NCBI GenBank assembly: GCA_028289425.1
Contig: JANQPL010000014.1
Span: forward strand, 122,170-186,169
Source: Alphaproteobacteria bacterium
Lineage (GTDB): Bacteria; Pseudomonadota; Alphaproteobacteria; JANQMY01
Direction: 5' to 3'
Length of the DNA: 64,000 nt
Shown here: piece after piece, positions 1 to 64,000 of the stretch
Layout of the letters: each line of letters opens with the position of its first letter
How positions within the stretch are numbered: the first letter of the stretch is position 1
The notes under the pieces: model-generated
What the model saw: only the letters and a program-made list of their open reading frames with translations
The model's database searches: none
What the model was told of the DNA's origin: nothing
Program-made: the position numbers and the translations under genes

Positions 1-1
1 C

Positions 2-685
2 GAGTTTGCCTTTGTGGTGATCGGCCTTGCGCTCACCTTGGGTTTGATGCCGGCGGACACCGCCCAATTCATGCTGATCGTCACGGGCATCACCATGATG
101 CTCACTCCGATCGTCGCCGAGGTCGGGAAACGCATCGCCGCGGCAACGGAGCACGAACCCCATGCCGAACATCACGCCCATGGGGTGGATGCCTTTTCAG
201 AGGGCGAGGGGCACATTATTCTGGCGGGTTTCGGCCGCGTGGGGCGCATGCTGGCGCGCATCCTGGATCGGGAACATGTGACGTTTCTCGCTTTGGACTT
301 GGACGGTCCGTCGGTGGGAGAACAACGCAGCCTGGGCCGGCCCGTCTTCTATGGAGATGCCTCTCGCATTGAACTGCTTAAACGCGCGGGCGCGCAGACC
401 GCCGCCGCGGTGGTGGTTACCATGGACGACCCGGAAGCAGCGGAACGCGTGGTGAGCAGTGTACGGAGCAATTGGCCGGCCCTGCCGATTTACGCCCGGG
501 CGCGGGACCGGCAACACGCCCGCAGGCTGTTGGGACATGGCGCCACGGACGTGGTTCCCGAAACCGTCGAATCGAGCCTGCAATTGAGCCTGCGCGTGCT
601 GCGCGGCATCGGCACCTCGGAAGAGGTGTCCGCGAAGCGCATCAGCTTGGAGCGCGAAGCCGCCCTCGACGAGTTGAAACTCTAG
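2..685 (+). CDS. Partial (5'-truncated) glutathione-regulated K+ efflux / Kef-type cation:proton antiporter; last TM helix plus C-terminal RCK/TrkA-N NAD-binding domain.
   Basis: The reading frame is open from base 2. It encodes a hydrophobic helix followed by the ILAGFGRVGRMLARIL Rossmann motif and an RCK C-terminal region. The stop is at 685. Confidence 0.75.
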   Translation, partial: EFAFVVIGLALTLGLMPADTAQFMLIVTGITMMLTPIVAEVGKRIAAATEHEPHAEHHAHGVDAFSEGEGHIILAGFGRVGRMLARILDREHVTFLALDLDGPSVGEQRSLGRPVFYGDASRIELLKRAGAQTAAAVVVTMDDPEAAERVVSSVRSNWPALPIYARARDRQHARRLLGHGATDVVPETVESSLQLSLRVLRGIGTSEEVSAKRISLEREAALDELKL

Positions 686-686
686 A

Positions 687-1220
687 TCAAGAGCCCCAAT
701 AACGGAACCGGCCCGTATCCACATGGATGAATCCGGTTTTGGAGTAGAGCCCAACACCGCCGGCCTGGAGCGAGCGGGCGGCGGTATGTAGGTCAGTGAC
801 GGGCACACCAGCCATGGCGATATCGATGGCGCGGCCCTGCGTATGCAGGCTGCGCTTGGCCACACCACGGCCTTGTTGCCTTAGATTCGTGTTGGTTTTT
901 GGGGAACGGTAGCCGCAGATTACCTGGAACGGTTGGTTCGTCCCCACATTCCGGCTAATCCGGTGGAGCTGATTTAGCAGCGACCGATCGATCTGCATCA
1001 CTTCGTTCTGCCGCCAGTCACGCAGAACATGATCAATATCGGCGCAGGCACTCTCATCAAAGGCGCCGTCGGCCCAATAAACAGCAGACAGCTTTTCATT
1101 TGTGTGCAGATGATGAAAGGAGAGGCTTCTTACATCTCGAGCTTGTGCCGCCCTCGCCACAAAAGGCGTACACACGATCGCTCCAGCGACCGAGTACCTT
1201 AGAAATTCACGCCGCCGCAT
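687..1220 (-). CDS. DUF882 / peptidase M15A-like (YcbK family) protein with a Tat signal.
   Basis: The N-terminus is MRRREFLRYSVAGAIVCTPFVARAA, a twin-arginine signal. Conserved YcbK-like segments follow (GYRSPKTN, HTQGRAIDI). Confidence 0.7.
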   Translation of the reverse strand: MRRREFLRYSVAGAIVCTPFVARAAQARDVRSLSFHHLHTNEKLSAVYWADGAFDESACADIDHVLRDWRQNEVMQIDRSLLNQLHRISRNVGTNQPFQVICGYRSPKTNTNLRQQGRGVAKRSLHTQGRAIDIAMAGVPVTDLHTAARSLQAGGVGLYSKTGFIHVDTGRFRYWGS

Positions 1221-1329
1221 CTAGACAACTCCACAAATGGTTCTGCCCATCCGCCAATTGACTATTCCGCCTTGAAGGCAGGAATGTGGCCGTAAGCGAA
1301 ATGCCTCCCAGCCATTACACTGCTAGCGT

Positions 1330-1857
1330 TCAGCGCCCCGACCCAAGCCCCCGCAGCCAAGAGAAAAAACGGCTAATCTCATCGGCGCGGAACATGATGA
1401 GCAAGGCGACAACCGATAGCACCCAAGGTCCCAACAAGCGCCCAACCCCATCCCAGCCAATCGGAGGAGATGCGTCAACATAAAACAGAGTGTTCTGGAT
1501 CGCGGCCGGAAACGTGTCCAAAAAGAAGAAAAGTCCGATCAGGAAAGTACCGATGGCTAGCAAATCTCGGGCATCGATAGACGTCATGTCCACAACGCCA
1601 GCAGAATCGGCCGGCAGTGCCCACGCAGCTATTCTGCGCGCCAGAAACCAAAGCGTGCCGCTTACACAAATGAGCGAAATGTAATAAGCGTGGAGCAAAG
1701 CCTCGCCACCTAGAGCGAAAACGAATGGTATGTATCCGGCCATCGTCGTAAAGAACCAATAGGCCGCGAGTACCCGGATGATCACCATGGTAATTGCTTC
1801 GATAGCCGTCAATTGACCGTCCTCCGTCATTGATTCACTATACGGGGAATGAAACAC
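1330..1857 (-). CDS. Hypothetical integral membrane protein.
   Basis: 175 aa with several hydrophobic helices. No recognisable motif. Confidence 0.4.
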   Translation of the reverse strand: MFHSPYSESMTEDGQLTAIEAITMVIIRVLAAYWFFTTMAGYIPFVFALGGEALLHAYYISLICVSGTLWFLARRIAAWALPADSAGVVDMTSIDARDLLAIGTFLIGLFFFLDTFPAAIQNTLFYVDASPPIGWDGVGRLLGPWVLSVVALLIMFRADEISRFFSWLRGLGSGR

Positions 1858-1910
1858 ACACGAAAGTCGATCGGCCGCGATGCACTCACGTGGGCAACAA
1901 TCGAGGCGAA

Positions 1911-2996
1911 CTACAAAGACAGAATGAATCCGTCCTTCGGGTCGGCTTTACCGCTCAGCACTTCAAGATACACCTTCTCAACGGCGCCTTGTCCGCTTTC
2001 ACGCCGAACTGTCACCCACTCTTTGGTATGGGGTATGAACTTCGACCAGCTTTCGGCCACGCGGGATTGGAATCCCGCCGGGCTCCAGTCCTCCATACGC
2101 TTGCTCACGTGATCCGGGGCGAAAAACTGCGTGGGAGGAGCGCCCGGCAGACCATCGCGTCCGCCGGCGATCGCCTCCCAATGCGTGCCGCCCACAAGGC
2201 AGCTATATTTGAGATTATCCTTGTAGTGATGATGAATGTCGCTTAGCACCTTGGCATTTCCGGCCATGTCCACAAACACGGCCTGTTCCTCAGGCAGCAG
2301 TGAAATATCATCGTAACTGACGACAGTGTCATAGCAGCCCAAGTTCTTGACGAAGTCCGCATTGCCCGCAGATGTCAGCCCAACAACGGTTGGCCGATCT
2401 CCTTCCCGGTTGAAGAGGCAATACGCAAGGCCGATCGATGTTTTACTCGAGGCGCTCGACAGAACGATCGTTTGGGCACCAAAGAAGTCTTCGTCCGCAA
2501 TAAAATCATCGATCAGAAACGACGTAATAAACAAAGGCCGGAACAACATGATTTGCGGCTCCAAATCGCGACTATACATGGGGTCTTTGTCCGTGAACGT
2601 GTACTGATTATAGACATTATGCAGTTTTGCCCGATGGGCCGCGCCATCAAAGAACCCACTCGCTGTTGCTTTCGCAGGTTCTACGATCAGCTGATTGGAC
2701 ATGGGGAAATAGCCGTAAACACGATGGCCCTGCGACACCCCATCCGCACGCGTTTCAACCACGGTCCCAAATCCCCAAACGGGCACACGCCCATAGCCAT
2801 CCGTTGCCGGAAAAAAATCCCAATAGCGAAAAGACTCTCCTGCCACTGCATAGGTGATGTTATTGGCCGTGAAAGCGAAGGAATCCACACTTAACAAGGC
2901 CTGTCCGTTTTTGAGCCCCGCCACGTCATGACTTGCAAATCTTGTTTCCTGGAAATTGTCCTTCTTGACCTGAAAATCGGTGATGGTGTGTGTCAT
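1911..2996 (-). CDS. Hypothetical protein, DUF2855-like.
   Basis: 361 aa ORF with coding-like composition. The N-terminal pattern (TDFQVKKDNF, FRYWDFFPA) is recalled from DUF2855 proteins, from memory only. Confidence 0.45.
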   Translation of the reverse strand: MTHTITDFQVKKDNFQETRFASHDVAGLKNGQALLSVDSFAFTANNITYAVAGESFRYWDFFPATDGYGRVPVWGFGTVVETRADGVSQGHRVYGYFPMSNQLIVEPAKATASGFFDGAAHRAKLHNVYNQYTFTDKDPMYSRDLEPQIMLFRPLFITSFLIDDFIADEDFFGAQTIVLSSASSKTSIGLAYCLFNREGDRPTVVGLTSAGNADFVKNLGCYDTVVSYDDISLLPEEQAVFVDMAGNAKVLSDIHHHYKDNLKYSCLVGGTHWEAIAGGRDGLPGAPPTQFFAPDHVSKRMEDWSPAGFQSRVAESWSKFIPHTKEWVTVRRESGQGAVEKVYLEVLSGKADPKDGFILSL

Positions 2997-3017
2997 GTCT
3001 GTGGATCCTTTTTATGG

Positions 3018-3941
3018 TCAGCGCAGGTGATTGCCGACAATCTCTTCCGACACCTCGGTCAAGCGTCGCGCTAGTTCCTTATCGCGCGCATACTTACTCG
3101 GCGTTTGGGGATTGCAATCCGAAAAGTACAATCCGCTCACCCCGTCCAGTGACGGATGCGTTGCCACGTAACACTGGGTGGCCGCGCCCTGTGGAATTGT
3201 CCGCATCATCGGCAACAGCAGCACGCCCAAGGCCATGGAAAACAGACCCTCCATATTGCGCCCCAGGTTCGTGGCGATCACACCGGGGTGCAGCGAGTTT
3301 GCCGTGACGGACGTATCTTTCAGGCGCTCCGACAGGTCCAAGGCAAAAAGCGCATTGGCAAGCTTGGATTGTCCGTAGGCGCCCCAGGCGGAATACCCGT
3401 CTTCTCCGGAGAGATTGTCGAATTGTATGCCCCCCTTGGGCGCTTGTTGGTGCGCGGAACTCGACAGCATGACGATACGGCCGGCCGGTGCGTCCAGAAC
3501 TTGTGGCAACAGCCGGTTCACCAGAATGAAATGGCCAAGATGATTTGTGACGAATTGCAGTTCCAGGCCGTAGCGTTGTTCCAGCCGGGGCAACGCCATA
3601 ATCCCCGCATTGCAGATCAGCATATCGATGGGCGTATCAAGGCGCCTCACATCGTCCGAGCACGCGGTAACACTGTCAAAATCCGACAGCTCACAGGCAA
3701 CAGGCGTCGTTTTGCCTTTGACACTTGCGCAGGCTTCGGCTGCTTTTTCCTGGGTCCTGGCGGCACCGATCACATGGGCGCCGCGCATTGCCAGCACCCG
3801 CATGGTTTCAAGGCCCAGGCCCGAATTGCACCCGGTGACCAGGGCGGTCTTGCCGGAGAGATCAGTTCCCGCCGTTACCTGCTCGGCGGTCGACCGCCGG
3901 TTGAACGCGCTTTTGGGTGGATTTGTTTCGCGGGCGGCCAT
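3018..3941 (-). CDS. Short-chain dehydrogenase/reductase (SDR) family oxidoreductase.
   Basis: Gly-rich NAD(P) motif LSGKTALVTGCNSGLGLE and a classical SDR length of 307 aa. Confidence 0.8.
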   Translation of the reverse strand: MAARETNPPKSAFNRRSTAEQVTAGTDLSGKTALVTGCNSGLGLETMRVLAMRGAHVIGAARTQEKAAEACASVKGKTTPVACELSDFDSVTACSDDVRRLDTPIDMLICNAGIMALPRLEQRYGLELQFVTNHLGHFILVNRLLPQVLDAPAGRIVMLSSSAHQQAPKGGIQFDNLSGEDGYSAWGAYGQSKLANALFALDLSERLKDTSVTANSLHPGVIATNLGRNMEGLFSMALGVLLLPMMRTIPQGAATQCYVATHPSLDGVSGLYFSDCNPQTPSKYARDKELARRLTEVSEEIVGNHLR

Positions 3942-4146
3942 GGTGTCCTCTCGTTTATCTGTCGCTCTTTTTTATTCTTCTGAGGCCGAAGACACTCACT
4001 ATAGCCACGCCGCTGCCGGGGTGCACACAATTTCCGTGTTTGAAACCTGCTTGCGCCCCGTCTATTTTCAGCGCGGATGGCAATCAATGACGCCTTGCAG
4101 GCTTGCAACATTCGCGCTGCAGATAGCAAACAATGAGGACCGCTTC

Positions 4147-5385
4147 ATGAATGTGATGCCCGACGTGACCACCCCCGAAGATGCCGGCATGTGTGCTGAG
4201 CGTTTGGACCGGCTGCCCCGGTTCTTCCAGTCCTATCTTGAGCGCAAGAAAGTCTCCGGTCTCTCCCTGTTGGTGTCGCGCGGCGGTCAAATCGTCCATC
4301 AATCTCACCAAGGGGTCATGGATTGGGACACGAATAAACCGATTGCGGCCGATACGCTGTTCCGCATCTATTCGATGACCAAACCGATCACCAGCGTCGC
4401 GCTCATGATGCTGTATGAAGAAGGGGCCTTTCGGTTGGAACATGAGGTGTACCGCTATCTGCCGGCGTTTCGCGATAGCCAGGTATTTGAAAGCGGAGAT
4501 GCGGACAACTACACAACCCACGCGCCCGAACGCCCCATTCAAATTCGAGATCTGCTGACCCACACCTCCGGGCTGACGTACGATTTTTTGGTTCAACACC
4601 CGGTCGACAGGCTCTATCGGCGCGCCAAGCTGCGGGGCATCGGCGCCGAAGACATGAAGCTTGAAACCTTCGTCCAAAAACTTGCGGAACAGCCATTGGT
4701 ATTCTCGCCCGGCACCAAATGGAATTACAGCTTTGCAACGGACGTATGCGGACGACTAGTGGAAGTGCTGTCGGGCAAACCGTTGGACGCGTTTTTTGCG
4801 GAGCGCATTTTCAAGCCGCTCCAAATGCCGGATACGTTTTTCCGCGTGCCTCAAGACAAAGCCGACCGGCTTGCTTCCTGTTATGAGCGCGACCCGCAGA
4901 CCAAGGAAATCAAACTCCAGGACCGGGGTGCCACAAGCGCATATTTGAACGACCGCGCTTTCCTGTCGGGCGGCGGCGGGCTGGTGTCGTGCCTGAACGA
5001 CTATCATCGCTTTTGCCGGATGTTGTTGAATGGCGGCGAGTTGGACGGCCAACGTTTATTGAGCCCCACCACCGTGGAATTCATGACTCAAAACCATCTG
5101 CCTGGCGGCAAAACAATGGTCGACATGGGCGATGAAACCTTCAGCGAAACGCGCATGGACGGTTCGGGCTTTGGGCTTGGATTTTCGGTAGTGCTCAATC
5201 CGGCGGACGCCATGGCGCCGGTAAGCCAAGGCGCCTTTTCCTGGGGCGGTGCGGCCAGCACCTATTTTTGGATCGATCCGGCGGAGGATCTCATCGGCAT
5301 TATGATGACACAGCTCATGCCGTCCGCCGCCTACCCGCTGCGCCCCCAATTCCAACAGCTCGCTTACGCTGCAATCACAGAGTGA
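4147..5385 (+). CDS. Serine hydrolase of the beta-lactamase / esterase (class C-like, EstB-type) family.
   Basis: The S-x-x-K motif in YSMTKPITS marks a serine nucleophile. Overall layout is that of a family VIII esterase / beta-lactamase. The ORF track begins at 3610, but that 5' extension overlaps the antisense SDR gene, so the start was placed at the in-frame ATG at 4147. Confidence 0.7.
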   Translation: MNVMPDVTTPEDAGMCAERLDRLPRFFQSYLERKKVSGLSLLVSRGGQIVHQSHQGVMDWDTNKPIAADTLFRIYSMTKPITSVALMMLYEEGAFRLEHEVYRYLPAFRDSQVFESGDADNYTTHAPERPIQIRDLLTHTSGLTYDFLVQHPVDRLYRRAKLRGIGAEDMKLETFVQKLAEQPLVFSPGTKWNYSFATDVCGRLVEVLSGKPLDAFFAERIFKPLQMPDTFFRVPQDKADRLASCYERDPQTKEIKLQDRGATSAYLNDRAFLSGGGGLVSCLNDYHRFCRMLLNGGELDGQRLLSPTTVEFMTQNHLPGGKTMVDMGDETFSETRMDGSGFGLGFSVVLNPADAMAPVSQGAFSWGGAASTYFWIDPAEDLIGIMMTQLMPSAAYPLRPQFQQLAYAAITE

Positions 5386-5457
5386 CCACAATTCCGGTTC
5401 ATGTTATTTACCGATGCTGGGGAAATTAGACGTTCAAACGCTTGTCGTGGGGGATGA

Positions 5458-5952
5458 ATGCCTCGTCTTTTGTTTGCCATGATCTGCTTGGCCTTGGCCG
5501 CCTATCCGACCATTGCCGGCGCCAAATGTTCCGGCGAGGAACAAGGTTTTGTGAAATCGCGCTTGGGCGAAATGCCGGTCGACATCGTCTTCGACAACCG
5601 GTCGAGCGACTCGCTGACCCTTTATTGGATCGACTATGAAGGCAAGCGGCAAAAATATGCGACCATCAAACCACGCACCACTTTCACCCAATCCACATTC
5701 ATAACGCACCCTTGGGCCCTGGCACGGGGCACGAACGATTGCTATGGCTTGTTTTGGCCGGACGGCCAGACCCGCACAATCGTCATTGAATCGCTTTACG
5801 ATGTAAGGACGGGTCCTTTGTGGGGGGATGAGGACGCCGCCGACGTATGTCCCGGTAAATGTTCCGAATTTGAAGCCCGGTGGACCGGTGAGTGGCGCAA
5901 TGTGATCCCCGCCGTGCGCTCCGCCTGCCAATGCGTCGGCGGGAAAGGGTAG
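5458..5952 (+). CDS. Secreted protein with a von Hippel-Lindau beta-domain-like fold.
   Basis: N-terminal signal peptide MPRLLFAMICLALAAYPTIAGA. The segment VFDNRSSDSLTLYWIDYEGKRQKYATIKP...HPW aligns to the pVHL beta-domain pattern [28 protein letters not shown]...HLW. Confidence 0.5.
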   Translation: MPRLLFAMICLALAAYPTIAGAKCSGEEQGFVKSRLGEMPVDIVFDNRSSDSLTLYWIDYEGKRQKYATIKPRTTFTQSTFITHPWALARGTNDCYGLFWPDGQTRTIVIESLYDVRTGPLWGDEDAADVCPGKCSEFEARWTGEWRNVIPAVRSACQCVGGKG

Positions 5953-6299
5953 CACGGAGCGTGCCTTACCCTACAGATGTCGCCCCAAACTTGATTTGGG
6001 GCCCACAAACACCATAGCCGATGCTCTGACGCCAGGGAACCAAGCTACCCAGTAGACACAAATCGAAGGCGACAGTGGCTATGGGCCCCAGCTTTCGCTG
6101 GGGCGACAGGATGCGTATGGCTTTCCGCCAGCCAAACCCATGACGTTATCCAATTGCGAACTGAGAAGGCCAATAACACTCTTTCAATTGATCTATGGCA
6201 ATCGATCAACCGTTGACCTGGATCATGGTTTCCCATGGTGGCTTTCGAACATGATGGTCAAATCCCGACCAACACCGTTTCGAAGGAGCAAGAACCGCC

Positions 6300-7376
6300 A
6301 TGCCCCAGATGATGAAGGCTGCCCTTTTCGTTGAACCCGGCCGCATCGCCTTAGACGACAAACCCGTTCCGGATGTGGGACCAAACGAAGCGCTCATCCG
6401 CATCACCACCACTACGATCTGCGGGACCGATGTTCACATTCTCAAAGGCGAATACCCGGTCGCCAAAAATCTCACCGTGGGCCACGAACCCGTTGGTGTC
6501 ATCGAGAAGTTGGGGCGCAATGTGGAAGGATATTCCGAGGGCCAACGGGTCATCGCCGGCGCCATTTGTCCGAGCGGTACATCCAATGCGTGCTTGGATG
6601 GCCTGTACGCCCAGGACGGCCAATGTTCAGAGCATGGCCTCAAACCCATGGGCGGATGGCGTTTCGGCAATACCATTGACGGATCGCAGGCCGACTATCT
6701 GCTGGTGCCGGATGCCATGGCCAATTTGGCGCCGGTGCCCGAAGGACTGAGCGACGAGCAAGTGCTCATGTGCCCCGACATCATGTCGACCGGATTTGCC
6801 GGCGCAGAGTCCGGCAATATCAGGATTGGCGACACGGTTGCCGTGTTCGCCCAAGGCCCCATCGGCCTGTGTGCGACGGCCGGCGCCAAGCTGCGCGGTG
6901 CAACCACCATCATTGGCGTAGAGACCGTGCCCGAACGGATGGATATGTCCAAACGGGTGGGCGCCGATATCGTGGTCGACTTCTCCTCATCCGACCCGGT
7001 GGAGGAAATTATGAAAATCACCGGCGGCCGCGGCGTCGACGTGGCGATCGAAGCGCTTGGACTGCAATCCACTTTCGAGAGTTGCCTCAAAGTGCTGAAA
7101 CCCGGCGGCACCTTGTCGAGCCTTGGTGTCTATGCGGACGATCTTACAATTCCCCTTAGTGCCTTTCACGCAGGCCTGGGGGACCACAAAATCGTCACCT
7201 CCCTCTGCCCTGGAGGCAAGGAACGCATGCGGCGGCTGATGAATGTGATTGGGTCCGGCCGTATCGACCTGGAACCAATGATCACCCATCGTTTTGCGCT
7301 TGATCAAATCGAGGAAGCTTACGACCTGTTCGCAAACCAGCGGGACGGTGTGCTGAAGGTCGCGGTTACGCCGTAG
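6300..7376 (+). CDS. Zinc-dependent NAD(P)-alcohol dehydrogenase (MDR family).
   Basis: Catalytic zinc ligands in ICGTDVH, GHEPVG and the GAICPSGTSNAC segment. A Rossmann fold follows. 358 aa. Confidence 0.8.
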   Translation: MPQMMKAALFVEPGRIALDDKPVPDVGPNEALIRITTTTICGTDVHILKGEYPVAKNLTVGHEPVGVIEKLGRNVEGYSEGQRVIAGAICPSGTSNACLDGLYAQDGQCSEHGLKPMGGWRFGNTIDGSQADYLLVPDAMANLAPVPEGLSDEQVLMCPDIMSTGFAGAESGNIRIGDTVAVFAQGPIGLCATAGAKLRGATTIIGVETVPERMDMSKRVGADIVVDFSSSDPVEEIMKITGGRGVDVAIEALGLQSTFESCLKVLKPGGTLSSLGVYADDLTIPLSAFHAGLGDHKIVTSLCPGGKERMRRLMNVIGSGRIDLEPMITHRFALDQIEEAYDLFANQRDGVLKVAVTP

Positions 7377-7545
7377 CCCCGTGCCCGTCAACCTTTATGG
7401 AGTTGCCTCGCTCCGCAACAATCCCCATTTCGTCATGCCAGCGCTTGTCCCTGGCATCCGGAGCGATATTCAAAAGCCCCTGTTTCAGAGGCCTGGATCG
7501 CAGAAATCCATTGTCGCTCGCCTTGGGATGACGCTTCAAGAGTAG

Positions 7546-9300
7546 TCAGCCCCGAGAATATTTCGCCATGCGGTCGCGCAAGGGGGGCTTGAGGATCTTG
7601 CCGTTGGCGTTGCGCTCCAGCGGCTCCTCCTGGGTTTCGATGGCGATCGGCACTTTGAAAGAGGCGAGCTGGCCGGACACATGGGCTTGCAGCTCTTCTT
7701 GCGTTGCCTTTTGCCCCGGGGCGAGCTGCACGATCGCCCCCACTTCTTCGCCCAACACTTTGTGCGGGATACCCACGACCGCGGCGTCCATTACCGCCGG
7801 GTGATTGTAAAGCGCGTCTTCCACCTCGACGCAGTAGACGTTTTCACCGCCGCGGATCAACATGTCCTTGGCCCGGTCGAGAATGTAAACGAACCCTTCT
7901 TCGTCCATGCGCACGAGATCGCCACTTTTCAACCATCCGTCCTCGAATGATTTTGCGGTCGCCTCCGGCTTGTTCCAGTAGCCCTTCACCACATTGGGGC
8001 CTTTGATCCACAATTCACCCACGTCGCCCTGTGGCAACTCGTTGCCATCGCTATCGACCACTTTAAGGTCGACCACTGGCACCGCGACACCGGCGCTGTC
8101 GGGACGGTTCACATAATCCTCCCCGCTGTGCTGGGTGGTGATCGCCGAGGTTTCGGTAAGCCCATAGCCTTGACCGGGCTGCACGTTGGGAAACGCTTCT
8201 TTGATGCGGCGAACCAGCTCCGGTGAGCTGGGCGCACCGCCATAGGACACGCTTTCTACCGCCGACAAATCGTATTTGGAGAAGTTGGGGGATTCGAGCA
8301 CCTGCCAAACGATCGCCGGAACGCCACCGAAGGCGTTGATGCGTTCGCGTTCCATGATCTGCATGGCCTCTTCCACTTCCCACTTGTACATCATGACAAG
8401 CTTGGCGCCGCCCGCCAGCACAGGCACCAAAATCGAGTAACACCCGGTCGCGTGAAACAGCGGCACAGAAATCAGCATGGCCCGCTGGGGATCGTCAGGG
8501 CTGGGCGTCGGCGGCATTTCTCCCCGGCGCATAAAGGCGCGCGCGCCGCCCAAAAGTGTGCTCATCAAATTGGTGGACACATTTCGATGGGTACCCAACG
8601 CGCCTTTCGGCTTGCCGGTCGTCCCTGACGTATAGAAGATGGTCATATCGTCATCAGGCTGAATATCGGCAGGCGGCAGGCCGAGATCTTCAAGGCCCGC
8701 ATAATCGGACGTTCGGCCTACCAAGTCTTCGAAGGCGTCGGCGCGGCCGAGCTTGTCGCGCGGGCAGCGCACGCCGATCAATCCGCGCAGCTCCAACCCA
8801 TACACATGGGGCTCAAGCTCCTGGAGCTTACGGCCGTCTGCGATCACCACGCAGGATCCCGAATCCTGTATGCCGTATTCCATTTCCGGGCCGGTCCACC
8901 AGGCATTGAGCGGCACGATAATCGCGCCTAAAGACACTGTCGCCCAAAAGACTACCGACCATTCGGGATAGTTCCGCATGATGAGGCAAACCCGGTCGCC
9001 TTTTTTGATGCCGTATTTGTCGGCCAGCACATGGGCGAATTTCTTCACCGCCTTGGTGTGGGCTGCGAAGGTGACGCGCTCATCCTCGTAGACCATGTAG
9101 TCCCGGTCCGCCCACGCCTCGGATAATGCAAAAATGTCCCTCAAGGTCGCCGGCGCGTTTTTATACGTACGGATATCGACCCCGCGAATGTTCACGGTTT
9201 CCATCTCGAAGGGCGACCCTTCTGCGGTTAAGAAGGCATGGGCCTCGTCGACGGTCATGGCGGGCCAAGCAGTATTCTCAGATGACATGTGCTTCCTCAC
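7546..9300 (-). CDS. AMP-dependent synthetase/ligase (acyl-CoA synthetase).
   Basis: AMP-binding motif YTSGTTGKPKGA and a C-terminal GWLKSGDLVRMDEEGFVYILDRAKDMLIRGGENVY motif. 584 aa. Confidence 0.85.
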   Translation of the reverse strand: MRKHMSSENTAWPAMTVDEAHAFLTAEGSPFEMETVNIRGVDIRTYKNAPATLRDIFALSEAWADRDYMVYEDERVTFAAHTKAVKKFAHVLADKYGIKKGDRVCLIMRNYPEWSVVFWATVSLGAIIVPLNAWWTGPEMEYGIQDSGSCVVIADGRKLQELEPHVYGLELRGLIGVRCPRDKLGRADAFEDLVGRTSDYAGLEDLGLPPADIQPDDDMTIFYTSGTTGKPKGALGTHRNVSTNLMSTLLGGARAFMRRGEMPPTPSPDDPQRAMLISVPLFHATGCYSILVPVLAGGAKLVMMYKWEVEEAMQIMERERINAFGGVPAIVWQVLESPNFSKYDLSAVESVSYGGAPSSPELVRRIKEAFPNVQPGQGYGLTETSAITTQHSGEDYVNRPDSAGVAVPVVDLKVVDSDGNELPQGDVGELWIKGPNVVKGYWNKPEATAKSFEDGWLKSGDLVRMDEEGFVYILDRAKDMLIRGGENVYCVEVEDALYNHPAVMDAAVVGIPHKVLGEEVGAIVQLAPGQKATQEELQAHVSGQLASFKVPIAIETQEEPLERNANGKILKPPLRDRMAKYSRG

Positions 9301-9440
9301 TCCTATTATCCGCGCTTGATGCCCCAGTTGCGGCCCCTAATCAAGTTCGCCTCACGGGATTTTCAATTGACGCTTACCTAATCGAAGCGGAGCCCCTATA
9401 GTCCCCACCAAAATATTGGCACCGTTACAGGAGGATCCAC

Positions 9441-10337
9441 ATGGCCCGCATGCCCGCAATGTCTCTCGCCGCCGTTCCCACCCGGCGCCAAAGAACCCTC
9501 GAAGTCGCGACGGAAGCGGAGAAGCGGGGCTTTGCCGGCCTGTTCTGCCCAAGCCTGGGCGACCCCATCGCGCTGTGCCAATCCATTGCCCATGTAACCA
9601 ACGAAATCACCTTCGGCACCGCCATTCAGCCTATCTACTATCGGCACCCGGTCGAACTGGCGCGCACCTCCGCCTTTATCAACGAAATCAGCAATGGCCG
9701 GTTCCGCCTGGGCATCGGCGTGAGCCACGGGCCCGTCTATCAGCGCTATGGCCTCAGTGTCGGCAAGCCATTGTCCGATATTCGCGACTATGTGAACGCC
9801 ATGCGGGAAGCGGAAAAAGAGGCAGGCCCCCTGCCGCCCATCACGCTTGCCACACTGCGCGACAAAATGTTGGATCTGGCGCTTGAGATTTCCGACGGCG
9901 CGGTCTGGGCCAATGGCTGCCGTAGCAATATGCCGAAGCAATTGAAAGTCACCGAGGGCAAAGAAAACTTCTTCATTGGCGACATGATCCCCACCGTGAT
10001 CGATGACGACAAAGAAGCCGCTGCTGCCGTGAACAGAAAAACGCTGACGGGATATGTTCAGCTTCCCAACTATCGCAACTATTGGCGCGCCTGCGGATAC
10101 GTTGAAGAAATGGACGCTATCGAACAAGCAATCGAAGCCAAAGAATTCGACAAACTGCCAAGCCTGATGAGCGACAAGTGGTTGTCGGACAACACCCTTT
10201 ACGGCAGTGCTACGGAAGTGCGGGATGGCATCGAAGCGTGGTTTGATTCAGGTGTCAGCACACCGATTATCGTGCCGTCGTCCACCAAAGGCGGACAAAT
10301 GAAAGCGATCGAGGAGTTCTTTGCGCTGTACGCTTAG
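9441..10337 (+). CDS. LLM-class (luciferase-like) flavin-dependent oxidoreductase.
   Basis: Luciferase-like monooxygenase TIM-barrel pattern (RFRLGIGVSHGP; length and composition). 298 aa. Confidence 0.65.
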   Translation: MARMPAMSLAAVPTRRQRTLEVATEAEKRGFAGLFCPSLGDPIALCQSIAHVTNEITFGTAIQPIYYRHPVELARTSAFINEISNGRFRLGIGVSHGPVYQRYGLSVGKPLSDIRDYVNAMREAEKEAGPLPPITLATLRDKMLDLALEISDGAVWANGCRSNMPKQLKVTEGKENFFIGDMIPTVIDDDKEAAAAVNRKTLTGYVQLPNYRNYWRACGYVEEMDAIEQAIEAKEFDKLPSLMSDKWLSDNTLYGSATEVRDGIEAWFDSGVSTPIIVPSSTKGGQMKAIEEFFALYA

Positions 10338-10345
10338 CGAACCAT

Positions 10346-11050
10346 ATGAGCACCTCCGCGCAGACCTATGATTTGCACAAAATCCGCTCTTCTCTCGAGA
10401 AGGACGGATTTTGTCTCGTCAAAGAGGCATTTTCGCCGCGACAAGTTAGGGTCTTGAGCAGTCTTTTCGAGACGTTCGGAGAGACAAGCCGTGTTGAGAG
10501 TTGTCCGCCCGAAATCTCTACACTCTTGCGATCCGCCGGTTTCGCAAACCTAGTCTCTGAGCTGCATGGACGCAAACCATATTTGGTCCGTTTGCTGACA
10601 TTCGCGAAGTCGTCTAAAACAAACTGGTTTGTGCCTTGGCATCAGGATCGGACCATCGCGGTTCGGGAACGGTCTAAAACGCCTGGGTTCGACCGGTGGA
10701 CGATGAAAAACGCCGTTCCCCACGCGGAAGCGCCGGTCGGATTGCTGGAGCGGATGCTGACACTGCGCATTCATCTGGACGATACGCCAAAAGACGGCGG
10801 CGCTTTGGAGGTTTTGGCCGGAAGCCAAAGATTGGGCCGGCTTGACCACGGTGCCATTGCCGATCTTCTTGGCAGAACCAAACCAATAACCTGCTGTGCA
10901 AAAACGGGCGACATTTTGCTGATGAAACCACTTCTGGTGCATCGTTCAAAACGAACGAGCGACCAGCGGCGGCGTGTTCTGCATTTGGAGTTTTCTCCTG
11001 ATCGACTGCCGCCGCCCCTTCAGTGGCGGATGAGCATGGCTCTAGACTAA
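10346..11050 (+). CDS. Phytanoyl-CoA dioxygenase (PhyH) family Fe(II)/2-oxoglutarate oxygenase.
   Basis: WHQD iron-binding motif, a distal His in ALEVLAGSQ...H, and RVLHLEF at the C-terminus. Confidence 0.7.
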   Translation: MSTSAQTYDLHKIRSSLEKDGFCLVKEAFSPRQVRVLSSLFETFGETSRVESCPPEISTLLRSAGFANLVSELHGRKPYLVRLLTFAKSSKTNWFVPWHQDRTIAVRERSKTPGFDRWTMKNAVPHAEAPVGLLERMLTLRIHLDDTPKDGGALEVLAGSQRLGRLDHGAIADLLGRTKPITCCAKTGDILLMKPLLVHRSKRTSDQRRRVLHLEFSPDRLPPPLQWRMSMALD

Positions 11051-11063
11051 ACGAGGAACTGTT

Positions 11064-11828
11064 ATGGATTACGTCGAACCGAAAATCGCCCGCGACATGC
11101 CGGGCATGCGTCTGGCGCTCACGGCGGGGGCGCCCGGTCCCTGGAGCGAATCCGCAAAGGGTATCTTTCACGTGAAGAAGATCGACTATGTGCCCGTGCT
11201 CCAGGTAGGTGGCGGCCAAAACGAAGATCTGGTGGCCTGGACCGGTACCCGCAACGCGCCGGTGGCCGTCTACAATGACGAGCCCCCCAAAGAAGCATGG
11301 ATGGACATTTTGATGCTCGCCGAGCGTATCGCGCCGGAACCGCGTCTCGTGCCCGACGATGCGGCGGAGCGGGCCATGATGTTCGGCCTCTCCCACGAGA
11401 TCTGCGGCGAAGACGGCTATGCCTGGAACCTGCGCCTCATAATGTTTCATGATGTGGTGAAGGCGGGCGGCATGAACGAAAACTTCAAAACCATGGCCGA
11501 TAGTTATGGGTACACGGAGCAAACGGCCCAAGCGGCACCCGAAAAGACGGCGAAAATTGTCCGGCTGTTGGCAACCCAGTTGCACGAACAAAAGACGCGC
11601 AACAGCCGTTACTTTGTTGGCAGCCAGTTGAGTGCACTTGACATTTATTGGGCGTGTTTTTGCGCCATGATACGCCCCATGCCACAAGAGAAATGCCCCA
11701 TGTCGGACCAGTTGCGCTACTTGTATAACAACCGGGATGCGGCGGTGGATGCAGCGATCGACCCGGTGCTGATCGACCATCGCGATTACATCTACGAGAC
11801 CTATCTTGAACTGCCTATGGACTTTTGA
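11064..11828 (+). CDS. Hypothetical protein, possibly glutathione S-transferase-like.
   Basis: The N-terminal region has thioredoxin-like features and the C-terminal region is helical (SALDIYWA). It sits next to the GFA gene. This is a weak call. Confidence 0.35.
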   Translation: MDYVEPKIARDMPGMRLALTAGAPGPWSESAKGIFHVKKIDYVPVLQVGGGQNEDLVAWTGTRNAPVAVYNDEPPKEAWMDILMLAERIAPEPRLVPDDAAERAMMFGLSHEICGEDGYAWNLRLIMFHDVVKAGGMNENFKTMADSYGYTEQTAQAAPEKTAKIVRLLATQLHEQKTRNSRYFVGSQLSALDIYWACFCAMIRPMPQEKCPMSDQLRYLYNNRDAAVDAAIDPVLIDHRDYIYETYLELPMDF

Positions 11829-11867
11829 CGTCTGGCACAGCCGACCAATCAACAGGGAGACGGCGTC

Positions 11868-12275
11868 ATGAAAATCACCGGCGGGTGCCTGTGCGGCGCC
11901 CTTGCTTATGAAGCGGAAGTGGACGAAAACGCATTTGGCATTTGCCACTGCCGCGATTGCCAAATCTTAAGCGGCTCAGCCTTTCGCAGCGTGGCCGTGG
12001 TGCCGCCGGAACAATTCAAGTGGACGAGCGGCATGCCAAAACTGTTCAAGAAGGTGGCCGACAGCGGAAACACCAGAGAAATGACGTTCTGCGGCGATTG
12101 TGGCACCCACATTACCGGGCAGCCGCCGGCGGATGGCACTGGGTACATGTCGTTGCGCCTTGCAACCGCCAATGAATTTGCATCTTTCACGCCCAAATTC
12201 GAAACCTATTGTGCCTCCCGCGTCCCCTGGCTGCAGGCACAAAGCGGCACCGTCGAATTCGACCGGATGCCTTAG
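11868..12275 (+). CDS. GFA family protein (glutathione-dependent formaldehyde-activating / CENP-V-like zinc domain).
   Basis: Cysteine pattern CLCGA...CHCRDCQ...CGDCGTH matches the GFA domain. Confidence 0.8.
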   Translation: MKITGGCLCGALAYEAEVDENAFGICHCRDCQILSGSAFRSVAVVPPEQFKWTSGMPKLFKKVADSGNTREMTFCGDCGTHITGQPPADGTGYMSLRLATANEFASFTPKFETYCASRVPWLQAQSGTVEFDRMP

Positions 12276-12293
12276 GCGCAAGACCTCCTAAAA

Positions 12294-12476
12294 GTCATCC
12301 CAGCGAACGCTGGAGTGCACGGCGACCGGGCTAATACAAGCGTCATCCCGGGCACACCGCAGCACGAAGTGGTGCGGTGTAGAACCGGGATCTCTATCAA
12401 CCTGTGCCAAGTTACCCTAATGGATCCCGGATCAGCACCGCGTCATTTCATGCCGCGGAGCATCCGGGATGACGGC
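12294..12476. repeat. REP/BIME-like composite palindromic element; tandem hairpin modules built on ATCCCGG / CCGGGAT arms. Copy A.
   Basis: GTCATCCCGGG...CCGGGATC...GGATCCCGG...CATCCGGGATGAC. It lies between two convergent genes. A second copy with the same arm consensus is at 33076..33213. Confidence 0.6.
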
Positions 12477-12485
12477 CGAGAGGGA

Positions 12486-13874
12486 TCAAACGTGAATGAC
12501 TTCCCCGAACGCATCGAGGGTTGCTTCATGCATGGCCTCTGAAAGCGTTGGATGCGGGAAGATGACGGCGGCGAGATCGGCTTTGGTCGCTTTCATCTGG
12601 CAGGCGATCACATAGCCTTGGATCAATTCCGTCACTTCCGGCCCGATCATGTGGGCGCCCAGCAAGCGCCCTGTCTTTTCGTCAAAGACCGTTTTGACGA
12701 AGCCGTTCCCCTCGCCAAGGGCCAGGGCCTTGCCGTTGGCTGAAAACGGAAACTTGCCGACGGCCACTTTGCCCACTTCCTTTTTGGCTTGGGCTTCCGT
12801 CAGCCCCACACTGGCAATCTGTGGCCGGCAATAGGTGCAAGACGGCACCAATGATTTGTTGATGGGATGCACGCCTTTCTCCCCGGCGATCTTCTCCACA
12901 CAGACGATCCCTTCATGGCTCGCCTTGTGGGCAAGCCACGGTGCGCCCGCCACATCGCCAATGGCGTAAACGCCCTTCACATTGGTGGCGCCCCATTCAT
13001 CCACATCGATATGGCCCTTGGTCGTTTTGACACCAAGCTCTTCCAGACCCAAACCTTCCACATTGCCTTCGATGCCGATCGCCAGGATCACCCGGTCGAA
13101 GCGCTCGCGCAATTCGCCTTTTTTTGTTTGGATGGTGGCGCGGACAAATTCGGTGCGCGGCACGATTTCATCGACCGTGGCTTTGGTGTGGAACGTCATG
13201 CCTTGGCGCTTGAACGTTTTGAGCGCTTCTTTGGAGATGTCCTTGTCTTCGTTGGGCAGAATGCGGTCGAGGGCTTCAACGACAGTCACGTCCGATCCCA
13301 TGTCCGCAAAGAAGCTCGCGAATTCCATCCCGATGGCACCGGAGCCCACGACCAGCAAGCGCTCGGGGATCTCGTCCGGCACCATGGCTTCGCGATAGGT
13401 CCAGACGCGCGGATCGTCCACTTGCAAATGCGGCAGCACCTTCGCGCGCGCGCCGGTCGCCAAAATGACGTTCTTCGCTTTGACCGTTTGCTCTCCGTTG
13501 ACGGACAATTCGCCGGATTTCACCAGCGTTGCCGCACCGTCGATCACCGTCACTTTGTGCTTTTTCAGAAGGAATCCGATACCTCGTGACAATTGCCCGG
13601 CCACCTCGCGGCTACGCTGCACCACACTGGGCAGCACGGGACGCGCGCCGGGACCTTCAAAACCTGTCTTGGGCAAATCCGCGATTAGATGGGCCACTTC
13701 CGACGACCGCAGCAGCGCCTTTGTTGGAATGCAGCCCCAGTTCAAGCAAATACCGCCCAGATGCTCGCGCTCGATGACCGCCGTCTGCAGACCGAGTTGC
13801 GCCGCGCGGATGGCGGCCACATAGCCGCCGGGCCCGCCGCCAACGATGACAATGTCGAACTGTTGGTCCGCCAT
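12486..13874 (-). CDS. lpdA: Dihydrolipoyl dehydrogenase (E3 component).
   Basis: FAD motif IVIVGGGPGGYVAAI and redox-active disulfide GGICLNWGCIPTK. 462 aa. It is the last gene of the E1-E2-E3 operon. Confidence 0.9.
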   Translation of the reverse strand: MADQQFDIVIVGGGPGGYVAAIRAAQLGLQTAVIEREHLGGICLNWGCIPTKALLRSSEVAHLIADLPKTGFEGPGARPVLPSVVQRSREVAGQLSRGIGFLLKKHKVTVIDGAATLVKSGELSVNGEQTVKAKNVILATGARAKVLPHLQVDDPRVWTYREAMVPDEIPERLLVVGSGAIGMEFASFFADMGSDVTVVEALDRILPNEDKDISKEALKTFKRQGMTFHTKATVDEIVPRTEFVRATIQTKKGELRERFDRVILAIGIEGNVEGLGLEELGVKTTKGHIDVDEWGATNVKGVYAIGDVAGAPWLAHKASHEGIVCVEKIAGEKGVHPINKSLVPSCTYCRPQIASVGLTEAQAKKEVGKVAVGKFPFSANGKALALGEGNGFVKTVFDEKTGRLLGAHMIGPEVTELIQGYVIACQMKATKADLAAVIFPHPTLSEAMHEATLDAFGEVIHV

Positions 13875-13877
13875 GTC

Positions 13878-15335
13878 TTACATGACCAGGGCGACGGGGT
13901 TTTCGAGCAGCTCCTTCAGCGCGGCCAGGAACTGCGCGCCGATGGCCCCGTCGATCACCCGGTGGTCGCAGGACATGCTCAGCGACATCATGGGCGCCAA
14001 ATCCAGCAAGCCGTCGACATTTGCGGGCCGTTCTTCCACGGCACCCACCGCCAGGATCGCCGCTTGGGGCGGATTGATCACCGCATCGAAATCCTGAATG
14101 CCGAACATACCTAGGTTAGAGACAGTAAAGGTGCCGCCTTCGATATCTTCCGGCCGCAAACCGCCGCCCCGCGCTTTGCCGGCTAAGGCCTTCACCTCTT
14201 CAGAAATCTGAAGGGCCGATTTCTTATCCACACCGCGCACGATGGGCGCGATCAGCCCGTCGGGCAATGCCACCGCCACGCCGATATCGGCCTGATCGAA
14301 ATACAGGATTTGATCGTCCGTATATTGAACATTCGCTGCCGGCACTTCCGCAAGCGCCAGACCACAGGCACGCACGAGGAGATCGTTGACGGAGATCTTT
14401 TTGTCGCCAAGTCGTTTGTTTACGCCCTCGCGCACTTTCAGAAGTTCGGTCGCGTTCACTTCGATGCGCAAATAGATGTGCGGTGCCGTGGCCTTGGATT
14501 GCACCAAACGCCGCGCGATTGACTTGCGCATGTTGGAGACGGGTTCCGCGCGCGGCACGGCTGCCCCCACTTGAACCGGCAAGGCCGCGCCCATGGACAT
14601 GCCCGTGACGGGAAGCGGTGCTGCAACCGGTGCATTCTCAACGTCCGCCGCCAAGATACGGCCGTTGGGACCCGAACCGCGAAAAGTTGAAAGGTCGACG
14701 CCTTTTTCTTTCGCCAACCGCTGAGCGCGCGGCGACGCGTTCAAACGCCGGGCCTTGCGGCCCAACGGGCGGCCCGCCGCTTCTTCCAAATCATCGAGCG
14801 AAATGCGGCCCAACCGGCCGGTGGCGGACGCCTTGGTAACATCCACGCCTTCATCCATAGCGACCCGCGCCGCGATCGGACTGATTTCCGTCGACAAGCC
14901 GGCGATCTGTGCCTCCACCGCCGCTTTGTCCAAGCCGTTCGCTTTCGGTGCAGGCACAGGTTCTGAGGACGGCGCCGCATACCCGGCAGGTTGCGCTGGC
15001 ACGGGTGCCGCTGCGGGCGCCGGTGCAGGTGCCGACTCTACCGGCTTGTAATCGGATACGAAGCTGTCGATGTCCTCATCGCTCACATCCGCATCGGCCA
15101 TCACGGCCAGCAATTGCCCAACGGGATAGGGCCCGCCTTCTTCCACCAAGATACGGCGCAGCACACCGCCCGTGTGAGATTCATATGGCATGCTGAGCTT
15201 ATCGGTCTCAAGATCGGCGATTTCATCGCCTTCCTTGATGATTTCGCCGACGCTCTTATTCCATTGGGTGATCAACCCTTCCGTCATCTCCATACCCAGC
15301 TTGGGCATGGCGATGGGCGTAATTTTTCCGGCCAT
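13878..15335 (-). CDS. Dihydrolipoamide acyltransferase (E2) of a 2-oxo-acid dehydrogenase complex.
   Basis: An N-terminal lipoyl domain (ETDKLSMPYES), an Ala/Pro-rich linker, and a catalytic DHRVIDGA motif. Its start overlaps the E1beta stop in an ATGA arrangement. Confidence 0.85.
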   Translation of the reverse strand: MAGKITPIAMPKLGMEMTEGLITQWNKSVGEIIKEGDEIADLETDKLSMPYESHTGGVLRRILVEEGGPYPVGQLLAVMADADVSDEDIDSFVSDYKPVESAPAPAPAAAPVPAQPAGYAAPSSEPVPAPKANGLDKAAVEAQIAGLSTEISPIAARVAMDEGVDVTKASATGRLGRISLDDLEEAAGRPLGRKARRLNASPRAQRLAKEKGVDLSTFRGSGPNGRILAADVENAPVAAPLPVTGMSMGAALPVQVGAAVPRAEPVSNMRKSIARRLVQSKATAPHIYLRIEVNATELLKVREGVNKRLGDKKISVNDLLVRACGLALAEVPAANVQYTDDQILYFDQADIGVAVALPDGLIAPIVRGVDKKSALQISEEVKALAGKARGGGLRPEDIEGGTFTVSNLGMFGIQDFDAVINPPQAAILAVGAVEERPANVDGLLDLAPMMSLSMSCDHRVIDGAIGAQFLAALKELLENPVALVM

Positions 15336-16345
15336 CAGCGCCCCTCCAGGGTTTCGCGCACCGCTGTTTCAATTTTGTCCGCACTCGGAAGATAGGTCCA
15401 TTCGAGGCTGGGTGCGAACGGTATCGGCGTGTGCGGTGGCGTGACCATTTTGATCGGCGCATCAAGGAACTCGAAGGCCTGGCTCGACACAATACCGGCC
15501 ACATCGCTTGCCATGGAGCAGCGCGGTGTCGATTCATCGACGATCACCAACCGCCCCGTTTCTTCCACGCTTTCCAACACCAGCTCTTCGTCGAAGGGCG
15601 ACGTGGTGCGTGGATCGATCACATCGCAAGTAATACCTTCGCCCGCCAGCTTGTCCGCCACTTCGTTGGCCAGCGTGACCATGCGGGCAAAGCCCACAAT
15701 CGTCACATCTTTGCCCTGGCGGGTGAGATTCCCTTTGCCGAACGGCACCGTATATGGCTCATCCGGCACTTCCCCTTGCGACATGTAAAGCATCTTATGC
15801 TCACAGAAGACGACCGGGTCTTCGCCGCGAATGGCCGATGCCAAAAGGCCCTTTGCGTCATAGGGGGTGGACGGCACCGCGCATTTGAGGCCCGGAATGT
15901 TGGTCAGCCATGAATAATTCACCTGGCTGTGCTGGGCCGCCGCGCTCATGCCCGCCCCATGGGTGGTGCGAATGACCATGGGCGTCTTGGCCTTGCCACC
16001 GAACATGTATTTGAACTTGGCAGCTTGGTTGTAGATCTGATCGAGGCACAGACCCATAAAGTCGGTGAACATGATCTCGGCCACGGGCCGCATGCCGGCG
16101 AGCGCCGCGCCGGCGGCCGCACCGACAATGGCGGATTCCGAGATGGGCGTGTCCATGACCCGGTTGTCGCCAAACTTGCCCCACAGGCCCGCCGTCAGGC
16201 TGAACACACCGCCGATGGCTTCCTTGCCGCCTTTAGAGCCGGAACCGCCCACCACATCTTCGCCCAGCACAATGACGCTTTCATCGCGTTCCATTTCCTG
16301 GGCCAAACATTCGTTGATCGCGTCGCGATAGGATTTCACACTCAT
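15335..16345 (-). CDS. 2-oxo-acid dehydrogenase E1 component, beta subunit (transketolase-like, pyruvate/acetoin/branched-chain type).
   Basis: 336 aa with a transketolase-like pyrimidine domain and C-terminal domain. It has no N-terminal lipoyl domain. Confidence 0.85.
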   Translation of the reverse strand: MSVKSYRDAINECLAQEMERDESVIVLGEDVVGGSGSKGGKEAIGGVFSLTAGLWGKFGDNRVMDTPISESAIVGAAAGAALAGMRPVAEIMFTDFMGLCLDQIYNQAAKFKYMFGGKAKTPMVIRTTHGAGMSAAAQHSQVNYSWLTNIPGLKCAVPSTPYDAKGLLASAIRGEDPVVFCEHKMLYMSQGEVPDEPYTVPFGKGNLTRQGKDVTIVGFARMVTLANEVADKLAGEGITCDVIDPRTTSPFDEELVLESVEETGRLVIVDESTPRCSMASDVAGIVSSQAFEFLDAPIKMVTPPHTPIPFAPSLEWTYLPSADKIETAVRETLEGR

Positions 16346-16356
16346 GTCTTGGCCCC

Positions 16357-17325
16357 TTAGTAAGCGTTATAAACGTCTGTATACAAAGCGTCTGGAGCCG
16401 GCGGGGGTGCTTCACGCGCTTCCGTCACCGCCTCTTCGATGAGTGTCATCACTTCTTCGTCGATTTCGTCAAGGCGGCCGGCGTCAAGAAGCTTGGCTTC
16501 GCCCACGCGGGTGCGGAAGTTTTTCAAACAATCCATCGTCTCGCGCAGGTTCTTAACCTCATCAGGCCCGCGATAGTTTTGCGGGTCGCCTTCCACATGG
16601 CCGTAAAACCGGCAGATGGCAAATTCCAATGTGGCAGGTCCCTCGCCCTTGCGCGCCCGCTCCACTGCTTGCTTCGTGGCGTCGTACACGGAAAAGAAAT
16701 CCGCCCCGTCCGCTTTGATGGCCGGCATGCCGAAGGCTTCCGACCGCGCCGCGATATCTCCGCTGCCGACCGCATATTCGAACGCCGTGTGTTCGCTGTA
16801 GCCATTGTTCTCGAACACGAAGATGGTCGGCACCTTCAACACCACGGCTAAATTCATGGCTTCGAAAACAGTGCCTTGGTTGCACGACCCGTCGCCGCCA
16901 AAGGCCAACGTCACCCGCTCCTTGCCTTGATTGCGCGTGGCGATCGCGGCACCCACGGCCAAGGGCGGACCGCCGCCCACAATGCCGTTCGCGCCCAGCA
17001 TGCCCACATCCAAATCGGCAATATGCATGGAGCCGCCCTTGCCGCCGCAAATGCCGCCCGCCTTGCCGTAGATCTCTTTCATCATACCCTTCACATCGCA
17101 GCCCTTGGCGATGCAGTGGCCGTGACCCCGATGGGTACTGACGATCAAATCTTCATCCGTGAGATTTTCACAAACGCCAACCGCGCACGCTTCCTGGCCG
17201 GCATACAAATGGGTAAACCCGGGGATCTCGCCTTTACCGATTTCCACATGCAGACGCTCTTCGAATTCCCGAATGATCTTCATGCGCCGATAGGCCTGTT
17301 CAAGTTGTTCGCGGCTGAGCTGCAT
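16357..17325 (-). CDS. 2-oxo-acid dehydrogenase E1 component, alpha subunit (TPP-dependent).
   Basis: TPP-binding GDG...NN region (AFGGDGSCNQG...VFENNGY). The start is set at the ATG at 17325, which has an AGGAGGGA RBS 11-17 nt upstream. The ORF track begins at 17361. Confidence 0.8.
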   Translation of the reverse strand: MQLSREQLEQAYRRMKIIREFEERLHVEIGKGEIPGFTHLYAGQEACAVGVCENLTDEDLIVSTHRGHGHCIAKGCDVKGMMKEIYGKAGGICGGKGGSMHIADLDVGMLGANGIVGGGPPLAVGAAIATRNQGKERVTLAFGGDGSCNQGTVFEAMNLAVVLKVPTIFVFENNGYSEHTAFEYAVGSGDIAARSEAFGMPAIKADGADFFSVYDATKQAVERARKGEGPATLEFAICRFYGHVEGDPQNYRGPDEVKNLRETMDCLKNFRTRVGEAKLLDAGRLDEIDEEVMTLIEEAVTEAREAPPPAPDALYTDVYNAY

Positions 17326-17627
17326 GCTGACGCTCTCCCTCCTGATAACGAGACCTTGCACGCCTGAAGTTCATAATTTCCCCATTCTTCGAGACGCTCG
17401 CTTTGCTCGCCCTCAGGATGAGGAAATTTGATTGTCATAAAGATGGCCTCACCCTGAGGGCCGCCCACCGGGCGGTGTCTCGAAGGGTGCGGCCATCGGC
17501 GCGATGTCCCTGCTCTTCGTTGCGCGCCATTAGGAGCGGAGGTGAGCCGGAATGTCCAGGGAAGAAACGCGCAAACCCGCCAATTTTCACGTGCCGAGAA
17601 TAGCGTTCTACTTTTGATGGAGCGCCG

Positions 17628-19040
17628 TCAGGTGAATGCGGGTTCGCGCTTCCAATGTCCGGTCTGTTGTTCGAAGGCATGCGCCATTTGCAACACGGAC
17701 AGATCGGCCCGGGGGCGCCCGACAATCTGTAGACCAATCGGTAACCCGCTTTCCGTAAAGCCGGCGGGAACGGAGATGGCGGGACACCCGGTGAGGGTCA
17801 GGATCGAACAACTCATCATCCAGTCAAGGTAATTGTCTTGAGTTTTGCCGTTGATCTCGGTGACCCACGGCATGTCCACATCGAAGGGCGGTACTTGGGT
17901 GGTGGGCAGTACCAAGAAGTCATAGGTTTCGAAGAATTTGAGCACGCGCTCGTATAACTGCGTGCGGGCGATTTCCGCCGTCCCTACATCTTGTGCAGAC
18001 AAGGCAAGCCCCTTCTCCACATTCCAGATGATGGTGTCTTTGAGTTTGTCCCGGGCGAGCTCATAGGCATCGGCGAACGAACTTGCAAACATCCAGGCAC
18101 GCAGAGTTTGAAAGATCTCGGCCCCGTCTTTCACGTCAGGCTGGTCCGCCGCCACTTCACACCCCAGGTCTGTGAATGCCCCGAGCGAACTCTCACAAAC
18201 CGCAACCACTTCAGGCTCGATGTCGTAAGCGCCGCCAAGATCCGGCGTCCAAGCGATGCGGGTTCCTGCCCAATCGTGGCCGAGAGGTGCATCAAACACG
18301 GCCCCCGGCTCGTCCAAGGAAATCGGGCAGCGCGCGTCCGGCCCCGCCATCACCGACAACAAAAACGCCACATCGTCGACCGTGCGCGCCATGGGCCCCA
18401 AAGTGGGCAGCGGGTTCCATGCCATGCGGTCCGGGTAGGACGGCACACGGCCGGGCGATGGACGGAACCCCACCACATTGCAAAACGCCGCCGGGTTGCG
18501 CAGCGATCCGCCGAGATCGCTTCCGTCCGCGAGCGGCGTGAGGTGCGATGCCAAGGCGCAGGCGGCACCGCCGCTCGACCCGCCCACAGTCTTGGACAAA
18601 TCGTACGGGTTGCGTGACGGCCCGAAAATCGGATTGAAGGTCTGCGAGCCCGCGCCGAATTCGGGCGTATTGGTTTTTCCGATGATGATCGCGCCCGCTT
18701 CCTTCATGCGCGTCACGAACAACTGGTCGAAATCAGGCACGTGGTTTTCGAAAAGTGGCGAGCCCCATGTAGTGCGGATGCCTTTTGTCTCCGCCAAGTC
18801 TTTGACCGCAACGGGCACCCCGTGGAGTTTACCACGCTTTTCTTTTGGGAGATTGTCCGCCGCTTTGGCCCCGTCCATCGCTTGGTCGGCGGCCAACGTA
18901 CAGATGGCATTCACATTCGGATTGACCGCATCAATCCGCGCCAGTGTCTGGATCATAAGATCCGTACACGAAACATTCCCACCGCGCGTCATCTCGGCAA
19001 TATCGCGCGCGGACTGAAAGCAAAGCTCATCGGTTGTCAT
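17628..19040 (-). CDS. Amidase (amidase-signature family).
   Basis: GGSSGGAAC signature motif and a Ser-cisSer-Lys triad context. 470 aa. Confidence 0.85.
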   Translation of the reverse strand: MTTDELCFQSARDIAEMTRGGNVSCTDLMIQTLARIDAVNPNVNAICTLAADQAMDGAKAADNLPKEKRGKLHGVPVAVKDLAETKGIRTTWGSPLFENHVPDFDQLFVTRMKEAGAIIIGKTNTPEFGAGSQTFNPIFGPSRNPYDLSKTVGGSSGGAACALASHLTPLADGSDLGGSLRNPAAFCNVVGFRPSPGRVPSYPDRMAWNPLPTLGPMARTVDDVAFLLSVMAGPDARCPISLDEPGAVFDAPLGHDWAGTRIAWTPDLGGAYDIEPEVVAVCESSLGAFTDLGCEVAADQPDVKDGAEIFQTLRAWMFASSFADAYELARDKLKDTIIWNVEKGLALSAQDVGTAEIARTQLYERVLKFFETYDFLVLPTTQVPPFDVDMPWVTEINGKTQDNYLDWMMSCSILTLTGCPAISVPAGFTESGLPIGLQIVGRPRADLSVLQMAHAFEQQTGHWKREPAFT

Positions 19041-19129
19041 TGTCTAAACTTTCTGGGACGAATCTTTCTGGACAGGTTTGACCAATGAACTGATAATACC
19101 AGTGAACTTTCGACGTCGGACTACATGAT

Positions 19130-19375
19130 TTGTATTCGCAATTAACAGAGCTTCGGATGATACTTACTGAATTGATACTCCGTAAACATGTGCCTATTGC
19201 GTTTGTCTGGATCGAAGCAATGGCCGTGCTTTTGATTGTGACTATGCCTCTGATAGTACTGCTGTCATACCTCACTGAAGACACTTTTTGGCCTCTTTTG
19301 ATTTCGTTTTTGATCTTAAGTGTCATCTGTTCCTACTACGGCAAAATAGCAAAGCGTCGCGGATCTAGGTGGTAG
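19130..19375 (+). CDS. Small hypothetical membrane protein (81 aa, two predicted TM helices) in an AT-rich islet.
   Basis: The ORF sits in a stretch of roughly 350 bp whose GC content is markedly lower than its flanks. The hydrophobic segments are LLIVTMPLIVLL and LLISFLILSVI. Confidence 0.3.
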   Translation: MYSQLTELRMILTELILRKHVPIAFVWIEAMAVLLIVTMPLIVLLSYLTEDTFWPLLISFLILSVICSYYGKIAKRRGSRW

Positions 19376-19426
19376 TGCACTTAAACTCGATGACCAAATT
19401 TTTGCCTGTTAAGCCAGCTCAGGGAT

Positions 19427-20056
19427 TTGCACATGTCACCGCGCCCCGACGCCCCCTTCAAGGACGACCTCGATCTGTCGCTTCAGCGGGCCATGAACAT
19501 GTTGGTGCGCGGCGCAAAAAACCGCCGGTCGCCGTTCCACACACCCATCTTCGCCACGCAAGGAGGCGTGTTCGGTGTAGACGCAAGGACGGTGGTGCTG
19601 CGCGCCTTCGACCCCATCACACGGCAAATACGCATTCATTCCGATGCGCGCACCCACAAGAACGCCCATGTGGCGGAAAAATCCAATGGCGTGTTCGTTT
19701 TCTATGATCCGGGCGCCCGCATTCAACTGCGCGCGTACGGTCCATGCGACATTCATATAGCAGGCGCCATCGCAGATGCCGCTTGGGCAGAGTCTCAACA
19801 CTTCAGCCGGCGATGCTACATGGCGCCGGACGCGCCGGGCAGCGATGCATCCAATCCTACGTCCGGACTGCCCGCCGACGTGGAAGCCCGTGTGCCCACC
19901 GAGGAAGAAACGCTTATCGGGCGGCCGCATTTTTCCGTGATGCTGTTGACGATCACCAGTCTCGATTGGCTGTTTCTCGCCCATGACGGTCACAGGCGTG
20001 CCCGGTTCACCTGGAACAGCGACGGCGCATGTGACCAAAATTGGCTGGTGCCTTGA
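19427..20056 (+). CDS. Pyridoxamine 5'-phosphate oxidase family (FMN-binding split barrel) protein.
   Basis: PNPOx-like N-terminal pattern (RSPFHTPIFATQ...VVLRAFD). Confidence 0.6.
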   Translation: MHMSPRPDAPFKDDLDLSLQRAMNMLVRGAKNRRSPFHTPIFATQGGVFGVDARTVVLRAFDPITRQIRIHSDARTHKNAHVAEKSNGVFVFYDPGARIQLRAYGPCDIHIAGAIADAAWAESQHFSRRCYMAPDAPGSDASNPTSGLPADVEARVPTEEETLIGRPHFSVMLLTITSLDWLFLAHDGHRRARFTWNSDGACDQNWLVP

Positions 20057-20129
20057 TCGCTTAGGCACTGGACCTAACGCTCTTTTGCCGATAACAAACT
20101 GAGCCTAGAACAAGCAACGGGTGTGGCTC

Positions 20130-21251
20130 ATGAATTTCGAATTCTCGGAAGATCAAAAACTTCTCAAAGATCAGGTCCGGCGGTTTCTGGACGATAAATG
20201 CGCATCGAAGGATGTGCGTACCGTTTTGGACGGCGCCGCCACGTATAATGAGAGCGTGTGGAACGGCCTCAAGGACATGGGCCTGATGGGCACGGCCATC
20301 CCCGAGGAATATGGCGGGTCCGGCGCGGGCTATTTGGAGCTGTGCGTGATCGCGGAAGAACTCGGCCGCGCTGTGGCGCCCGTACCGTTTTCATCGTCCA
20401 TCTATCTGGCAGCGGAGACACTGCTGGTGGCCGGCACGGAAGAACAAAAACAAGCTCATCTTCCGAAGCTCGCTGCGGGCGACAAGATTGCCACCCTTGC
20501 CATTTCGGAACATTCGGGCCGCCTTGATCCCAGCACGCTTTCCTTGAAAGCAAGCGACGGCACCCTTAAAGGGTCCAAATCGCCCGTGGTGGATGGATCG
20601 ATCGCCGATCTAGCCATCGTCGTGGCGCGCACCGGGCCGAGCCCACGCGACGTATCGCTCTATCTTGTCGACCTTCGGCAAGATGCGATCAGCCGCAAGA
20701 CGTTGGACAGCATTGATCCGACCCGCGATCTGGCCGAGATTGCCTTTAACGAAGCCTCCGGAGAATTGATTGGAGAGCCTAATCGCGGCTGGGACGTGAT
20801 CGAGAAAGTGTTCGACCGGGGCGCCGTGCTGTTCGCCTTCGAACAGTTAGGCGGCGCGCAAAAGGCACTCGAGTCGGCTGTCGACTACGCGAAGGAGCGT
20901 TACGCCTTTGGCCGGCCCATCGGATCATTCCAAGCCGTCAAGCACATGCTGGCGGACATGTATGTGTCGGCGGAACTGGCGCGCTCGAACTGCTATTACG
21001 GCGCCTGGGCGCTGTCGACGGATGCGCCGGAATTGGCGGAAGCGGCCGCCACGGCGCGTGTCGCCGCCACAAAGGCCTATCAGCATTGTTCAAAAAACAA
21101 CATCCAGACCCACGGGGGCATGGGCTTCACCTGGGAATTCGATTGCCACTTGCACTACCGGCGCTCGAACCTGCTTGCGCTGGTTATCGGCAGTCGGTCC
21201 CAATGGGAAGACCAACTGATCGACCGGCTGGAAGCCCGGAACGCAGCCTAG
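20130..21251 (+). CDS. Acyl-CoA dehydrogenase family protein (partner 1 of an adjacent pair).
   Basis: ACAD N-terminal, middle and C-terminal domains. C-terminal GGMGFTWEFD...YRRSN. Confidence 0.8.
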   Translation: MNFEFSEDQKLLKDQVRRFLDDKCASKDVRTVLDGAATYNESVWNGLKDMGLMGTAIPEEYGGSGAGYLELCVIAEELGRAVAPVPFSSSIYLAAETLLVAGTEEQKQAHLPKLAAGDKIATLAISEHSGRLDPSTLSLKASDGTLKGSKSPVVDGSIADLAIVVARTGPSPRDVSLYLVDLRQDAISRKTLDSIDPTRDLAEIAFNEASGELIGEPNRGWDVIEKVFDRGAVLFAFEQLGGAQKALESAVDYAKERYAFGRPIGSFQAVKHMLADMYVSAELARSNCYYGAWALSTDAPELAEAAATARVAATKAYQHCSKNNIQTHGGMGFTWEFDCHLHYRRSNLLALVIGSRSQWEDQLIDRLEARNAA

Positions 21252-21273
21252 CGGAACGCATTAGGAGAACATC

Positions 21274-22521
21274 ATGGATTTCAACGACACACCCCAAGAA
21301 GCCGCCTTCCGCAAAGAGGTGCGCGCGTGGCTTGACGCCAATGCGCCAACCGAATTGAAAGAACCGTTGGAGTCCAGCGGCTTCGGCAACACCAATGTGG
21401 GCGATGCGGACATCATGGAAGTGTCGAAGGCCTGGCAAAAGAAGAAGGCGGATGCCGGTTGGGCCTGCTTGCAATGGCCGAAAGAATATGGTGGCCGCGG
21501 CGCCACGCCCATCGAGCGGGTCATTTGGAGCCAGGAAGAAGGCGTCTATGCGGCGCTCAGCAGTGTCTTCCTCATCGGTCAGGGCATGTGCGGGCCGACC
21601 ATGATGGCCTATGCCAGCGAAGAGCATAAGAGGCATTACTTGCCGAAGCTTGCCAGCGGCGAGGAAATCTGGTGTCAGCTCTTTTCAGAACCGGCCGGCG
21701 GCTCGGACTTGGCGGGCCTGCGCACGAAAGCCGAAAAAGACGGCGACGATTGGGTCATCAACGGTCAAAAGATTTGGACGTCCGGCGCCCATTTCAGCGA
21801 TTACGGTATCCTCATCACACGGACGGATCCGACAGTACCCAAGCACAAAGGCCTGACCATGTTCTTCTTGAGCATGAAATCGCCCGGCATCGAAATCCGC
21901 CCCATCAAGCAAGTGAACGGCCAAAGCGGCTTCAATGAAGTATACTTTACCGATGTGCGCATTCCCGATCACCAGCGCTTGGGCGATGTGGGCGAAGGCT
22001 GGAAAGTGTCCCTCACCACGCTGATGAACGAACGCCTGTCCATCGGTGCGGGCATGCCCACGGGCTTCCCGGAAATGTTCGAACTGGCGCGCAGCTTCGA
22101 AACCGTGGACGGCCCCGCCATTAAAGACAAAGCGTTGCGGTCAAGATTGGCGGACTGGCACGTGAAAACCAACGGGCTCAAATACTCCGCCGCCCGCTCC
22201 ATCAGCGCCCTGTCGCGCGGCGAAACGCCGGGCCCGGAAGCCAGCATCGGCAAGCTGGTGGCCGGCACCACCATGCAGGACATTGCGCAAGCGGCGTTGG
22301 ACTTGCAGGGGTTGAGCGGCGCGCTCACCGATCCGGATCACGCGGATGCGGCCGCCCGCTTCCAAGCCATGTTGCTGCGCTCGCCCGCCACGCGCGTTGA
22401 AGGGGGCACGGACGAAATCCTGCGCAACATCATCGCGGAACGGGTGCTGGGCCTGCCGGGCGACATGCGCGCGGACAAAGACGTGCCGTTCAACGAAATC
22501 CCGACGGGCAAGGCGAACTAG
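21274..22521 (+). CDS. Acyl-CoA dehydrogenase family protein (partner 2 of the pair).
   Basis: ACAD fold with a C-terminal VEGGTDEI motif. It starts 23 bp after the previous ACAD. Confidence 0.8.
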   Translation: MDFNDTPQEAAFRKEVRAWLDANAPTELKEPLESSGFGNTNVGDADIMEVSKAWQKKKADAGWACLQWPKEYGGRGATPIERVIWSQEEGVYAALSSVFLIGQGMCGPTMMAYASEEHKRHYLPKLASGEEIWCQLFSEPAGGSDLAGLRTKAEKDGDDWVINGQKIWTSGAHFSDYGILITRTDPTVPKHKGLTMFFLSMKSPGIEIRPIKQVNGQSGFNEVYFTDVRIPDHQRLGDVGEGWKVSLTTLMNERLSIGAGMPTGFPEMFELARSFETVDGPAIKDKALRSRLADWHVKTNGLKYSAARSISALSRGETPGPEASIGKLVAGTTMQDIAQAALDLQGLSGALTDPDHADAAARFQAMLLRSPATRVEGGTDEILRNIIAERVLGLPGDMRADKDVPFNEIPTGKAN

Positions 22522-22540
22522 TTTCTGTTGACTGACTAAG

Positions 22541-22613
22541 CCATCCCGCTCCCCCTTCCCAACCACCCGAACCAGGGTACCCTCGGAGGGGTTGGGAAGG
22601 GGGAGCGGGATGG
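22541..22613. repeat. C-rich perfect hairpin element: 24-bp arms CCATCCCGCTCCCCCTTCCCAACC / GGTTGGGAAGGGGGAGCGGGATGG. Copy 1.
   Basis: Perfect 24-bp inverted repeat with a 25-nt loop, directly after an ACAD gene. A related copy is at 36396..36460. It may act as a terminator but has no U-tract. Confidence 0.65.
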
Positions 22614-22681
22614 TCAAGTTTTAATGCGTCAGACAACAGGGTAGCGGCAAGCGCGAAACAAGAACGGAGACGCATTCAAAA

Positions 22682-23464
22682 ATGACGTTTAAACCTTTCG
22701 ATCTTTCCGGCCGGGTGGTGCTGATCACCGGCGGCAATGGCGGCATCGGGCTCGGCATGGCCGAGGGCGTGGCACAAGCCGGCGCGGATGTGTGCATTTG
22801 GGGCACCAATGAAGAAAAGAATGCCGATGCGCTCGCCAAATTGAAAGCACATGGCACGAAGGTCGCCGCCAAGAAATGCGATGTGTCCGACCGGTCGGCG
22901 GTTGAATCGAGTTTCGCTGAAACGCTGGAAGAATTCGGCAGGGTGGACGGCTGTTTCGCCAATGCCGGTGCAGGCGCGCGCGGCACGCCCTATCACGAAA
23001 TGCCCGACGAAGAATGGCAGCGCATCCTAAACATCAATCTATGGGGCGCCCATTACGTGCTGCAGCAAGCGGCCGGCCACATGAAAGCCCGCGCGGATGA
23101 CGGCGACGCTTTTGGCCGCTTGATCGGCACCGCAAGCCTCGCCGCCGTCTCCGGACAAGCGCGCGGCGAACATTATGCCGCCACCAAAGGCGCGATCGTT
23201 GCGATGATCAAGGCGCTGGCCGTGGAATACGCACGCTACAACGTCACGGCGCACACCTTGCTGCCGGGCTGGATCGAAACCGCCATGACGGAATCCGCCT
23301 TTTCCTGGGATAAGTTTGCCGCAAATGTGATGCCGCGCATCCCCATGCGCCGTTGGGGCCAACCGGAAGACTTCGCGGGCATTGCGGTTTACATTATGAG
23401 CGAGGCGAGCCGATACCACACGGCGGAAACCTTCCTCATCGATGGGGGATACTTCGTGTTCTAG
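22682..23464 (+). CDS. SDR family oxidoreductase.
   Basis: NAD(P) motif ITGGNGGIGLG and an SDR catalytic tetrad context. 260 aa. Confidence 0.8.
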   Translation: MTFKPFDLSGRVVLITGGNGGIGLGMAEGVAQAGADVCIWGTNEEKNADALAKLKAHGTKVAAKKCDVSDRSAVESSFAETLEEFGRVDGCFANAGAGARGTPYHEMPDEEWQRILNINLWGAHYVLQQAAGHMKARADDGDAFGRLIGTASLAAVSGQARGEHYAATKGAIVAMIKALAVEYARYNVTAHTLLPGWIETAMTESAFSWDKFAANVMPRIPMRRWGQPEDFAGIAVYIMSEASRYHTAETFLIDGGYFVF

Positions 23465-23479
23465 AGGGGAAGCACCGAC

Positions 23480-24589
23480 ATGTCACTTGCGCGGCGCATA
23501 CGCGGATTGCTCGGAGGATCATCCGGAGGCGGAAGCTCCCGGAGCACGAACCCGGTCGCAGCCTTCGCGGCGCTCAAGGAAAAGGCACCTCTTGAATCCT
23601 ATGCCATCCAGCGGCGCACGCCCGGCACCGACGATGTGCAGATTGACATCGAGTTTTGCGGCATCTGCCACACGGACCTGCATTTCGTGAACAATGACAT
23701 GCAAAACTCCGTATACCCCATGGTGCCGGGGCATGAGATTGTCGGGCGTGTCGCCAAAGCCGGAAGCGGTGCGTCCGCGTTCAAGGCCGGCGACCGTGTG
23801 GCCGTGGGCTGTTTGGTGGAGTCTTGCCGCAGGTGCGGTCCCTGCAAAAACCATCTGGAGCAGCTTTGTCAAAACGGGTACACGCTGACCTATAACGCCC
23901 CCACATCAGACCCGGGGGGCATTACCTATGGGGGCTATTCCAAGAGCATCGTCGTCAACAAGGACTTCGTTCTGCGCGTGCCGGAAAGCCTCGACCCGGC
24001 GGGCGCGGCACCCTTGTTGTGCGCCGGCATCACCACCTATTCGCCGCTCAAACACTGGCGCATCGGCAGTAGCCAAACCGTCGGCGTGATTGGGCTGGGC
24101 GGTCTAGGACATATGGGCGTGAAATTCGCGCACGCCCTGGGCGCCCATGTGGTCATGATCACCACATCGCCCGAAAAGGGCGCCGATGCCAAAGCGTTGG
24201 GCGCCGACGAAGTGCTCGTTTCAACGGATGCGAACGCGATGGAAAACAATGCGGGCCGGTTCGACTTCTTGCTGAACACCATTCCGGTGGGTCATGACAT
24301 CAATCCCTATGTGGCGTTGCTGGCGCAAGAGGGTGTCATGTGCATTGTGGGCGCCGTGACCACACTCGACCCTGTGGAACCCGCGCCCCTCATGTTTGCC
24401 CGCAAGACCATCACCGGCTCCATGATCGGCGGCATTCAGGAAACCCAGGAGATGCTGGACTTTTGCGGCACCCACAACATCATGTCGGATGTGGAAGTGA
24501 TCCCCATGCAGGGCGTCAACGGCGCTTATGGGCGCATGCTCAAGAACGACGTGAAGTACCGCTTCGTGATCGATCTAAGCAGCCTGTAG
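23480..24589 (+). CDS. NAD(P)-dependent zinc alcohol dehydrogenase (YahK / cinnamyl-ADH-like).
   Basis: GICHTDLH and GHEIVG zinc ligands, and CRRCGPC structural-zinc cysteines. The first 30 or so residues (GGSSGGGSS) do not look like an ADH, so the real start may be an internal TTG near 23507. Confidence 0.75.
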   Translation: MSLARRIRGLLGGSSGGGSSRSTNPVAAFAALKEKAPLESYAIQRRTPGTDDVQIDIEFCGICHTDLHFVNNDMQNSVYPMVPGHEIVGRVAKAGSGASAFKAGDRVAVGCLVESCRRCGPCKNHLEQLCQNGYTLTYNAPTSDPGGITYGGYSKSIVVNKDFVLRVPESLDPAGAAPLLCAGITTYSPLKHWRIGSSQTVGVIGLGGLGHMGVKFAHALGAHVVMITTSPEKGADAKALGADEVLVSTDANAMENNAGRFDFLLNTIPVGHDINPYVALLAQEGVMCIVGAVTTLDPVEPAPLMFARKTITGSMIGGIQETQEMLDFCGTHNIMSDVEVIPMQGVNGAYGRMLKNDVKYRFVIDLSSL

Positions 24590-24595
24590 AGCGGC

Positions 24596-25042
24596 CTACT
24601 TCTTAAGCACCATCTTGTCCTTGCGCGCCTTCTTGATGGTGCCCGAGAAGCTCAAGCAGGAACGTCCTTCGGCCGTGACAATACCACGGACGAAGATGAG
24701 CGAGCCGCCGGCGCGCAGCACGTCGCCGCGGGCTTCGATGTATTCGCCTTCGCGAGGCCCGTCCAAAAACTCGGAACTAAACGCCACCGTCAAACCGTAG
24801 ACGTCATCGCCCAAATGGTCGTGGGCGATACCGAACAAGGCAAAATCCGCGAACGTCATCAGGCAACCCCCATGCATGACCCCGCCGCCGTTCATGTGTT
24901 TACGTTCGGCACGGAATGCGCAGACGGGCCCCTTTTCGTCTACGGTAAACGCAAACGGTCCAACCAGGTCGTGCTCGAATGGCTCCCCTTCCCAGGTACG
25001 CCACCCTTCGAACTCGCCTGTTTTGATGAGGCTTCCTTTCAC
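24596..25042 (-). CDS. PaaI-family hotdog-fold thioesterase.
   Basis: The HGG...F motif in GVMHGGCLMTFADFA. 148 aa. Confidence 0.7.
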   Translation of the reverse strand: MKGSLIKTGEFEGWRTWEGEPFEHDLVGPFAFTVDEKGPVCAFRAERKHMNGGGVMHGGCLMTFADFALFGIAHDHLGDDVYGLTVAFSSEFLDGPREGEYIEARGDVLRAGGSLIFVRGIVTAEGRSCLSFSGTIKKARKDKMVLKK

Positions 25043-25878
25043 ACATGTTCCTTTCGTGAAGCGCGCAGTGCATCCAACACCTGCTGGAAGTCCGGCTCCG
25101 CGACGCTCTTTAACCCGGAAAGCCGTTCATACACGGCTGCCGCCCCTCGATGAAAGTCGTCGGGCAGACCCGCGCTTGCAAAGGTTTGTGCAATTTCGCG
25201 CATTTCCGCGACGAAGCGCCAAGCTTTTGGGGCGGTGCCAAGGGCCGCCCCCTCACTTTGCTGGGCAAGACCCGGTTGTGAGATGTCCCATTCCCGCATT
25301 AAATCGCTGGTGACCCCGTTTGAGTCCGCCAGCGCGCGAATGCTCAGCAACAGGGCGGCACTGCCTTTGGTCCAAGCGGCGTAGCACATCTTTAAGGTCG
25401 ACGCGGCGACCGCATCACCGCCCAGCACGAACGCATCAAGTGTGCCTGCGTTAAACCATGGCTCCACCTCGGCCGCCCTTGTCCCCGACAAATAAAGGCG
25501 CGTTGTGCCCGGATGCACCGGCGGCGGACCGATCACGCCGCCATCCACATAGGCCTCCCCGATAATGGCGTGCACGTTTCGCGCCGTCGCCGGCGACACG
25601 GCGTTGGCGTCCACATAAATGCCGGCAAAGCCGAGAGCCGCCACCTGTTCTGCAACCGAACGGGCAAATTCCGGCGGGCAAATGGAGATGATGGCGTCGG
25701 ACTCCTGAGCCAACCGTTCGACCGATCCCCTGTTGGCAAAAGCTGACGCACGGGATTTGGTGTCGGCGCTACGGCCGTCAGCGGCCCACAACACCTCATG
25801 TCCGTTGGCCTGCAGGGCCAAACCAATGCTGGCGCCCATGGCGCCGGGGTGGAGCAATCCGATCTTCATGTCCGCCAT
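25039..25878 (-). CDS. NAD(P)-binding oxidoreductase (6-phosphogluconate/3-hydroxyisobutyrate dehydrogenase-like N-domain).
   Basis: N-terminal Rossmann motif KIGLLHPGAMGASIG. 279 aa. Confidence 0.55.
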   Translation of the reverse strand: MADMKIGLLHPGAMGASIGLALQANGHEVLWAADGRSADTKSRASAFANRGSVERLAQESDAIISICPPEFARSVAEQVAALGFAGIYVDANAVSPATARNVHAIIGEAYVDGGVIGPPPVHPGTTRLYLSGTRAAEVEPWFNAGTLDAFVLGGDAVAASTLKMCYAAWTKGSAALLLSIRALADSNGVTSDLMREWDISQPGLAQQSEGAALGTAPKAWRFVAEMREIAQTFASAGLPDDFHRGAAAVYERLSGLKSVAEPDFQQVLDALRASRKEHV

Positions 25879-26090
25879 CCTTTAAGATGTTCCGCTGTGC
25901 AAGCTAGCACATACGCCGTACATTTTCGGAACGTGTTCCTAATACGCACGTTGTACTATGTATCTTGAAACGCGTGCCAGTTCGCATACTGGAAACAAAA
26001 CACGAGCAACCCTCGCGATGGCCAGCCAAAGGGCCGCCGTTACATTAGCCCGTCAAGGACACTTTCAGTCGACGAAAAGGTGATCAAACC

Positions 26091-26858
26091 ATGACCGACT
26101 TATCTTCCACTCTTTCCGGCCGCGTCGCGGTCGTCACGGGCGGGGCCAACGGCATCGGCTTGGCCGCCGCCCAACAGTTTAAGGCCCAGGGCGCCAACGT
26201 CATCATTGCGGACATCAATGAAGAGGCACTGACTTCAGCGGCGGAGGCCAATGGCTTTACGGCCATGCGATGTGATGTCTCCAAAGACGAAGACTTGAAG
26301 ACTATTGCCGAAGCGGCGACGGAATTGGGGCCCATAGGTGTCGTGATGGCCAATGCGGGCGTGGCGCTGGGCGGCCGCTGGGAATATGTTCCGATTACGG
26401 AATGGCAGCGTGTCTTAGACATCAATGTTGTGGGTGTGGTGCGGACGATCCAACCCTTTATGTCTGCACTCATGGAACAGAAGAGCGGCCACATTGTGGT
26501 GACCGGGTCAAGCGCCGGACTGCGCGGCGACCCGACCGGCATGAACAGCGCTTACGCCACATCTAAGCATGCGCTGCTGGGCCTGACCCGAACGCTGGCC
26601 GCTTACCTTCAACCTCATGAGGTGAACGTACATTTGCTGGCACCGCGCATGACCGATACCGCCTTCCCGCGCAGTGCCATCGGTTGGGGGCGTAAAGGAT
26701 CCCGTGTTGCGGGCGATCACGACATTGGCGAAGCCGACACACCCGACCAGGTGGCGGAAGCGCTCGTCGCCGGCATGGCCAAGGGAGAATTCCTGATCAG
26801 CCTACTGCCGGACACCAAAGAGATTTTGCACAATTTCGCGGAGACGCTGGCACCCTGA
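26091..26858 (+). CDS. SDR family oxidoreductase.
   Basis: VTGGANGIGLA motif and an SDR-length ORF. Confidence 0.8.
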   Translation: MTDLSSTLSGRVAVVTGGANGIGLAAAQQFKAQGANVIIADINEEALTSAAEANGFTAMRCDVSKDEDLKTIAEAATELGPIGVVMANAGVALGGRWEYVPITEWQRVLDINVVGVVRTIQPFMSALMEQKSGHIVVTGSSAGLRGDPTGMNSAYATSKHALLGLTRTLAAYLQPHEVNVHLLAPRMTDTAFPRSAIGWGRKGSRVAGDHDIGEADTPDQVAEALVAGMAKGEFLISLLPDTKEILHNFAETLAP

Positions 26859-27142
26859 ATCTTGGAAATCGAGCCTAACTCTTAAGCGGGCGTCCCGGCA
26901 TCGGGCGCGATCTCGGTCAGATCTGACCGACGGGTTATCGCCGGGATGGGATTTGGCAGAGACGCAGAGCCCCCATGCATGCGGCCCTGCGACAAGATTG
27001 GCAAATTTGGCTCCATTCCGCCAAAAAACACAGTTTCCCCACACTAAACCCAGATTTCCCCCAGCCCTCGCTCAAGCATCGAATGTCTCCCGATCCTACC
27101 TTCTATCCAACATCAACGACAGGTGACGGAAGGAGATCCACC

Positions 27143-28030
27143 ATGGCTCAAGCCCTTGAAGCGCTCACGGAAGACGAGGACACAGCATTTGTCCAATTCT
27201 GGAACGATGTGCTCGCCCCCAAGTTCATCCGATTCAAGCATGTGCTGGTGGGGGGTCTTACACAACACAGCGCCGCCATTTTCCCAAACCTGCCGGTGAA
27301 GGCCGGCGACAGGGTGCTGGATGTGGGATGCGGATTTGGCGATACAGCGCTCGAACTAGCAGAGCGGGTGGGACCGACAGGGCACGTGGTTGGCGTCGAT
27401 TGTTGCGATGCGTTTCTTGACTATGCGCGCAAAGACGCCCGTGACCGAGGCGTCACCAATGTGACCTTTCTTAGGGCGGACGCGGAGATTGCCCTCCCAC
27501 AAGAAGAATTTGATTTTGTCTTCGCCAGGTTCGGCACCATGTTTTTTGCCAATCCGGTGGCCGGCTTGCGCAACATGTGCGCGGCGCTGCGCCCCGGCGG
27601 ACGGATGGTTCACATTGTGTGGCGCAATCGGGCCGACAATCCCTGGCTATCGATGGCAAAGGACATTGTTCTCCAGTTTCTCCCGGCGCCGGGGGACGAC
27701 GCGCAAACCTGCGGTCCTGGCCCGTTTTCGATGGCGAACGAAACAAACGTGCGTGCCATGATGGAAGCCGCCGGCTATGACGACATTACGTTTCGGCGGG
27801 TGGACGCGCCGGTCATGGTCGGGAACGATGTGCAAGACGCCATCGATTTCCAACTGGCCATCGGCCCCGCCGGCGAGGTGTTCCGTGAAGCCGGCACCCA
27901 AGCGCTGTCGCAGGAAGACCAGATTCGTGCGGCGCTCGCCGAGGCCATTACCAAACAAAAGATTGCTGCCGAGGGCATTGTCATGGACAGTTCCTCTTGG
28001 GTGATCAGCGCCACCAAACCTCTCAACTAG
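27143..28030 (+). CDS. Class I SAM-dependent methyltransferase.
   Basis: Motif I VLDVGCGFGDTALELAER. The start is placed at an ATG preceded by an AGGAGA RBS. The ORF track begins at 26975. Confidence 0.7.
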   Translation: MAQALEALTEDEDTAFVQFWNDVLAPKFIRFKHVLVGGLTQHSAAIFPNLPVKAGDRVLDVGCGFGDTALELAERVGPTGHVVGVDCCDAFLDYARKDARDRGVTNVTFLRADAEIALPQEEFDFVFARFGTMFFANPVAGLRNMCAALRPGGRMVHIVWRNRADNPWLSMAKDIVLQFLPAPGDDAQTCGPGPFSMANETNVRAMMEAAGYDDITFRRVDAPVMVGNDVQDAIDFQLAIGPAGEVFREAGTQALSQEDQIRAALAEAITKQKIAAEGIVMDSSSWVISATKPLN

Positions 28031-28041
28031 GGGAACATCAC

Positions 28042-29037
28042 ATGCCATCGCAAGAAGCACGACGTCTTACTTTCGACAAACCCGGTCGCGGCCGCGTCTA
28101 TGACTCGATCCTGGAAACCATCGGCAACACGCCGCTGGTTCGGATCAACAAGCTGGCGGATCAACATGGCTGCGTCGGTGAAGTTCTGGCAAAGCTCGAG
28201 TTTTTCAACCCGATCTCGTCAGTGAAAGACCGCATCGCGGTGTCGATGCTGGAAGCAATGGAAGCCAGCGGAGATATCGGCCCCGGCAGCGTAATTGTGG
28301 AGCCCACATCCGGCAATACGGGCATCGGTTTGGCGTTTGCCTGCGCCGCTAAAGGATATCGATGCATCCTGGTGATGCCCGACAGTTTCTCAATCGAGCG
28401 GCGCATGCTGATGAAAGTGTTCGGCGCGGAACTCGTCCTTACGCCCCGCGAAAAAGGCATCTTTGGCGCCGTGGACAAAGCCAACGAAATCATCGACCAA
28501 ACGGACAACGCGATCATGCCGTGGCAATTCGGCAACCCGGCAAACCCGGAAATCCACCGCCGCACGACGGCTGAAGAAATCTGGGCAGACACTAATGGCG
28601 TTGTGGACGCGATCGTCTTGGGTGTCGGCACCGGCGGCACACTGACCGGCGTGGGCGACGTGCTCAAATCGCGAAAGCCGGATATTCAAATGATTGCAGT
28701 AGAGCCGGAAAACAGCCCAGTGCTATCGGGCGGCGAACATTCGCCCCATGTGATCCAAGGAATCGGTGCGGGATTCGTGCCCGATGTTCTGGACACAGAT
28801 TTAATCGACGGCATCGAAGTCGTATCGAACGATGACGCCCTGGAAACGGCGCGCCTTGCCGCTAAACTTGAAGGCATTCCCGCCGGCATTTCGTCGGGAG
28901 CTGCCCTTGTGGCCGCCATGCGCGTTGCATCTCGCCCCGAGATGAAAGGCAAAACGATTGTTACTGTTTTGGCCAGTCACGCGGAGCGCTACGTCTCGAC
29001 CGTGCTCTTTGATCCCTACCGTGAAGAGGGAAGCTGA
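28042..29037 (+). CDS. cysK: Cysteine synthase (O-acetylserine sulfhydrylase).
   Basis: PLP-lysine region NPISSVKDR and substrate-binding TSGNTG loop. 331 aa. Confidence 0.85.
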   Translation: MPSQEARRLTFDKPGRGRVYDSILETIGNTPLVRINKLADQHGCVGEVLAKLEFFNPISSVKDRIAVSMLEAMEASGDIGPGSVIVEPTSGNTGIGLAFACAAKGYRCILVMPDSFSIERRMLMKVFGAELVLTPREKGIFGAVDKANEIIDQTDNAIMPWQFGNPANPEIHRRTTAEEIWADTNGVVDAIVLGVGTGGTLTGVGDVLKSRKPDIQMIAVEPENSPVLSGGEHSPHVIQGIGAGFVPDVLDTDLIDGIEVVSNDDALETARLAAKLEGIPAGISSGAALVAAMRVASRPEMKGKTIVTVLASHAERYVSTVLFDPYREEGS

Positions 29038-29127
29038 AGTTTGCTTCGCCACTGCAAATAAGAGATATAGACTTGAAATACATCAGCGGCGCCAAATGAT
29101 GGCACCGCTGACTGCGGGGAAAAAGGG

Positions 29128-31218
29128 ATGGAACGCAAACTGACAACAATCGTCGCCATGGATGTTGTCGGGTACAGCAGCCTCATGGAACGCGACGAGG
29201 TAAGCACTTTCGCCGACCTGAAAACGCTGCGCACGTCTATTGTCGATCCCGCCGTCAATAATAACGGCGGTCGCGTCGTCAAGCTGATGGGGGATGGCAC
29301 ACTGATCGACTTCCCCAGCGTCGTCAGCGCTCTTGAATGCACGATCGCCATTCAAAAAGAGCTTGCCGCAGCTCAAAACGCCGCTGCCGATGGACGGGCC
29401 ATGCGATTGCGTATCGGCATCCACTTAGGCGATGTGATGGTTGAAGGCGATGACATCTATGGAGACGGTGTAAATGTCGCCGCACGCTTGGAGACCGTCG
29501 CAGATCCGGGAAGCATTGTGATCTCCAAACAAGTTCACGATCAGGTTGAGGGGAAGGTTTCTGTCTCCTTCACACCATTGGGCGGCCAATCGGTGAAAAA
29601 CATCCGCCGCCCGATCGAAGCCTATAGTGTTCAATGGCGCGAAGAAGAACCCAACACTGAGAATTTGCGGTTCGGCGATTTCGAACTGGACCTTGCCCGC
29701 TTTGAGCTCCGCAAAAGCGGTGTGCATGTGCCGATGGAACCGCAAGCTTTCGACCTGCTGGTTTATTTGGCGCGGCATGCGGATCGAACGGTTACAAAGT
29801 CGGAGTTGTTTGAGAACATTTGGGACGGCCGGATCGTTTCTGAAACGGCGCTGAGCAGCCAGATCAAAACTGTCCGCAAAGCCGTCGGCGATGACGGCAA
29901 TGCCCAGCACACCATACGTACCTTACATGGGCGTGGGTTCCGGTTTGTCGCAGAGCTTCAATCTGCCCCCATTTCGGCACCAACCGCTCCGGAACCCGAG
30001 GAAGCACCAACCATTCCAGCCATGGCGGCGAAACCGTCGGTCGCGGTACTTCCGTTCGAAAACCTCAATCGCGATCCCGACGAAGACTATTTCGCGGACG
30101 GCATTTCCGAAGACATCACCACGGCGCTTTCAAAAAACCGTTGGCTCACGGTCATTGCGCGCAATCCAGCCTTTGCCTTTCGAAACTCACCGGACAGCAT
30201 ACGGACGATCGGCAAGAAGCTGCACGCCAATTACTTGGTGACCGGCAGCGTTCGAAAGGCCGGGTCCCGCGCGCGAATCTCGGTGCAAGTTGTAGACGCG
30301 GAAACGGAACATAGCGTCTGGTCGGAACGGTTTGACCGCGACGTGGTGGATATTTTCGATCTTCAGGACGAGATCACCGAGCTGGTGACAGCGCGCATCG
30401 AATCCGAGTTGGGTCTTTCGGAACAACGCAAGGCAGAACGGTGCCCACGCAAGAATCTCGGCGCTTGGGATCTTTATCAATTGGGTGTGGCGGAATTCTA
30501 CAAATTCACCCCCGAGGCCAATGAGCGATGCCAGGAATTGTTGCGCAGATCCATCGAGGTCGATCCGGAGTTTGCCGGTGCCTATGCGCGTCTGGCTTAT
30601 GCCATCGTATTGAGCATGGTTTACTTCGATGCGGATCACAGCAGCGCGCGCATGGATGACGCGCTGAAAATTGCAAAGAAGGCGATCGAGTTGGATGACC
30701 AAGACGCCAACGCCTATTTCACCATTGGACGCGTTTATCTGGCGCGCCGGGAATATGACCTGGCGATCGATTCCCTGGAACACGCGGTCGAGTTAAACCC
30801 GAGCTTGGCGCAGACTTATTGCGGCCTCGGCGACTCGCTGGCCTATGAAGGGCGGCTTGATGAAGCCATCGAACAATTCGAAATTGCCATTCGCTTAAGC
30901 CCCCACGACCCCTTCCGTTGGGCGTTCTTTTCCTACCGGTCACTCGCCCATTTGTTTCGCGGCGAATACGGCGAGGCTGTGACGTGGGCCCGTAAGGCCA
31001 CGCAAATCCCCAACGCACAGTATTGGGCGAGCGCCCATTTGGTGGCGGCGCTCGGGCACTTAGGCGACACAAATCAAATCGCGGCCGCCCGTGCCGAGCT
31101 GTTGCGCACGAAGCCGGAATTTACACAGGCCTTCGCGCGCAAGCACTTGTTTTATCTGAAACAAGAAAACCAGATGGAAACCTATATCGACGGCCTTAAG
31201 AAGGCAGGGGTCGAATAG
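29128..31218 (+). CDS. Multidomain signalling protein: class III adenylate/guanylate cyclase domain, OmpR/PhoB-type winged-helix DNA-binding domain, and TPR repeats.
   Basis: The N-terminal cyclase domain carries the motifs TIVAMDVVGYS, KLMGDG and RIGIHLGDV...GDGVNVAARLE. A central trans_reg_C-like domain follows (FDLLVYLARHADRTVTKSELFENIW...GFRF). The C-terminal 350 aa are TPR-like helical repeats. Confidence 0.75.
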   Translation: MERKLTTIVAMDVVGYSSLMERDEVSTFADLKTLRTSIVDPAVNNNGGRVVKLMGDGTLIDFPSVVSALECTIAIQKELAAAQNAAADGRAMRLRIGIHLGDVMVEGDDIYGDGVNVAARLETVADPGSIVISKQVHDQVEGKVSVSFTPLGGQSVKNIRRPIEAYSVQWREEEPNTENLRFGDFELDLARFELRKSGVHVPMEPQAFDLLVYLARHADRTVTKSELFENIWDGRIVSETALSSQIKTVRKAVGDDGNAQHTIRTLHGRGFRFVAELQSAPISAPTAPEPEEAPTIPAMAAKPSVAVLPFENLNRDPDEDYFADGISEDITTALSKNRWLTVIARNPAFAFRNSPDSIRTIGKKLHANYLVTGSVRKAGSRARISVQVVDAETEHSVWSERFDRDVVDIFDLQDEITELVTARIESELGLSEQRKAERCPRKNLGAWDLYQLGVAEFYKFTPEANERCQELLRRSIEVDPEFAGAYARLAYAIVLSMVYFDADHSSARMDDALKIAKKAIELDDQDANAYFTIGRVYLARREYDLAIDSLEHAVELNPSLAQTYCGLGDSLAYEGRLDEAIEQFEIAIRLSPHDPFRWAFFSYRSLAHLFRGEYGEAVTWARKATQIPNAQYWASAHLVAALGHLGDTNQIAAARAELLRTKPEFTQAFARKHLFYLKQENQMETYIDGLKKAGVE

Positions 31219-31248
31219 GCAACCGCTGCCCCCAGACGCTGCCTTTCT

Positions 31249-32097
31249 TTATTCGGCAGCCGCATTGGCCATGCCGAATGATTTGTCGAAGATCTCGATG
31301 GTTTCCGACGTGGGGCCGTGAATGAAGGCAAAGCCGTCTTGCGGCGGGATCAGATAGCCAAGTGCGTGTTGAGCGGCAATCTTAGCGTCTATATGAGGCA
31401 CGTCCCGCTCGATCAGGCGGAAATGATTGGCCGCCGGATAGTGCTTACCCCAAGCGCGGAAGTCGGGCCGCGGGGTTGTCGCCCGCACCTCCACATCCAT
31501 CCGACCTTTGATGCCGGTGAGCGCGTAGCGGTCGCAGCCGGACTCGCGCCCCTCCAGCGGCTGGACGCTCACCTGCAGCACCTCTTCATAGAAGGCGCGG
31601 GCCTTTGGCCAGTCTTGCGCGCTATAATGCAGGATGGCGAAGGGCTCGGTATTCCGTGTAAGGATGGACACTTGTCCGTCCCGCCATGTGAAGCGGATGC
31701 CGTTTTCATGGGGCTCATCTACCGGTTCCGAATTGGCCCAGTCCGGATCTGCCGCCTGCATGGCGCGGTACATGTCCATGGGATCGTCCACCGGAAAGCC
31801 GATCACCAAGTCACCTTGGGCGATCCCGTCCCAAGAGCGCGGCGTCATGGCTTCCGGCATGATTTCGATCAGGTCTACCTGGTGACGGGTTGTCGGGTTT
31901 TCGACGTAATGGGTGTGATATTCATCCCCCAACACCGCGGACGTCACCTGGCCAATGTAATCTTCTTCCGTGTTCCGATAAATCAGCGGCTCCGGCGCGC
32001 CGGGCTGAAACGCGGTAAAGCCGAGCACCCGCAACACCCGCTTTGTGGCGTTGATGTCGGAACAGCTGATCCCGTGATGGGTCTGGACCAAAGTCAT
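31249..32097 (-). CDS. VOC (glyoxalase/bleomycin resistance/extradiol dioxygenase) family protein, two-domain.
   Basis: Two VOC-like beta-alpha-beta-beta-beta modules. Weak motif-level call. Confidence 0.45.
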   Translation of the reverse strand: MTLVQTHHGISCSDINATKRVLRVLGFTAFQPGAPEPLIYRNTEEDYIGQVTSAVLGDEYHTHYVENPTTRHQVDLIEIMPEAMTPRSWDGIAQGDLVIGFPVDDPMDMYRAMQAADPDWANSEPVDEPHENGIRFTWRDGQVSILTRNTEPFAILHYSAQDWPKARAFYEEVLQVSVQPLEGRESGCDRYALTGIKGRMDVEVRATTPRPDFRAWGKHYPAANHFRLIERDVPHIDAKIAAQHALGYLIPPQDGFAFIHGPTSETIEIFDKSFGMANAAAE

Positions 32098-32191
32098 GAT
32101 GACGGCCGCCTAATCGCTCTCAATTCCATTTTCCGATCCTAGGACAGACAAAAGCTTTCTGCTAGCATCGCCTCAAAGATCAACCAACAGG

Positions 32192-33067
32192 ATGAGAAAT
32201 ATGGGATCGCCGTCCATTGCGCATTACGGCACAACGATAATCGAAGCCGAGCCGTCGAAAGACGTGCCCCTGAACGAAGTGCCCAAGACGGGAGATCTTG
32301 CAAAGGCGCTGCGCCTCTTTGAAATAATGCAATTCGAACCGCTGACCGAGAACATGTATGACGGCATCGGCCGGCAATACATACTGTCGCGCGGCAAGCC
32401 CACGGATGTGGATTATGTGGAGGTGGACAATTTCACCTCGTTCCGCGCCGTGGCGCGGCCCGATGCGGGCTGCCCACGGGTGGGCGATACCCATTTCCGG
32501 ATGACGCACTCATCGCCGCAAGAGATCTACAAGCTATGGAAGGCCGAAGACCTTGTCTCCACCCTGCTGTCGGATGCGGACGAACAGGCGTTCCTGGCGG
32601 GCGACCAGGACTGGACGCTTTTTCGCGCCGCCCACGGACAGATTTTTGAGTTCGGCCCCACGCAGGCAAGCCGGGCGGGCAATCATGGCATCTATGTTTG
32701 GACCGATCCCGCGCAAGTCGGTCGTATCGCCGAAGATTTTTGTTCCGAATTCGGTATGGAGCGCGAAGGCACATTCGACTTTTTCGGCCAGGCAGACGCC
32801 CAACGCCTGGTGCGCACCTCACCCGGCATCACCATCAGCCTGCTGACGCCGAAGCCGGGCGGCTCTATTGCGCCGCGCTGGTCGGAAGACATCTTCCTGG
32901 AAGCAGGCTATGCCCACTTCCGCCTGGGCTCGCCCGACAAAGCGCACACGCGCACGGTCACCAAAGAAGCCTTTCCCGATGGGGGCGATGTGTCGTTCGT
33001 CTATTTCCACGACAGCTATTTGGAGCTGGTGCAGATCGGCGAGGATGATCCGGCCTTAGCTGCCTAA
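32192..33067 (+). CDS. Hypothetical protein (possibly VOC-like).
   Basis: 291 aa ORF with coding-like composition. The C-terminal HFRLGSPD...FVYFHD...YLELVQ is reminiscent of VOC motifs. Confidence 0.35.
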   Translation: MRNMGSPSIAHYGTTIIEAEPSKDVPLNEVPKTGDLAKALRLFEIMQFEPLTENMYDGIGRQYILSRGKPTDVDYVEVDNFTSFRAVARPDAGCPRVGDTHFRMTHSSPQEIYKLWKAEDLVSTLLSDADEQAFLAGDQDWTLFRAAHGQIFEFGPTQASRAGNHGIYVWTDPAQVGRIAEDFCSEFGMEREGTFDFFGQADAQRLVRTSPGITISLLTPKPGGSIAPRWSEDIFLEAGYAHFRLGSPDKAHTRTVTKEAFPDGGDVSFVYFHDSYLELVQIGEDDPALAA

Positions 33068-33075
33068 CGCCAACT

Positions 33076-33213
33076 GTCATCCCGTGCGCGGTGCAGCACT
33101 TCAGTGATGCATCGCAGACACGGGATCCAGTAAAGGCGAGGTCTCTGCAAACTGCACGTGGATCCCGGGTTAGCAGCGCACCGCTTGGGCGCTGCGCAGC
33201 ACCCGGGATGACG
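33076..33213. repeat. REP/BIME-like composite palindromic element, copy B.
   Basis: GTCATCCCGTG...CACGGGATCC...GGATCCCGGG...CCCGGGATGACG. It lies between two convergent genes and shares the arm consensus of copy A (12294..12476). Confidence 0.6.
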
Positions 33214-33239
33214 TTTGAGGTAGGAGCCAACGCCGGCGA

Positions 33240-34289
33240 TTACGATGAAGCCGTCCCCCGCCCCACAATCCACGGCAGATCGAGAAACGTTTTGATGCCC
33301 GGATGCGCCGCCACCACATAGGGAATGGCGTTGACCGCATGCATGCCGGTGGCAAGCAACCCGTCGCTGATCCAATCGGCCTTGAATTCCATATGCATGC
33401 GCGGTTCGCCGGAAATGGTGATGGAGTGATCCCCCTGGGGCCAGTCGGGCGCGACGCTTCCATGCATGCGCCAAACGGTTTCGTGGACAATCACTTTCTT
33501 GCCGCCCTTCATGCCAGCCCATTCCCAGTGCTGACCCGCGATGGTTCCCTTGCGGACAATACCGGCCGCGGTTTCCAGATCGTCCGGCGCGTAGGCGCGG
33601 ACCGTCTCTTCCGCAATGCCGTCAAGATCCAAGCCCAGGCCGTCGGCGATCATCTGGACGTTTTCACGAAAGAGCCCCGTCAGCCAAAACTTGTAGCGCT
33701 CGATTTGCTTGGCGAATTCTTCTTCGGTTTTGCCGAACCCCATCATGTCGAACATGATTTCGGGGGAAGGATAGAACTGGAAATTGCTGATCTCGCGCAC
33801 ATAGATCTGCTCGATGCGCTTTGACAGCGACGACATGGTGAGCGGCAGCACGTCGCCCAGCCAGCCCGGGTTGAGCCCCGTGGAATGAAATGTGGCGCCG
33901 CCCCGCCGGCAGGCCTCTTCCAATTTGTGGGTGATCTCTTCCCCATAGACCTTGGGATACATGTAGCCCACCGTGGTGATCACGTTCTTGCCCGCCGCCA
34001 GCAGCTTGCAGAAGTTCTCGATGTCGGCATAGCGGTCGTCGCCATAAACCAGCGACGGCAATGCGGTGTGGATCACCACATCCGCATGGGCATGGACGAT
34101 CTCGTCCACATGATGGGTCGATTTAACGCCAAGGGGCTCGATGCCCGCGATCACGCCCGCATCTTGCCCGGCCTTGTCGGCGGAATAGACATACAGGCCG
34201 GCAAGCTTCAGGTCGGGCCGCTCCGCCACCGCGCGGATCACATGCTTGCCCACATTGCCGCTCGACCATTGAATGACTTTGGTGACCAT
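33240..34289 (-). CDS. DapB-like NAD(P)-binding oxidoreductase (dihydrodipicolinate reductase-like / amine dehydrogenase family).
   Basis: N-terminal Rossmann motif VIQWSSGNVGKHVIRAV. The start is placed at the ATG at 34289 (MVTKVIQW). The ORF track begins at 34355. Confidence 0.55.
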   Translation of the reverse strand: MVTKVIQWSSGNVGKHVIRAVAERPDLKLAGLYVYSADKAGQDAGVIAGIEPLGVKSTHHVDEIVHAHADVVIHTALPSLVYGDDRYADIENFCKLLAAGKNVITTVGYMYPKVYGEEITHKLEEACRRGGATFHSTGLNPGWLGDVLPLTMSSLSKRIEQIYVREISNFQFYPSPEIMFDMMGFGKTEEEFAKQIERYKFWLTGLFRENVQMIADGLGLDLDGIAEETVRAYAPDDLETAAGIVRKGTIAGQHWEWAGMKGGKKVIVHETVWRMHGSVAPDWPQGDHSITISGEPRMHMEFKADWISDGLLATGMHAVNAIPYVVAAHPGIKTFLDLPWIVGRGTASS

Positions 34290-34314
34290 GGGGCACCTCC
34301 TTATATTAAGTGCT

Positions 34315-34392
34315 GGCGCCATCCTAGTGTCGTGGTTCAGAAGTTCGCAATACAATCTCAGCGAGTCCGGAAGCGAACTTCTGAACCTAAAA
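34315..34392. repeat. 78-bp hairpin element, CTAGTGTCG...CGACACTAG with inner 15-bp stem GGTTCAGAAGTTCGC. Copy 1 of a tandem pair.
   Basis: A long imperfect inverted repeat framed by CTAGTGTC / GACACTAG. It is followed directly by a diverged second copy. Confidence 0.6.
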
Positions 34393-34405
34393 CGACACTA
34401 GATTC

Positions 34406-34481
34406 AATGATTTCCTAGTGTCCTTACGAATCCGAAGTTCGTAGGGAGCAAGCTGTTTTAATGCAACGAACTTCGGATTCG
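34406..34481. repeat. 76-bp hairpin element, CTAGTGTCC...GGACACTAG with inner stem GAATCCGAAGTTCGT. Copy 2 of the tandem pair.
   Basis: Same terminal motif and a related inner stem (xxTxCxGAAGTTCGx) as copy 1. Confidence 0.6.
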
Positions 34482-34538
34482 GGACACTAGCGGGATCGCC
34501 CCGGGGACAAAGCGTTTTCGGCACAGGGCTTTAATAGA

Positions 34539-35030
34539 ATGGCGAACATGAGAAATGTGACCATCAGAGCCGCAACGCTCGACGACAAAGACGCATCGTT
34601 GCGGCTCTACGAGCAAATAGATGAGCTGCACCGTCAAGCGCGGCCGGATATCTTTCGCGTCCCCGATGGCGCACGGCGGTCAGAGACATTCCTCAAAAAG
34701 CGCATTGAGAATGACGGGTGTGCCATGTATGTGGCGCAGGCCGGGGAGACGGTCGTCGGACTTGCAACCATTATTCTGAGGCGTACACGGGAAGATTCCA
34801 TCCTGCGGAAGCAGTACTATGCGGAGGTCGACGAGATTGTCGTCGATACCGCTCACCAGCAGCGCGGCACGGGAACGCTTCTGCTGGAGGCGTGTTTGGA
34901 CTGGGCGCGCCGGCAGCCGGATGTGACCGCCGTGACGCTCGGTGTTCACGAATTTAACGCAAACGCCCGGCGGTTCTATGAGAGCAAAGGCTTCAAAACC
35001 TTCTACCGGCAGATGGAGATTGAGCTTTAG
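34539..35030 (+). CDS. GNAT family N-acetyltransferase.
   Basis: Acetyl-CoA-binding motif QQRGTGTLLLEA. 163 aa. Confidence 0.75.
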   Translation: MANMRNVTIRAATLDDKDASLRLYEQIDELHRQARPDIFRVPDGARRSETFLKKRIENDGCAMYVAQAGETVVGLATIILRRTREDSILRKQYYAEVDEIVVDTAHQQRGTGTLLLEACLDWARRQPDVTAVTLGVHEFNANARRFYESKGFKTFYRQMEIEL

Positions 35031-35085
35031 GGCTCAATTTTCGATACGAAATGGAAGGCGTTAGACACATCTTTGTCTTATCGAG

Positions 35086-35574
35086 TTAGCGCCTTCTCTT
35101 TCGCTTCTTACGGTCAGCCTTGTCTTTTTCAACGGGATAAACTTGATGCTCTGGGTCCCACCACAACAATCTTAAGATGTTTTCATGCTGCGGCCACCAA
35201 AACGCCCAAGCGCGATTTTTGCCAGTAAGTCGCAGTGAAATCAGCTCATCGAATTGGTCCATGCCCAATTTCTGCAACCTAACTTGAGCACTGCTATGTA
35301 GTTTATTGACCCCAATTCTGTGAGATCCTCCAGATTTTATTTGATCCCAGTTCTTACCTTCAAATTCGCGGAGCTTGTTGATTACTTCTAAGGCCTTGCC
35401 ACTCTCGGCAAGTTGGGACCAGCCAAAAGGACCTTCGCTGTCAGTGTTTTCAAACTTCCAGGCGAGCATCATATCGCTTTTTTTAGACGGAGCAGCGACT
35501 TTTGGGAGGCTCTTTGTATCGCGAATCCTAAATTCCGATTTTGGCCGGCGGGCTTTCCCCTTGCTTCTTTTCAC
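35086..35574 (-). CDS. Putative toxin partner of the Panacea antitoxin; 162 aa with K/R-rich termini and no recognisable domain.
   Basis: Its GTG start overlaps the antitoxin TAG stop by 1 nt (TAGTG on the minus strand). Both the N- and C-termini are basic. It lies in a low-GC islet. In-frame ATG codons also occur at 35472 and 35469. Confidence 0.5.
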   Translation of the reverse strand: MKRSKGKARRPKSEFRIRDTKSLPKVAAPSKKSDMMLAWKFENTDSEGPFGWSQLAESGKALEVINKLREFEGKNWDQIKSGGSHRIGVNKLHSSAQVRLQKLGMDQFDELISLRLTGKNRAWAFWWPQHENILRLLWWDPEHQVYPVEKDKADRKKRKRRR

Positions 35575-36005
35575 TAGAGCAAGCCGCTATAGTACTCGGC
35601 CATTGCGGAGTGAGAAATTTCTCTGTTTGAACGCGCGTCTTCCGGCAAACCCTCTCGCGCTTCCTTCCAGGGCCGTTCTCGATGAGTTAGCGCACTGAGC
35701 TGCGCTGCGCTCTTCTTCCCGTAGTATTCTACAACGACCTCAATCGTCTCTTTTTCTTCGTCTGATAGGTTACGAATGTCCCCGCTTGGAGGAGTGGAGA
35801 TATTGAACCGCCCTTTGTGCCAATCATATAGCTCGCGTACAACCGGCCCATTCGCCCACGCAAGAACCCTCTCTTTGAAAATCGGTTTCTCATCCCAAAC
35901 CAAAGACCAGGCTTGTGAGTAGTAGACGAGCTTTTGAAGCTTCATTGCACTCATCTTGCCGTGAAGCTTCACGATGTATCGAGCTACATCGAATACGTTG
36001 GACAT
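35574..36005 (-). CDS. Panacea-domain (DUF4065) SocA-like antitoxin.
   Basis: The N-terminal pattern MSNVFDVARYIVKLHG..MSAMKLQKLVYYSQAWSLVW...AWANGPVV matches the DUF4065 / SocA consensus. The start is set at the ATG at 36005. The ORF track begins at 36047. Confidence 0.75.
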   Translation of the reverse strand: MSNVFDVARYIVKLHGKMSAMKLQKLVYYSQAWSLVWDEKPIFKERVLAWANGPVVRELYDWHKGRFNISTPPSGDIRNLSDEEKETIEVVVEYYGKKSAAQLSALTHRERPWKEAREGLPEDARSNREISHSAMAEYYSGLL

Positions 36006-36038
36006 GGCGCGAATTCCTCGTACGAACCAACATAGCAA

Positions 36039-36056
36039 TTGATTCATTCAAATCAA
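36039..36056. promoter_or_regulatory. Palindromic candidate operator TTGATTCATTCAAATCAA, just upstream of the antitoxin start.
   Basis: TTGATT / AATCAA inverted repeat 34 bp upstream of the antitoxin ATG on the minus strand, within an AT-rich promoter region. Confidence 0.4.
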
Positions 36057-36276
36057 TAGGTTGCATATTCGTGAGTCTAAACAATAAGTTACTTACAAAG
36101 CCTCACCAACGAAACCGTGTTATTTCAATCTTGGAAAACACAAAGATCGCGACTTCGGCAAGCCATAGAGTTAGCTGGTAGCAGAGATACCTATTCGTGT
36201 ATAATTCTTAATCCGAGGGGAGGCCCCGGTACGCATGAGAGATTCCGATGGCCTCGACAGATTTCCGCCCACTCAT

Positions 36277-36307
36277 GGCCCGCAATAGCGGGCCATTCGT
36301 GTTTTTG
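36277..36307 (+). terminator. Rho-independent-terminator-like hairpin GGCCCGCAATAGCGGGCC followed by ATTCGTGTTTTT.
   Basis: A 7-bp GC stem followed by a T-run on the plus strand. It sits in the 550-bp leader between the TA islet and the Rieske oxygenase gene. Confidence 0.4.
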
Positions 36308-36395
36308 GACCCTGCCGACAGGGGGGCCAGATCCCGAAATCGGGATGAACCCCATGCGCCCATCTTTTCAATAGATATTGAAGGTGCCTCGCCGG

Positions 36396-36460
36396 CCCGC
36401 TCCCCCGTCCCAACCACCCGCCAGGGTACCGTATTCGGGCGGTTGGGACGGGAGAGCGGG
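36396..36460. repeat. C-rich hairpin element, copy 2: CCCGCTCCCCCGTCCCAACC / GGTTGGGACGGGAGAGCGGG.
   Basis: 20-bp arms with one mismatch. The loop (ACCCGCCAGGGTACC...) is related to the loop of copy 1 at 22541..22613. Confidence 0.6.
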
Positions 36461-36488
36461 TGGCCTGGTCATCCGTCAAACAAAGCCG

Positions 36489-36502
36489 TTGATCTAGATC
36501 AA
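36489..36502. promoter_or_regulatory. Perfect 14-bp palindrome TTGATCTAGATCAA, about 90 bp upstream of the Rieske oxygenase start.
   Basis: Exact dyad symmetry. A related TTGATC-N10-GATCAA lies at 6188..6209, also about 90 bp upstream of an oxidoreductase gene. Confidence 0.35.
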
Positions 36503-36592
36503 TCGCAAATTACAACGCGCGTGGCAAAATTCTGCTCATGGACCCGGCCGCGGACCCAAGCGGCGGGCGTCTCTCACGGGAGGAGAGTGCAC

Positions 36593-38143
36593 ATGACAGA
36601 GACAACCACCGGAACCAACCGTTCCGCCGGCATCACCTATCTGGAACTGCTCGACCAAGACAGCCATCCGGTCCGGCCGATTTTGCGGGTCGACAGCCCC
36701 ATGGAACCGGGGCCCACCAAGGTGCCCGTTGAGCGCTATTTCTCGAAAGAGTTCCACGATCTGGAAGTGGAGAAGGTGTGGAAGCGGGTGTGGCAGATGG
36801 CCTGCCATGAAGACGATATTCCCGACGTGGGGGACTATCACGTCTACGACATCGCCAATCTGTCCTTCCTCATTGTACGGACGGCTGAGGACGAGTTTAA
36901 GGCCTATTGGAATGCCTGCCTGCACCGTGGGCGGCAATTGAAGGAAAAAAGCGGCAAGAAGGCGTTTGCGTTCCGCTGCCCGTTCCATGGCTGGGCGTGG
37001 AATTTGGACGGGTCGATCATGCAGATCCCCTGTCAATGGGATTTCCCCACCGTCGATCCGAAAGAGTACAGCCTGCCGGAAGTGCAGCTTGACCGGTGGG
37101 GCGGCTTCATCTTCATCAACCCGGATGAAAACAACACCCAGTCGCTCGCCGATTATCTGGGCGATCTGTCGGACCAATTCACGCTGCTGCCCTATGAGAA
37201 GCGGTGCAAGGTGGCCCATGTGGCGAAGGTGTTGCGGTGCAATTGGAAAGTGGCGCAAGAAGCCTTTAGCGAAGCCTATCACGTGATCGCCACCCACCCG
37301 ACGATCCTGGAAACCATCGGCGATGCCAACACCAAATATGACGTGTTCGGAAATTATTCCCGGGCCATGTCGCCCAACTTCACGCCGAGCCCGCATTTGG
37401 CCAATATGCCTCATTTCGAGCATTTGGACGATGCGAAGCTGTACACGAAACTGCGCCATCCGCTCTCCGGCCACGTATATGAGCGCGGCGAAGACGGGCT
37501 AGTGCATGTGACCAACGGCAAAGGCACGGTCAGCAAGTTTACAGCCGGCGGCGATTGGGTCGAAGGCGAGTTGATCAACGCCGACCCGCATATGTGCGAT
37601 TGGATCGGCGGCATGCAACTGCCCGACGCGGATGAGGTGCCCTCCCCCGACCCCTATGACGTGCCCGAAGGCACCAATGTGCGGGCCGCCATGGCGGAAG
37701 GGCCGCGCAAGGCGCTACGGGACGTGTTGGGCGACAGGGTGGAAGAGATCAGCGATGCGGAATTGCTCGATTCGATCTATTACACCGTGTTCCCGAACTT
37801 TCACCCCTGGGGTTCGTTCAATCAAATCGTTTACCGATTCCGTCCGTATGGGGATGATCCGGATATGTGCATTCACGAATGCATGTATTTCGCACCCGCC
37901 CCCAAGGGCGACAAACGGCCGCCGGCGGCGCCCATCCACTGGCTGGGTGTAGACGATGATTGGTGCGAAGCACCGGAGCTCGGCATGTTGGCCAAAGTGT
38001 TCAATCAGGATGTGGTGAATATGCCCTATGTTCAGAAGGGCCTCAAAACCATGAAACAGCCCTATGTGATCTTCGCGGATTACGGCGAAACGAAGCCGCG
38101 TCATTTCCACAAATTGCTGAACGAGTGGATCGACAAACCTTAG
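36593..38143 (+). CDS. Rieske [2Fe-2S] non-heme iron oxygenase, alpha subunit (aromatic-ring-hydroxylating type).
   Basis: Rieske motif CLHRG...CPFHGW and a mononuclear iron site E..AYHVIATH. A GGAGGAGAG RBS precedes the ATG at 36593. The ORF track begins at 36248. Confidence 0.8.
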   Translation: MTETTTGTNRSAGITYLELLDQDSHPVRPILRVDSPMEPGPTKVPVERYFSKEFHDLEVEKVWKRVWQMACHEDDIPDVGDYHVYDIANLSFLIVRTAEDEFKAYWNACLHRGRQLKEKSGKKAFAFRCPFHGWAWNLDGSIMQIPCQWDFPTVDPKEYSLPEVQLDRWGGFIFINPDENNTQSLADYLGDLSDQFTLLPYEKRCKVAHVAKVLRCNWKVAQEAFSEAYHVIATHPTILETIGDANTKYDVFGNYSRAMSPNFTPSPHLANMPHFEHLDDAKLYTKLRHPLSGHVYERGEDGLVHVTNGKGTVSKFTAGGDWVEGELINADPHMCDWIGGMQLPDADEVPSPDPYDVPEGTNVRAAMAEGPRKALRDVLGDRVEEISDAELLDSIYYTVFPNFHPWGSFNQIVYRFRPYGDDPDMCIHECMYFAPAPKGDKRPPAAPIHWLGVDDDWCEAPELGMLAKVFNQDVVNMPYVQKGLKTMKQPYVIFADYGETKPRHFHKLLNEWIDKP

Positions 38144-38207
38144 AGAAGAAAGAATGCCGGCACTTTATGCCGGGGGCGGACAATTAAAGGAGGTGCCGTC
38201 AGCGGCG

Positions 38208-38684
38208 TTACGTTCGGCGCTGCCGGCGCGCCTCCAGCATGCGTTTCAGCCCGTCCACAAAGCCGTCATCGAAATTGGCGAGCAGTACATATCCGATCAG
38301 CATGGCGTGAAAAATGACCGATGCCGGGCTGATCGACACCAGGTTGAAGACCAAGGAAAGCGACAGCACGGACAAAACGGTCATCCCGCCATAGCCCCAC
38401 GCAAAGAGCGAAGGTGTCGGCGTCCCGAAGCGGATCCAGGTCATGGCCGCCATGGGCACCACAAAGGCAAGCTTCAACGCCGCCATGGCTTTCATGAGAA
38501 ACGCCAATTCCGGATCGGCCACATAATTTGCTTGCGCCGGCAACAGGAACGGTACTGCACCGGCGGCCGCCATCGCGGCAATCATGCCAAGACGCAGGCG
38601 CCTGGATTGAGACGCGGCCGTGGCCGCTTTTTGGTCGCGACCGGTTTGGTCAAGGCTTTCGTAGACAAGGGCCATGACCGTCAC
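38208..38684 (-). CDS. Hypothetical integral membrane protein.
   Basis: 158 aa with four predicted hydrophobic helices. Confidence 0.4.
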   Translation of the reverse strand: MTVMALVYESLDQTGRDQKAATAASQSRRLRLGMIAAMAAAGAVPFLLPAQANYVADPELAFLMKAMAALKLAFVVPMAAMTWIRFGTPTPSLFAWGYGGMTVLSVLSLSLVFNLVSISPASVIFHAMLIGYVLLANFDDGFVDGLKRMLEARRQRRT

Positions 38685-38926
38685 GTTAGACCGGAAGTTG
38701 GGCGCCGTCGACCATTTGTTGGCCTTGTAATTGCCGGTTCAACCCTAGCTCAATGGCTTGGTTTTCCCATTCAACCCAGCAATCCGGACACATTCTTACA
38801 AAGTTGTTGCAAAAAGACGGTGAATGTTTTTTATCACGGCAACCAGTCCAGACAGAAAGATCGTGCGTATAAGGTCTTTTGGCGCAGCGCCCCCCGGCGA
38901 TGCCCAAGGCGACGGGAGAGGTAACC

Positions 38927-40042
38927 ATGGCAGACCATAAAACAGATGTGATCATCATCGGCGCGGGCCCCGTGGGGTTGTTCGCTGTGGCCCAGTTGGG
39001 CATGCAGGCCCGCCTCAGTTGCCATTTGATCGACAGTTTGGACCGCCCGGGCGGACAGCCGGCGGAGCTTTATCCGGACAAACCGATCTACGACATCCCC
39101 GCCATCCCCGTCATCACCGGGCAGGGCCTCACCAACGCGCTGATGGCGCAGGCTCAGCCCTTTTCGCCCGTCCTGCATCTTGGTCAGTGTGCTGATAAAC
39201 TCGAGAAGCTCGACGACGGCAATTGGCGGGTGAGCACCGATTATGGCGAAAACATAGAGGCGCCGACGATTTTGATTTCATCCGGCCGCGGATTGTTCGA
39301 TCCCCGAAAGCCGAAGATCGACGGTCTGGCGGAGTATGAGAACAAATCGATATTCTATGCCCTGCGCGCCGGCGTCCGCGAAAAACTGCAAGGCCAACAT
39401 TTGGTCATCGCCGGCGGTGGCGACTCCGCGCTGGATTGGTGCATGGCGCTCGAGAAAGAAGCCGCCTCGCTCACCCTCATTCATCGGCGCAGCGGCTTCA
39501 GAGCCGCCGACGACAGCGTGCAAAAAGTCAAGCAGCTCGTCGCGGGAGGTAAGGTCAACTTCATCGTCGCGGAACCGGCCGGTGTCGTCGGCGAGAACGG
39601 CGTTCTTACGGGCGTGCAGATCAAAACGAAAGAAGGCGATGAGTTCACCCTGCGCGCGGACAGGTTCTTGCCGTTCTTCGGCATGACCCCGAAACTTGGC
39701 GCCCTGGAAAACTGGGGCCTTGAAATGGAGCGCGGGAAGATCGTCGTGACCGACACGCGCTATGCGTCCACATCAATCCCCGGCATTTTTGCGATCGGCG
39801 ATGCATCTTCTTACGACGGCAAGCAGGAATTGATCCTGACCGGCTTCCAAGAAGCAGCCCACGCGACCGCAGGCATCTATCAGCACATCTACGAAAAACC
39901 GCTACGGGTCCAGTTCACCACATCGTCTTCGGAAATCTTAGGCGCGTTGGGTGTGGAAAAGCACGTGGACTCCATGGGCGAGATCACCACACAGACGCCG
40001 ATGGAGTCATTGGTCGAGCGCGGCGTTGTGGTCAACGCGTGA
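38927..40042 (+). CDS. FAD/NAD(P)-dependent ferredoxin-NADP+ reductase (thioredoxin-reductase-like); probable electron donor for the Rieske oxygenase.
   Basis: FAD motif DVIIIGAGPVGLFAV and NAD(P) motif LVIAGGGDSALDW. The start is placed at the ATG at 38927. The ORF track begins at 38879. Confidence 0.7.
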   Translation: MADHKTDVIIIGAGPVGLFAVAQLGMQARLSCHLIDSLDRPGGQPAELYPDKPIYDIPAIPVITGQGLTNALMAQAQPFSPVLHLGQCADKLEKLDDGNWRVSTDYGENIEAPTILISSGRGLFDPRKPKIDGLAEYENKSIFYALRAGVREKLQGQHLVIAGGGDSALDWCMALEKEAASLTLIHRRSGFRAADDSVQKVKQLVAGGKVNFIVAEPAGVVGENGVLTGVQIKTKEGDEFTLRADRFLPFFGMTPKLGALENWGLEMERGKIVVTDTRYASTSIPGIFAIGDASSYDGKQELILTGFQEAAHATAGIYQHIYEKPLRVQFTTSSSEILGALGVEKHVDSMGEITTQTPMESLVERGVVVNA

Positions 40043-40137
40043 TCAATCAACGCCAATTCAGCCGCCAACAGGAAAGGTAAGTCCCCGAATTGATCGACGC
40101 TGACGCTTCGGGTCAGCGAGGGAAAAAAACTCAAAGA

Positions 40138-41631
40138 CTAATTCGGGGAAACTGGCAACGCCAAAATGCGTTCGCCCGGATAGACGTTGTCGATCATCTC
40201 ACCATTGGTGGCAACGATGGTACCGCCAACAATGACGTACGCCATGCCCGTCGGCGCCACATACGGTTTGCCATAGGTGGCATTGGCCTGCACCGTGTCC
40301 GGATCGAAGATGACGATATCCGCATCGGCCCCTTCCTGAAGCCGCCCTTTGCGTTTGAACGCAGGCGCGACACCTTCCAACCACTGGGCCTGGTAGAGGC
40401 TGGACTTGGCCAACGCTTCTCGCAAATCCATGACGCCCCGTTCGCGGGCATAGTGCCCCAACAAGCGGGTAAATGTGCCCGACAAATTGGGATTGGCCAT
40501 GACGTTCAAGCTCAATGCGGGTGTCACGTCAGACGACGCCATCATGCGCGGCCAATTGAGCGCCGTTTCCATCCACTCCTCTTTCACATAATGGTGGTTC
40601 ACCATGCCGGAGGGTTCTTCCAATCGGTATTTTATCCAGGTCTCTTCTGTCAGCCATTCACCAGTGGCCGTCCACTGAACATCTTCGTAGGTGATGTTGA
40701 AGATCTTCTGCCAATCCCGGTTGAACACGGCTGCCGAAATGCTGGTGCCCCCCGCCGCATAGGTGAGTGTTTCGGTCGTGATGTTGGCGCCGCGGGCATT
40801 GGCCGCATCGATTTTCGCCAACCACTCGCCCACCGCCTGCATGGCATTGTGGGTGATGTGATTGATCAGCACAGGTGCGCCAGTCTGTTCCGCCAGCGCA
40901 ATCACTTCGTCAAGACCTTGCGGTTCGCCGGGAAAGCCTCGGCGCACGTGAATGGCGATGGGTGCTTGGCGTTCCCCAGCCACCTCAAAGATCATGCGCA
41001 GTTCTTCCGGCGATACCGCGATGCTCATGTAATCCAGCAACACGCCAATGCCCAACCCGCCTTGGTCGAGCCCCTCATGAAGCAGGCCGCGCATTTCGTC
41101 GACCTGGTCGGGCGTTGCCCGCTGGATAAAGGCAGCGCCCGGCACAAGCGGTCCGGATTGGTTGAACAAATAGGGCTGGTCCCGGCCTTCGATCACTTTG
41201 GTGCGCACCGCCAGATGACTTACCGAGCTGCCGAAATTCAAAGGCGCGCCGCCTCCGAACTCGTGCCCATACGCCATGACGGGAAAGGCACCCGCTTCCA
41301 GATCAAGCTGCGTGGTCACACCGTCCAGAACTTGAAACTTTGCCCCCAGCCTCGACGGCGAGTGAGAATGCACATCGATAAAGCCGGGCGCCACCACATG
41401 GCCTGATGCATCAATAGTTTGGTCACCCGCCAATTCATGCTCGGAAACCGCCACGACCGTCCCGCCACGCAATCCCACGTGACGCACTGCATCCAATCCG
41501 GTCTCCGGATCGATGACCCGCCCGTTCGCGATGATCAGATCATACTCTTCCACGGCCGGCCCGCAGGCAGCAATTGCAACCGCCAAAAACAAAAAAGCTG
41601 CCCGGAACGCTGTCATTGCGGCGCCAGTCAT
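40138..41631 (-). CDS. N-acyl-D-amino-acid deacylase (D-aminoacylase) family amidohydrolase, secreted.
   Basis: A signal peptide, DLIIANGRVID, and GFIDVHSHS metal-binding motifs. 497 aa. Confidence 0.75.
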   Translation of the reverse strand: MTGAAMTAFRAAFLFLAVAIAACGPAVEEYDLIIANGRVIDPETGLDAVRHVGLRGGTVVAVSEHELAGDQTIDASGHVVAPGFIDVHSHSPSRLGAKFQVLDGVTTQLDLEAGAFPVMAYGHEFGGGAPLNFGSSVSHLAVRTKVIEGRDQPYLFNQSGPLVPGAAFIQRATPDQVDEMRGLLHEGLDQGGLGIGVLLDYMSIAVSPEELRMIFEVAGERQAPIAIHVRRGFPGEPQGLDEVIALAEQTGAPVLINHITHNAMQAVGEWLAKIDAANARGANITTETLTYAAGGTSISAAVFNRDWQKIFNITYEDVQWTATGEWLTEETWIKYRLEEPSGMVNHHYVKEEWMETALNWPRMMASSDVTPALSLNVMANPNLSGTFTRLLGHYARERGVMDLREALAKSSLYQAQWLEGVAPAFKRKGRLQEGADADIVIFDPDTVQANATYGKPYVAPTGMAYVIVGGTIVATNGEMIDNVYPGERILALPVSPN

Positions 41632-42353
41632 ACCGATTCCTTTCTTGCGAGGTATACGGTTTGAGTGAACGGTCTGTTGTCTTGAAGCGGATTTGTGAAA
41701 GTGACGGGTTCCGCGCGCGCCCAGCCGAAGACGGCCGCCAATCGGTCCGTAAAGTCATTGTCAGGCGGCACGTTCGACCACAACCCCATGACGCCCTTGG
41801 GATGGAGATGCGCTGCAAGGCCCGCCATTCCGTACTCGGAGTAAAACCCGTCACTGCGTTCATCGAGCAGCATATCCGGCGCATGATCAATGTCGATCAG
41901 GATAGCGTGAAACAAGCGACCCGGCACGCTAGCATCGAAACCGTCGGCAGAAGCGGCAAGGGCGAAGAAATCGCCCTGCACGATCCGGCACCGGCCATCA
42001 TCTTTCAACGGCGGCGCAAGCGGCACCAATCCTTGGTCATGCCAATCGATCACCGCCTCCAGGTATTCAATAACCAACAGCGACCCAACCGAATCGTTTC
42101 GCAGCACCTCCTGAGCGGTGTAACCAAGCCCCAATCCGCCGACCACCACGTCCAACCCGTTGCCATCCGCTTCCGCCAACCCAAGTCGGGCAAGCGCAAT
42201 TTCCGACTCTGTGAATAGGCTGGACATAAGATGTTCATCGCCGAGCATGATCTCAAACACATCCGTGTCCAGCGACAAGACACGGCGCCGTCGCAGGCTG
42301 ATCGGCCCGATAGGGGTCGGCCGGTAGTCGAGTTCTTCGAAAAGGTTGCTCAT
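41628..42353 (-). CDS. Spermidine-synthase-like (PABS fold) methyltransferase-fold protein.
   Basis: Gly-rich VVGGLGLGYTAQE motif. 241 aa. Its stop overlaps the aminoacylase start by 4 bp. Confidence 0.45.
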   Translation of the reverse strand: MSNLFEELDYRPTPIGPISLRRRRVLSLDTDVFEIMLGDEHLMSSLFTESEIALARLGLAEADGNGLDVVVGGLGLGYTAQEVLRNDSVGSLLVIEYLEAVIDWHDQGLVPLAPPLKDDGRCRIVQGDFFALAASADGFDASVPGRLFHAILIDIDHAPDMLLDERSDGFYSEYGMAGLAAHLHPKGVMGLWSNVPPDNDFTDRLAAVFGWARAEPVTFTNPLQDNRPFTQTVYLARKESV

Positions 42354-42377
42354 GGCGCTTCCCCCTTGCCGCAGCCG

Positions 42378-42923
42378 CTAAGGCACCAAATCGCAGCGGC
42401 CGGAGGCCAACGCAGAAACCACCTTGGCCAGAGATTGGGCGAGTGCATCGCCATCCGTCGAAATCCGGTGATCGGTGTAGTCATTCGACTCGGTGAAGGC
42501 TTTGTGCATATGCCGAACGCCTTCTATGGGAAACTTATCAGCATCCGGACGTTCCGATGCCCGTTTGACAGTCTCGCCAAGACTCGCATGAAGAATCACG
42601 TAGCGACAGGGAACCGTCCCCGACAGAGATTCCAAAAATGTCTTTGCGAACCACGGACCAATGACCCCGTCGACGATGGCGGTGTAGCCCCCGATGGCAA
42701 ACCCCTCGGCAGCCATCGCCGCGGCGCGAATTACTGTTTCGTTTTGGTGGTGACTTTCGGGACGTGTCGGGTCAACATAATGGCAGATGGACGCATGAAA
42801 GGAATCCACGTCAAGCAGCACACCGTGGGAGTCTTCCTCCGCCAAGCGGCGTGCAATCGCCGTCTTTCCGGTGCCAGGGCACCCGGTGACAACGTCAATT
42901 CTTCCCTTTTTCAGTGTGCTCAT
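42378..42923 (-). CDS. P-loop NTPase / small-molecule kinase-like protein.
   Basis: Walker A motif GCPGTGKTAIA. 181 aa. Confidence 0.5.
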   Translation of the reverse strand: MSTLKKGRIDVVTGCPGTGKTAIARRLAEEDSHGVLLDVDSFHASICHYVDPTRPESHHQNETVIRAAAMAAEGFAIGGYTAIVDGVIGPWFAKTFLESLSGTVPCRYVILHASLGETVKRASERPDADKFPIEGVRHMHKAFTESNDYTDHRISTDGDALAQSLAKVVSALASGRCDLVP

Positions 42924-42941
42924 CGGCTGAGCTTAGAGCGG

Positions 42942-44945
42942 TTAGGCCTCCGCCCGCAAATCGAGCCAGCCAATCTCCTGTTCAGTCAAGGGAACGGTCA
43001 AAGCCTCAAAAGACGATTTGGTCTCAGCGATGGTGCGCGGACCGATCAGCGCAAACGGTTCGAAGGGCTGGGCCAACACGTAAGCCAACGCAATATGAAC
43101 GGGTGCGACGCCTTTTTGTCCCGCCAACTCATAGCACCGCTTGCGGCGTTCAAAATTTGCGTCCGAATACCAGGCATTGACCAATTCCATGTCGTCCTTC
43201 TTGTCGGGGCCGGCACGATCAGTAAAAAATCCGCGCGCTTGGGACGACCAGCACATCAGCGCAATTTCATTTTTGGTCAACCAATCGCGATAGGCGTCTT
43301 CCGATGCCGCGATGCATCCCGGCCAGACAGGATTTTCCATGCGGGCCAGACTGAAATTGTTGGAAACGGCTTCAAATCCCAACAACCCCTTCGAGTCGGC
43401 ATAGGCGTTTGCCTCGTCGATACGCTCTGCCGTCCAATTGGATCCGCCATAGGCCTTGATGCGCCCCGCGGCCACGTGCTCATTGATCGCATCGACGAAT
43501 TCGCCCACCGGTACATCCAGATTGTCCCGATGAAGGAAGTAGACGTCCACATAATCCGTTTGCAGACGGTCGAGCGACTCAATAAGTTCAGGTGTAACGG
43601 TTTGCGGAAAGCAATTGGGGCTGTGCGCGCCCTTCCCAATCACCACCAACTCATCCCGAATACCTCGATTGGTCATCCACTGACCCAAAAGCTTCTCCAT
43701 AATGCCCTCGCCGTAGAGGTGGGCCGTGTCGAAGCAGTTGCCGCCGCGCTCAACGAAATCGTCAAACATGACGGCCGCATGGGGCATGGTCACTTGATTG
43801 TCGCAGCCCATCACCAGGCGAGAGATTTGCTTGTTCACCTTGCCGAAACTGCGATATGGCATCGGATCGACCGGTACCACCTTCAACGGGCCGCCATGGA
43901 CCGTACGGGTAACCGCTTTGGGGCGCTCTGCATCATAGGTCAGTCGAATCTGGCTGCGCCAAGCATCCAGCGTGGCCATATTGCCCAGCGTGTCGTTCCA
44001 GGACATTTCGTCCGTCTGCTGCCTGCCCGAAGCGATTGCATCGGCGATAACCTCCGCTTCAACAGCGTAAATGTTTCGCGTCTCATCGACCTTCATGCTT
44101 TCCGGTTTTTTGCCGTGGTGCGTCAACACCACCTCACCGAATGTCTTGCCATGCTGGGCCGGATGCCACGGCGCCGGCAGATGCAATTGTCCCTTATCGC
44201 CAAACACCGTGACCGTATTGTCGAGCCAAACCGACACGGCAGTAGAGACCTGGGCGACGATGCCGTTTTCAAACTGCATCGTGGCCGCCGTCCACTGGTC
44301 GACACCGGTTTCACCCAACTCGCCGACCGCTTTGACCCGAACGGGATCGAGGAACGGAACGCCTTGAACCGCGCCCGCTACAAGGCGGCTCATGGAAACG
44401 GGATAGCACCCCACATCCAATATACCTCCGCCCCCGAGCGCATTGCTGAAGAGCCGGCTGTTGGCATCGAAAGGCGCCTCAAATCCGAAACTTGCTCGGA
44501 TCATCCGCACGTCGCCGATAGCCCCGTCGCGAATCAAGTCAATCGCCTTTTTGGTTTGCGGATGGCAGCGATACATAAACGCTTCCATAGCGAAGACGCC
44601 GTTTTCCTCTGCCGCGTTGAAGATCGCCATGGCTTCCGCGTGGTTCATGCCGATGGGTTTTTCGCACAGCACGTGTTTGCCTGCGCGGGCGGTCTTGATG
44701 GCCCATTCCGCATGGCCGGGATGAGGGTTGGCGATGTAGACAGCTTCGACCGCCGGGTCGTTCAAAAGCGACTCGTACGAGCCGTGCGGCGTTGTGCCGT
44801 CGCCGTGGGCGGCGAATTTATCGGCACTTTCCTGCGAACGGCTGCCGACGGCCGCCAGCGTGCCCTTGTCGGTCGTCTGCAGCGCTTTTGCAAACTGCTT
44901 TGCAATGCTGCCGGTTCCCAAAATACCCCACTTGATGCTTCCCAC
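42942..44945 (-). CDS. Fusion protein: N-terminal Gfo/Idh/MocA oxidoreductase and C-terminal aldo/keto reductase.
   Basis: N-terminus KWGILGTGSIAKQFA...VYIANPHPGHAEW...CEKP is Gfo/Idh/MocA-like. The C-terminal half has an AKR-like TIM barrel (GCDNQV...FDTAHLYGEG). 667 aa in a single ORF. Confidence 0.7.
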   Translation of the reverse strand: MGSIKWGILGTGSIAKQFAKALQTTDKGTLAAVGSRSQESADKFAAHGDGTTPHGSYESLLNDPAVEAVYIANPHPGHAEWAIKTARAGKHVLCEKPIGMNHAEAMAIFNAAEENGVFAMEAFMYRCHPQTKKAIDLIRDGAIGDVRMIRASFGFEAPFDANSRLFSNALGGGGILDVGCYPVSMSRLVAGAVQGVPFLDPVRVKAVGELGETGVDQWTAATMQFENGIVAQVSTAVSVWLDNTVTVFGDKGQLHLPAPWHPAQHGKTFGEVVLTHHGKKPESMKVDETRNIYAVEAEVIADAIASGRQQTDEMSWNDTLGNMATLDAWRSQIRLTYDAERPKAVTRTVHGGPLKVVPVDPMPYRSFGKVNKQISRLVMGCDNQVTMPHAAVMFDDFVERGGNCFDTAHLYGEGIMEKLLGQWMTNRGIRDELVVIGKGAHSPNCFPQTVTPELIESLDRLQTDYVDVYFLHRDNLDVPVGEFVDAINEHVAAGRIKAYGGSNWTAERIDEANAYADSKGLLGFEAVSNNFSLARMENPVWPGCIAASEDAYRDWLTKNEIALMCWSSQARGFFTDRAGPDKKDDMELVNAWYSDANFERRKRCYELAGQKGVAPVHIALAYVLAQPFEPFALIGPRTIAETKSSFEALTVPLTEQEIGWLDLRAEA

Positions 44946-45065
44946 TTGTTCGCCTTTCTCAATGCCGCCAAACCCGCATGGTTAAGCGGATCTTTACGTA
45001 AACCCTCTTTAGTAGCTTGTCACCAAAACACAACGCCAAAAGTAAGGACCGAAGGGGTTTTTCTT

Positions 45066-46106
45066 ATGTCTCAGTTGCAGGGGTTTTTGTGGTCCATGGG
45101 GCGATGCGCCACCAAGGCGGTGGCGGACACGATCAGCGCACACACACCCGCCCATGCCACGAGCTGGGTCGACACCACTCAGATGATGAAAAGCCCGGCC
45201 TATTACATCAAGCACGCGCCGGTACCATTGGTGATGACACTGCACCATCCGCAGTATTGCGATACCTTCGGCAAGCTTACCCAGCAGTTCGCCGATGCTC
45301 CGGTGGTGCACACGGTGCGCGATCCGATTTCGAACCTCAAGAGTTTCGCGAAAACATTCCTGACATCCTTCGTCGCCCGGCGCGTTGATGAAGCGGGTCA
45401 ACTTTCGGCCCAGGGCAAGTCGGTAGCCGACGCCATCAACCCGGCGGCACTTGAAGAATGGTTGCTGCCGACGGCAGATCTTTGGCGCCAATACAATGCT
45501 TACAAGAATTCGCCTCACTTGATTGTCGATTTTGCGGATTTGGGCGAAGACCACTTCGTTGGGACCATGGAAGAGATCATCGGATTTCTGGGTCTGACAA
45601 TTGAAACCCCTATCACGTGGACCACGGAAGCCAACACGGAATGCGACCGCTTCTTCGTAGGCTATCAGCGCAGCTTCACCCTCATGGACAAGAAACTCGA
45701 TCTGCAGTTCAGCCGCTGGCCGAACCATTGGGGCGAGTTTGGAATGACCACATTGGGGGAATTGAGGTCGGAGGCCCTGCGTGAGGTGTGCGGCGATGAT
45801 CCCATCTACATTCACATTGCCAGCGACCAGCTTTGCACATTCGGCCGGCTGGATTACGAGTGCGCGACATTCGCGGCCTATATGGCCGAGGATGCAGTGC
45901 GCGAGGCCATCGCCCATCAGGTCGCAACCGACTACGCCAATACCGCCGAAATTGTCGCCAAGGACCTTACCGGGCTTCAGAGCCGATTGATCGCAAAATT
46001 CGAGAAAACGAGCCGCAATGGCGTGAAACGTTTCCTCAAACTCAAGCCAGAGCTTGAAGCGCGTTGGGCAGGCTGGCAAGAGCTGATGGAACGGAAAGCG
46101 GCGTAA
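45066..46106 (+). CDS. Hypothetical protein; weak sulfotransferase-like features.
   Basis: 346 aa. An RDP-containing segment (VVHTVRDPISNLKS) resembles the 3'-phosphate-binding motif of PAPS sulfotransferases. An APS kinase gene lies 4 kb away. It is the only real part of a 1291-aa ORF in the track. Confidence 0.35.
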   Translation: MSQLQGFLWSMGRCATKAVADTISAHTPAHATSWVDTTQMMKSPAYYIKHAPVPLVMTLHHPQYCDTFGKLTQQFADAPVVHTVRDPISNLKSFAKTFLTSFVARRVDEAGQLSAQGKSVADAINPAALEEWLLPTADLWRQYNAYKNSPHLIVDFADLGEDHFVGTMEEIIGFLGLTIETPITWTTEANTECDRFFVGYQRSFTLMDKKLDLQFSRWPNHWGEFGMTTLGELRSEALREVCGDDPIYIHIASDQLCTFGRLDYECATFAAYMAEDAVREAIAHQVATDYANTAEIVAKDLTGLQSRLIAKFEKTSRNGVKRFLKLKPELEARWAGWQELMERKAA

Positions 46107-46734
46107 AGAGCGCGCGCATCATGTCTATGTCTTGCTCGCGGAAGGGGGCAAGACGTTCCGGATGCCACATAATTCCGCGGATCGGATAGCCCTCGACTGT
46201 AATTGCCTTGACGATGCCATCCGATGATCGTCCGTCTACAGATATTCTATCATTCGAGTCCGCGGTCCCGAAATTGTGGTAACTGTTGACGGCAATCGCC
46301 TTGCCGCAAAAATCGACCGTTTGTTTTTTCTGAACATGTCCATCGACGTGCTTAAGCGGAACACCGAAATGGTGTTGAATGATTTGCATGCCTCGGCATA
46401 CGCCTAAGAGCGGCACATGATGTTGGATCGCATGCTCCAACAAGTTGGTTTCAACGGCATCGCGTTCTGGTGCGTCGCCACCGTATGCCACAAGATCATT
46501 GCCGCCCGTGAGTAAGATGCCCGTTGGTTTCAAGTTGCGTATGAACACGTCGACCAGTTGAGGATTGTTCGGCATGGCAATGCCCACATATCCCGCCTGA
46601 GACAAAAACGCTGCCCATTGCTGGTCCAGCGCATCGCGGCGCTCGCCGGTCTTCATATCCGTTACAACGCGTTGGGTAATTAGTACGATTGGCGCCCTGG
46701 TCACGCAATCACATCCACTTTGCGATTGGCGCAA
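46042..46734 (-). CDS. Class I glutamine amidotransferase-like, gamma-glutamyl-GABA hydrolase (PuuD) family.
   Basis: GATase1 nucleophile motif GVCRGMQ and the HH pair. The start is uncertain. Confidence 0.65.
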   Translation of the reverse strand: MRQSQSGCDCVTRAPIVLITQRVVTDMKTGERRDALDQQWAAFLSQAGYVGIAMPNNPQLVDVFIRNLKPTGILLTGGNDLVAYGGDAPERDAVETNLLEHAIQHHVPLLGVCRGMQIIQHHFGVPLKHVDGHVQKKQTVDFCGKAIAVNSYHNFGTADSNDRISVDGRSSDGIVKAITVEGYPIRGIMWHPERLAPFREQDIDMMRALFTPLSVPSALASLPNALQALA

Positions 46735-49085
46735 TCAATGCGCAGCGTCTTAGCGCCCGACCATCTTTCGAAGTTGCTCTCGCCGGCGCCGATCACCGCC
46801 GGAATTTGAAGCTCGCCCGCGCGAATTGCCATGTGAGAATTCACACCGCCATAGGCCGTGATCAGCCCGCCGATCTTGTGGGAAAACAACCAATCAAAAC
46901 CGGGATCCGCATTGGGCAGCATGACAATCGCCCCGTCCAATCCGGCAAAATTGTCCGGCGCGACGGTATTTGCTTGGATCGACCGTTGGGTGATGAAGTT
47001 CGGCTCATCCGCCCCCATTTCCATCTGCCAAACATCGTCGGCACCAGTGATCAGACTTGGCAAGATCAATGCCTTGGTTTTTTCATATTGCGCGCGGCCT
47101 GATTCAATGGCGCGTCCCAACACATCTTTCGGATCATTGACGGTGCCATAAAGCTCATGCACGGCCTGGATGTTGGCAAACGCCAAATCCTCACGCGTAA
47201 ATCCGTGGCGCGCCCCGACCTCGGCAAAAATCTCCATCGCGTCCGATAGATTGCGCGTGAAATGAAACTTCGCCTTTTCGCGGCCTTCAATGCCGGCTTT
47301 CAGGAAATTGAATAATCCAACCACATTGTGGCTGAGATTATGCTCTTTCAGCAAAGCACTGATCTCATTCATCTGTTGAAGCGTCAGCGCAAAGGCCGGA
47401 TGAGAAGCCCTGGCGCCATCTGCCTGTTCGTCCCACCTAAAGTAAGTGTCGGGTGCTGCGTCGTAGCGTGGCGAACAAATGTCGTATGTGCCCGGACGAA
47501 GGTGGCCATATCGATGGAGAAAAGCGCTTTTGGTGAGATTTTGGAAATCCGCAGCGATTTCTCCACTCACTGTCGTAAGGCTGCTCAAGAAGGCTTGGTA
47601 GTCTTCCTCACTCAATGCCCCCGCCGTGACCAAGGATCTAAGCAACTGCATGGCAATAAAGCCGGCGCGGGCAAGCCCCGCAAACGGCAAGGTGCCGTAC
47701 CGCTTGCAATCTTCCAGCAGCCAATAGACCTGGGAGATGGCGTCGTCCTGCTTGGCGCAAATTGTTTCATAACGCCGTTGCAACGTCTCGATCTTGGCAA
47801 GGTCCTTTCGCCACAATCCATCGTCGGCGATGATCCGATTGGTGAGGTGCCTCAGGCTTTCTTCGAGAACCAGACGATCGTTTTCGGAAAATCCGTACGC
47901 TGTTAATTCGCGTAGTCGTTCCGGCAGGTCGAGCGTGTAGCAGGAAAACAGGATCTCGAACTCAACCTTGTCATGAAGCGATGGCCGCTCACAGAGCGCA
48001 TCGATGTAGTAATTGGCCAAACGCTCGGCGAGGTCATCCGGCACGTCATTGGGAATGAAAGAATTGAAACTTACCCGAACGTCAATGAACGGCATGCCGT
48101 AGAAGTCGCACAGAAGCGGAAAGCTGCGCAGGTTCCGATACCCGTAATTGTGCCGCTGATAGGCCCAGATCGAATCCGTCACCAATTCCCGATAGAGCGA
48201 TAAAGCGAGAGGTTTCGGCCGCAATCCAATGATTTCCGCCGGGTTCCAATCGGGCATGACACCGAAGACTGTGCGCCGACCAAAAAGGTAAGGATGCGGT
48301 TTTGCGCGTTCCGCTACGCGACGCGCTACAGCACCAAGCATTATGTTGTGCTGCTGAATATCGACACCGCGCGCGCCGTTCTCGACCAGTGGACGTGCCT
48401 GCAACAAAAACAATGCGCCCTTCCGATCGATGGCAAACTCTATATCCAACCGGTCGTTGCCGGTCAGCCGTTCCACTTCCTTAAGGAGCGCCGCCACCTT
48501 TTCGCCAATCGGATCGTCGACCTGCTCGGCCGAGCGGCTGATGATCAGTGTGCGATGATCGTTCGACGTACCGGAGGTAATGAACTCGGTATCGCCTTCC
48601 TCGCTGAAATTCAGAACTATGTATGGCGCGCCCGTGTTCGGATCGTAGGAAAACGCAACCCCGCTTGCCACCACGTCGCGCAGCATTGGTTGGATGAGAA
48701 CCTGGTGATCGGTGTGATCATCGCCATACGATGCGTATACCTGCTCGACGGCAAGCTCAAGCGCCCGTGGGCCCTCCACATTGAGCACACTTAGATATTC
48801 ACCTGCGTGTGATGCGTCTGCGCCGTCTTCCCCGAGGGCGCTGCTGCGCACAATCATTGGGGCTGCCGCCCATTCATTCCTGAAAATGCGGTTCACCATC
48901 TGGCGCCGGTTGTCGCGCCAGGCGCCGAGCGTCACGACTTCAGCCGGCAGAATCGTCGCGGAACGGATCTGCGCCGAAAGCCCGTGCAGTGTGTCGGCTT
49001 TACTTCCAAAGCGAAAAGCCTCGGGGCGCTGTCGTTCAAGGTCGAGCGCGTACCGATTCGAAGCCGACGACATTGCATTTTTCAT
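46701..49085 (-). CDS. PEP-utilising enzyme with rifampin-phosphotransferase-like architecture: N-terminal PPDK_N ATP-grasp domain, a central domain, and a C-terminal His swivel domain, with no PEP/pyruvate TIM barrel.
   Basis: N-terminal PEP-synthase ATP-grasp signature (FGSKADTL...SSALGEDG). C-terminal mobile-domain catalytic His in GGVNSHMAIRAGELQIPAV. 794 aa. Confidence 0.7.
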   Translation of the reverse strand: MKNAMSSASNRYALDLERQRPEAFRFGSKADTLHGLSAQIRSATILPAEVVTLGAWRDNRRQMVNRIFRNEWAAAPMIVRSSALGEDGADASHAGEYLSVLNVEGPRALELAVEQVYASYGDDHTDHQVLIQPMLRDVVASGVAFSYDPNTGAPYIVLNFSEEGDTEFITSGTSNDHRTLIISRSAEQVDDPIGEKVAALLKEVERLTGNDRLDIEFAIDRKGALFLLQARPLVENGARGVDIQQHNIMLGAVARRVAERAKPHPYLFGRRTVFGVMPDWNPAEIIGLRPKPLALSLYRELVTDSIWAYQRHNYGYRNLRSFPLLCDFYGMPFIDVRVSFNSFIPNDVPDDLAERLANYYIDALCERPSLHDKVEFEILFSCYTLDLPERLRELTAYGFSENDRLVLEESLRHLTNRIIADDGLWRKDLAKIETLQRRYETICAKQDDAISQVYWLLEDCKRYGTLPFAGLARAGFIAMQLLRSLVTAGALSEEDYQAFLSSLTTVSGEIAADFQNLTKSAFLHRYGHLRPGTYDICSPRYDAAPDTYFRWDEQADGARASHPAFALTLQQMNEISALLKEHNLSHNVVGLFNFLKAGIEGREKAKFHFTRNLSDAMEIFAEVGARHGFTREDLAFANIQAVHELYGTVNDPKDVLGRAIESGRAQYEKTKALILPSLITGADDVWQMEMGADEPNFITQRSIQANTVAPDNFAGLDGAIVMLPNADPGFDWLFSHKIGGLITAYGGVNSHMAIRAGELQIPAVIGAGESNFERWSGAKTLRIDCANRKVDVIA

Positions 49086-49098
49086 TGTCGTAAAGCCG

Positions 49099-49854
49099 TC
49101 ACGCGGCGCGTTTTGCCGCCCAAACGCGGGTTGTATAAGGCACCTGTATGCTCGGAGCTTTCAATGCCCGCAGTTGGTTTTCGATTTTGTCAATGATGGC
49201 GCCAAAGCCATCGCCTGCCTGCCGATGCAGCGTTGCATGCGAACGCCACGCTTCCACAACATCGTCGACCTGCTGCTCGTGCAAGATCGTGCCTTCGATC
49301 TTCTCTACGGGGCCGAACAAACCACTCTTGTTGATTTCGTCAGTCTGGTCTTCACGACGCGTGCCGTATCCATATTCGGGGATTGCATCAGAAATGATGC
49401 CTTCGATTTCCGCCTGGATCGGATCGGAAAGATCCCGATGGTTCCACATGGCCGCAAACCAACCACCTGGCTTTAGAATGCGGGCCGTTTCCGTGAGAGA
49501 TGCTTGACGATCTGTGACGTTAAAGGACGAACCGAAGGTGACAATATCGAACATGCTGTCGTCCTGACCGGTATCTTCCGCCGTGTTTTCGATGTACGCG
49601 ACCACGTTCGGCAACTGCTTTGTCCGCTGTTGGCCCAGCGCTCTCATATTGTCGTTTGGCTCGATAGCCGTCACTTCAAGACCACGGTCAGCCAACATTA
49701 ATGTGAGATGCGCTACGCCCGCGCCGATATCACAAGCACGCGCCCCTTGTTTGGCACCGCACGTGACCAGCAATTCGTCAATCGCGCTGTCAGAGTAATC
49801 TGGGCGCTTCAAATAAGCCTGCGCTAAATCCGAATAATCCCAAGCGGTTTTCAT
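49099..49854 (-). CDS. Class I SAM-dependent methyltransferase.
   Basis: Motif I DIGAGVAHLT. The start is set at the ATG at 49854 (MKTAWDYS). The ORF track begins at 49965. Confidence 0.7.
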   Translation of the reverse strand: MKTAWDYSDLAQAYLKRPDYSDSAIDELLVTCGAKQGARACDIGAGVAHLTLMLADRGLEVTAIEPNDNMRALGQQRTKQLPNVVAYIENTAEDTGQDDSMFDIVTFGSSFNVTDRQASLTETARILKPGGWFAAMWNHRDLSDPIQAEIEGIISDAIPEYGYGTRREDQTDEINKSGLFGPVEKIEGTILHEQQVDDVVEAWRSHATLHRQAGDGFGAIIDKIENQLRALKAPSIQVPYTTRVWAAKRAA

Positions 49855-49980
49855 TGTTAACCCCGTGCTCAAAAAGTTTTGGTAACCAAGAACTAGGCGA
49901 AAGCTCTTGAAAATTCGTTTCGATTTTTCGGGAATTCGGAAAGAAAAAATTAACAAACAGATCATGTTGGTGTACGGATC

Positions 49981-50595
49981 ATGGTTAAACGCGCGTTAAT
50001 AGAACAATTCGCCGATGCAGAGCGGATAAGGGACGACTCCCCTCTTCAGAGGTCGGACCAGGGATGTGTTGTTTGGATTACGGGGCTTTCCGGTGCCGGT
50101 AAATCAACGGTCGGGAACATCTTGAAATCACGGCTATTGGCCAAAGGGCGGCGCACAATATTCCTTGACGGCGATGCGCTTCGGGGCGTCTTCGCCATTG
50201 GTGACCGTTTCGATCCCAATGCGCGGCTTGAACTTGCCCGGAGCTATGGGCGCTTGTGCCAATTACTGGCATCTCAAGGGCATACGGTAATTTGTGCCAC
50301 CATCTCCATGCGCAACGTGGTCTATGACTGGAACCGCAAGAACCTGCCGAATTATGTAGAGGTGTTCTTGGACGTGCCGCTGGAAGTACGCCAGGCCCGT
50401 GATCCGAAAGGATATTACGCGGCGGTCCACAACGGCACACTGAACAATTTCGCGGGTCAAGACCAGCGGGTCGATGTACCGCCGTCACCCGACATTCATA
50501 TCGCACCGGAGTCGGCCGCCACGCCCGAAGAGATCTGCGATCAGATCGAAGCGAAGCTGGATAAAAATTTATCCGTAAAGGGACAAGTCGCCTGA
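49981..50595 (+). CDS. cysC: Adenylyl-sulfate (APS) kinase.
   Basis: P-loop ITGLSGAGKST and LDGDALR motifs. 204 aa. It faces the methyltransferase gene across a divergent AT-rich promoter region. Confidence 0.8.
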   Translation: MVKRALIEQFADAERIRDDSPLQRSDQGCVVWITGLSGAGKSTVGNILKSRLLAKGRRTIFLDGDALRGVFAIGDRFDPNARLELARSYGRLCQLLASQGHTVICATISMRNVVYDWNRKNLPNYVEVFLDVPLEVRQARDPKGYYAAVHNGTLNNFAGQDQRVDVPPSPDIHIAPESAATPEEICDQIEAKLDKNLSVKGQVA

Positions 50596-51321
50596 GGCCA
50601 CGCGCCGTTCGTAGTAGGCGAGATCTTCTTCGTTATCGCACTCGCCCCAGCTTCCCTGGACGGGCGACGTCCCGATTTTCACGCCTTCCATAATCAGCCG
50701 CTGCAGAAGGCTCGTCATGTCAAGTTTGTCCCGCACGGCACCGATCAAAGGTTCAATCACGCTTTTGGTTTTCGACCAGCCTTCGGGCGTGAATTTCAAC
50801 AGGCCCATATATTGCCCTTTGATGTCCGCCATCGAATTTGTCTTGCCGCCAATCTCGGTGAGATGACCGTTGTCATCCGTCTGGAATGTTTCTGCATCGC
50901 TCAGTGGATCATCGAATCGGTCTTTCCACAGCGCCGCCCAATGCGGATCGTAGCTGATGGCGATATCGTCCGTACACCGCGATAACCTGATGACCGTCAA
51001 CGGGTCATAGAAGATGTCGCTGTAGCTTACGATGGTCGGTCCCTGCGCTAGCCATTCATCGGCGGCGGACAGGCTTGCCACCATGTTGGTTTCGGACCAA
51101 CGCGGATTGTGGAAACGCGTTTCGCCGAATTCCTCCAGCATATCCGCCTTATAGCCCGTGCACAGCGCAATGTGGCTGACGCCGGCTTCTTCCAGCGATG
51201 CGAGTTGGCGTTCGATCAAAGATCGGCCCGCCAGCTTAATCAGCCCTTTGGGCCGCGCTGCCGTGCTGTTTCCCATGCGGCTGCCACGACCTGCCGCAAG
51301 AATGAGCCCTCTCGCCCCCAT
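50569..51321 (-). CDS. Sugar-phosphate / phospho-base nucleotidyltransferase (LicC / GlmU-N-like).
   Basis: LAAGRGSRMG nucleotide-binding loop. The start is set at the ATG at 51321. The ORF track begins at 51537. Confidence 0.6.
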   Translation of the reverse strand: MGARGLILAAGRGSRMGNSTAARPKGLIKLAGRSLIERQLASLEEAGVSHIALCTGYKADMLEEFGETRFHNPRWSETNMVASLSAADEWLAQGPTIVSYSDIFYDPLTVIRLSRCTDDIAISYDPHWAALWKDRFDDPLSDAETFQTDDNGHLTEIGGKTNSMADIKGQYMGLLKFTPEGWSKTKSVIEPLIGAVRDKLDMTSLLQRLIMEGVKIGTSPVQGSWGECDNEEDLAYYERRVASGDLSLYG

Positions 51322-51481
51322 TTCCCTCAACTCCAGCTGTGAAACCTCGCCAGCAGTATGTGGAAACGAGGGTAAATCGCTGCTTAACCGGGCCAAATAG
51401 TGCAGAAACCCTAACCTATTCGCCCCTCCGCTTGGCTTTCTGCTATAGTTGCCTGCGCTAAAGACCGCCAGGGAGACACAG

Positions 51482-52078
51482 ATGACGTCAGCGACAACGG
51501 ATAAACGGGCAAGTTTCACGGCTATGCAGGACGGCACGCCGGAGGACTACAAGATCATTAGCGAAAGCTCACGACCTTTTAGTCAGGACCTCCCAAATCG
51601 CGTCCTTTCGCATCTTAAGTTGTTGGGCGATGACCACGGTGGCTTCGCAATCGATCGTCTTACCCACTCGCTGCAATCAGCCACGCTTGCGCACCGGGCA
51701 GGAAAAGATGAGGAATATGTGGTCTGCGCATTGCTTCACGACATCGGGGATTCGCTGGCGTGTTATAACCACGCAGAATTGGCGGCCACCATGCTTTATC
51801 CCTTCGTGTCGGAAGCGAACCATTGGATGGTCGAAAAGCACGGCATTTTTCAAGGGTACTATTTCTTCCATCATTTGGGCCTTGATCGGGACATGCGGGA
51901 GGAATATCGCGGGCACCCTCATTTCGAACACTGCGCCCAATTCTGTCACCAATTCGATCAGAACGCCTTCGATCCGGACTACGACACCATGCCGCTCGAG
52001 GCTTTCGAACCGATGGTCCAGCGCGTGATGGCCAAGCCAAAACGCAGTATCTATATGCGGGAAAGCAAAGCGGCATAA
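51482..52078 (+). CDS. HD-domain protein (PhnZ-like HD phosphohydrolase/oxygenase superfamily).
   Basis: H...HD...H...H...D pattern (LAHRAG, LLHDIGD, HWMVEKHG, FHHLGLD). 198 aa. Confidence 0.55.
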   Translation: MTSATTDKRASFTAMQDGTPEDYKIISESSRPFSQDLPNRVLSHLKLLGDDHGGFAIDRLTHSLQSATLAHRAGKDEEYVVCALLHDIGDSLACYNHAELAATMLYPFVSEANHWMVEKHGIFQGYYFFHHLGLDRDMREEYRGHPHFEHCAQFCHQFDQNAFDPDYDTMPLEAFEPMVQRVMAKPKRSIYMRESKAA

Positions 52079-52313
52079 AAGCGGGTCGGGTCGATCGGAT
52101 CGAAACCCTGGCTTGATGCGACACACGCATTGAGTTCTGATCACCGCGAGTTCTGATCACCGCGGCGCTAAGATCGCTTGCCGTATGGGCAAGGCTGGAT
52201 AACCCCGGCATACAACCATCAAAGTTGCGTTGAGGGGTCAAACTCAATATTGATTGTCGCGCGCTGATATGCGCGCCAATGAGCGACGACGCAAAATAGA
52301 GTAGGTCGACAAA

Positions 52314-53504
52314 ATGTCAGAGAATTTGGAAGCCTTTCGCAAGGAAGTTCAAGACTGGCTGGCTGAAAATTGCCCGCCTTCCATGCGGACACCCATGCCC
52401 GAGGACGAAACGGTTTGGGGCGGCCGCAACGCCACCTACAAAAATCGGGAATCCAAACAGTGGCTGGACGCCATGGGCGCCAAGGGATGGACGTGCCCGA
52501 CTTGGCCAAAGGAGTATGGCGGCGGCGGACTTTCGAAGGAAGAAAACAAAATCCTGCAACAGGAATTGCGGCGCATCAACGCCCGTCCGGCGCTTGTCAG
52601 CTTCGGCATCATGATGCTGGGCCCTGTTCTTCTGGAGTATGGCAATGAAGAACAAAAACAGGAGCACATTCCCAAAATTGTCCGTGGTGAGATTCGCTGG
52701 TGCCAAGGCTATAGCGAGCCGGGGGCTGGGTCTGATCTTGCGGGACTGCAAACGCGCGCGATCGAAGACGGTGACGACTACGTCATTAACGGACAGAAAG
52801 TTTGGACGTCCTATGCCAATTACGCGGACTGGATTTTCTGTCTTGTGCGCACGGACACATCCGTGAAGCATGAAGGCATCAGCTTCATACTTTTTGACAT
52901 GACCACCAAAGGTGTCACCACAAAGCCGATCAAGTTGATTAGCGGTTCATCTCCCTTCTGTGAAACTTTTTTTGACGATGTACGCGTCCCGAAGGCCAAT
53001 ATGGTTGGACGCGTGAACGGCGGATGGGAGATTGCGAAACGGTTGCTTCAACACGAGCGGTCCAGCATCTCCGCATCCGGCTTCACCGGTGGGTCTTCCG
53101 TCCCCATGCAAGACGTGGCGAAGGAATACTCGGGCGAAGCCAACGGTCGGATTGCCGATGGATCTCTGCGTGAGTCAATTGCGCAGCATCGGATGAACGC
53201 GCAAGCCTTCCAACTTACGCTCAAGCGGTCGGCGGAAGAGTCCAAAGCCGGTATGGGCCCCGGGGCGGCATCTTCGATATTCAAATCCTACGGCGCCGAA
53301 CTCAACAAAATGAAATATGACTTGTTAATGGAGGCCATGGGCACGCAAGCGCTCGGCTGGGAAGGCGATGGCTTCGACGCCGAAGAGCTCAACGTGACCC
53401 GCAGCTGGCTTCGTTCGAAAGCGAATTCTATTGAAGGCGGCACGACGGAAATCAACCTAAACGTCGTTGCAAAACGCGTTCTGGGTCTCAACGATCATCA
53501 GTAG
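52314..53504 (+). CDS. Acyl-CoA dehydrogenase family protein (pair 2, partner 1).
   Basis: ACAD fold with a C-terminal IEGGTTEI motif. Confidence 0.8.
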   Translation: MSENLEAFRKEVQDWLAENCPPSMRTPMPEDETVWGGRNATYKNRESKQWLDAMGAKGWTCPTWPKEYGGGGLSKEENKILQQELRRINARPALVSFGIMMLGPVLLEYGNEEQKQEHIPKIVRGEIRWCQGYSEPGAGSDLAGLQTRAIEDGDDYVINGQKVWTSYANYADWIFCLVRTDTSVKHEGISFILFDMTTKGVTTKPIKLISGSSPFCETFFDDVRVPKANMVGRVNGGWEIAKRLLQHERSSISASGFTGGSSVPMQDVAKEYSGEANGRIADGSLRESIAQHRMNAQAFQLTLKRSAEESKAGMGPGAASSIFKSYGAELNKMKYDLLMEAMGTQALGWEGDGFDAEELNVTRSWLRSKANSIEGGTTEINLNVVAKRVLGLNDHQ

Positions 53505-53515
53505 GCAGACATAAG

Positions 53516-54655
53516 ATGGGTATGGTTTTGACGGAGGAGCAACAGCTCCTAAAAGATTCTGCGCGGGATTTTATTGAGGCAAAATCGCCGGTCACGGCAT
53601 TCCGCGCCCTGCGGGACAATGATGACCCCAAGGGCTATTCGCCCGACCTCTGGAAGGAAATGGTCGACCTTGGTTGGGCGGGCATTTTGATCCCCGAGGA
53701 GTTTGGCGGTCTCGACTTCGGCATGCAGGGGCTGGGCCTGGTTCTTGAGGAAGCAGGCAAAACGCTTACCGCATCGCCATTGGTGTCCACCGTTCTTACA
53801 TGCGGGTCGGCCTTGATGCTCGGCGGCACACAAGCACAAAAGCAAGAATTCCTGCCTAAGATCGCGGCGGGCGACGTATTGATGTCGCTGGGGCTTGAAG
53901 AAAATGCGCATCACGCACCGACGGCAATCTCGACAAAGGCTGAAAAATCCGGCGATGGATATACGATTTCCGGCAAGAAGACCTTTGTCTTGGACGGCCA
54001 CATCGCCAACCAGCTGATTGTCGTTGCCCGCACCGGCGGAACGGGCGAAGACATCAACGGCATCACATTGTTCCTGGTGCCCACCAACGCCCCCGGAGTT
54101 TCCATCCAACGGACGACCATGGTCGATAGCCGGAACGCGGCGAACATAGAGCTCAACAACGTGTCTGTCGGCGCCGATGCGGTGCTCGGCAGCGTAGACG
54201 GCGGCACCGACCTTCTGGAGCAGGTGCTAGATCGTGCCCGCATCGGGCTTGCCGCCGAAATGCTCGGCAGCGCTCAGCACGTCTTTGATGAAACCTTGGC
54301 TTACATTAAAGAACGAAAGCAATTCGGCGTGGTGATCGGTCAGTTCCAAGCCTTGCAGCACCGTGCCGCGAAGATGTTCACGGAGCTCGAGCTTTGCCGG
54401 TCCGTGGTGATGGAAGCGCTCACGGCCGTTGATGAAAAAGCGAACAATGTCCCGCTGCTCGCAAGCCTTGCCAAAGGCAAGGTATCGGAAGCCTTCCATC
54501 TGATCGCGCGCGAAGGCGTGCAAATGCACGGCGGAGTCGGCATGACAGATGAGTATGATGTGGGATTATATCTAAAACGGTCGGCCGTCGTCGAACAGGC
54601 TTTTGGCGGCCCTCGCTATCACAGCGACCGTTACGCTCAGCTCGAAGGATTTTAG
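53516..54655 (+). CDS. Acyl-CoA dehydrogenase family protein (pair 2, partner 2).
   Basis: ACAD fold with C-terminal GGVGMTDEYD...YLKRS. It starts 11 bp after the previous ACAD. Confidence 0.8.
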   Translation: MGMVLTEEQQLLKDSARDFIEAKSPVTAFRALRDNDDPKGYSPDLWKEMVDLGWAGILIPEEFGGLDFGMQGLGLVLEEAGKTLTASPLVSTVLTCGSALMLGGTQAQKQEFLPKIAAGDVLMSLGLEENAHHAPTAISTKAEKSGDGYTISGKKTFVLDGHIANQLIVVARTGGTGEDINGITLFLVPTNAPGVSIQRTTMVDSRNAANIELNNVSVGADAVLGSVDGGTDLLEQVLDRARIGLAAEMLGSAQHVFDETLAYIKERKQFGVVIGQFQALQHRAAKMFTELELCRSVVMEALTAVDEKANNVPLLASLAKGKVSEAFHLIAREGVQMHGGVGMTDEYDVGLYLKRSAVVEQAFGGPRYHSDRYAQLEGF

Positions 54656-54685
54656 AGCTCAGACAAGAATGTAAGGAGGATACCC

Positions 54686-55528
54686 ATGGCCGAGGCAAAC
54701 TCGTATGAAGCAATTTTGGTCGATCGGCCGCGGGACCACATCCAGCGCGTCACCCTAAACCGGCCAGACAAACGCAATGCGCTCAGCAATATTCTCCGCA
54801 CCGAGATTTTGGATGCTCTGACAAAAGCGGACCAAGACCCGGAGATACATGTGTCCATTTTGCGAGGGGCCGGCAAGTGCTTCTGCGCTGGATACGATCT
54901 GGGTGGGGATAATCGAAAAGATCAGCCCTACTATACGCCTGGGGGGCTCGGCCAATGGCCGCGCCACGTGATCGAGGGCTCGTTCACCATCTGGGATTTG
55001 GCAAAGCCCGTGATCGCTCAGGTGCACGGTTACTGCCTGGCCGGCGGGTCGGAGTTGGCGACCGCCTGTGATCTTGTCTATGTGGCCGAGGATGCCCAAA
55101 TCGGCTACCCCCCGGTGCGCCTGATGAGCCCGCCGGACATGCAATTCCATCCGTGGTTGATGGGCATGCGGGATGCCATGGAACATATGCTGACCGGGGA
55201 TTCCATCAGTGGCATCGAAGCCGCCCGAAGCGGCTTCGCCAATCGGGCGGTGCCGGCGGAACAATTGGAGGAGTTTGTGCTCGACCGGGCCGAGCGGGTA
55301 GCCAAAGTGCCCACGGACATTCAACAGATCAACAAGCGCAGCGTGCATCGCGCTATGGAAATCATGGGGGTTCGCTCGGCCATCCGGTCAGGCACAGAAA
55401 TGCAGGCGCTGGCCTTCCAAACGGAGAGCTTCAAGGAATACATCCAAGAATTCAAAAAAGGCGTAAGCCACGCCCTCAATGTACGCGACAAGAAATTCGG
55501 CGATTACCGCACCAAATCCGATGATTAG
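54686..55528 (+). CDS. Enoyl-CoA hydratase/isomerase (crotonase) family protein.
   Basis: Oxyanion-hole region FCAGYDL and a second GG...E motif. 280 aa. Confidence 0.8.
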   Translation: MAEANSYEAILVDRPRDHIQRVTLNRPDKRNALSNILRTEILDALTKADQDPEIHVSILRGAGKCFCAGYDLGGDNRKDQPYYTPGGLGQWPRHVIEGSFTIWDLAKPVIAQVHGYCLAGGSELATACDLVYVAEDAQIGYPPVRLMSPPDMQFHPWLMGMRDAMEHMLTGDSISGIEAARSGFANRAVPAEQLEEFVLDRAERVAKVPTDIQQINKRSVHRAMEIMGVRSAIRSGTEMQALAFQTESFKEYIQEFKKGVSHALNVRDKKFGDYRTKSDD

Positions 55529-55614
55529 CGCTCGCGCATTCCACTGATCTGCACGGCGCCCTCGCGCGTAAGTGAGATCAATGGGGCGGAAGGAGTGTTA
55601 CAGTCTGTAACCAT

Positions 55615-57963
55615 TTGGCCGTTGACCGATTTCCTTCCTTTTGCAATGCAACGCCCAGCGCACAACCATTCTGGGGGCTTGTCTTGATTATTCCCGTTCG
55701 GCGTATTGTCCGTCTTCTGTTTTCTGTCAGTTTTCTCATTGTAGTGACCAACCTTGCGGGGTGTGCCGCCTTGAACGCCAAACAAGTCACGCTGGAACAA
55801 CGCCTCGATATGTTCCCGAAGGGGCCGTATCCCGTGAAAGAAGCGGTCACCATTCGCTGGAACGATCATCAAGTTCCTTTTGTGGAAGCAAGTAATGACA
55901 ATGACCTGGCCTTTGCGCTCGGTCTTGTGCATTTCCATTTGCGCGGCGGACAGATGACCTTGCTGCATCGCATTGCCCATGGCCGCTTATCGGAATCCGC
56001 AGGGCCGTTCACGGCCGAAATCGATCACGCCATTCGAATCATTGATTTTGGGTATGCCTCGGAATCGGTTGTGGAACAAATGCCGGACGACACCAAGGCG
56101 TGGCTTGAGAATTATGTCCGTGGTCTGAATTACTACCAAGACAATATGAAAAAGCGGCCGCCAGAGTTCGGCTTACTCAATCTGCGTAAAGAAGAATGGC
56201 GCGTGGAAGACGTCATCACCATCGGCCGCATCGCCAGCACGGACGTCAACTGGCTGACCCTGTTGGGGCTCATGGGCGAGCGGGTGAAGCCGGAATGGGA
56301 ACAGACATTTGCAAATGTGTTGGAAGCAGGCGCCGACCCGGTCACAAGCTTTCGGGGCACCCCCAAGCAAGCGCTGTTGTCGGACTTCCTCGCCGGCATG
56401 AGCCGGTCCGGCAGCAATTCGTGGGCTGTGTCGCCTGAGCGCAGCGCCACCGGCAGTGCCCTCATTGCCAACGACCCCCATTTGGGACTTGTTCTGCCAA
56501 ATCTATGGATCTTGGCGGGGATGAAATCCCCCAGCTATCACGCCGTGGGCTTTATGATTCCGGGCGTGCCGATCGTTGGCGTGGGCCGAAACCCGGATAT
56601 GGCGTGGGGCGGCACGAATTTACGGGCGGCGGTGAGCGACCTTTATGATGTGTCCCGTGCGGACGATCCGCAAATCGTCGAAACGGAAAGCGTGATCAAG
56701 AACCGCCTGTGGTTTAACCGCACGGTCACCTTGCGCCGGTCGGCGTACGGTCCGATCTTGTCGGATTCCCAATTTTTGGCAAAGCGGCCAGGCGAGGAAA
56801 TTGCCATCAAATGGATCGGTCACGAGCCGCGTGATCAAGTGACGGCCCTGCTTGCCGCGGCGCGTGCCTCAACACCGGAAGAGTTTCGGGAGGCCTTCAA
56901 GTCCTTCGCCGTTTCCGCCCAGAACATGGTCTTTGCCGACAAAAACGGTAACATTGGACAGATCATTGCCACCACACTCCCGGTTCGCCAGTACGACACG
57001 TTGGAAGACATCGTTCTGGACCCGGACGATCCCACCTATGAGTGGCAGGGCTATGTGGACGCGACGGATTTGCCGTGGGCCCTGAATCCGCCGGAAGGCT
57101 TCATTGCGTCCGCCAATAATCGACCGGCTGAAACCCCCGTACCGCTTGGGTTCTTTTTCGGCGGCGATGATCGGGTGCGCCGTCTTCAAGAAGTGCTCGC
57201 CGCCAATGACAAAGTGAGCATGGCGGACCTGACTGCATTGCAGCTCGACACCAAGTCGCCGGATGCGGAAGCCATGAAAGAAGCGCTGGTTACGCAGATT
57301 GAGCCCCTCGCGGGATTGGAAGAAGCCTCTGGCTTTGTTTCCGATCTCAAAGGCTGGGACGGTGATTATCGCGCCGATTCAAGGGGCGCTCTGGCTTTTG
57401 AATTGCTGCTCTACCATCTTGTGCCGTCCGTTTACGGGTTTGAAGATGCATCGGACGTACCCCCGCTTCGCCTTCAGTGGCACTACAAAACAAAACTGTT
57501 CTTAAAAGACCTGGCCGCACTGGATGATGCAGCGCGCGAGTCGCTGCTGGTCGAAAGCACAATGAGCGCGGCAGAAGATGCCGAGAAATATGAGATTTGG
57601 GGCGATATCCATACCCTCAAAGTGGGGCACTTGTTGAGCAATGTGCCTGTCATTGGCGGCCGTTATGTGATCGAGGAATATGGTGTCGGCGGCTCGCGCG
57701 AAACGCCCATGAAGACCGCCCACGATCTGGTGAATGAAAAACACTCCGCAAGCTATGGCTCCCAGGCCCGCCACCTCTCAGATATGTCCGACATGGACGA
57801 GAACTATTTTCTGCTGTTCGGCGGTGAAGACGGTTGGATCGGCAGCGAAAACTTCGCCGACATGATGCCGTTGTGGCGCAAGGGGGACTATGTGCGTATG
57901 CCCTTGCGGCTTGAAACGGTTGCGAAAGAGTTCGGGCATGTCTTGACACTTTCACCTCAGTAA
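55615..57963 (+). CDS. Penicillin acylase family Ntn-hydrolase (AHL-acylase-like), probable lipoprotein.
   Basis: The lipobox LAGC follows a hydrophobic signal. The beta-subunit N-terminal nucleophile context is GSNSWAVSPERSATG. 782 aa. The exact start is uncertain. Confidence 0.75.
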   Translation: MAVDRFPSFCNATPSAQPFWGLVLIIPVRRIVRLLFSVSFLIVVTNLAGCAALNAKQVTLEQRLDMFPKGPYPVKEAVTIRWNDHQVPFVEASNDNDLAFALGLVHFHLRGGQMTLLHRIAHGRLSESAGPFTAEIDHAIRIIDFGYASESVVEQMPDDTKAWLENYVRGLNYYQDNMKKRPPEFGLLNLRKEEWRVEDVITIGRIASTDVNWLTLLGLMGERVKPEWEQTFANVLEAGADPVTSFRGTPKQALLSDFLAGMSRSGSNSWAVSPERSATGSALIANDPHLGLVLPNLWILAGMKSPSYHAVGFMIPGVPIVGVGRNPDMAWGGTNLRAAVSDLYDVSRADDPQIVETESVIKNRLWFNRTVTLRRSAYGPILSDSQFLAKRPGEEIAIKWIGHEPRDQVTALLAAARASTPEEFREAFKSFAVSAQNMVFADKNGNIGQIIATTLPVRQYDTLEDIVLDPDDPTYEWQGYVDATDLPWALNPPEGFIASANNRPAETPVPLGFFFGGDDRVRRLQEVLAANDKVSMADLTALQLDTKSPDAEAMKEALVTQIEPLAGLEEASGFVSDLKGWDGDYRADSRGALAFELLLYHLVPSVYGFEDASDVPPLRLQWHYKTKLFLKDLAALDDAARESLLVESTMSAAEDAEKYEIWGDIHTLKVGHLLSNVPVIGGRYVIEEYGVGGSRETPMKTAHDLVNEKHSASYGSQARHLSDMSDMDENYFLLFGGEDGWIGSENFADMMPLWRKGDYVRMPLRLETVAKEFGHVLTLSPQ

Positions 57964-57980
57964 CACCACTTGTTGGAGCG

Positions 57981-59537
57981 ATGATCGACACCACACCGCT
58001 CTTTCGACCCCTTGCCCGGCGCCGATTGGCGCAGATCCATTCACTTGACCCGGTCGCGACACAAGAACGGCAGTTGCTCAAGCTGCTTGCCCGCGCGAGA
58101 CATACAAGGTTTGGCAAGGATCACGGTTTTTCCGATATCAAGACCGTAGCGGATTTTCAGGCGCGGGTGCCGTTGCGCAGTTACGATCAATTCTGGACCG
58201 AGTATTGGCAGGACGGCTATCCGAACACCCCCGATATGACCTGGCCAGGGCCTACCAGGTTTTGGGCGTTATCGTCCGGCACCTCTTCCGCGACCACAAA
58301 ATATATTCCGTGTACGATGGATATGGTTGCGTCGAACAAACGCGCCGCCCTGGACATTTTGTGTTACCAATTGGCAGAAATGCCGGACTTCCGTCCGACC
58401 GACGGCAAAACCTTTATTCTCGGTGGCAGCACGGCTCTTACGGAAGAGGCGCCCGGCTTTTTCTCCGGAGACCTTAGCGGTATTGCTGCAAAGACGGTCC
58501 CATTTTGGGCCAAGCCGTTTACGTTTCCACCGACCGACCTTTCGTTGATTAAGAACTGGGAAGAGAAACTTGAAACCCTTGCCCAGCGATCGCTTAGGGA
58601 AAAAATCCGTGTACTGAGTGGCACACCCATATGGCTGTTACTGCTGTTTCGCCGCGTGCGAAAACTGCGCGACGCTGCCGGACAAAGCGATACCCCTACT
58701 TTTCCCTACCTGCAATTGCTGATCCATGGGGGCACGTCTTACGCGCCCTACAAGGCAGAGACATCTCCCTTTCTTGAGCATGCGGGTGCCGCAACCCGCG
58801 AGGTCTATCCGGCCAGTGAAGGCTTTATTGCCATCGCCGACCGGGGCGACGGTGAGGGGCTTCGGCTTAATCTGGATATCGGGCTTTTCTTTGAGTTCAT
58901 CCCCCTTGAAGAGCTTGAAGCGGAACAGCCCACACGGCATTGGGTGGGCACTCTCGAGCCAGGCATTACCTACGCTGTCGCCATTACCAGCTGCGCCGGC
59001 GTGTTCTCCTATTTGTTGGGAGACGTGGTACGGTTTGTGGGAACAAACCCGCCGCGGCTTCTCATCACCGGGCGAACGTCTTATTCCTTGTCCGAGTTCG
59101 GCGAACATTTAATTGGGGAAGAAATTGAGCGGGCCATATTGGCCGCAGCGAAAATGATCGACCTGAATATTGTCGAGTTCAGTGTAGGCACTGTGTTTGC
59201 GCATCACAATCACGACGCGGGGTCGCACAAATACTTTCTTGAAACCGCCCATCCGGTCGGTCCCAATGCGCGGGAAAAACTGGAGGACCACCTCTCACAA
59301 TTAATTGATGAAGATCTCATTGCCGGCAATGATGACTACGCTTCCCATCGCCGCAATGGGCTGACATTACAGGCGCCCCAAGTAAGCCTGGTGCCGCCCC
59401 AGAGTTTTGCCCAATGGATGCAATCGCGCGGGAAACTGGGCGGTCAGAACAAGGTTCCCCGTGTTATCAACAACAGGGATCTGTTCGACAATCTGGCGGA
59501 GTTTATGGGCGCTCAATCCGTGGCCCGTGAGGGCTGA
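57981..59537 (+). CDS. GH3 family protein (adenylating acyl-acid amido synthetase, bacterial GH3).
   Basis: 518 aa. Layout is that of the GH3 auxin-responsive-promoter family, with N-terminal FRPLARRRL...FW..YW and SSGTSS adenylation-motif regions. Confidence 0.65.
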   Translation: MIDTTPLFRPLARRRLAQIHSLDPVATQERQLLKLLARARHTRFGKDHGFSDIKTVADFQARVPLRSYDQFWTEYWQDGYPNTPDMTWPGPTRFWALSSGTSSATTKYIPCTMDMVASNKRAALDILCYQLAEMPDFRPTDGKTFILGGSTALTEEAPGFFSGDLSGIAAKTVPFWAKPFTFPPTDLSLIKNWEEKLETLAQRSLREKIRVLSGTPIWLLLLFRRVRKLRDAAGQSDTPTFPYLQLLIHGGTSYAPYKAETSPFLEHAGAATREVYPASEGFIAIADRGDGEGLRLNLDIGLFFEFIPLEELEAEQPTRHWVGTLEPGITYAVAITSCAGVFSYLLGDVVRFVGTNPPRLLITGRTSYSLSEFGEHLIGEEIERAILAAAKMIDLNIVEFSVGTVFAHHNHDAGSHKYFLETAHPVGPNAREKLEDHLSQLIDEDLIAGNDDYASHRRNGLTLQAPQVSLVPPQSFAQWMQSRGKLGGQNKVPRVINNRDLFDNLAEFMGAQSVAREG

Positions 59538-59648
59538 CCGCCGGGAGCCACTTTTCAGACTCGTCGATTGGCGCTAGTCTTTATTCGCACCGGGCCGCTT
59601 CACTTTTGGATATCTTCCTCGCCCAACCAATACAACGGAAAACGGATC

Positions 59649-60284
59649 ATGTTGCATCAGCTTGTCTCGACACGAGTGTTTTCGAAAGCCACTTTGATGG
59701 GCGCGGTCGCCCTTGTGGCATCAGCGCCCCTGCTCACGGCGCCGGCGCAGGCGCAGGCGGACGGTCATATGACCGGCACTTACGGCATGGACCCCACCCA
59801 CACCAGCGTTGTCTTTAAGTTGGATCACCTTGGCTTCTCCACTTATATCGGCCGCTTCGATACGGTCGGAGGAACGCTGACCTTCGATGAGAATGACCCT
59901 ACAAAAAGTGCTTTGAGCGTGACCATCGATACGGCCAGCATCAACACCAATAGCGAGGAACTGGAAGAGAAGTTGCGCGCGGAAGATATGTTCAATGCCG
60001 CAGCGCATCCGCAGATCACGTTCGTCAGCACGGGAATTGAAAAGACGGACGACACCGCCGGTAAAATCACGGGCGACCTAAGCGTTGCCGGTGTAACAAA
60101 GCCGGTCACTTTAGACGTCACATTCAACGGCGGTGCGCCAAATCCGTTTTCGCAGAAGATGACGTTGGGGTTCTCAGCAACAGCGGCCATGAAGCGCTCC
60201 GAATTTGGCTTGGACAATTGGTTGCCCGCGGTTGGCGATGACGTGGCGCTGGTGATCGAAACTGAATTCCAGAAGCAAGAATAG
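59649..60284 (+). CDS. YceI family periplasmic protein.
   Basis: A signal peptide and YceI-like beta-barrel motifs (DPTHTSVVFKLDHLGFS). The start is placed at the ATG at 59649. The ORF track begins at 59568. Confidence 0.75.
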   Translation: MLHQLVSTRVFSKATLMGAVALVASAPLLTAPAQAQADGHMTGTYGMDPTHTSVVFKLDHLGFSTYIGRFDTVGGTLTFDENDPTKSALSVTIDTASINTNSEELEEKLRAEDMFNAAAHPQITFVSTGIEKTDDTAGKITGDLSVAGVTKPVTLDVTFNGGAPNPFSQKMTLGFSATAAMKRSEFGLDNWLPAVGDDVALVIETEFQKQE

Positions 60285-60357
60285 CTGATCGTCAGAAACA
60301 CCTATACTGCGGCCCGGCGTGAGGCGCACGCGCCCCGCGCCCCTTTGAGTAAGACCT

Positions 60358-60918
60358 ATGGCTTGGCGTAACACCAGCGAACGGTATGGCATTGTCGCAA
60401 AATCCTTTCATTGGATTTTGTTTTTGCTGATTGCCGGCCTTATTGGCTTTGGACTGTATATGACAAGCCAGACCTTCACGCCGGAAATCTTCACCCTCTA
60501 CAAATGGCACAAAACGATCGGCGTGCTGGTCTTAGCATTGGTCGTCGCACGCGTGGTTTGGCGTTTTGTATCGCCGCCGCCGCCCCTGCCGGCCAATACG
60601 CCGCCTCTGGAACGTTGGGCCGCGCATCTGACACATCTGCTCATCTATGTGGCGATCATCGTCATTCCCGTGAGCGGCTGGCTTATGTCCTCCGCTGCTC
60701 CGTTCCCCAACCTCATTCTGGGTAACATCCAACTGCCGGCCCTGATCGGACAAGATGAAGCGGCCTCCAAGTTTTTTTCGGCGGTGCACTATTGGGCCGG
60801 CCGTGCCTTAATGGCGTTGCTGGTCCTTCATGTTGGTGCCGCTCTTCTTCACCACTTTATCCGCCGCGACCAGATCTTGGTGCGGATGCTTCCCGGAAGT
60901 TTCAGCAGGAAAGCCTGA
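60358..60918 (+). CDS. Cytochrome b561 family protein.
   Basis: The N-terminus ERYGIVAKSFHWILFLL has the conserved heme-ligand His. Four TM helices. 186 aa. Confidence 0.8.
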   Translation: MAWRNTSERYGIVAKSFHWILFLLIAGLIGFGLYMTSQTFTPEIFTLYKWHKTIGVLVLALVVARVVWRFVSPPPPLPANTPPLERWAAHLTHLLIYVAIIVIPVSGWLMSSAAPFPNLILGNIQLPALIGQDEAASKFFSAVHYWAGRALMALLVLHVGAALLHHFIRRDQILVRMLPGSFSRKA

Positions 60919-60920
60919 TC

Positions 60921-61514
60921 ATGAGAACATCCTCTTTGTGCCTCGGTGCCGCGCTGTGCCTTACACCCCTCACAGCCGTGCTTGCCGCACCCTGGACAAT
61001 GGATCCTGAGGCGAGTTCAATCGAATACGCTTATTCCTGGTCCGGTGTGGCAGCGGGTGGCGGTTTCGAATCCTTCAGCGCCGATATCGATTTTGACAAA
61101 GAGGACCTGTCGGGGAGCAGCGTTCACGTGGTGATTCAAATGTCGAGTGTCACGGCCGCCTACAGCCAGGTGCCGACAGAACTTGTCAAACCCGAATGGT
61201 TCGACGTGGATCAATTCCCCGAAGCCGTGTTCGAAAGCAACTCTTTCAGCGCGGCCGATGACGGGAGCTTTGTTGCCGACGGCACACTCACCATGCGTGG
61301 CGTGACGCAGCCGTCCCAATTGACTTTCAATTTTGACACTTACGGTCCGATCCCCGGCAAACCTGGTGCGCTGCAAGCGGTGATGTCGGGTGAAACCACG
61401 CTCAGCCGAACCGCATTCGGCATAGGCCAAGGGAGTTGGTCCGCAACGGATACGTTGGCGGATGAGGTGACCGTCACCGTCAATGTCACGGCGGAACAAT
61501 CCGCAAGTCAATAG
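60921..61514 (+). CDS. YceI family periplasmic protein (second copy).
   Basis: A signal peptide and YceI-like sequence. The start is set at the ATG at 60921, immediately after the cytochrome b561 stop. The ORF track begins at 60792. Confidence 0.7.
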   Translation: MRTSSLCLGAALCLTPLTAVLAAPWTMDPEASSIEYAYSWSGVAAGGGFESFSADIDFDKEDLSGSSVHVVIQMSSVTAAYSQVPTELVKPEWFDVDQFPEAVFESNSFSAADDGSFVADGTLTMRGVTQPSQLTFNFDTYGPIPGKPGALQAVMSGETTLSRTAFGIGQGSWSATDTLADEVTVTVNVTAEQSASQ

Positions 61515-61525
61515 AGCGAACGCGC

Positions 61526-62158
61526 TTAAAAGAACGACAGCAGCAGGTCGGGCACGCCGTACAAAAAGGCTGCGACAATCAAAACGGCAAGCACGATCGA
61601 CGCTGTACCAATGGCGCCGATCAACCCCGACACAAATTGCAACGGGCCAACACGCCGCCGACGCCGTCCAACCAGTTCCCCGTCCTCATCCAACGGCACG
61701 GGCACGGTTTGCCGCTGAACCGACTGGAACCAAACGAAGGCCTGCATTGGTGGTGAAAAAAGACAGAGCAGGCCGCCAACTAGGCCAATTCCGATAACGG
61801 TCATCACATAGATCTGCTGATCGCCTGGCATGTCGAACATGTAACCGTAGATCGCATTCAGGAACAGGCTTGCGGAGATCAACAAAAATAGCCCAAGCCC
61901 CCAACGGGCGACCCGGTGCCCCCGGAACACAAGGATCAACAGCAAGATTTGTAAAACAGCGCCCACTAAAATCTGCAGAAACAAATCCGTGCCGATGTAG
62001 GGGAGTTCGGCAGAGGGCGCAAAAAAGACAGCAGGCAACGCTTCCGTCCACAAAGCGGCCAAGGTGTAAAACTCCTTGCCCAAAATGGCGACGAACAAAA
62101 GTGTCATTAAGATCCGGCCGTTGCGAATATCCGTTTGCGACCAGATTTCGGTGTCCAT
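61526..62158 (-). CDS. Hypothetical integral membrane protein.
   Basis: 210 aa with multiple hydrophobic helices and an RRRRR cytoplasmic loop. Confidence 0.4.
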   Translation of the reverse strand: MDTEIWSQTDIRNGRILMTLLFVAILGKEFYTLAALWTEALPAVFFAPSAELPYIGTDLFLQILVGAVLQILLLILVFRGHRVARWGLGLFLLISASLFLNAIYGYMFDMPGDQQIYVMTVIGIGLVGGLLCLFSPPMQAFVWFQSVQRQTVPVPLDEDGELVGRRRRRVGPLQFVSGLIGAIGTASIVLAVLIVAAFLYGVPDLLLSFF

Positions 62159-62588
62159 CAGCGTCTCCCCTCTGATGACGCCTTTTGGTTGTGCAACCCA
62201 GTCCGCCGGTTTCCCGGTGTTCGATCGCTAGGTTGTAAACCCAACTCGTCCTTACTATCTGGAGCTGTACCCTCTCCACCCCTAGGCCCCCAGGGGCGCA
62301 CCCGCACTGCCGTCTCTCGAACGCCTAAGAGAGCGCGGGTCGCATGTGAATCATCAATGACAGGTCAGATCATGTCAATTGCTGGCGGTTCCAATTTGAA
62401 GCTATTTCGCCACTTTTTGCGGGATTTGAGTGTAAGCCTGGCATTCCTGCCACAATTATTCCCAGGATTCCCCTATGGCAGCGTCAGAATGCCCCTTTTC
62501 TTTGGTCATCGCTAACCACACTATGCGAAAATTTTGGTGACGCCCTGCCGCGAATCCCTTGGCGGCACGTAGCTTTGAGGACACACAC

Positions 62589-64000
62589 ATGCCGGTTTAC
62601 AAGGCGCCGACCGACGATTTTCGTTTTCTTTTTTTTGAGTTGCTGAAGATCTCCGAGTCGTCAGATTTGCCTGGATACGAACAGCTGGACCAGGATTTGG
62701 TGTCGGATGTCCTAGAGGGCGCGGCCAAGTTTTGCGAAGAAGTGCTGCAACCACTCAATCAAGTTGGCGATGAGCACGGCTGCACATTTGAAAACGGTGT
62801 GGTCCGCACACCTCCCGGTTTCAAGGAAGCTTATGACGCCTATTGCGAAAGCGGTTGGAACCGGCTGGGCGCCCCCGAAGCCTTTGGCGGCGCCGCTTTA
62901 CCTGCCATCATGACCTTCGCTGTCAGCGAGATGGCATTTTCCGCAAACCAAGCCTTCGCCATGTATCCCGGCTTGACCAGCGCAGCCTACAGCGCACTGG
63001 CGGCCACCGGCGACCGTTGGATGCGTGAAACCATCGTGCCCAAGATGGTTTCCGGCGAATGGTCCGGCACCATGTGTTTGACCGAGCCCCATTGCGGCAC
63101 CGACCTCAAGCTCATGAAAAGCAAGGCTGTCGAACAGGACGACGGCACCTATCGCTTGAGCGGCACCAAGATATTCATTTCCGGTGGCGATCACGACATG
63201 ACCGACAACATCATTCATATGGTGATTGCGAAGGTGCCGGATGAAGACGGCAAACTCGCCAATGATCTGTCCACGGTCAATTTCTTCATGGTGCCGAAAG
63301 TGATGGTCAATGAAGACGGAACGTTGGGTCCCCGAAACGGTGTCTCGTGCGGCTCGATCGAAAAGAAAATGGGCATCAAGGGCAGTTCCACCTGCGTTCT
63401 CAATTTCGACGATGCTGTTGCCTATCGCTTGGGCCCCGCGCCAAAGAAGAAGAAAGACGGTGAGGCCGGCAGCAAGAAGTCGAAATCGCAAGGCATGTCA
63501 GGCATGTTCGGCATGATGAACGCGGCCCGAATGGGCGTCGGCATTCAAGGCATCGCCATCGGCGAGGTTGCGTATCAAAACGGTGTCACCTATGCCAATG
63601 ACCGGCTGGCCGGCCGCGCGCTCACAGGCACAAAAAACCCGGACGGACCGGCAGACCCGATCATCGTTCATCCCGATGTACGGCGCATGTTGTTGCAGGC
63701 ACGCTCTTTCGTGGAAGGCGCCCGAGCTTTGGCCATGTGGATTTCCCACTTGTTCAGTGTACAGCGCTCCACCCGCTCTGATGCAGATAAGGAAAATGCG
63801 GCCGACCTGACGAATTTGATGACGCCGATCATCAAAGCGTTTTTTACGGACATGGGCTTTGAAGCCACCAACGCCGCCATGCAGTGCTATGGCGGTCACG
63901 GCTACGTGCGCGACCATGGCATGGAACAGTTTGTCCGCGATGCGCGTATCAATCAGGTGTATGAGGGCGCCAATGGCGTGCAGGCGCTGGATCTTGTAGG
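62589..64000 (+). CDS. Large (~600 aa class) acyl-CoA dehydrogenase, 3'-truncated by the window edge.
   Basis: Hand translation from the ATG at 62589 gives MPVYKAPTDDFRFLFFELL...CLTEPHCGTDL...YEGANGVQALDLV with no stop before the window ends. No window-end ORF is listed in the track. Confidence 0.8.
   Translation, partial: MPVYKAPTDDFRFLFFELLKISESSDLPGYEQLDQDLVSDVLEGAAKFCEEVLQPLNQVGDEHGCTFENGVVRTPPGFKEAYDAYCESGWNRLGAPEAFGGAALPAIMTFAVSEMAFSANQAFAMYPGLTSAAYSALAATGDRWMRETIVPKMVSGEWSGTMCLTEPHCGTDLKLMKSKAVEQDDGTYRLSGTKIFISGGDHDMTDNIIHMVIAKVPDEDGKLANDLSTVNFFMVPKVMVNEDGTLGPRNGVSCGSIEKKMGIKGSSTCVLNFDDAVAYRLGPAPKKKKDGEAGSKKSKSQGMSGMFGMMNAARMGVGIQGIAIGEVAYQNGVTYANDRLAGRALTGTKNPDGPADPIIVHPDVRRMLLQARSFVEGARALAMWISHLFSVQRSTRSDADKENAADLTNLMTPIIKAFFTDMGFEATNAAMQCYGGHGYVRDHGMEQFVRDARINQVYEGANGVQALDLV

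Follow-up and report, generated by a model that had tools for sequence, protein, structure and literature searches.

Dimeric dihydrodiol dehydrogenase/D-xylose 1-dehydrogenase (NADP+) (DHDH, PDB 2o48), the sugar 3-ketoreductase KijD10 (3rc1), an aldose-aldose oxidoreductase (5a02) and 1,5-anhydro-D-fructose reductase (2glx) are single-domain Gfo/Idh/MocA enzymes of approximately 330–350 aa. The bacterial aldo/keto reductases (AKRs) AKRtyl (8jwk), the DepB/DON 3-epimerase reductases (8hwn and 9wk1), AKR6D1 and IolS (1pyf) are free-standing, and DepB pairs with a separate oxidising enzyme. The SpeE spermidine synthases (1inl, 2o06 and 1uir) combine an N-terminal beta-domain with a Rossmann fold, and in SpeE structures the amine of the aminopropyl group of decarboxylated SAM is bound by the acidic residue of the GGG[D/E]G motif. 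Further relatives of the genes described here are the N-acyl-D-glutamate deacylase Bb3285 (3gip), the Alcaligenes faecalis D-aminoacylase (1m7j), the carbohydrate de-N-acetylase PpOngB (9kb1), and Atu3015 (1zp6), a structural-genomics P-loop protein from Agrobacterium tumefaciens. To our knowledge, no member of the Atu3015-like family has a known substrate.

In the window, the whole 64,000-nucleotide stretch of alphaproteobacterial DNA that was analysed, homologues of these proteins are encoded by four intact, co-directional minus-strand ORFs (Table 1). The coordinates, tight spacing and 4-bp overlap given for them in an earlier sequence-only reading were all confirmed on the sequence. Gaps of 18 bp and 24 bp separate genes 1 and 2 and genes 2 and 3, and the stop of gene 3 overlaps the start of gene 4 by 4 bp (ATGA), a spacing compatible with co-transcription. 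Because the upstream sulfotransferase gene lies on the plus strand, the unit begins with the fusion gene; a 356-aa minus-strand ORF overlying the sulfotransferase gene had no Pfam match. The fusion gene has a GTG start with GAAAGG 7–8 nt upstream, and the stop of the amidohydrolase gene lies 95 bp from the convergent flavoprotein gene. No consensus sigma-70 site was found in the divergent intergenic region, and a promoter/terminator scan remained below shuffle expectation. The four genes are probably co-transcribed from this divergent region.

Table 1. Features of the gene string (positions 40138–44945 of the window) and its boundaries
Feature	Position	Strand	Length and basis
Pyr_redox_2 flavoprotein, convergent, downstream boundary	38879–40042	+	Pfam
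Gene 4, exported amidohydrolase (predicted)	40138–41631	-	497 aa; NCBIfam PRK09061, PDB matches
Gene 3, PABS-fold protein	41628–42353	-	241 aa; AF2, Foldseek, family profile against PDB
Gene 2, P-loop kinase-like	42378–42923	-	181 aa; Pfam AAA_33, PDB 1zp6
Gene 1, GFO-AKR fusion	42942–44945	-	667 aa; Pfam, PDB matches, AF2
Divergent intergenic region, presumed promoter region of the unit	44946–45068		123 bp; read from sequence
Sulfotransferase, divergent, upstream boundary	45069–46106	+	Pfam Sulfotransfer_3 (PF13469), 2.9e-8, 34.7 bits

When the gene 1 product was searched against Pfam, GFO_IDH_MocA (PF01408; 5.8e-23, 82 bits), GFO_IDH_MocA_C3 (PF22725; 1.2e-21, 77 bits) and Aldo_ket_red (PF00248; 6.3e-50, 170 bits) were matched in one ORF, the first two each above the cut-off and the third over profile positions 14–286 of 291. 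The Gfo/Idh/MocA domain extends from residue 4 to approximately 335 and the AKR domain from approximately 362 to 665, and each half was matched separately in the PDB. Over its first 340 residues the protein has the same fold as DHDH, with Foldseek TMt values of 0.86–0.91 to the four Gfo/Idh/MocA enzymes named above (0.91 to 2o48), a sequence E value of 2.4e-39 and 25–29% identity. This half contains the nucleotide loop G7-I-L-G-T-G-S-I-A15 (GxGxxG/A type), and its C94-E-K-P97 corresponds in alignment to VLCEKP of DHDH and its D177-V-G-C-Y181 to LDLGIY. It shares the EKP lysine and a D-x-x-x-Y motif with 2o48/KijD10-type enzymes, and the K-D-Y set aligns with K97/D176/Y180 of DHDH and K102/Y186 of KijD10. 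The N-terminal half is assigned to the dimeric-dihydrodiol/D-xylose-dehydrogenase type with a K-D-Y catalytic set, and a Ser-Arg pair at the end of strand beta2 would indicate NADP(H) use.

The C-terminal approximately 305 residues align over the whole barrel of the AKRs listed above (E 1e-20 to 3e-18, approximately 26% identity). The tetrad is intact, D406, Y411, K438 and H472 aligning with the DTA..YG, K and H positions of AKRtyl and DepB. Strands and helices alternate through residues 377–661 of the AF2 model as a complete (alpha/beta)8 barrel, and this half is predicted to be a complete AKR barrel with a D-Y-K-H tetrad. In the model of the entire protein (pLDDT 93.6, pTM 0.92) the two halves are rigidly packed together. 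These findings bear out the claim that a Gfo/Idh/MocA domain and a complete aldo/keto reductase are joined in one 667-aa ORF, as seen by Pfam, Foldseek and AF2. In contrast to its single-domain and free-standing relatives, the fusion carries both an AKR barrel and an attached dehydrogenase; the oxidising partner that is separate in the case of DepB is here covalently joined, a functional analogy that we only infer.

The fusion had also been described as unusual, a description that does not hold. All 120 of the 120 best homologues (662–731 aa, 99–100% covered) contained PF01408, PF22725 and PF00248, clustering at 50% identity gave approximately 45 full-length representatives, down to 32–39% identity, and 47 full-length genome loci were found in many phyla. 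These included Alphaproteobacteria, Actinomycetota (Kribbella, Nonomuraea, Arthrobacter and Pseudonocardia, cultured actinomycetes among them), Chloroflexota, Planctomycetota, Verrucomicrobiota and Omnitrophota, and at about 50–57% identity the family covers at least seven phyla. The GFO-AKR fusion is a common, widespread bacterial protein type. Its members carry only the database labels "aldo/keto reductase" or "oxidoreductase", the family is not known to have a solved structure or a characterised member, and no paper on it was found in the literature searched. The possibility that a sequencing or assembly artefact had joined two neighbouring genes was rejected and is given practically no weight. 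Nothing was found in its favour, and the same single, full-length ORF recurs in independent assemblies of several phyla, including complete chromosomes and cultured isolates, and the linker is conserved and modelled with high confidence.

Residues invariant in the family (n = 45) were S35 and R36, E95-K96-P97, D177, Y181, D406, Y411, K438 and H472. The catalytic residues of both halves are thus all invariant, which speaks for two active sites having long been under selection together. This bears on a different reading of the fusion, in which the halves are merely tethered enzymes, or one is a non-catalytic nucleotide sensor like the Kv-beta AKRs, with neither hand-over nor cofactor coupling. 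Such a reading would agree with the existence of stand-alone homologues of each half (41–56% identical), which did not adjoin each other in the two cases examined, one per half, and with the lack of a conserved neighbourhood suggesting a defined pathway. However, besides the invariant catalytic residues, domain order is fixed and length is held at about 665–675 aa at 48–57% identity across phyla, linker residues E340, G380, D382 and N383 are conserved, and the two-domain model is confidently packed. Either form of this reading is considered unlikely.

Of the mechanisms that could be proposed, the one considered most likely would make the fusion a cytoplasmic bifunctional sugar/polyol-type oxidoreductase, one site oxidising a hydroxyl and the other reducing a carbonyl on the same or successive intermediates. 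NADP(H) would be recycled within one polypeptide, the net reaction being an epimerisation or isomerisation. On a wider reading, which is doubtful, the members of the GFO-AKR family would be redox-neutral enzymes, complete in themselves, that epimerise or isomerise a common sugar or polyol. A keto intermediate formed by the dehydrogenase half would be reduced by the AKR half using the NADPH just produced, as in two-enzyme oxidation/reduction epimerisations but with the two activities covalently linked. Speaking against a redox-neutral mechanism, both halves also exist as stand-alone proteins, and neither a substrate, a cofactor nor a conserved neighbourhood indicates it.

The call of a small P-loop kinase for gene 2 was supported by a match to Pfam AAA_33 (4e-9), a Walker A motif GCPGTGKT, and an end-to-end alignment with Atu3015 (1zp6; 6.5e-17). 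The Walker A motif is shared with Atu3015 and with chloramphenicol-phosphotransferase-like kinases (PF07931). The kinase family is sparse, only 39 homologue clusters being found. The gene is present in one relative (L059, 63% identity) and absent at the L001/L002 and L003 loci; L002 and L003 carry the fusion, PABS-like and amidohydrolase genes without it. Whether the string includes this small accessory P-loop kinase varies within the clade.

The polyamine-aminopropyltransferase fold proposed for the 241-aa gene 3 product was upheld by structure prediction and Foldseek, whereas its catalytic residues depart from those of SpeE. Sequence profiles alone gave a match to Pfam Spermine_synth (PF01564) at 0.0044 and 17.0 bits, below the 22.9 cut-off, and no match in NCBIfam. 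The AF2 model (pLDDT 91.2, four N-terminal strands) retrieved spermidine synthases in 50 of the top 50 Foldseek matches (TMq 0.62–0.74, E down to 6e-13), and a profile of the family placed PABS proteins first in the PDB (E 7e-5). The N-terminal beta-domain and Rossmann fold are common to SpeE, and the protein is approximately 40–70 residues shorter. In contrast to SpeE, the motif G72-G-L-G-L76-G-Y-T has L76 at the position of the E of GGGEG (aligned with 7xif and 1uir), a leucine invariant in 35 homologues, and the catalytic region reads D154-I-D-H-x-P159 instead of D-[ST]-[ST]-D-P. Since the acidic residue that selects decarboxylated SAM is replaced, the gene 3 product is probably not a canonical aminopropyltransferase. 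For the same reason, the widespread NCBI annotation of this protein as "spermidine synthase" in Alphaproteobacteria, where it is highly conserved, with homologues 68–75% identical in Hoeflea, Nisaea, Oricola and others, may be wrong.

The 497-aa gene 4 product matched Pfam Amidohydro_3 (4.6e-16) and NCBIfam PRK09061 (425 bits, cut-off 340). In the PDB it matched 3gip (2.3e-33, residues 28–473) and 1m7j (6e-26), to both of which it has full-length homology, with PpOngB (9kb1, 2e-24) almost as close. Its HxH (H88, H90), H228, H259 and D368 align with metal and catalytic residues of the D-aminoacylase clade; in contrast to 3gip and 1m7j, the Cys of GNCG is replaced by Ala113 (LEAG), preceded by Glu112, and the sequence includes a lipoprotein signal peptide. 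Because this peptide terminates in a lipobox, A-I-A-A-C23, the gene product is probably a lipoprotein. Of the earlier proposal of a secreted D-aminoacylase, the export signal and the clade membership stood, and the plain signal peptide gave way to a lipobox. Gene 4 thus probably encodes an exported, lipid-anchored metallo-amidohydrolase of the N-acyl-D-amino-acid/carbohydrate de-N-acetylase clade. Its site of action would be extracytoplasmic, apart from the compartment of the products of genes 1–3.

The fusion family was sampled in 50 genome loci, two fusion-homologue contigs and one stand-alone homologue per half. The fusion, PABS-like and amidohydrolase genes were found to be adjacent only in three related alphaproteobacterial genomes (L002, L003 and L059), where the fusion is 77–80% identical. 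At 45 distant fusion loci, of which 39 had at least 1 kb and 31 at least 3 kb of downstream sequence, no string partner adjoined the fusion (0/45) and no kinase or PABS-like gene was nearby (0/45). At one of these fusion loci (L040), a 32%-identical amidohydrolase relative was present approximately 7.5 kb off on the opposite strand. Immediate neighbours of the distant fusions belonged to 60 different Pfam families, none recurring beyond one Omnitrophota-type subgroup, and two fusion homologues at 62–63% identity lay next to ribBA or a GNAT gene without string partners. In Hoeflea and Nisaea the gene for the 241-aa protein (70–74% identity) has none of the others beside it. Likewise, no string partners were found at 19 amidohydrolase loci (46–71% identity), whose neighbours were rpoC, DUF4344, metallo-beta-lactamase, GH16 and rhodanese genes. 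Co-conservation of the string therefore fails outside a clade at 77% identity or more, and within that clade the kinase varies; lack of co-conservation was an outcome that the earlier reading had itself named as refuting it. Only part of the fusion family was covered by this sample, and a minority lineage with conserved partners could thus be missed.

That the string is a genuine functional operon of this alphaproteobacterial clade alone appears quite improbable. In such an operon, the exported amidohydrolase would de-acylate a compound, which after its release or import would be handled by the cytoplasmic fusion, the kinase and the PABS-fold transferase, and there might be a tie to the neighbouring sulfation and nucleotidyl-transfer genes. 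The window, L002, L003 and L059 agree in gene order (fusion, kinase where present, PABS-like, amidohydrolase) and in having gaps of 9–24 bp and stop/start overlaps; genes 3 and 4 share the ATGA overlap in all but L059, where it is 1 bp. All four genomes have NTP_transf_3 and APS-kinase genes upstream, and a carbohydrate de-N-acetylase, PpOngB, among the structural relatives of the amidohydrolase would fit a sugar-type oxidoreductase. However, the four genomes are close relatives in which synteny is expected by descent, the association is broken in every wider comparison, the kinase is dispensable within the clade, and the PABS-like protein far exceeds its string neighbours in conservation (70–74% identity in genera without the arrangement), which indicates an independent, housekeeping-like role. 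The proposed link to the adjoining tailoring cluster is also weak, because the methyltransferase-PPDK-GATase-sulfotransferase block runs divergently and is missing from L003 and L059; in L002 the sulfotransferase is 88% identical with its orientation kept.

We therefore favour, as the probable explanation, a real and probably co-transcribed, lineage-specific run of functionally independent genes rather than a conserved pathway module. The four genes occur together only in a few close relatives, which provides no evidence of a shared pathway. Moreover, signal peptides or lipoboxes are kept in all amidohydrolase orthologues examined, and the resulting compartment mismatch with genes 1–3 speaks for independent genes. 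The tight spacing kept in four genomes has the look of translationally coupled, functionally linked genes and counts against this explanation; in genomes so closely related, selection and shared descent are not separable.

As an operon of a pathway of its own, the string carries little weight, since the association dissolves beyond a handful of close relatives. A modest point of interest is the GFO-AKR family, which is without a characterised member, and a second point of value is the questionable "spermidine synthase" annotation of the 241-aa protein in Alphaproteobacteria. The fusion family is large and strongly conserved across phyla, and knowing what it acts on would give an annotation to thousands of genes of soil and aquatic heterotrophs.

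A single ORF of 667 aa was found to contain GFO_IDH_MocA (5.8e-23), GFO_IDH_MocA_C3 (1.2e-21) and Aldo_ket_red (6.3e-50) Pfam domains, joining a Gfo/Idh/MocA (GFO) domain to an aldo/keto reductase (AKR) barrel. In a search of 5.8 billion proteins, the best 120 listed matches were all 662-731 aa long, covered 99-100% of the query, contained the same three domains, and came from Planctomycetota, Verrucomicrobiota, Lentisphaerae, Chloroflexota and others. Among 1.84 billion representatives at 50% identity, an exhaustive HMMER search recovered approximately 45 full-length ones of 640-730 aa (query residues approximately 4-662), with identities down to 32-39%; further down the list were stand-alone GFO proteins of approximately 340 aa (41-50%) and stand-alone AKR proteins of approximately 300-320 aa (45-56%). 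When one genome per species was scanned, full-length relatives were present at 47 loci, and cultured hosts of the full-length protein included Kribbella, Nonomuraea, Pseudonocardia, Arthrobacter and Actinopolymorpha. The full-length relatives found in the protein, HMMER and genome searches exclude a frameshift artifact. They also show the same architecture to be widespread, so the proposal of the sequence-only reading that the fusion is unusual was not supported. No single PDB chain spanned both halves, and a literature search on the GFO-AKR fusion, in which the slash-written family name was probably partly unmatchable, found nothing relevant; thus, the family is widespread but uncharacterized. 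In one case each, a stand-alone AKR homologue had no adjacent GFO half and a stand-alone GFO homologue had no adjacent AKR half.

The N-terminal half of the fusion was closest to the mammalian dimeric dihydrodiol/D-xylose dehydrogenase (DHDH; 2o48, E 2.4e-39), and other near matches were a Rhizobium etli oxidoreductase (4had), At4g09670 and the TDP-sugar 3-ketoreductase KijD10. The catalytic residues K97, D176 and Y180 of DHDH match C94-E-K-P97 and D177-x-x-x-Y181 of the fusion, and K102 and Y186 of KijD10 match the EKP lysine motif and Y181, respectively. The C-terminal half matched AKRtyl, DepB, a DON 3-epimerase and IolS along the full length of the barrel (E 1e-20 to 3e-18) and retained the AKR residues D406, Y411, K438 and H472. 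In 45 aligned family members (54-85% identity), the catalytic residues of both halves were invariant, as were S35-R36 at the end of strand beta2 and the linker residues E340, G380, D382 and N383. The beta2 position lacks an acidic residue, which in this type of enzyme suggests NADP(H) as the cofactor. The AlphaFold model had a mean pLDDT of 93.6 and a pTM of 0.92, which for a two-domain chain implies that the predicted inter-domain packing is confidently fixed. From the invariant residues in both halves and this fixed packing, both sites look catalytically competent and jointly selected over a long time. The mechanism favored from the architecture is that a hydroxyl would be oxidized at one site and a carbonyl reduced at the other, and that NADP(H) would be recycled internally between the two.

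The four minus-strand ORFs of the string were borne out by the ORF calls at the coordinates originally proposed.

Features of the gene string and its surroundings in the window
Feature	Position	Strand	Basis
Fusion gene, GTG start, 667 aa	42942-44945	-	ORF list and Pfam
Kinase gene, 181 aa	42378-42923	-	ORF list and Pfam
PABS-like gene, 241 aa	41628-42353	-	ORF list; sub-threshold Pfam
Amidohydrolase gene, 497 aa	40138-41631	-	ORF list and Pfam/NCBIfam
Sulfotransferase gene	45069-46106	+	PF13469, 34.7 bits
1291-aa ORF (rejected as a gene)	42231-46106	+	
438-aa ORF (rejected as a gene)	40090-41406	+	
Upstream cluster	46042-51537		
SocA/Panacea-domain antitoxin gene	35574-36047	-	PF13274, 4.7e-21
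162-aa ORF	35086-35574	-	No Pfam match
Penicillin amidase and GH3-family genes	55615-59537	+	PF01804, 3e-151 (amidase)

The genes are separated by 18 bp and 24 bp, and the last two share an ATGA stop/start overlap. Purine runs resembling Shine-Dalgarno sequences precede the fusion, 241-aa and amidohydrolase genes, and none was seen at normal distance ahead of the kinase gene. The fusion gene was taken as the first gene of the unit because the 356-aa minus-strand ORF upstream of it had no Pfam match and the plus-strand reading is a sulfotransferase, whose counterpart in a related genome was 88% identical with the orientation kept. The fusion and sulfotransferase genes are divergent across a 123-bp spacer; at the other end, a plus-strand Pyr_redox_2 gene converges on the amidohydrolase gene 95 bp away. 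Co-transcription of the four genes is plausible from their spacing; in a scan for consensus promoters and terminators, shuffled sequence gave more sites than the real sequence, and neither the gene junctions nor the divergent region had any.

A stop-free plus-strand ORF of 1291 aa lies antisense to the fusion and kinase genes, shares their codon register exactly, and joins the sulfotransferase gene in frame. It was rejected as a gene and attributed to codon usage as a shadow ORF, because TTA, CTA and TCA codons are absent from the minus-strand genes (0/0/0 in both the fusion and the kinase). The amidohydrolase gene also has an antisense ORF, of 438 aa, which was likewise rejected as a shadow ORF.

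Uncultured Alphaproteobacteria that form a narrow clade kept the arrangement. The related loci L001/L002 (OZ245840; fusion 80% identical) and L003 (77%) had the fusion, PABS-like and amidohydrolase genes together, with the 4-bp overlap retained and gaps of 9 or 24 bp, and the kinase was missing in both. All four genes were present in the Logan contig L059 (fusion 78%, kinase 63% identical). The upstream block of methyltransferase, PPDK-like, GATase and sulfotransferase genes was found in the window and L002. L003 and L059 lack it and have APS-kinase and NTP_transf_3 genes directly abutting the fusion gene; at locus L042, an NTP_transf_3 gene is likewise the immediate upstream neighbor of a partial fusion gene.

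At 45 distant fusion loci (47-57% identity; 39 with at least 1 kb and 31 with at least 3 kb of downstream sequence), neither the kinase nor the PABS-like gene was found in the flanking sequence, up to 10 kb in each direction. At one of the 45, L040, an amidohydrolase relative (32% identical) was encoded on the opposite strand at a distance of approximately 7.5 kb. The immediate neighbors in the distant loci spanned 60 Pfam families, and no partner recurred except in a small Omnitrophota-type subgroup; the two fusion homologues at 62-63% identity were followed by a ribBA or a GNAT gene. Hoeflea and Nisaea had the 241-aa protein (70-74% identity) without the other partners. No partner gene was found at 19 metagenome amidohydrolase loci (46-71% identity), where the neighbors were rpoC, DUF4344, metallo-beta-lactamase, GH16 and rhodanese genes. 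With the partners absent around the distant fusion, 241-aa and amidohydrolase genes, the association was lost outside the clade in every comparison; the four genes are thus not co-conserved, an outcome that the sequence-only reading had itself named as counting against its four-gene unit.

The only recurrent fusion neighborhood occurred at 7-8 loci from Omnitrophota-type and unclassified MAGs (L005, L009, L011, L014-L016, L018, L044), as a row of overlapping genes for a CN_hydrolase, a weakly GH127-like protein of approximately 770 aa, a PF04199 putative cyclase, the fusion, and a protein of approximately 902 aa with no Pfam match. It gave no interpretable pathway.

The kinase matched AAA_33 (4e-9) and aligned along its full length with Atu3015 (1zp6, E 6.5e-17), a structural-genomics protein of no known substrate. 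Its family is sparse (39 clusters), and many members had weak chloramphenicol-phosphotransferase-like matches.

The most conserved of the four was the 241-aa protein, with 68-75% identity in numerous alphaproteobacterial genera, among them Hoeflea, Oricola, Nisaea, Chelativorans, Aurantimonas and Robiginitomaculum; NCBI labels it 'spermidine synthase' there. Its Spermine_synth match was only 17 bits, under the 22.9 cut-off, and in homologues P0122-P0240 the Pfam match was mostly absent. The proposed assignment to the polyamine aminopropyltransferase (PABS) fold was right, since the top 50 Foldseek matches of its AlphaFold model (pLDDT 91.2) were spermidine synthases only (TMq 0.62-0.74) and the family profile found aminopropyltransferases first in the PDB (E 7e-5). 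In SpeE enzymes, the Asp or Glu of the GGG[D/E]G loop binds decarboxylated SAM through contact with its aminopropyl amine. In contrast, the 241-aa family has an invariant leucine (L76) aligned with this acidic residue; therefore, sequence tests did not establish the protein as a canonical aminopropyltransferase, and the 'spermidine synthase' label may be wrong.

The amidohydrolase matched Amidohydro_3/1 in Pfam and PRK09061 in NCBIfam (425 bits, cut-off 340). It was a full-length homologue of the N-acyl-D-glutamate deacylase Bb3285 (2.3e-33) and D-aminoacylase (6e-26), and the carbohydrate de-N-acetylase PpOngB was almost as close (2e-24). HxH (88 and 90), H228, H259 and D368 aligned with metal and catalytic residues, and Ala113 stands at the position of the GNCG cysteine. 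The N-terminus ends in a lipobox (A-I-A-A-C23), as in the three clade orthologues, and more distant homologues had SPase-I-type signal peptides or lipoboxes. These conserved signals predict that the enzyme is exported and probably lipid-anchored, in agreement with the D-aminoacylase-related, signal-peptide-bearing last gene first described. Its compartment differs from that of the three cofactor-dependent cytoplasmic proteins.

Elsewhere in the window, the upstream cluster comprised genes for a GATase, a 794-aa PPDK_N/PEP-utilizer, a methyltransferase, an APS kinase, a MobA-like NTP transferase and the sulfotransferase. Its methyltransferase-to-sulfotransferase sub-block of approximately 5 kb, which looks like a sulfation/activation cassette, is an indel, found in the window and L002 and not in L003 or L059. 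The 3' ends of the sulfotransferase and minus-strand Peptidase_C26/GATase genes (46106 and 46042, respectively) overlap convergently by approximately 65 bp, and a like overlap of approximately 59 bp occurs in L002 (tblastn 8843-8901). The SocA/Panacea gene and the abutting 162-aa ORF, a few kb from the four-gene string, could form a toxin-antitoxin pair. The penicillin amidase gene has two acyl-CoA dehydrogenase genes and an enoyl-CoA hydratase gene upstream and is followed by the GH3-family (auxin-amido-synthetase-like) gene; together these genes may serve acyl-amide or homoserine-lactone-type catabolism. No RNA gene was detected by Rfam or tRNA scans over the entire window, and PADLOC gave a marginal P-loop match only.

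The simplest reading is that the string, probably co-transcribed, is a lineage-specific set of functionally unrelated genes that close relatives share by descent: a widespread orphan bifunctional oxidoreductase, an accessory P-loop kinase gained or lost, a housekeeping-like PABS-fold protein and an exported amidohydrolase. A clade-specific pathway of the four genes is conceivable, given that the tight spacing and stop/start overlaps are kept in the clade, but nothing beyond shared ancestry supports it. As an operon, the finding is ordinary. Some interest remains in the GFO-AKR fusions, a large, well-conserved family with no assigned function, and in the 241-aa family, whose 'spermidine synthase' label may be wrong.

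What the first reader, a model, noticed from the sequence alone, without database searches (positions are those of the whole stretch)
45066..52078. Compact divergently transcribed tailoring-enzyme cluster: RPH-like phosphotransferase, APS kinase, putative sulfotransferase, methyltransferase, GATase, nucleotidyltransferase and HD-domain protein
Seven genes with small-molecule-modifying functions are packed together. A minus-strand operon encodes a SAM methyltransferase, then a 794-aa PEP-utilising enzyme with rifampin-phosphotransferase architecture, then a PuuD-type glutamine amidotransferase/hydrolase. cysC faces this operon across an AT-rich divergent promoter at 49855..49980. A LicC-like nucleotidyltransferase and a PhnZ-like HD-domain protein form a second divergent pair. 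A protein with an RDP-type PAPS-binding-like motif is nearby. A standalone APS kinase next to a possible sulfotransferase suggests dedicated PAPS supply for sulfation of a metabolite. That metabolite may also be phosphorylated, methylated, nucleotidylated and gamma-glutamylated. No core scaffold-building enzyme is visible in the window, so the substrate is unknown.
Basis: partly seen in the sequence, partly recalled or inferred. Interest (0 to 1): 0.7.

Follow-up and report, generated by a model that had tools for sequence, protein, structure and literature searches.

The report
Portable phosphoramidate-donor cassette with sulfotransferase-like partner
Six of the seven genes are a conserved module that very probably builds an activated phosphoramidate (P-N) group from glutamine, as in the Campylobacter capsule pathway, and not a sulfation or tailoring cluster; its rare sulfotransferase-fold gene is a testable candidate for the enzyme that transfers that group.

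Summary
The functional reading is not.

- **Core cassette.** The PEP-utilising enzyme, C26 amidotransferase, nucleotidyltransferase and "cysC" match the Campylobacter jejuni Cj1418/1417/1416/1415 set. That set makes 3'-phospho-CDP-amidate, the donor for O-methyl phosphoramidate (MeOPN). A Cj1419-position methyltransferase accompanies them.
- **Conservation.** In 80 species genomes from many phyla, 61 keep all five genes within 6 kb.
- **Wider pattern.** Other sulfotransferase-family genes flank the cassette in 28 of the 80 distant loci. CysQ-type bisphosphate nucleotidases lie near it in about 10.
- **Best reading.** The protein transfers phosphoramidate from the PAPS-like CDP donor. This step is inferred, not shown.
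- **HD protein.** It is PhnZ-fold but an incidental neighbour.
- **Context.** The 64-kb window has no glycan or sulfate-assimilation genes, so the acceptor is unknown.

Verdict: a new variant of a known pathway, of moderate interest.

The parts
45066..46106 (+). Sulfotransferase-fold protein (346 aa). Candidate phosphoramidate transferase that would use 3'-phospho-CDP-amidate. Its 3' end overlaps the convergent amidotransferase gene by 65 bp.
46042..46704 (-). Class-I glutamine amidotransferase / peptidase C26 hydrolase (220 aa). Cj1417-type gamma-glutamyl-CDP-amidate hydrolase. Its start overlaps the glutamine-kinase stop by 4 bp.
   Evidence: The best NCBIfam model is NF045546 (E 3e-34, 118.8 bits), which is below the 250-bit cut-off. 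Pfam Peptidase_C26 and GATase. It lies next to the glutamine kinase in 74 of 80 distant loci.
46701..49073 (-). L-glutamine kinase (Cj1418 type): N-terminal PPDK_N ATP-grasp domain plus C-terminal swivelling phospho-His domain (790 aa; 794 aa from the longest ORF, which starts at 49085).
   Evidence: NCBIfam NF004508 965.9 bits, cut-off 501. JGI names relatives of 53-63% identity 'glutamine kinase'. H751 in the motif NSHMAIRA is invariant in 18 sequences. No solved structure of the family exists; the only PDB hit is PEP synthase at E 7e-8.
49099..49854 (-). Class-I SAM methyltransferase (251 aa), in the position Cj1419 occupies next to the glutamine kinase. Presumed O-methylation of the phosphoramidate.
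   Evidence: Pfam Methyltransf_11/25 and Ubie_methyltran. Co-located with the cassette in 68 of 80 distant loci. 65-86% identical in six of the eight ST-linked loci and 32% in L086.
49855..49980 (.). AT-rich 126-bp spacer between the divergent methyltransferase operon and the kinase gene. Presumed promoter region.
   Evidence: GC 0.38 against 0.57 for the window. No sigma-70 consensus hit and no Rfam family.
49981..50595 (+). APS-kinase-family P-loop kinase (204 aa). Cj1415-type cytidine diphosphoramidate 3'-kinase.
   Evidence: NF004041 (PRK05541) 160.1 bits, cut-off 127. TIGR00455 apsK 125.3 bits, below its 138.7 cut-off. Found with the cassette in 74 of 80 loci. Fusions of glutamine kinase with APS_kinase exist: P0039 and P0077. 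The nearest solved structures are true APS kinases at E 1e-28.
50569..51321 (-). MobA/LicC-like nucleotidyltransferase (250 aa). Cj1416-type CTP:phosphoglutamine cytidylyltransferase. Here it is displaced from its usual place downstream of the hydrolase and converges on the kinase gene with a 27-bp overlap.
   Evidence: Pfam NTP_transf_3 62 bits. PDB hits include LicC 1jyk at E 2e-7. It follows the hydrolase in 75 of 80 distant loci and in six ST-linked loci (L082, L084, L085, L086, L093, L094).
51482..52078 (+). HD-domain protein with a PhnZ/TmpB fold (198 aa). Adjacent to the module but judged NOT part of it.
   Evidence: The ten best Foldseek hits are all PhnZ or TmpB, TM 0.58-0.71. TIGR03276 scores 39.2 bits against a 214.6 cut-off. 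The family has at least 8000 members, about 70% identical across Alphaproteobacteria. Homologues stand alone in unrelated contexts. It is absent from all 80 distant loci and from the six ST-linked loci other than the window and its syntenic relative.

Best explanation
Window 45066-51321 is a self-contained six-gene 'phosphoramidation' module. Five of the genes are the counterpart of the Campylobacter jejuni MeOPN donor pathway.

1. The glutamine kinase uses ATP to phosphorylate the amide N of L-glutamine through its swivelling histidine.
2. The nucleotidyltransferase condenses L-glutamine phosphate with CTP to give CDP-L-glutamine.
3. The C26 amidotransferase-type hydrolase releases glutamate and leaves cytidine diphosphoramidate.
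4. The APS-kinase homologue phosphorylates the 3'-OH to give 3'-phospho-CDP-amidate, a structural analogue of PAPS.
5. Inferred: the 346-aa sulfotransferase-fold protein binds this PAPS-like donor through its retained 5'-phosphate loop (R13/T16/K17) and 3'-phosphate motif (R85...S93). With H60 as the likely base, it transfers the phosphoramidate group to a hydroxyl of an acceptor made elsewhere in the genome, releasing cytidine 3',5'-bisphosphate.
6. Inferred: the SAM methyltransferase O-methylates the phosphoramidate to MeOPN, either before or after transfer.

Steps 1-4 rest on homology and conserved gene order with enzymes characterised in C. jejuni. Steps 5-6 and the acceptor are inference. 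The acceptor could be an LPS-core or other glycan hydroxyl, or a small molecule. The HD gene is a bystander.
For: **Family assignment.**
- NF004508 965.9 bits against a 501 cut-off.
- NF045546 is the best hit for the hydrolase.
- NF004041 is above its cut-off while apsK TIGR00455 is below.
- JGI names relatives 'glutamine kinase', and fusions of glutamine kinase with APS_kinase exist.

**Pathway chemistry.** Cj1415-1418 make CDP-phosphoramidate 3'-phosphate from Gln, ATP and CTP (PMC11800397; PMC6429109).

**Conservation of the core.**
- At least 580 matches in species-representative genomes.
- Of 80 loci, 74 have the hydrolase, 75 the nucleotidyltransferase, 74 the kinase and 68 the methyltransferase.
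- 61 have all five genes within 6 kb, and 57 have them on one strand.

**The sulfotransferase-like protein.**
- The family has only about 15 members.
- It lies beside the cassette in 8 of 8 distinct loci whose flanks share nothing else.
- L094 is a co-directional operon: ST, glutamine kinase, hydrolase, nucleotidyltransferase, kinase, methyltransferase.

**Independent echoes in distant loci.**
- Other Sulfotransfer_1/_3 proteins lie within 10 kb of the cassette in 28 of 80 distant loci and on an Azospirillum plasmid.
- hhalign links the window family to one of them at 94% probability.
- A CysQ-like gene lies within 10 kb of the glutamine kinase in about 10 of 80 loci. In L003, L014 and L062 it sits between the hydrolase and the nucleotidyltransferase, and the L003 copy passes TIGR01331. 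This fits a nucleoside 3',5'-bisphosphate by-product.

**Context.** No sulfate-activation genes in 64 kb.
Against: - No activity was measured.
- The hydrolase scores below the NF045546 cut-off (118.8 against 250), and there is no specific model for the cytidylyltransferase.
- No C. jejuni reference sequences could be fetched, so identity to Cj1415-1422 is indirect.
- The genetically defined C. jejuni transferases, Cj1421 and Cj1422, were first annotated as sugar transferases (PMC9561416). I could not test whether they share the sulfotransferase fold.
- The retained PAPS-type motifs would equally fit a true sulfotransferase.
- 52 of the 80 distant cassettes show no sulfotransferase-like gene within 10 kb. 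Sixteen carry an unrelated 312-aa family instead. A Vibrio plasmid has a TagF-like gene. The sulfotransferase fold is therefore not the universal partner.
- No acceptor pathway is visible in the window.
- In C. jejuni, knock-outs of the two methyltransferases gave no visible change in the capsule.
Confidence: 0.6

Rival explanations
1. Split function. The five-gene core makes the phosphoramidate donor. The sulfotransferase-fold protein is a genuine PAPS-dependent sulfotransferase that co-decorates the same acceptor (sulfate plus phosphoramidate). The real phosphoramidate transferase is encoded elsewhere.
For: - Canonical sulfotransferase fold, with the 5'-phosphosulfate-loop and RDP...S motifs retained.
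- Pfam Sulfotransfer_3 is above its cut-off.
- The C. jejuni transferases were annotated as sugar transferases, not sulfotransferases.
- A Vibrio plasmid combines the cassette with cysDN and a TagF-like transferase.
Against: - The family is confined to this cassette: about 15 sequences, 8 of 8 loci adjacent, and once the first gene of the operon.
- The module contains no other candidate transferase, and nothing else recurs in the flanks.
- There is no ATP sulfurylase in the window.
- The only APS-kinase-like gene belongs to the core cassette even in the loci where no sulfotransferase was detected.
Confidence: 0.2
2. This is a tailoring cluster in which a stand-alone APS kinase feeds PAPS to a sulfotransferase. 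An RPH-like phosphotransferase, a methyltransferase, a nucleotidyltransferase and a gamma-glutamyl enzyme each decorate one unknown metabolite. The HD protein is part of the set.
For: The domain-level annotations are correct. The ATP-grasp ... swivel-His domain order resembles RPH. The nearest solved structures of the kinase are APS kinases.
Against: - RPH model: 39.6 bits against a 999 cut-off. PuuD model: 47.5 against 266. apsK is below its cut-off.
- The same four enzymes plus a methyltransferase recur as one cassette across phyla, with the order of Cj1419-1418-1417-1416.
- The known chemistry explains each enzyme as a step on one donor.
- The HD gene is not co-conserved.
Confidence: 0.05
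3. The module's end product is not a decoration on a macromolecule but a free small molecule. The sulfotransferase-fold enzyme would place the phosphoramidate on a diffusible metabolite, or act on the nucleotide itself.
For: - There are no glycan, LPS or capsule genes in the 64-kb window or in the flanks of the 8 ST-linked loci.
- The module is compact, apparently cytosolic and portable.
Against: All natural products of this pathway known so far are glycan-bound: the C. jejuni capsule, and phosphoramide on the Xanthomonas LPS core. Many distant cassettes sit in glycan loci with glycosyltransferases, DegT and epimerases.
Confidence: 0.12

Closest known systems
Campylobacter jejuni MeOPN (O-methyl phosphoramidate) capsule modification genes cj1415-cj1420
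   Same: The enzyme families are the same and the local order is the same: methyltransferase, glutamine kinase, gamma-glutamyl-CDP-amidate hydrolase, cytidylyltransferase, plus an APS-kinase-like 3'-kinase. The predicted product is the same, 3'-phospho-CDP-amidate.
   Different: - The host is not a Campylobacter. The closest named relatives of the neighbouring genes are Alphaproteobacteria.
- The module does not lie in a kps/capsule locus, and no glycan genes occur in 64 kb.
- There is one methyltransferase instead of two.
- The kinase is transcribed divergently, and the cytidylyltransferase is displaced.
- The module carries a sulfotransferase-fold gene in place of (or in addition to) Cj1421/Cj1422-type transferases. 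Those could not be compared here.
PAPS-dependent sulfotransferases (Pfam Sulfotransfer_3; e.g. PDB 3rnl, the NDST sulfotransferase domain 1nst, TPST 5wri/3ap3)
   Same: P-loop-like sulfotransferase fold, a 5'-phosphate-binding loop, and an RDPxxxxxS 3'-phosphate motif with the same 8-residue R-to-S spacing (the spacing comparison is from general knowledge).
   Different: - About 150 extra residues: a beta-sheet insertion at residues 201-252 and a C-terminal helical domain at 262-345.
- Found only next to the phosphoramidate cassette.
- The predicted donor is a cytidine phosphoramidate, not an adenosine phosphosulfate.
APS kinase CysC / PAPS synthesis
   Same: Same fold and P-loop. E about 1e-28 to solved APS kinases.
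   Different: Below the apsK equivalog cut-off. No ATP sulfurylase or PAPS reductase nearby. Co-inherited with the glutamine kinase, and sometimes fused to it.
Rifampin phosphotransferase / PEP synthase / PPDK family
   Same: ATP-grasp N-domain, central substrate domain and C-terminal swivelling His domain.
   Different: Only 35-65 bits to those models, against 966 bits to the glutamine-kinase model. The only PDB hit below E 1e-5 is PEP synthase (2ols); no RPH chain appears.
PhnZ / TmpB HD-domain di-iron oxygenases (for the HD neighbour)
   Same: Whole-length fold match. The ten best Foldseek hits are all PhnZ or TmpB, and the HD motif region matches.
   Different: 22-24% identity. Far below the TIGR03276 cut-off. 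No PhnY-type partner or phosphonate genes nearby. A very large stand-alone family, unrelated to the cassette.

Membership tests
C. jejuni-type phosphoramidate (MeOPN) donor pathway | Cj1418-type L-glutamine kinase (PPDK_N + swivel-His; NCBIfam NF004508) | tested here: met
   965.9 bits against a 501 cut-off. Relatives are named glutamine kinase by JGI. The His in NSHMAIRA is invariant.
C. jejuni-type phosphoramidate (MeOPN) donor pathway | Cj1417-type gamma-glutamyl-CDP-amidate hydrolase (NF045546) | tested here: inconclusive
   It is the best-scoring model (E 3e-34) but reaches 118.8 bits against a 250 cut-off. The gene lies immediately downstream of the glutamine kinase with a 4-bp overlap. 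A homologue is co-located in 74 of 80 loci.
C. jejuni-type phosphoramidate (MeOPN) donor pathway | Cj1416-type CTP:phosphoglutamine cytidylyltransferase | tested here: inconclusive
   Only the generic NTP_transf_3 family matched, and no specific model hit. Co-located in 75 of 80 loci. No reference sequence was available.
C. jejuni-type phosphoramidate (MeOPN) donor pathway | Cj1415-type APS-kinase homologue acting as CDP-amidate 3'-kinase | tested here: met
   NF004041 160.1 bits against 127. apsK TIGR00455 125.3 bits, below 138.7. Co-located in 74 of 80 loci. Fusions with the glutamine kinase exist. Substrate specificity itself is untested.
C. jejuni-type phosphoramidate (MeOPN) donor pathway | Genes clustered and co-inherited as one unit | tested here: met
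   61 of 80 distant loci have all five genes within 6 kb. 8 of 8 close loci have all six.
C. jejuni-type phosphoramidate (MeOPN) donor pathway | Cj1421/Cj1422-type MeOPN transferase present | not testable with these tools
TagF-like proteins occur in 0 of 80 loci.
C. jejuni-type phosphoramidate (MeOPN) donor pathway | Embedded in a capsule or glycan biosynthesis locus | tested here: not met
   No glycosyltransferase, kps or LPS genes in the 64-kb window.
C. jejuni-type phosphoramidate (MeOPN) donor pathway | Formation of 3'-phospho-CDP-amidate / a P-N product | not testable with these tools
   Needs enzymology or 31P NMR.
PAPS-dependent sulfotransferase | Sulfotransferase fold and Pfam family score | tested here: met
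   [not shown]
PAPS-dependent sulfotransferase | 5'-phosphosulfate loop and 3'-phosphate (RDP...S) motifs | tested here: met
   R13/T16/K17 and R85-D86-P87...S93 are conserved in all 17 family members compared.
PAPS-dependent sulfotransferase | A PAPS supply (ATP sulfurylase + APS kinase) in the genomic context | tested here: not met
   No sulfurylase in 64 kb. The only kinase belongs to the phosphoramidate cassette.
PAPS-dependent sulfotransferase | Sulfuryl transfer from PAPS | not testable with these tools
   Needs an assay with PAPS against 3'-phospho-CDP-amidate.
Assimilatory APS kinase CysC | Passes the apsK equivalog model and sits with cys genes | tested here: not met
   TIGR00455 125.3 bits, below 138.7. 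No cysD, cysN or cysH in the window.
Rifampin phosphotransferase (RPH) | NCBIfam NF041857 / NF000283 score | tested here: not met
   39.6 bits against 999, and 19.1 against 1700. No RPH chain among PDB hits.
PuuD gamma-glutamyl-GABA hydrolase | NF008471 score | tested here: not met
   47.5 bits against 266.
PhnZ/TmpB HD oxygenases (HD neighbour) | Fold | tested here: met
   The ten best Foldseek hits are all PhnZ or TmpB, TM 0.58-0.71.
PhnZ/TmpB HD oxygenases (HD neighbour) | Equivalog score and a phosphonate-catabolism partner (PhnY-type dioxygenase) | tested here: not met
   TIGR03276 39.2 bits against 214.6. No such partner in the window or next to homologues.

The most novel reading that the evidence does not exclude
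The sulfotransferase fold has been recruited for a new reaction class: transfer of a phosphoramidate (P-N) group from 3'-phospho-CDP-amidate. The six-gene unit would then be a portable 'phosphoramidation' module that works outside capsule loci, on an acceptor not yet known to carry P-N groups. If so, the cassette, seen in at least 580 species genomes from more than ten phyla, would mark a widespread and essentially unstudied P-N modification in environmental bacteria.
Probability: 0.45. Interest if true: 0.7.

Novelty: new variant of a known kind. Interest (0 to 1): 0.5.

Why it matters
In the literature I could search, biological phosphoramidates are treated as rare. A 2022 review calls the glutamine kinase 'C. 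jejuni-specific' (PMC9561416). Recent Campylobacter papers still name the donor only as the 'likely donor' and assign no function to the two methyltransferases.

This locus shows the same donor pathway in an unrelated environmental bacterium, packaged with a small, apparently soluble sulfotransferase-fold protein. That protein is an obvious and easily testable candidate for the missing transfer step.

Together with the cassette's presence in hundreds of species, and its recurrent pairing with sulfotransferase-family and CysQ-type genes, this gives a concrete handle on how P-N groups are installed and how common they are.

It also corrects an annotation trap. In this context, 'cysC + sulfotransferase' does not mean sulfation.

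Tried and rejected
- **Primary papers.** I tried to read the enzymology papers on Cj1415-1418 (PMC5938747, PMC5938751, PMC5629633, PMC6643276). None is held, so the pathway chemistry is cited from later papers and a review.
- **PDB sequence searches.** There is no solved relative of the ST-like protein by sequence. No Cj14xx structures appeared among the hits for the nucleotidyltransferase, hydrolase, kinase or glutamine kinase.
- **HD as part of the module.** Rejected. It is absent from the 80 distant loci and from six of the eight ST-linked loci. It belongs to a very large stand-alone family.
- **TagF-like transferase as the general partner.** 0 of 80 loci.
- **N-terminal 650 aa of the 846-aa Azospirillum 'adenylyl-sulfate kinase'.** No relation to any of the ST or unknown-family profiles.
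- **The 312-aa family found in 16 loci.** Not related to sulfotransferases by hhalign.
- **Regulatory elements.** Rfam, tRNA and promoter/terminator scans of the cluster found nothing significant.
- **Fold library.** The afdb50 library was unavailable. A fold comparison with Cj1421/Cj1422 was therefore impossible.
- **Literature link.** No paper combines MeOPN or phosphoramidate with the sulfotransferase fold.


Full report
**Observation.** They agree with the gene calls stored for the identical public contig (window coordinate = 59074 minus locus coordinate):

| Gene | Window coordinates | Strand | Length |
|---|---|---|---|
| Sulfotransferase-like (ST) | 45066-46106 | + | 346 aa |
| C26/GATase hydrolase | 46042-46704 | - | 220 aa |
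| PEP-utilising enzyme | 46701-49073 | - | 790 aa |
| Methyltransferase | 49099-49854 | - | 251 aa |
| APS-kinase-family gene | 49981-50595 | + | 204 aa |
| Nucleotidyltransferase | 50569-51321 | - | 250 aa |
| HD protein | 51482-52078 | + | 198 aa |

- Pfam confirms every domain call.
- The hydrolase start overlaps the kinase stop by 4 bp. Two convergent gene pairs overlap, by 65 bp and 27 bp.
- The spacer 49855-49980 has 38% GC. It gave no sigma-70 consensus hit and no Rfam family.
- The 1291-aa ORF at 42231-46106 is an antisense artefact. Only its last 346 codons are the ST gene.

**What the core is.** NCBIfam gives a very different picture from 'RPH + PuuD + CysC'.
- The 794-aa protein scores 965.9 bits on NF004508 (cut-off 501). 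It scores 40-65 bits on the PEP synthase and RPH models.
- The hydrolase's best model is NF045546, gamma-glutamyl-CDP-amidate hydrolase (E 3e-34, but 118.8 bits against a 250 cut-off).
- The kinase passes NF004041/PRK05541 (160 against 127) but fails the apsK equivalog TIGR00455 (125.3 against 138.7).
- JGI labels relatives of 53-63% identity 'glutamine kinase'. Two relatives are fusions of glutamine kinase with APS_kinase.
[quoted passage not shown] Cj1421 and Cj1422 are the genetically defined transferases. Cj1419 and Cj1420 have no assigned function (PMC11800397; PMC6429109; PMC3907429).

**Co-conservation.** A scan of species-representative genomes with a glutamine-kinase profile gave at least 580 confirmed matches. 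I fetched the best 80, with 47-55% identity. They come from Proteobacteria, Acidobacteriota, Planctomycetota, Verrucomicrobiota, Bacteroidota, Bacillota, Cyanobacteria, Gemmatimonadota, Actinomycetota and others.
- tblastn of the window proteins finds the hydrolase in 74 loci, the nucleotidyltransferase in 75, the kinase in 74 and the methyltransferase in 68.
- 61 loci have all five genes within 6 kb, and 57 have them on one strand.
- The typical order is kinase, methyltransferase, glutamine kinase, hydrolase, nucleotidyltransferase. The last four match the order of Cj1419-1418-1417-1416.
- The window's flanking genes, the ST protein and the HD protein are absent from all 80 loci.

**The sulfotransferase-like protein.**
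- It has no PDB relative by sequence and no NCBIfam hit.
- It has only 15 relatives in the 5.8-billion-protein collection. A profile search of 1.84 billion representatives also found 15.
- R13, T16 and K17 (5'-phosphate loop), H60, and R85-D86-P87...S93 (3'-phosphate motif) are conserved across the extended family.
- Every family member on a long enough contig lies next to the cassette. These are the window (L087), L081 (88% identical, an uncalled ORF), L082/L083, L084, L085, L086, L093 and L094.
- The flanks of these 8 distinct loci share nothing beyond the six genes.
- In L094 the six genes form one co-directional operon that begins with the ST gene.

**Independent echoes in the 80 distant loci.**
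- Iterative searches find other sulfotransferase-superfamily ORFs within 10 kb of the glutamine kinase in 28 loci. Pfam confirms sampled cases as Sulfotransfer_3 or Sulfotransfer_1.
- One of these families aligns to the window family at 94% hhalign probability.
- An Azospirillum lipoferum plasmid has the cassette followed by two genes annotated 'sulfotransferase domain-containing'.
- About 10 loci carry an inositol-monophosphatase-family gene within 10 kb of the glutamine kinase. In L003, L014 and L062 it sits between the hydrolase and the nucleotidyltransferase.
- The L003 copy passes the CysQ 3'(2'),5'-bisphosphate nucleotidase equivalog, 233.5 bits against 228.8. A dedicated pNp phosphatase is what a PAPS-like donor that releases cytidine 3',5'-bisphosphate would call for.

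**Mechanism proposed.**
- Shown by homology and synteny: Gln to Gln-phosphate (glutamine kinase), to CDP-Gln (nucleotidyltransferase), to CDP-amidate + Glu (hydrolase), to 3'-phospho-CDP-amidate (kinase).
- Inferred: the ST-fold protein transfers the phosphoramidate to an acceptor hydroxyl and releases pCp. The methyltransferase makes it MeOPN.
- I put about 0.9 on the core assignment and about 0.55 on the transferase role.

**Acceptor.** The 64-kb window encodes acyl-CoA dehydrogenases, a 2-oxoacid dehydrogenase complex, amidases, Rieske oxygenases and a penicillin amidase. It has no glycan, LPS, capsule or sulfate-activation genes. Phosphoramide groups are known on the Xanthomonas campestris LPS core and in Shewanella LPS. 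An LPS-core hydroxyl is therefore a reasonable guess, but a small-molecule acceptor is not excluded.

**HD protein.**
- Its model (pLDDT 85) matches only PhnZ and TmpB among the ten best Foldseek hits. 'PhnZ-like' is therefore right as a fold statement.
- It is far below the PhnZ equivalog cut-off.
- It belongs to a family of at least 8000 sequences, about 70% identical across Alphaproteobacteria.
- Homologues stand alone in unrelated neighbourhoods.
- It accompanies the cassette only in the window and its syntenic close relative L081. I treat it as a bystander.

**Comparison and novelty.** The five-gene core is a new member of the known MeOPN donor pathway. Three things differ from the described system:
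- the host and the non-capsular context;
- the compact, portable six-gene format;
- the tightly linked sulfotransferase-fold protein.

No paper in the searchable library connects phosphoramidate transfer with the sulfotransferase fold. A 2022 review still calls the glutamine kinase C. jejuni-specific. Apart from a Borg preprint, I found no description of the cassette outside Campylobacter. I could not obtain Cj1421/Cj1422 sequences or models, so it remains open whether the known transferases share this fold.

**Verdict.** This is a new variant of a known kind, with interest 0.5.

Noticed in passing
window 42231-46106 (+): A 1291-aa ORF that is mostly an antisense artefact running opposite the real minus-strand genes at 42378-44945. 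Only its last 346 codons (45066-46106) are a gene.
   Followed up: yes
window 42942-44945 (-): A 667-aa fusion of a GFO/IDH/MocA oxidoreductase with an aldo-keto reductase, directly upstream of the ST gene. It is conserved at 80% identity in the syntenic relative L081 but absent from the other ST-linked loci.
   Followed up: partly
window 42378-42923 (-); L081: Indels between the window and its closest relative. The window carries an AAA_33 P-loop kinase gene between the GFO/AKR fusion and the spermidine-synthase-like gene, which L081 lacks. L081 carries an MFS transporter between the HD gene and the acyl-CoA dehydrogenase genes, which the window lacks.
   Followed up: no
L003:12914-13729, L014:12872-13699, L062:12902-13687 and about 7 more loci: A CysQ-type 3'(2'),5'-bisphosphate nucleotidase gene lies near the phosphoramidate cassette. 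In L003, L014 and L062 it sits between the hydrolase and the cytidylyltransferase. Most of these loci have no detectable sulfotransferase gene.
   Followed up: partly
L067:14550-15488 (-) and 15 other loci (mostly Acidobacteriota and related MAGs): A family of about 312 aa with no Pfam or NCBIfam hit recurs just downstream of the cassette. hhalign finds no relation to sulfotransferases. It may be an alternative transferase.
   Followed up: partly
P0039, P0077; L089:11338-14346; L088:8647-11187: Domain fusions around the cassette: glutamine kinase + APS_kinase proteins of 928-962 aa; a 1002-aa Vibrio plasmid glutamine kinase with a roughly 200-aa N-terminal extension; and an 846-aa Azospirillum 'adenylyl-sulfate kinase' whose 650-aa N-terminal part matches nothing tested.
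   Followed up: partly
L089 (Vibrio alfacsensis plasmid pVa1): A more distant cassette (39% identity) sits beside cysD/cysN, a CDP-glycerol glycerophosphotransferase-family gene, glycosyltransferases and an exosortase (XrtA) EPS locus. This is a different partner set from the window.
   Followed up: no
L086:7124-9493: In this metagenomic contig the glutamine-kinase gene is called as three separate ORFs (278, 245 and 245 aa). The cause is either frameshifts (a pseudogene) or assembly errors.
   Followed up: no
window 35001-36000: A local GC dip to 0.48, against about 0.57 for the window. It lies in a stretch with no long ORF, between the genes ending at 35030 and starting at 36248.
   Followed up: no
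window 29128-31218 (+): A 696-aa protein that combines an adenylate/guanylate cyclase domain, a Trans_reg_C DNA-binding domain and TPR repeats.
   Followed up: no

Follow-up and report, generated by a model that had tools for sequence, protein, structure and literature searches.

An Ntn-hydrolase of the S45 (penicillin-acylase) family carrying an export signal and a GH3-family acyl-acid amido synthetase constitute a tightly coupled two-gene unit that is kept across many Proteobacteria, and the pair points to a pathway for fatty-acyl amides (molecules of the aminolipid type) that has not been described. We examined the pair in an alphaproteobacterial contig (JANQPL010000014.1), within a stretch of 64,000 nucleotides that is referred to as the window; all features described here lie on its forward strand. 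The acylase precursor (55684..57963; 759 aa) terminates with TAA at 57961-57963, and the GH3 enzyme (57981..59537; 518 aa) starts with ATG at 57981. Both reading frames and the 17-bp gap between them, reported in an earlier sequence-only reading of this DNA, were confirmed; the spacer (57964..57980) contains GGAG at 57975-57978 ahead of the GH3 start codon. The longest open reading frame of the acylase extends from 55615 to 57963. Its true start is likely the TTG at 55684, from which the 759-aa product is an exact match to a database protein (P0121). Both genes are intact, and neither is a pseudogene because both align full-length to homologues.

The proposed assignment of the first enzyme to the penicillin-acylase family is firm, as the Pfam model Penicil_amidase (PF01804) matched with E=3e-151 and 506 bits over profile positions 2-674 of 675. 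Its N-terminus, MIIPVRRIVRLLFSVSFLIVVTNLAGC, is a predicted lipoprotein signal peptide (55684..55764), read from the sequence, in which a positively charged n-region and a hydrophobic h-region are followed by the lipobox L-A-G-C, conforming to the pattern [LVI][ASTVI][GAS]C, with the codon of Cys27 at 55762-55764. The earlier lipoprotein call also holds for most orthologues, in which the signal is kept: the lipobox Cys was found in at least 65 of 92 N-termini by the strict pattern and in about 78 by eye. A few orthologues without it (the Inquilinus group, L011 and L121/L127) may be localized differently. The predicted autoprocessing site and catalytic nucleophile are located at 56410..56424, where G243 precedes S244-N-S-W and S244 would become Ser1 of the beta chain. 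The NDPH motif (56470-56481) contains Pro22-beta and His23-beta, both invariant among 20 orthologues (alignment A2), as is the Asn of the SANNRP motif (57109-57126). The invariant residues in this alignment are G243, S244, N245, P265, H266, and N478, which we take to be the oxyanion Asn. Ser1 and Pro22 of the beta chain are conserved across the whole S45 family (PMC11241749).

An AlphaFold model of the acylase (pLDDT 81.8) has the alpha-beta-beta-alpha fold of the heterodimer type, and its best match in the PDB by Foldseek was D-succinylase from Cupriavidus sp. P4-10-C (7EA4/7EBY) with a TM of 0.77; cephalosporin acylase precursors matched with TM 0.66–0.68. By sequence, too, D-succinylase is the nearest solved relative (E=5e-49), followed by the cephalosporin (glutaryl-7-ACA) acylases, with MacQ and PvdQ more distant. 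The two enzymes share the nucleophile context GSN(N/S)W (GSNNW in D-succinylase) and the ANDPH motif, but their identity is only 22–24%, and D-succinylase, an industrially studied enzyme, acts on N-succinyl-D-amino acids. To our knowledge, D-succinylase has neither a GH3 partner nor a role as a lipoprotein. The acylase resembles PvdQ, QuiP, and MacQ in its S45 Ntn-hydrolase family and in its predicted export and amide hydrolysis. Its relationship to PvdQ and MacQ is, however, very distant: PvdQ matched by sequence only with E=5e-4, the PvdQ equivalog model (NF051460) scored 28.5 bits against a cut-off of 950, and MacQ ranked behind D-succinylase and the cephalosporin acylases. From these comparisons with PvdQ and MacQ, membership among the AHL acylases was rejected, and the previous description of the nucleophile context as AHL-acylase-like is not diagnostic. 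AHLs are a possible substrate, favoured by no test in this analysis.

The identity of the second enzyme as a GH3 protein was borne out by profile and by fold. The N-terminal (PF03321, 2e-24), middle (PF23571, 4.5e-11), and C-terminal (PF23572, 4.9e-17) GH3 domains all scored above the Pfam cut-offs, and the predicted model (pLDDT 83.7) has the two-domain ANL/GH3 fold. The top 25 Foldseek matches in the PDB are all plant GH3 crystal structures, most with TM 0.64–0.75 and the best with TM 0.68–0.75; chains of GH3.15 and FIN219 match at a lower TM of 0.54–0.57, presumably because of a different domain arrangement. The protein has no signal peptide. By sequence, the plant auxin/jasmonate GH3s are remote (E ~1e-9), whereas the NCBIfam model OlsH_GH3_orni (NF052613) matched over positions 22-515 of 524 with 533.1 bits (E=6e-160). 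This model represents OlsH, a fatty acid:ornithine ligase (lyso-ornithine lipid synthetase) of planctomycetes that was reported in 2025 (PMC12493201). As a guess at the products of the window enzyme, fatty-acyl amino-acid lipids are therefore preferable to the auxin-amino-acid-like conjugates suggested before.

All three nucleotide-binding motifs listed for OlsH (PMC12493201) are present in the window enzyme as SSGTSSATTK (58272..58301), VYPASE (58803..58820), and GVFSYLLGD (58998..59024). S99 in the first motif corresponds to S115 of OlsH, which is essential according to the S115A variant (PMC12493201). The C-terminal motif GGQNKVPR (59439..59462) does not vary within alignments A1 and A3; its counterpart in rice GH3-8 is QYKVPR, and the Lys is kept in every GH3 clade compared. 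The homology to OlsH is full-length, with about 44–46% identity to planctomycete orthologues, and the two groups form sister clades in the tree. Despite this likeness, the score falls below the equivalog cut-off of 620 bits, and the window enzyme was rejected as a bona fide OlsH. Planctomycete proteins score 688–908 bits with this model, the proteobacterial clade 533–610 bits (552–610 for its other members), and Bacteroidota proteins about 408 bits. As judged from sequence, the window enzyme belongs to this proteobacterial clade, sister to bona fide OlsH, and is not of the auxin type.

The gene neighbourhood also differs from that of OlsH. In an unbiased scan of species-representative genomes, the acylase gene lies directly upstream of the GH3 gene in 15 of 24 evaluable proteobacterial loci, but at none of the planctomycete or Bacteroidota loci. 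Genes resembling those for OlsI, the alpha/beta-hydrolase acting as O-acyltransferase, or for the OlsG methyltransferase were found only in three planctomycete loci (L027, L029, and L030); the window lacks them, as do nearly all pair loci. Starting from the acylase side, a GH3 gene adjoins about 50 of 76 evaluable metagenomic loci, with the acylase first in 39, the GH3 gene first in nine, a convergent arrangement in one, and the two genes within 3.5 kb in two. Synteny in relatives, the check that the sequence-only reading had proposed, is thus retained from both sides, and the recurrent linkage lends support to its suggestion that an amide-cleaving and an amide-forming enzyme act together. Among 34 distinct junctions in relatives, 27 are no longer than 20 bp; 4-bp overlaps (ATGA/GTGA) occur in 12 and 1-bp overlaps in six. 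The genes flanking the pair vary from lineage to lineage, and we found no conserved third gene family across the pair loci. The acylase tree mirrors the GH3 tree (Pearson r=0.77 for 56 pairs), two sister copies of the entire pair coexist in one genome, and the pair extends beyond Alphaproteobacteria to Acidithiobacillus and a Bordetella-labelled MAG. This adjacency is far beyond chance and recurs in dozens of unrelated genomic contexts. We found no description of the acylase-GH3 pairing in the literature.

The most likely reading, to which we give somewhat less than even chances, is that the pair is a self-contained, translationally coupled module handling fatty-acyl amides across the inner membrane. 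We infer the substrates, an acyl pool common to both enzymes, and the direction of flux as follows. The acylase precursor would be exported, tethered by a lipid anchor at the periplasmic face, and would cleave itself so that Ser244 becomes the N-terminal nucleophile. It might then hydrolyse an N-fatty-acyl amide bond into a free fatty acid and an amine. Candidate substrates are lyso-ornithine-lipid and N-acyl amino acids, further acyl amides from the envelope or of foreign origin, and perhaps AHLs. In the cytoplasm, the GH3 enzyme would adenylate the free fatty acid with ATP/Mg2+, as its sister OlsH does, and attach the acyl group to an amino acid through its alpha-amino nitrogen; our default guess for this amino acid is ornithine or another basic one. 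An N-acyl amino acid (lyso-aminolipid) would result. The acylase might thereby feed free fatty acid, perhaps together with the amine, to a ligase whose substrate would be scarce in the proteobacterial cytoplasm. The net outcome would be that acyl chains are salvaged or re-routed into an aminolipid without CoA or ACP.

OlsH uses free fatty acid, ATP, and ornithine, and was inactive in living Escherichia coli, where, according to its authors, free fatty acids are lacking (PMC12493201). The outer membrane is enriched in ornithine lipids, and the alphaproteobacterial orders with OlsH homologues also possess OlsB (PMC12971839); a non-primary, salvage-type role is therefore plausible. Several findings count against a fatty-acyl module: the nearest solved acylase relative, D-succinylase, takes a short dicarboxylic acyl group and not a fatty acyl group, the neighbourhoods show no conserved transporter for fatty acids or lipids, the lipobox Cys is missing from a few acylase orthologues, the GH3 score lies under the OlsH equivalog cut-off, and about one-third of the GH3 loci and of the acylase loci in the clade have no partner nearby. 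In E. coli, the LplT/Aas system re-acylates breakdown products of envelope lipids at the cytoplasmic face with ATP-activated free fatty acid. The resemblance would be one of analogy only, as the proteins are unrelated, the chemistry concerns esters and not amides, and LplT/Aas has a dedicated flippase.

The same linkage evidence could also be read as make-and-break homeostasis of one endogenous lipid, a reading that we hold to be rather unlikely. Here, the product that the GH3 enzyme makes in the cytoplasm, a lyso-aminolipid or N-acyl amino acid, would itself be degraded or remodelled by the acylase once it has arrived in the periplasmic leaflet or the outer membrane. The opposite compartments predicted from the lipoprotein signal of the acylase and its absence in the GH3 protein agree with such an arrangement, as does the outer-membrane enrichment of ornithine lipids; a 2026 review of aminolipids names no catabolic enzyme for them (PMC12971839). 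The cycle might be likened, with due reservation, to an amide-lipid Lands cycle or to conjugation and deconjugation by plant GH3 and ILR1, in which an ATP-dependent, amide-forming enzyme of the same GH3 fold is balanced by an amide hydrolase. The plant hydrolases of the ILR1/IAR3 type, however, belong to the M20 family, are not Ntn hydrolases, and are not known as operon partners, and the sequence similarity of the GH3 enzymes is remote. A synthase and a hydrolase for one bond, translated together, would also waste ATP unless the flux were controlled otherwise, and no flippase or exporter was found to be conserved with the pair in the neighbourhoods.

The closest solved relatives bring in non-lipid substrates, for which we see only a small likelihood. 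The pair might conjugate and deconjugate aryl or indole acids (auxin-like), or short dicarboxylic acids in succinyl or glutaryl amino acids, possibly of D-amino acids, given that D-succinylase and then the glutaryl-7-ACA acylases are nearest to the acylase and that plant GH3s, which use aryl and indole acids, share the fold of the ligase. Yet the GH3 enzyme matches OlsH (E=6e-160) far better than it does the plant enzymes (E ~1e-9), D-succinylase shares just 22–24% identity with the acylase, and the predicted lipid anchor of the acylase fits a membrane-associated substrate. The carboxylate-binding Arg57-beta of glutaryl acylase is presumably replaced by Gly in the acylase, according to a manual alignment with a glutaryl-acylase beta-chain sequence, which also argues against such substrates.

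A maturation pathway of the PvdQ type is quite improbable. In this scheme, the GH3 enzyme would N-acylate a precursor and thereby keep it membrane-associated during its assembly or export; the periplasmic acylase would afterwards cleave off the fatty acid and free the mature amine, for example a siderophore or some other secreted metabolite. The lipoprotein signal on the acylase alone is compatible with this division of labour, and the acylase superfamily offers a precedent in PvdL and PvdQ of pyoverdine maturation, in which cytoplasmic acyl-adenylate chemistry is followed by a periplasmic Ntn-hydrolase. PvdQ itself is very distant (E=5e-4; 28.5 versus 950 bits), about 110 loci showed no conservation of NRPS, tailoring, or exporter genes beside the pair, the window pair likewise lacking the NRPS context of PvdQ with PvdL, and inputs of fatty acid and amino acid alone would give a cycle without net product. 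That the gene order is simply inherited, with no pathway in common, is very improbable: the partnerless third of the loci on either side could be read so, but the pair persists amid varying flanks, in both gene orders, with overlapping stop and start codons, across Alphaproteobacteria, Acidithiobacillus, and the Bordetella-labelled MAG, and duplicates as a unit.

Returning to the trans-envelope module, the finding bears on a family whose functions have only begun to emerge. OlsH provided the first function for bacterial GH3 enzymes in 2025, and its authors stated that the roles of many homologues outside planctomycetes are unknown (PMC12493201). The proteobacterial sister clade has a different, obligatory-looking partner, the exported Ntn acylase, which offers a testable handle on its function. 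In the aminolipid review of 2026, the words "degradation", "hydrolysis", and "turnover" do not occur once (PMC12971839). With considerable caution, we suggest that the pair could represent an unrecognized cycle of amide-linked lipids across the proteobacterial envelope, in effect their "Lands cycle" or a route for their salvage. The acylase would then be the first enzyme dedicated to the N-deacylation of aminolipids of the ornithine-lipid type, or of other N-acyl lipids in the envelope, and a CoA/ACP-independent ligase would recapture the released fatty acid in the form of an N-acyl amino acid. In a bolder variant, the Ntn enzyme would act as a periplasmic transacylase in place of OlsI. Such acylases call for caution against default annotation as quorum-quenching enzymes. 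If the pair does serve the turnover or salvage of N-acyl amino acids or aminolipids, it would provide a matched pair of biocatalysts, both independent of CoA, for the synthesis and cleavage of lipoamino-acid surfactants, would account for the substrate supply of a ligase that depends on free fatty acids in Proteobacteria, and would constitute the missing catabolic or remodelling side of aminolipids.

The gene upstream in the pair lies on the forward strand, its longest frame running from a TTG at 55615 to the TAA at 57961–57963. Its product matches Pfam Penicil_amidase over the whole length (E=3e-151), in agreement with the penicillin-acylase family proposed by the sequence-only reading. That reading had placed the pair at 55615–59537, and both co-directional ORFs are indeed there, but the acylase start codon is probably at 55684 rather than 55615. 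Translation from the TTG at 55684 gives a 759-aa product with an exact match in the database (P0121) and, as read from the sequence, a classical lipoprotein signal, MIIPVRRIVRLLFSVSFLIVVTNLAGC. Positions 56410–56424 on the forward strand encode the Gly-Ser site of processing together with the nucleophile (G243/S244-N-S-W). Alignment of the orthologues, with the S45 family residues compared with PMC11241749, identified the invariant Ser1-beta, Pro22-beta, His23-beta, and the Asn of SANNRP in the window acylase. The closest fold to its AlphaFold model (pLDDT 81.8) was D-succinylase (TM 0.77, 22–24% identity), followed by cephalosporin acylases and then by the AHL acylase MacQ and penicillin G acylases. 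PvdQ was barely detectable (E=5e-4), and the PvdQ equivalog model gave 28.5 bits against a cut-off of 950. The description "AHL-acylase-like" found no support in the comparisons run, which covered PvdQ and MacQ. The window acylase is a bona fide S45 Ntn hydrolase and an intact exported amide hydrolase.

The second gene, at 57981–59537 on the same strand, encodes a 518-aa protein with all three Pfam GH3 domains. Together with the fold match of its AlphaFold model (pLDDT 83.7) to plant GH3 crystal structures (JAR1, IAA- and salicylate-type; TM 0.68–0.75), these domains bear out the GH3 family assigned earlier. The plant structures outranked other ANL enzymes as matches, and by sequence the plant GH3s are remote from the window protein (E about 1e-9). 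The 17-bp spacing from the acylase was also correct; the spacer carries GGAG, and the GC content is even across the region. OlsH, a GH3-like enzyme described in 2025 in the planctomycete Singulisphaera, ligates a free fatty acid to ornithine with ATP/Mg2+ and works with the alpha/beta-hydrolase OlsI, which adds a second, ester-linked fatty acid (PMC12493201). The window GH3 aligned end to end with the OlsH model NCBIfam NF052613 (lyso-ornithine lipid synthetase) at 533 bits (E=6e-160), under the equivalog cut-off of 620 bits. It keeps the nucleotide motifs SSGTSSATTK, VYPASE, and GVFSYLLGD, including the counterpart of the essential Ser115, as well as the C-terminal GGQNKVPR. A score panel and a neighbour-joining tree resolved three groups, namely planctomycete OlsH (688–908 bits), a proteobacterial sister clade (533–610 bits) to which the window GH3 belongs, and Bacteroidota (about 408 bits). 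The window GH3 is an intact, cytoplasmic, OlsH-like adenylating ligase. It is likely to work like OlsH, but it falls short of the OlsH equivalog on two counts, the score cut-off and the OlsI operon.

Synteny holds in relatives, as the conservation check suggested with the original claim revealed. The pair is kept in close relatives (GH3 identity 72–78%), one of which has wholly different flanks, with tgt upstream and an IS110 element downstream. A GH3 alignment, searched against a single genome for each GTDB species, gave 80 loci, in which we looked for partners by tblastn with the window proteins. The acylase was directly upstream at 15 of the 24 evaluable proteobacterial-clade loci, including Inquilinus, Paracraurococcus, Acetobacteraceae, Micropepsaceae, Acidithiobacillus, and a MAG labelled Bordetella, with identities to the window proteins of 43–54% for GH3 and 38–52% for the acylase. 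The same tblastn searches found no acylase at the four planctomycete GH3 loci or at the Bacteroidota ones. An acylase alignment searched against metagenomes gave another 80 loci, for which GH3 was located by tblastn and the adjacency classes were checked. The acylase preceded GH3 at 39 of them and followed it at nine; one pair was convergent, GH3 lay within 3.5 kb at two, about 25 had no GH3 in the available flank, and four had flanks too short to judge. Half of all loci are acylase-seeded and so biased to acylase presence; the unbiased estimate is the 15/24 obtained from genomes with the GH3 seed.

Among 34 distinct acylase-then-GH3 junctions, 12 were 4-bp ATGA/GTGA overlaps and six were 1-bp overlaps, and the gap was at most 20 bp in 27. 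The acylase tree mirrors the GH3 tree (pairwise distances, Pearson r=0.77), both being neighbour-joining trees of tblastn-derived sequences. Two loci, L086 and L087, are copies of the whole pair on one 6.5-Mb scaffold (JGI12316J15310_10000004), the first 74/72% and the second 53/51% identical to the window pair. Both trees group them as sisters, which implies that the module was duplicated or acquired as a unit. The second copy on this scaffold is preceded by genes for a divergent GntR/FCD regulator, an alpha/beta-hydrolase, and a PhyH-type dioxygenase.

All-vs-all clustering of the ORFs in about 110 loci revealed no third conserved gene. With recurrent adjacency, tight junctions, and mirrored trees, the pair is a self-contained module that is passed on as a whole and is translationally coupled. 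We rejected as a third component the acyl-CoA dehydrogenases, YceI, and a 210-aa membrane protein, as they recur solely in close relatives or sporadically. Directly upstream of the window acylase, two PimC/PimD-subunit-like acyl-CoA dehydrogenase genes and an enoyl-CoA hydratase gene (52314–55528, forward strand) are arranged as only in the close relatives L001 and L005, the fetched region of L006 showing the hydratase end alone; this arrangement is therefore not part of the module. Directly downstream of GH3 is a YceI/cytochrome b561/YceI trio (59568–61514, forward strand), in which the second YceI probably starts later than called because the ORFs 60358–60918 and 60792–61514 overlap. In the metagenomic locus L137, too, a YceI gene is present, separating the acylase from a convergent GH3. 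The 210-aa predicted multi-pass membrane protein (61526–62158, reverse strand; no Pfam match) has homologues flanking the pair in L001, L005, and L006 and the divergent second pair in L087, so that a loose association with the module as a third component is conceivable.

Alpha/beta-hydrolases adjoin the pair in L013, L020, and L087 and GH3-less acylases in L143, L148, L149, and L158. We rejected an OlsI-like role for them: they differ widely from one another, have no signal peptides, and turn up roughly as often as expected for a common family. Nor did partner-less loci offer alternative partners, their neighbours being unrelated (HisRS, GNAT, PEP mutase, hydantoinase, sensor kinases, GST, and others). 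The sole exception was an FA_desaturase-family gene just 3' of the acylase-less Bdellovibrionota GH3s (L009:8876–9766, an FA_desaturase match; L017:7631–8593, assigned by sequence clustering alone), a hint of a lipid-related role for the clade. No Rfam match was found in 51000–62500 of the window, and promoter and terminator scans around the pair stayed at background level. Elsewhere in the window, a cluster at 42231–51537 may encode a pathway to a sulfated metabolite or glycan. Its products include a 1291-aa protein whose sulfotransferase domain is weak, a GATase/peptidase C26 protein, a PPDK-like PEP-utilising enzyme of 794 aa, a methyltransferase, an APS kinase, and a MobA-like NTP transferase. 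In a 696-aa protein (29128–31218, forward strand), TPR repeats occur together with an adenylate/guanylate cyclase domain and a Trans_reg_C DNA-binding domain.

Of 92 orthologue N-termini, at least 65 matched a strict pattern for the lipobox Cys after a hydrophobic stretch, and inspection by eye raised this to about 78. The exceptions were the Inquilinus group, L011, L094, L103, L105, L109/L110, L122, L164, L158, and two Acidithiobacillus-type loci. The Cys is wholly absent from the Inquilinus group acylases (L015, L089, L093), is replaced by Phe in the metagenomic Acidithiobacillus-type L121 and L127 (LPGF instead of the LPGC of L007), and appears to have given way to a membrane anchor in L158. 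Anchoring or export of the acylase may therefore differ between lineages. The window GH3 lacks both a signal peptide and transmembrane segments; because this enzyme needs ATP and the acylase carries a lipoprotein signal, the two are predicted to act on opposite sides of the inner membrane. In a long-read alphaproteobacterial MAG (OZ253470.1), acylase and GH3 share a single 1308-aa open frame (L020:3604–7530), and a 1-nt indel near 5949–5956 would restore the stop codon between them. We judged this fusion a probable long-read indel or assembly error, because an exported lipoprotein joined to an ATP-dependent ligase is implausible; a genuine fusion would point to a physical acylase-GH3 complex.

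We infer that both enzymes act on fatty-acyl amides, and we tentatively favour a relay between them. The acylase would cleave an N-acyl compound of the envelope to a fatty acid and an amine, and the ligase would then build the released fatty acid into an N-acyl amino acid. A relay fits the finding that OlsH needs free fatty acids and is inactive in living E. coli, for which its authors suggested missing free fatty acids as the reason (PMC12493201). It also fits the co-occurrence of canonical OlsB with OlsH homologues in alphaproteobacterial orders (PMC12971839), which suggests that GH3 is not their primary ornithine-lipid synthase. Somewhat less probable is that the pair keeps the cell's own aminolipid in make-and-break balance or remodels it, for which the enrichment of ornithine lipids in the outer membrane and the silence of a 2026 review on ornithine-lipid degradation speak (PMC12971839). 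Non-lipid substrates, such as auxin-like or succinyl conjugates, are unlikely, and PvdQ-type maturation is more unlikely still, as biosynthetic or export genes are not linked to the pair. That the two genes have no functional link is scarcely credible.

The literature searched, including the OlsH paper (PMC12493201), makes no mention of an acylase partner for bacterial GH3s; the OlsH paper says only that amino acids other than ornithine may be used by homologues from outside the planctomycetes. In the pair, an OlsH-type ligase is joined by another conserved partner than OlsI, an Ntn acylase.
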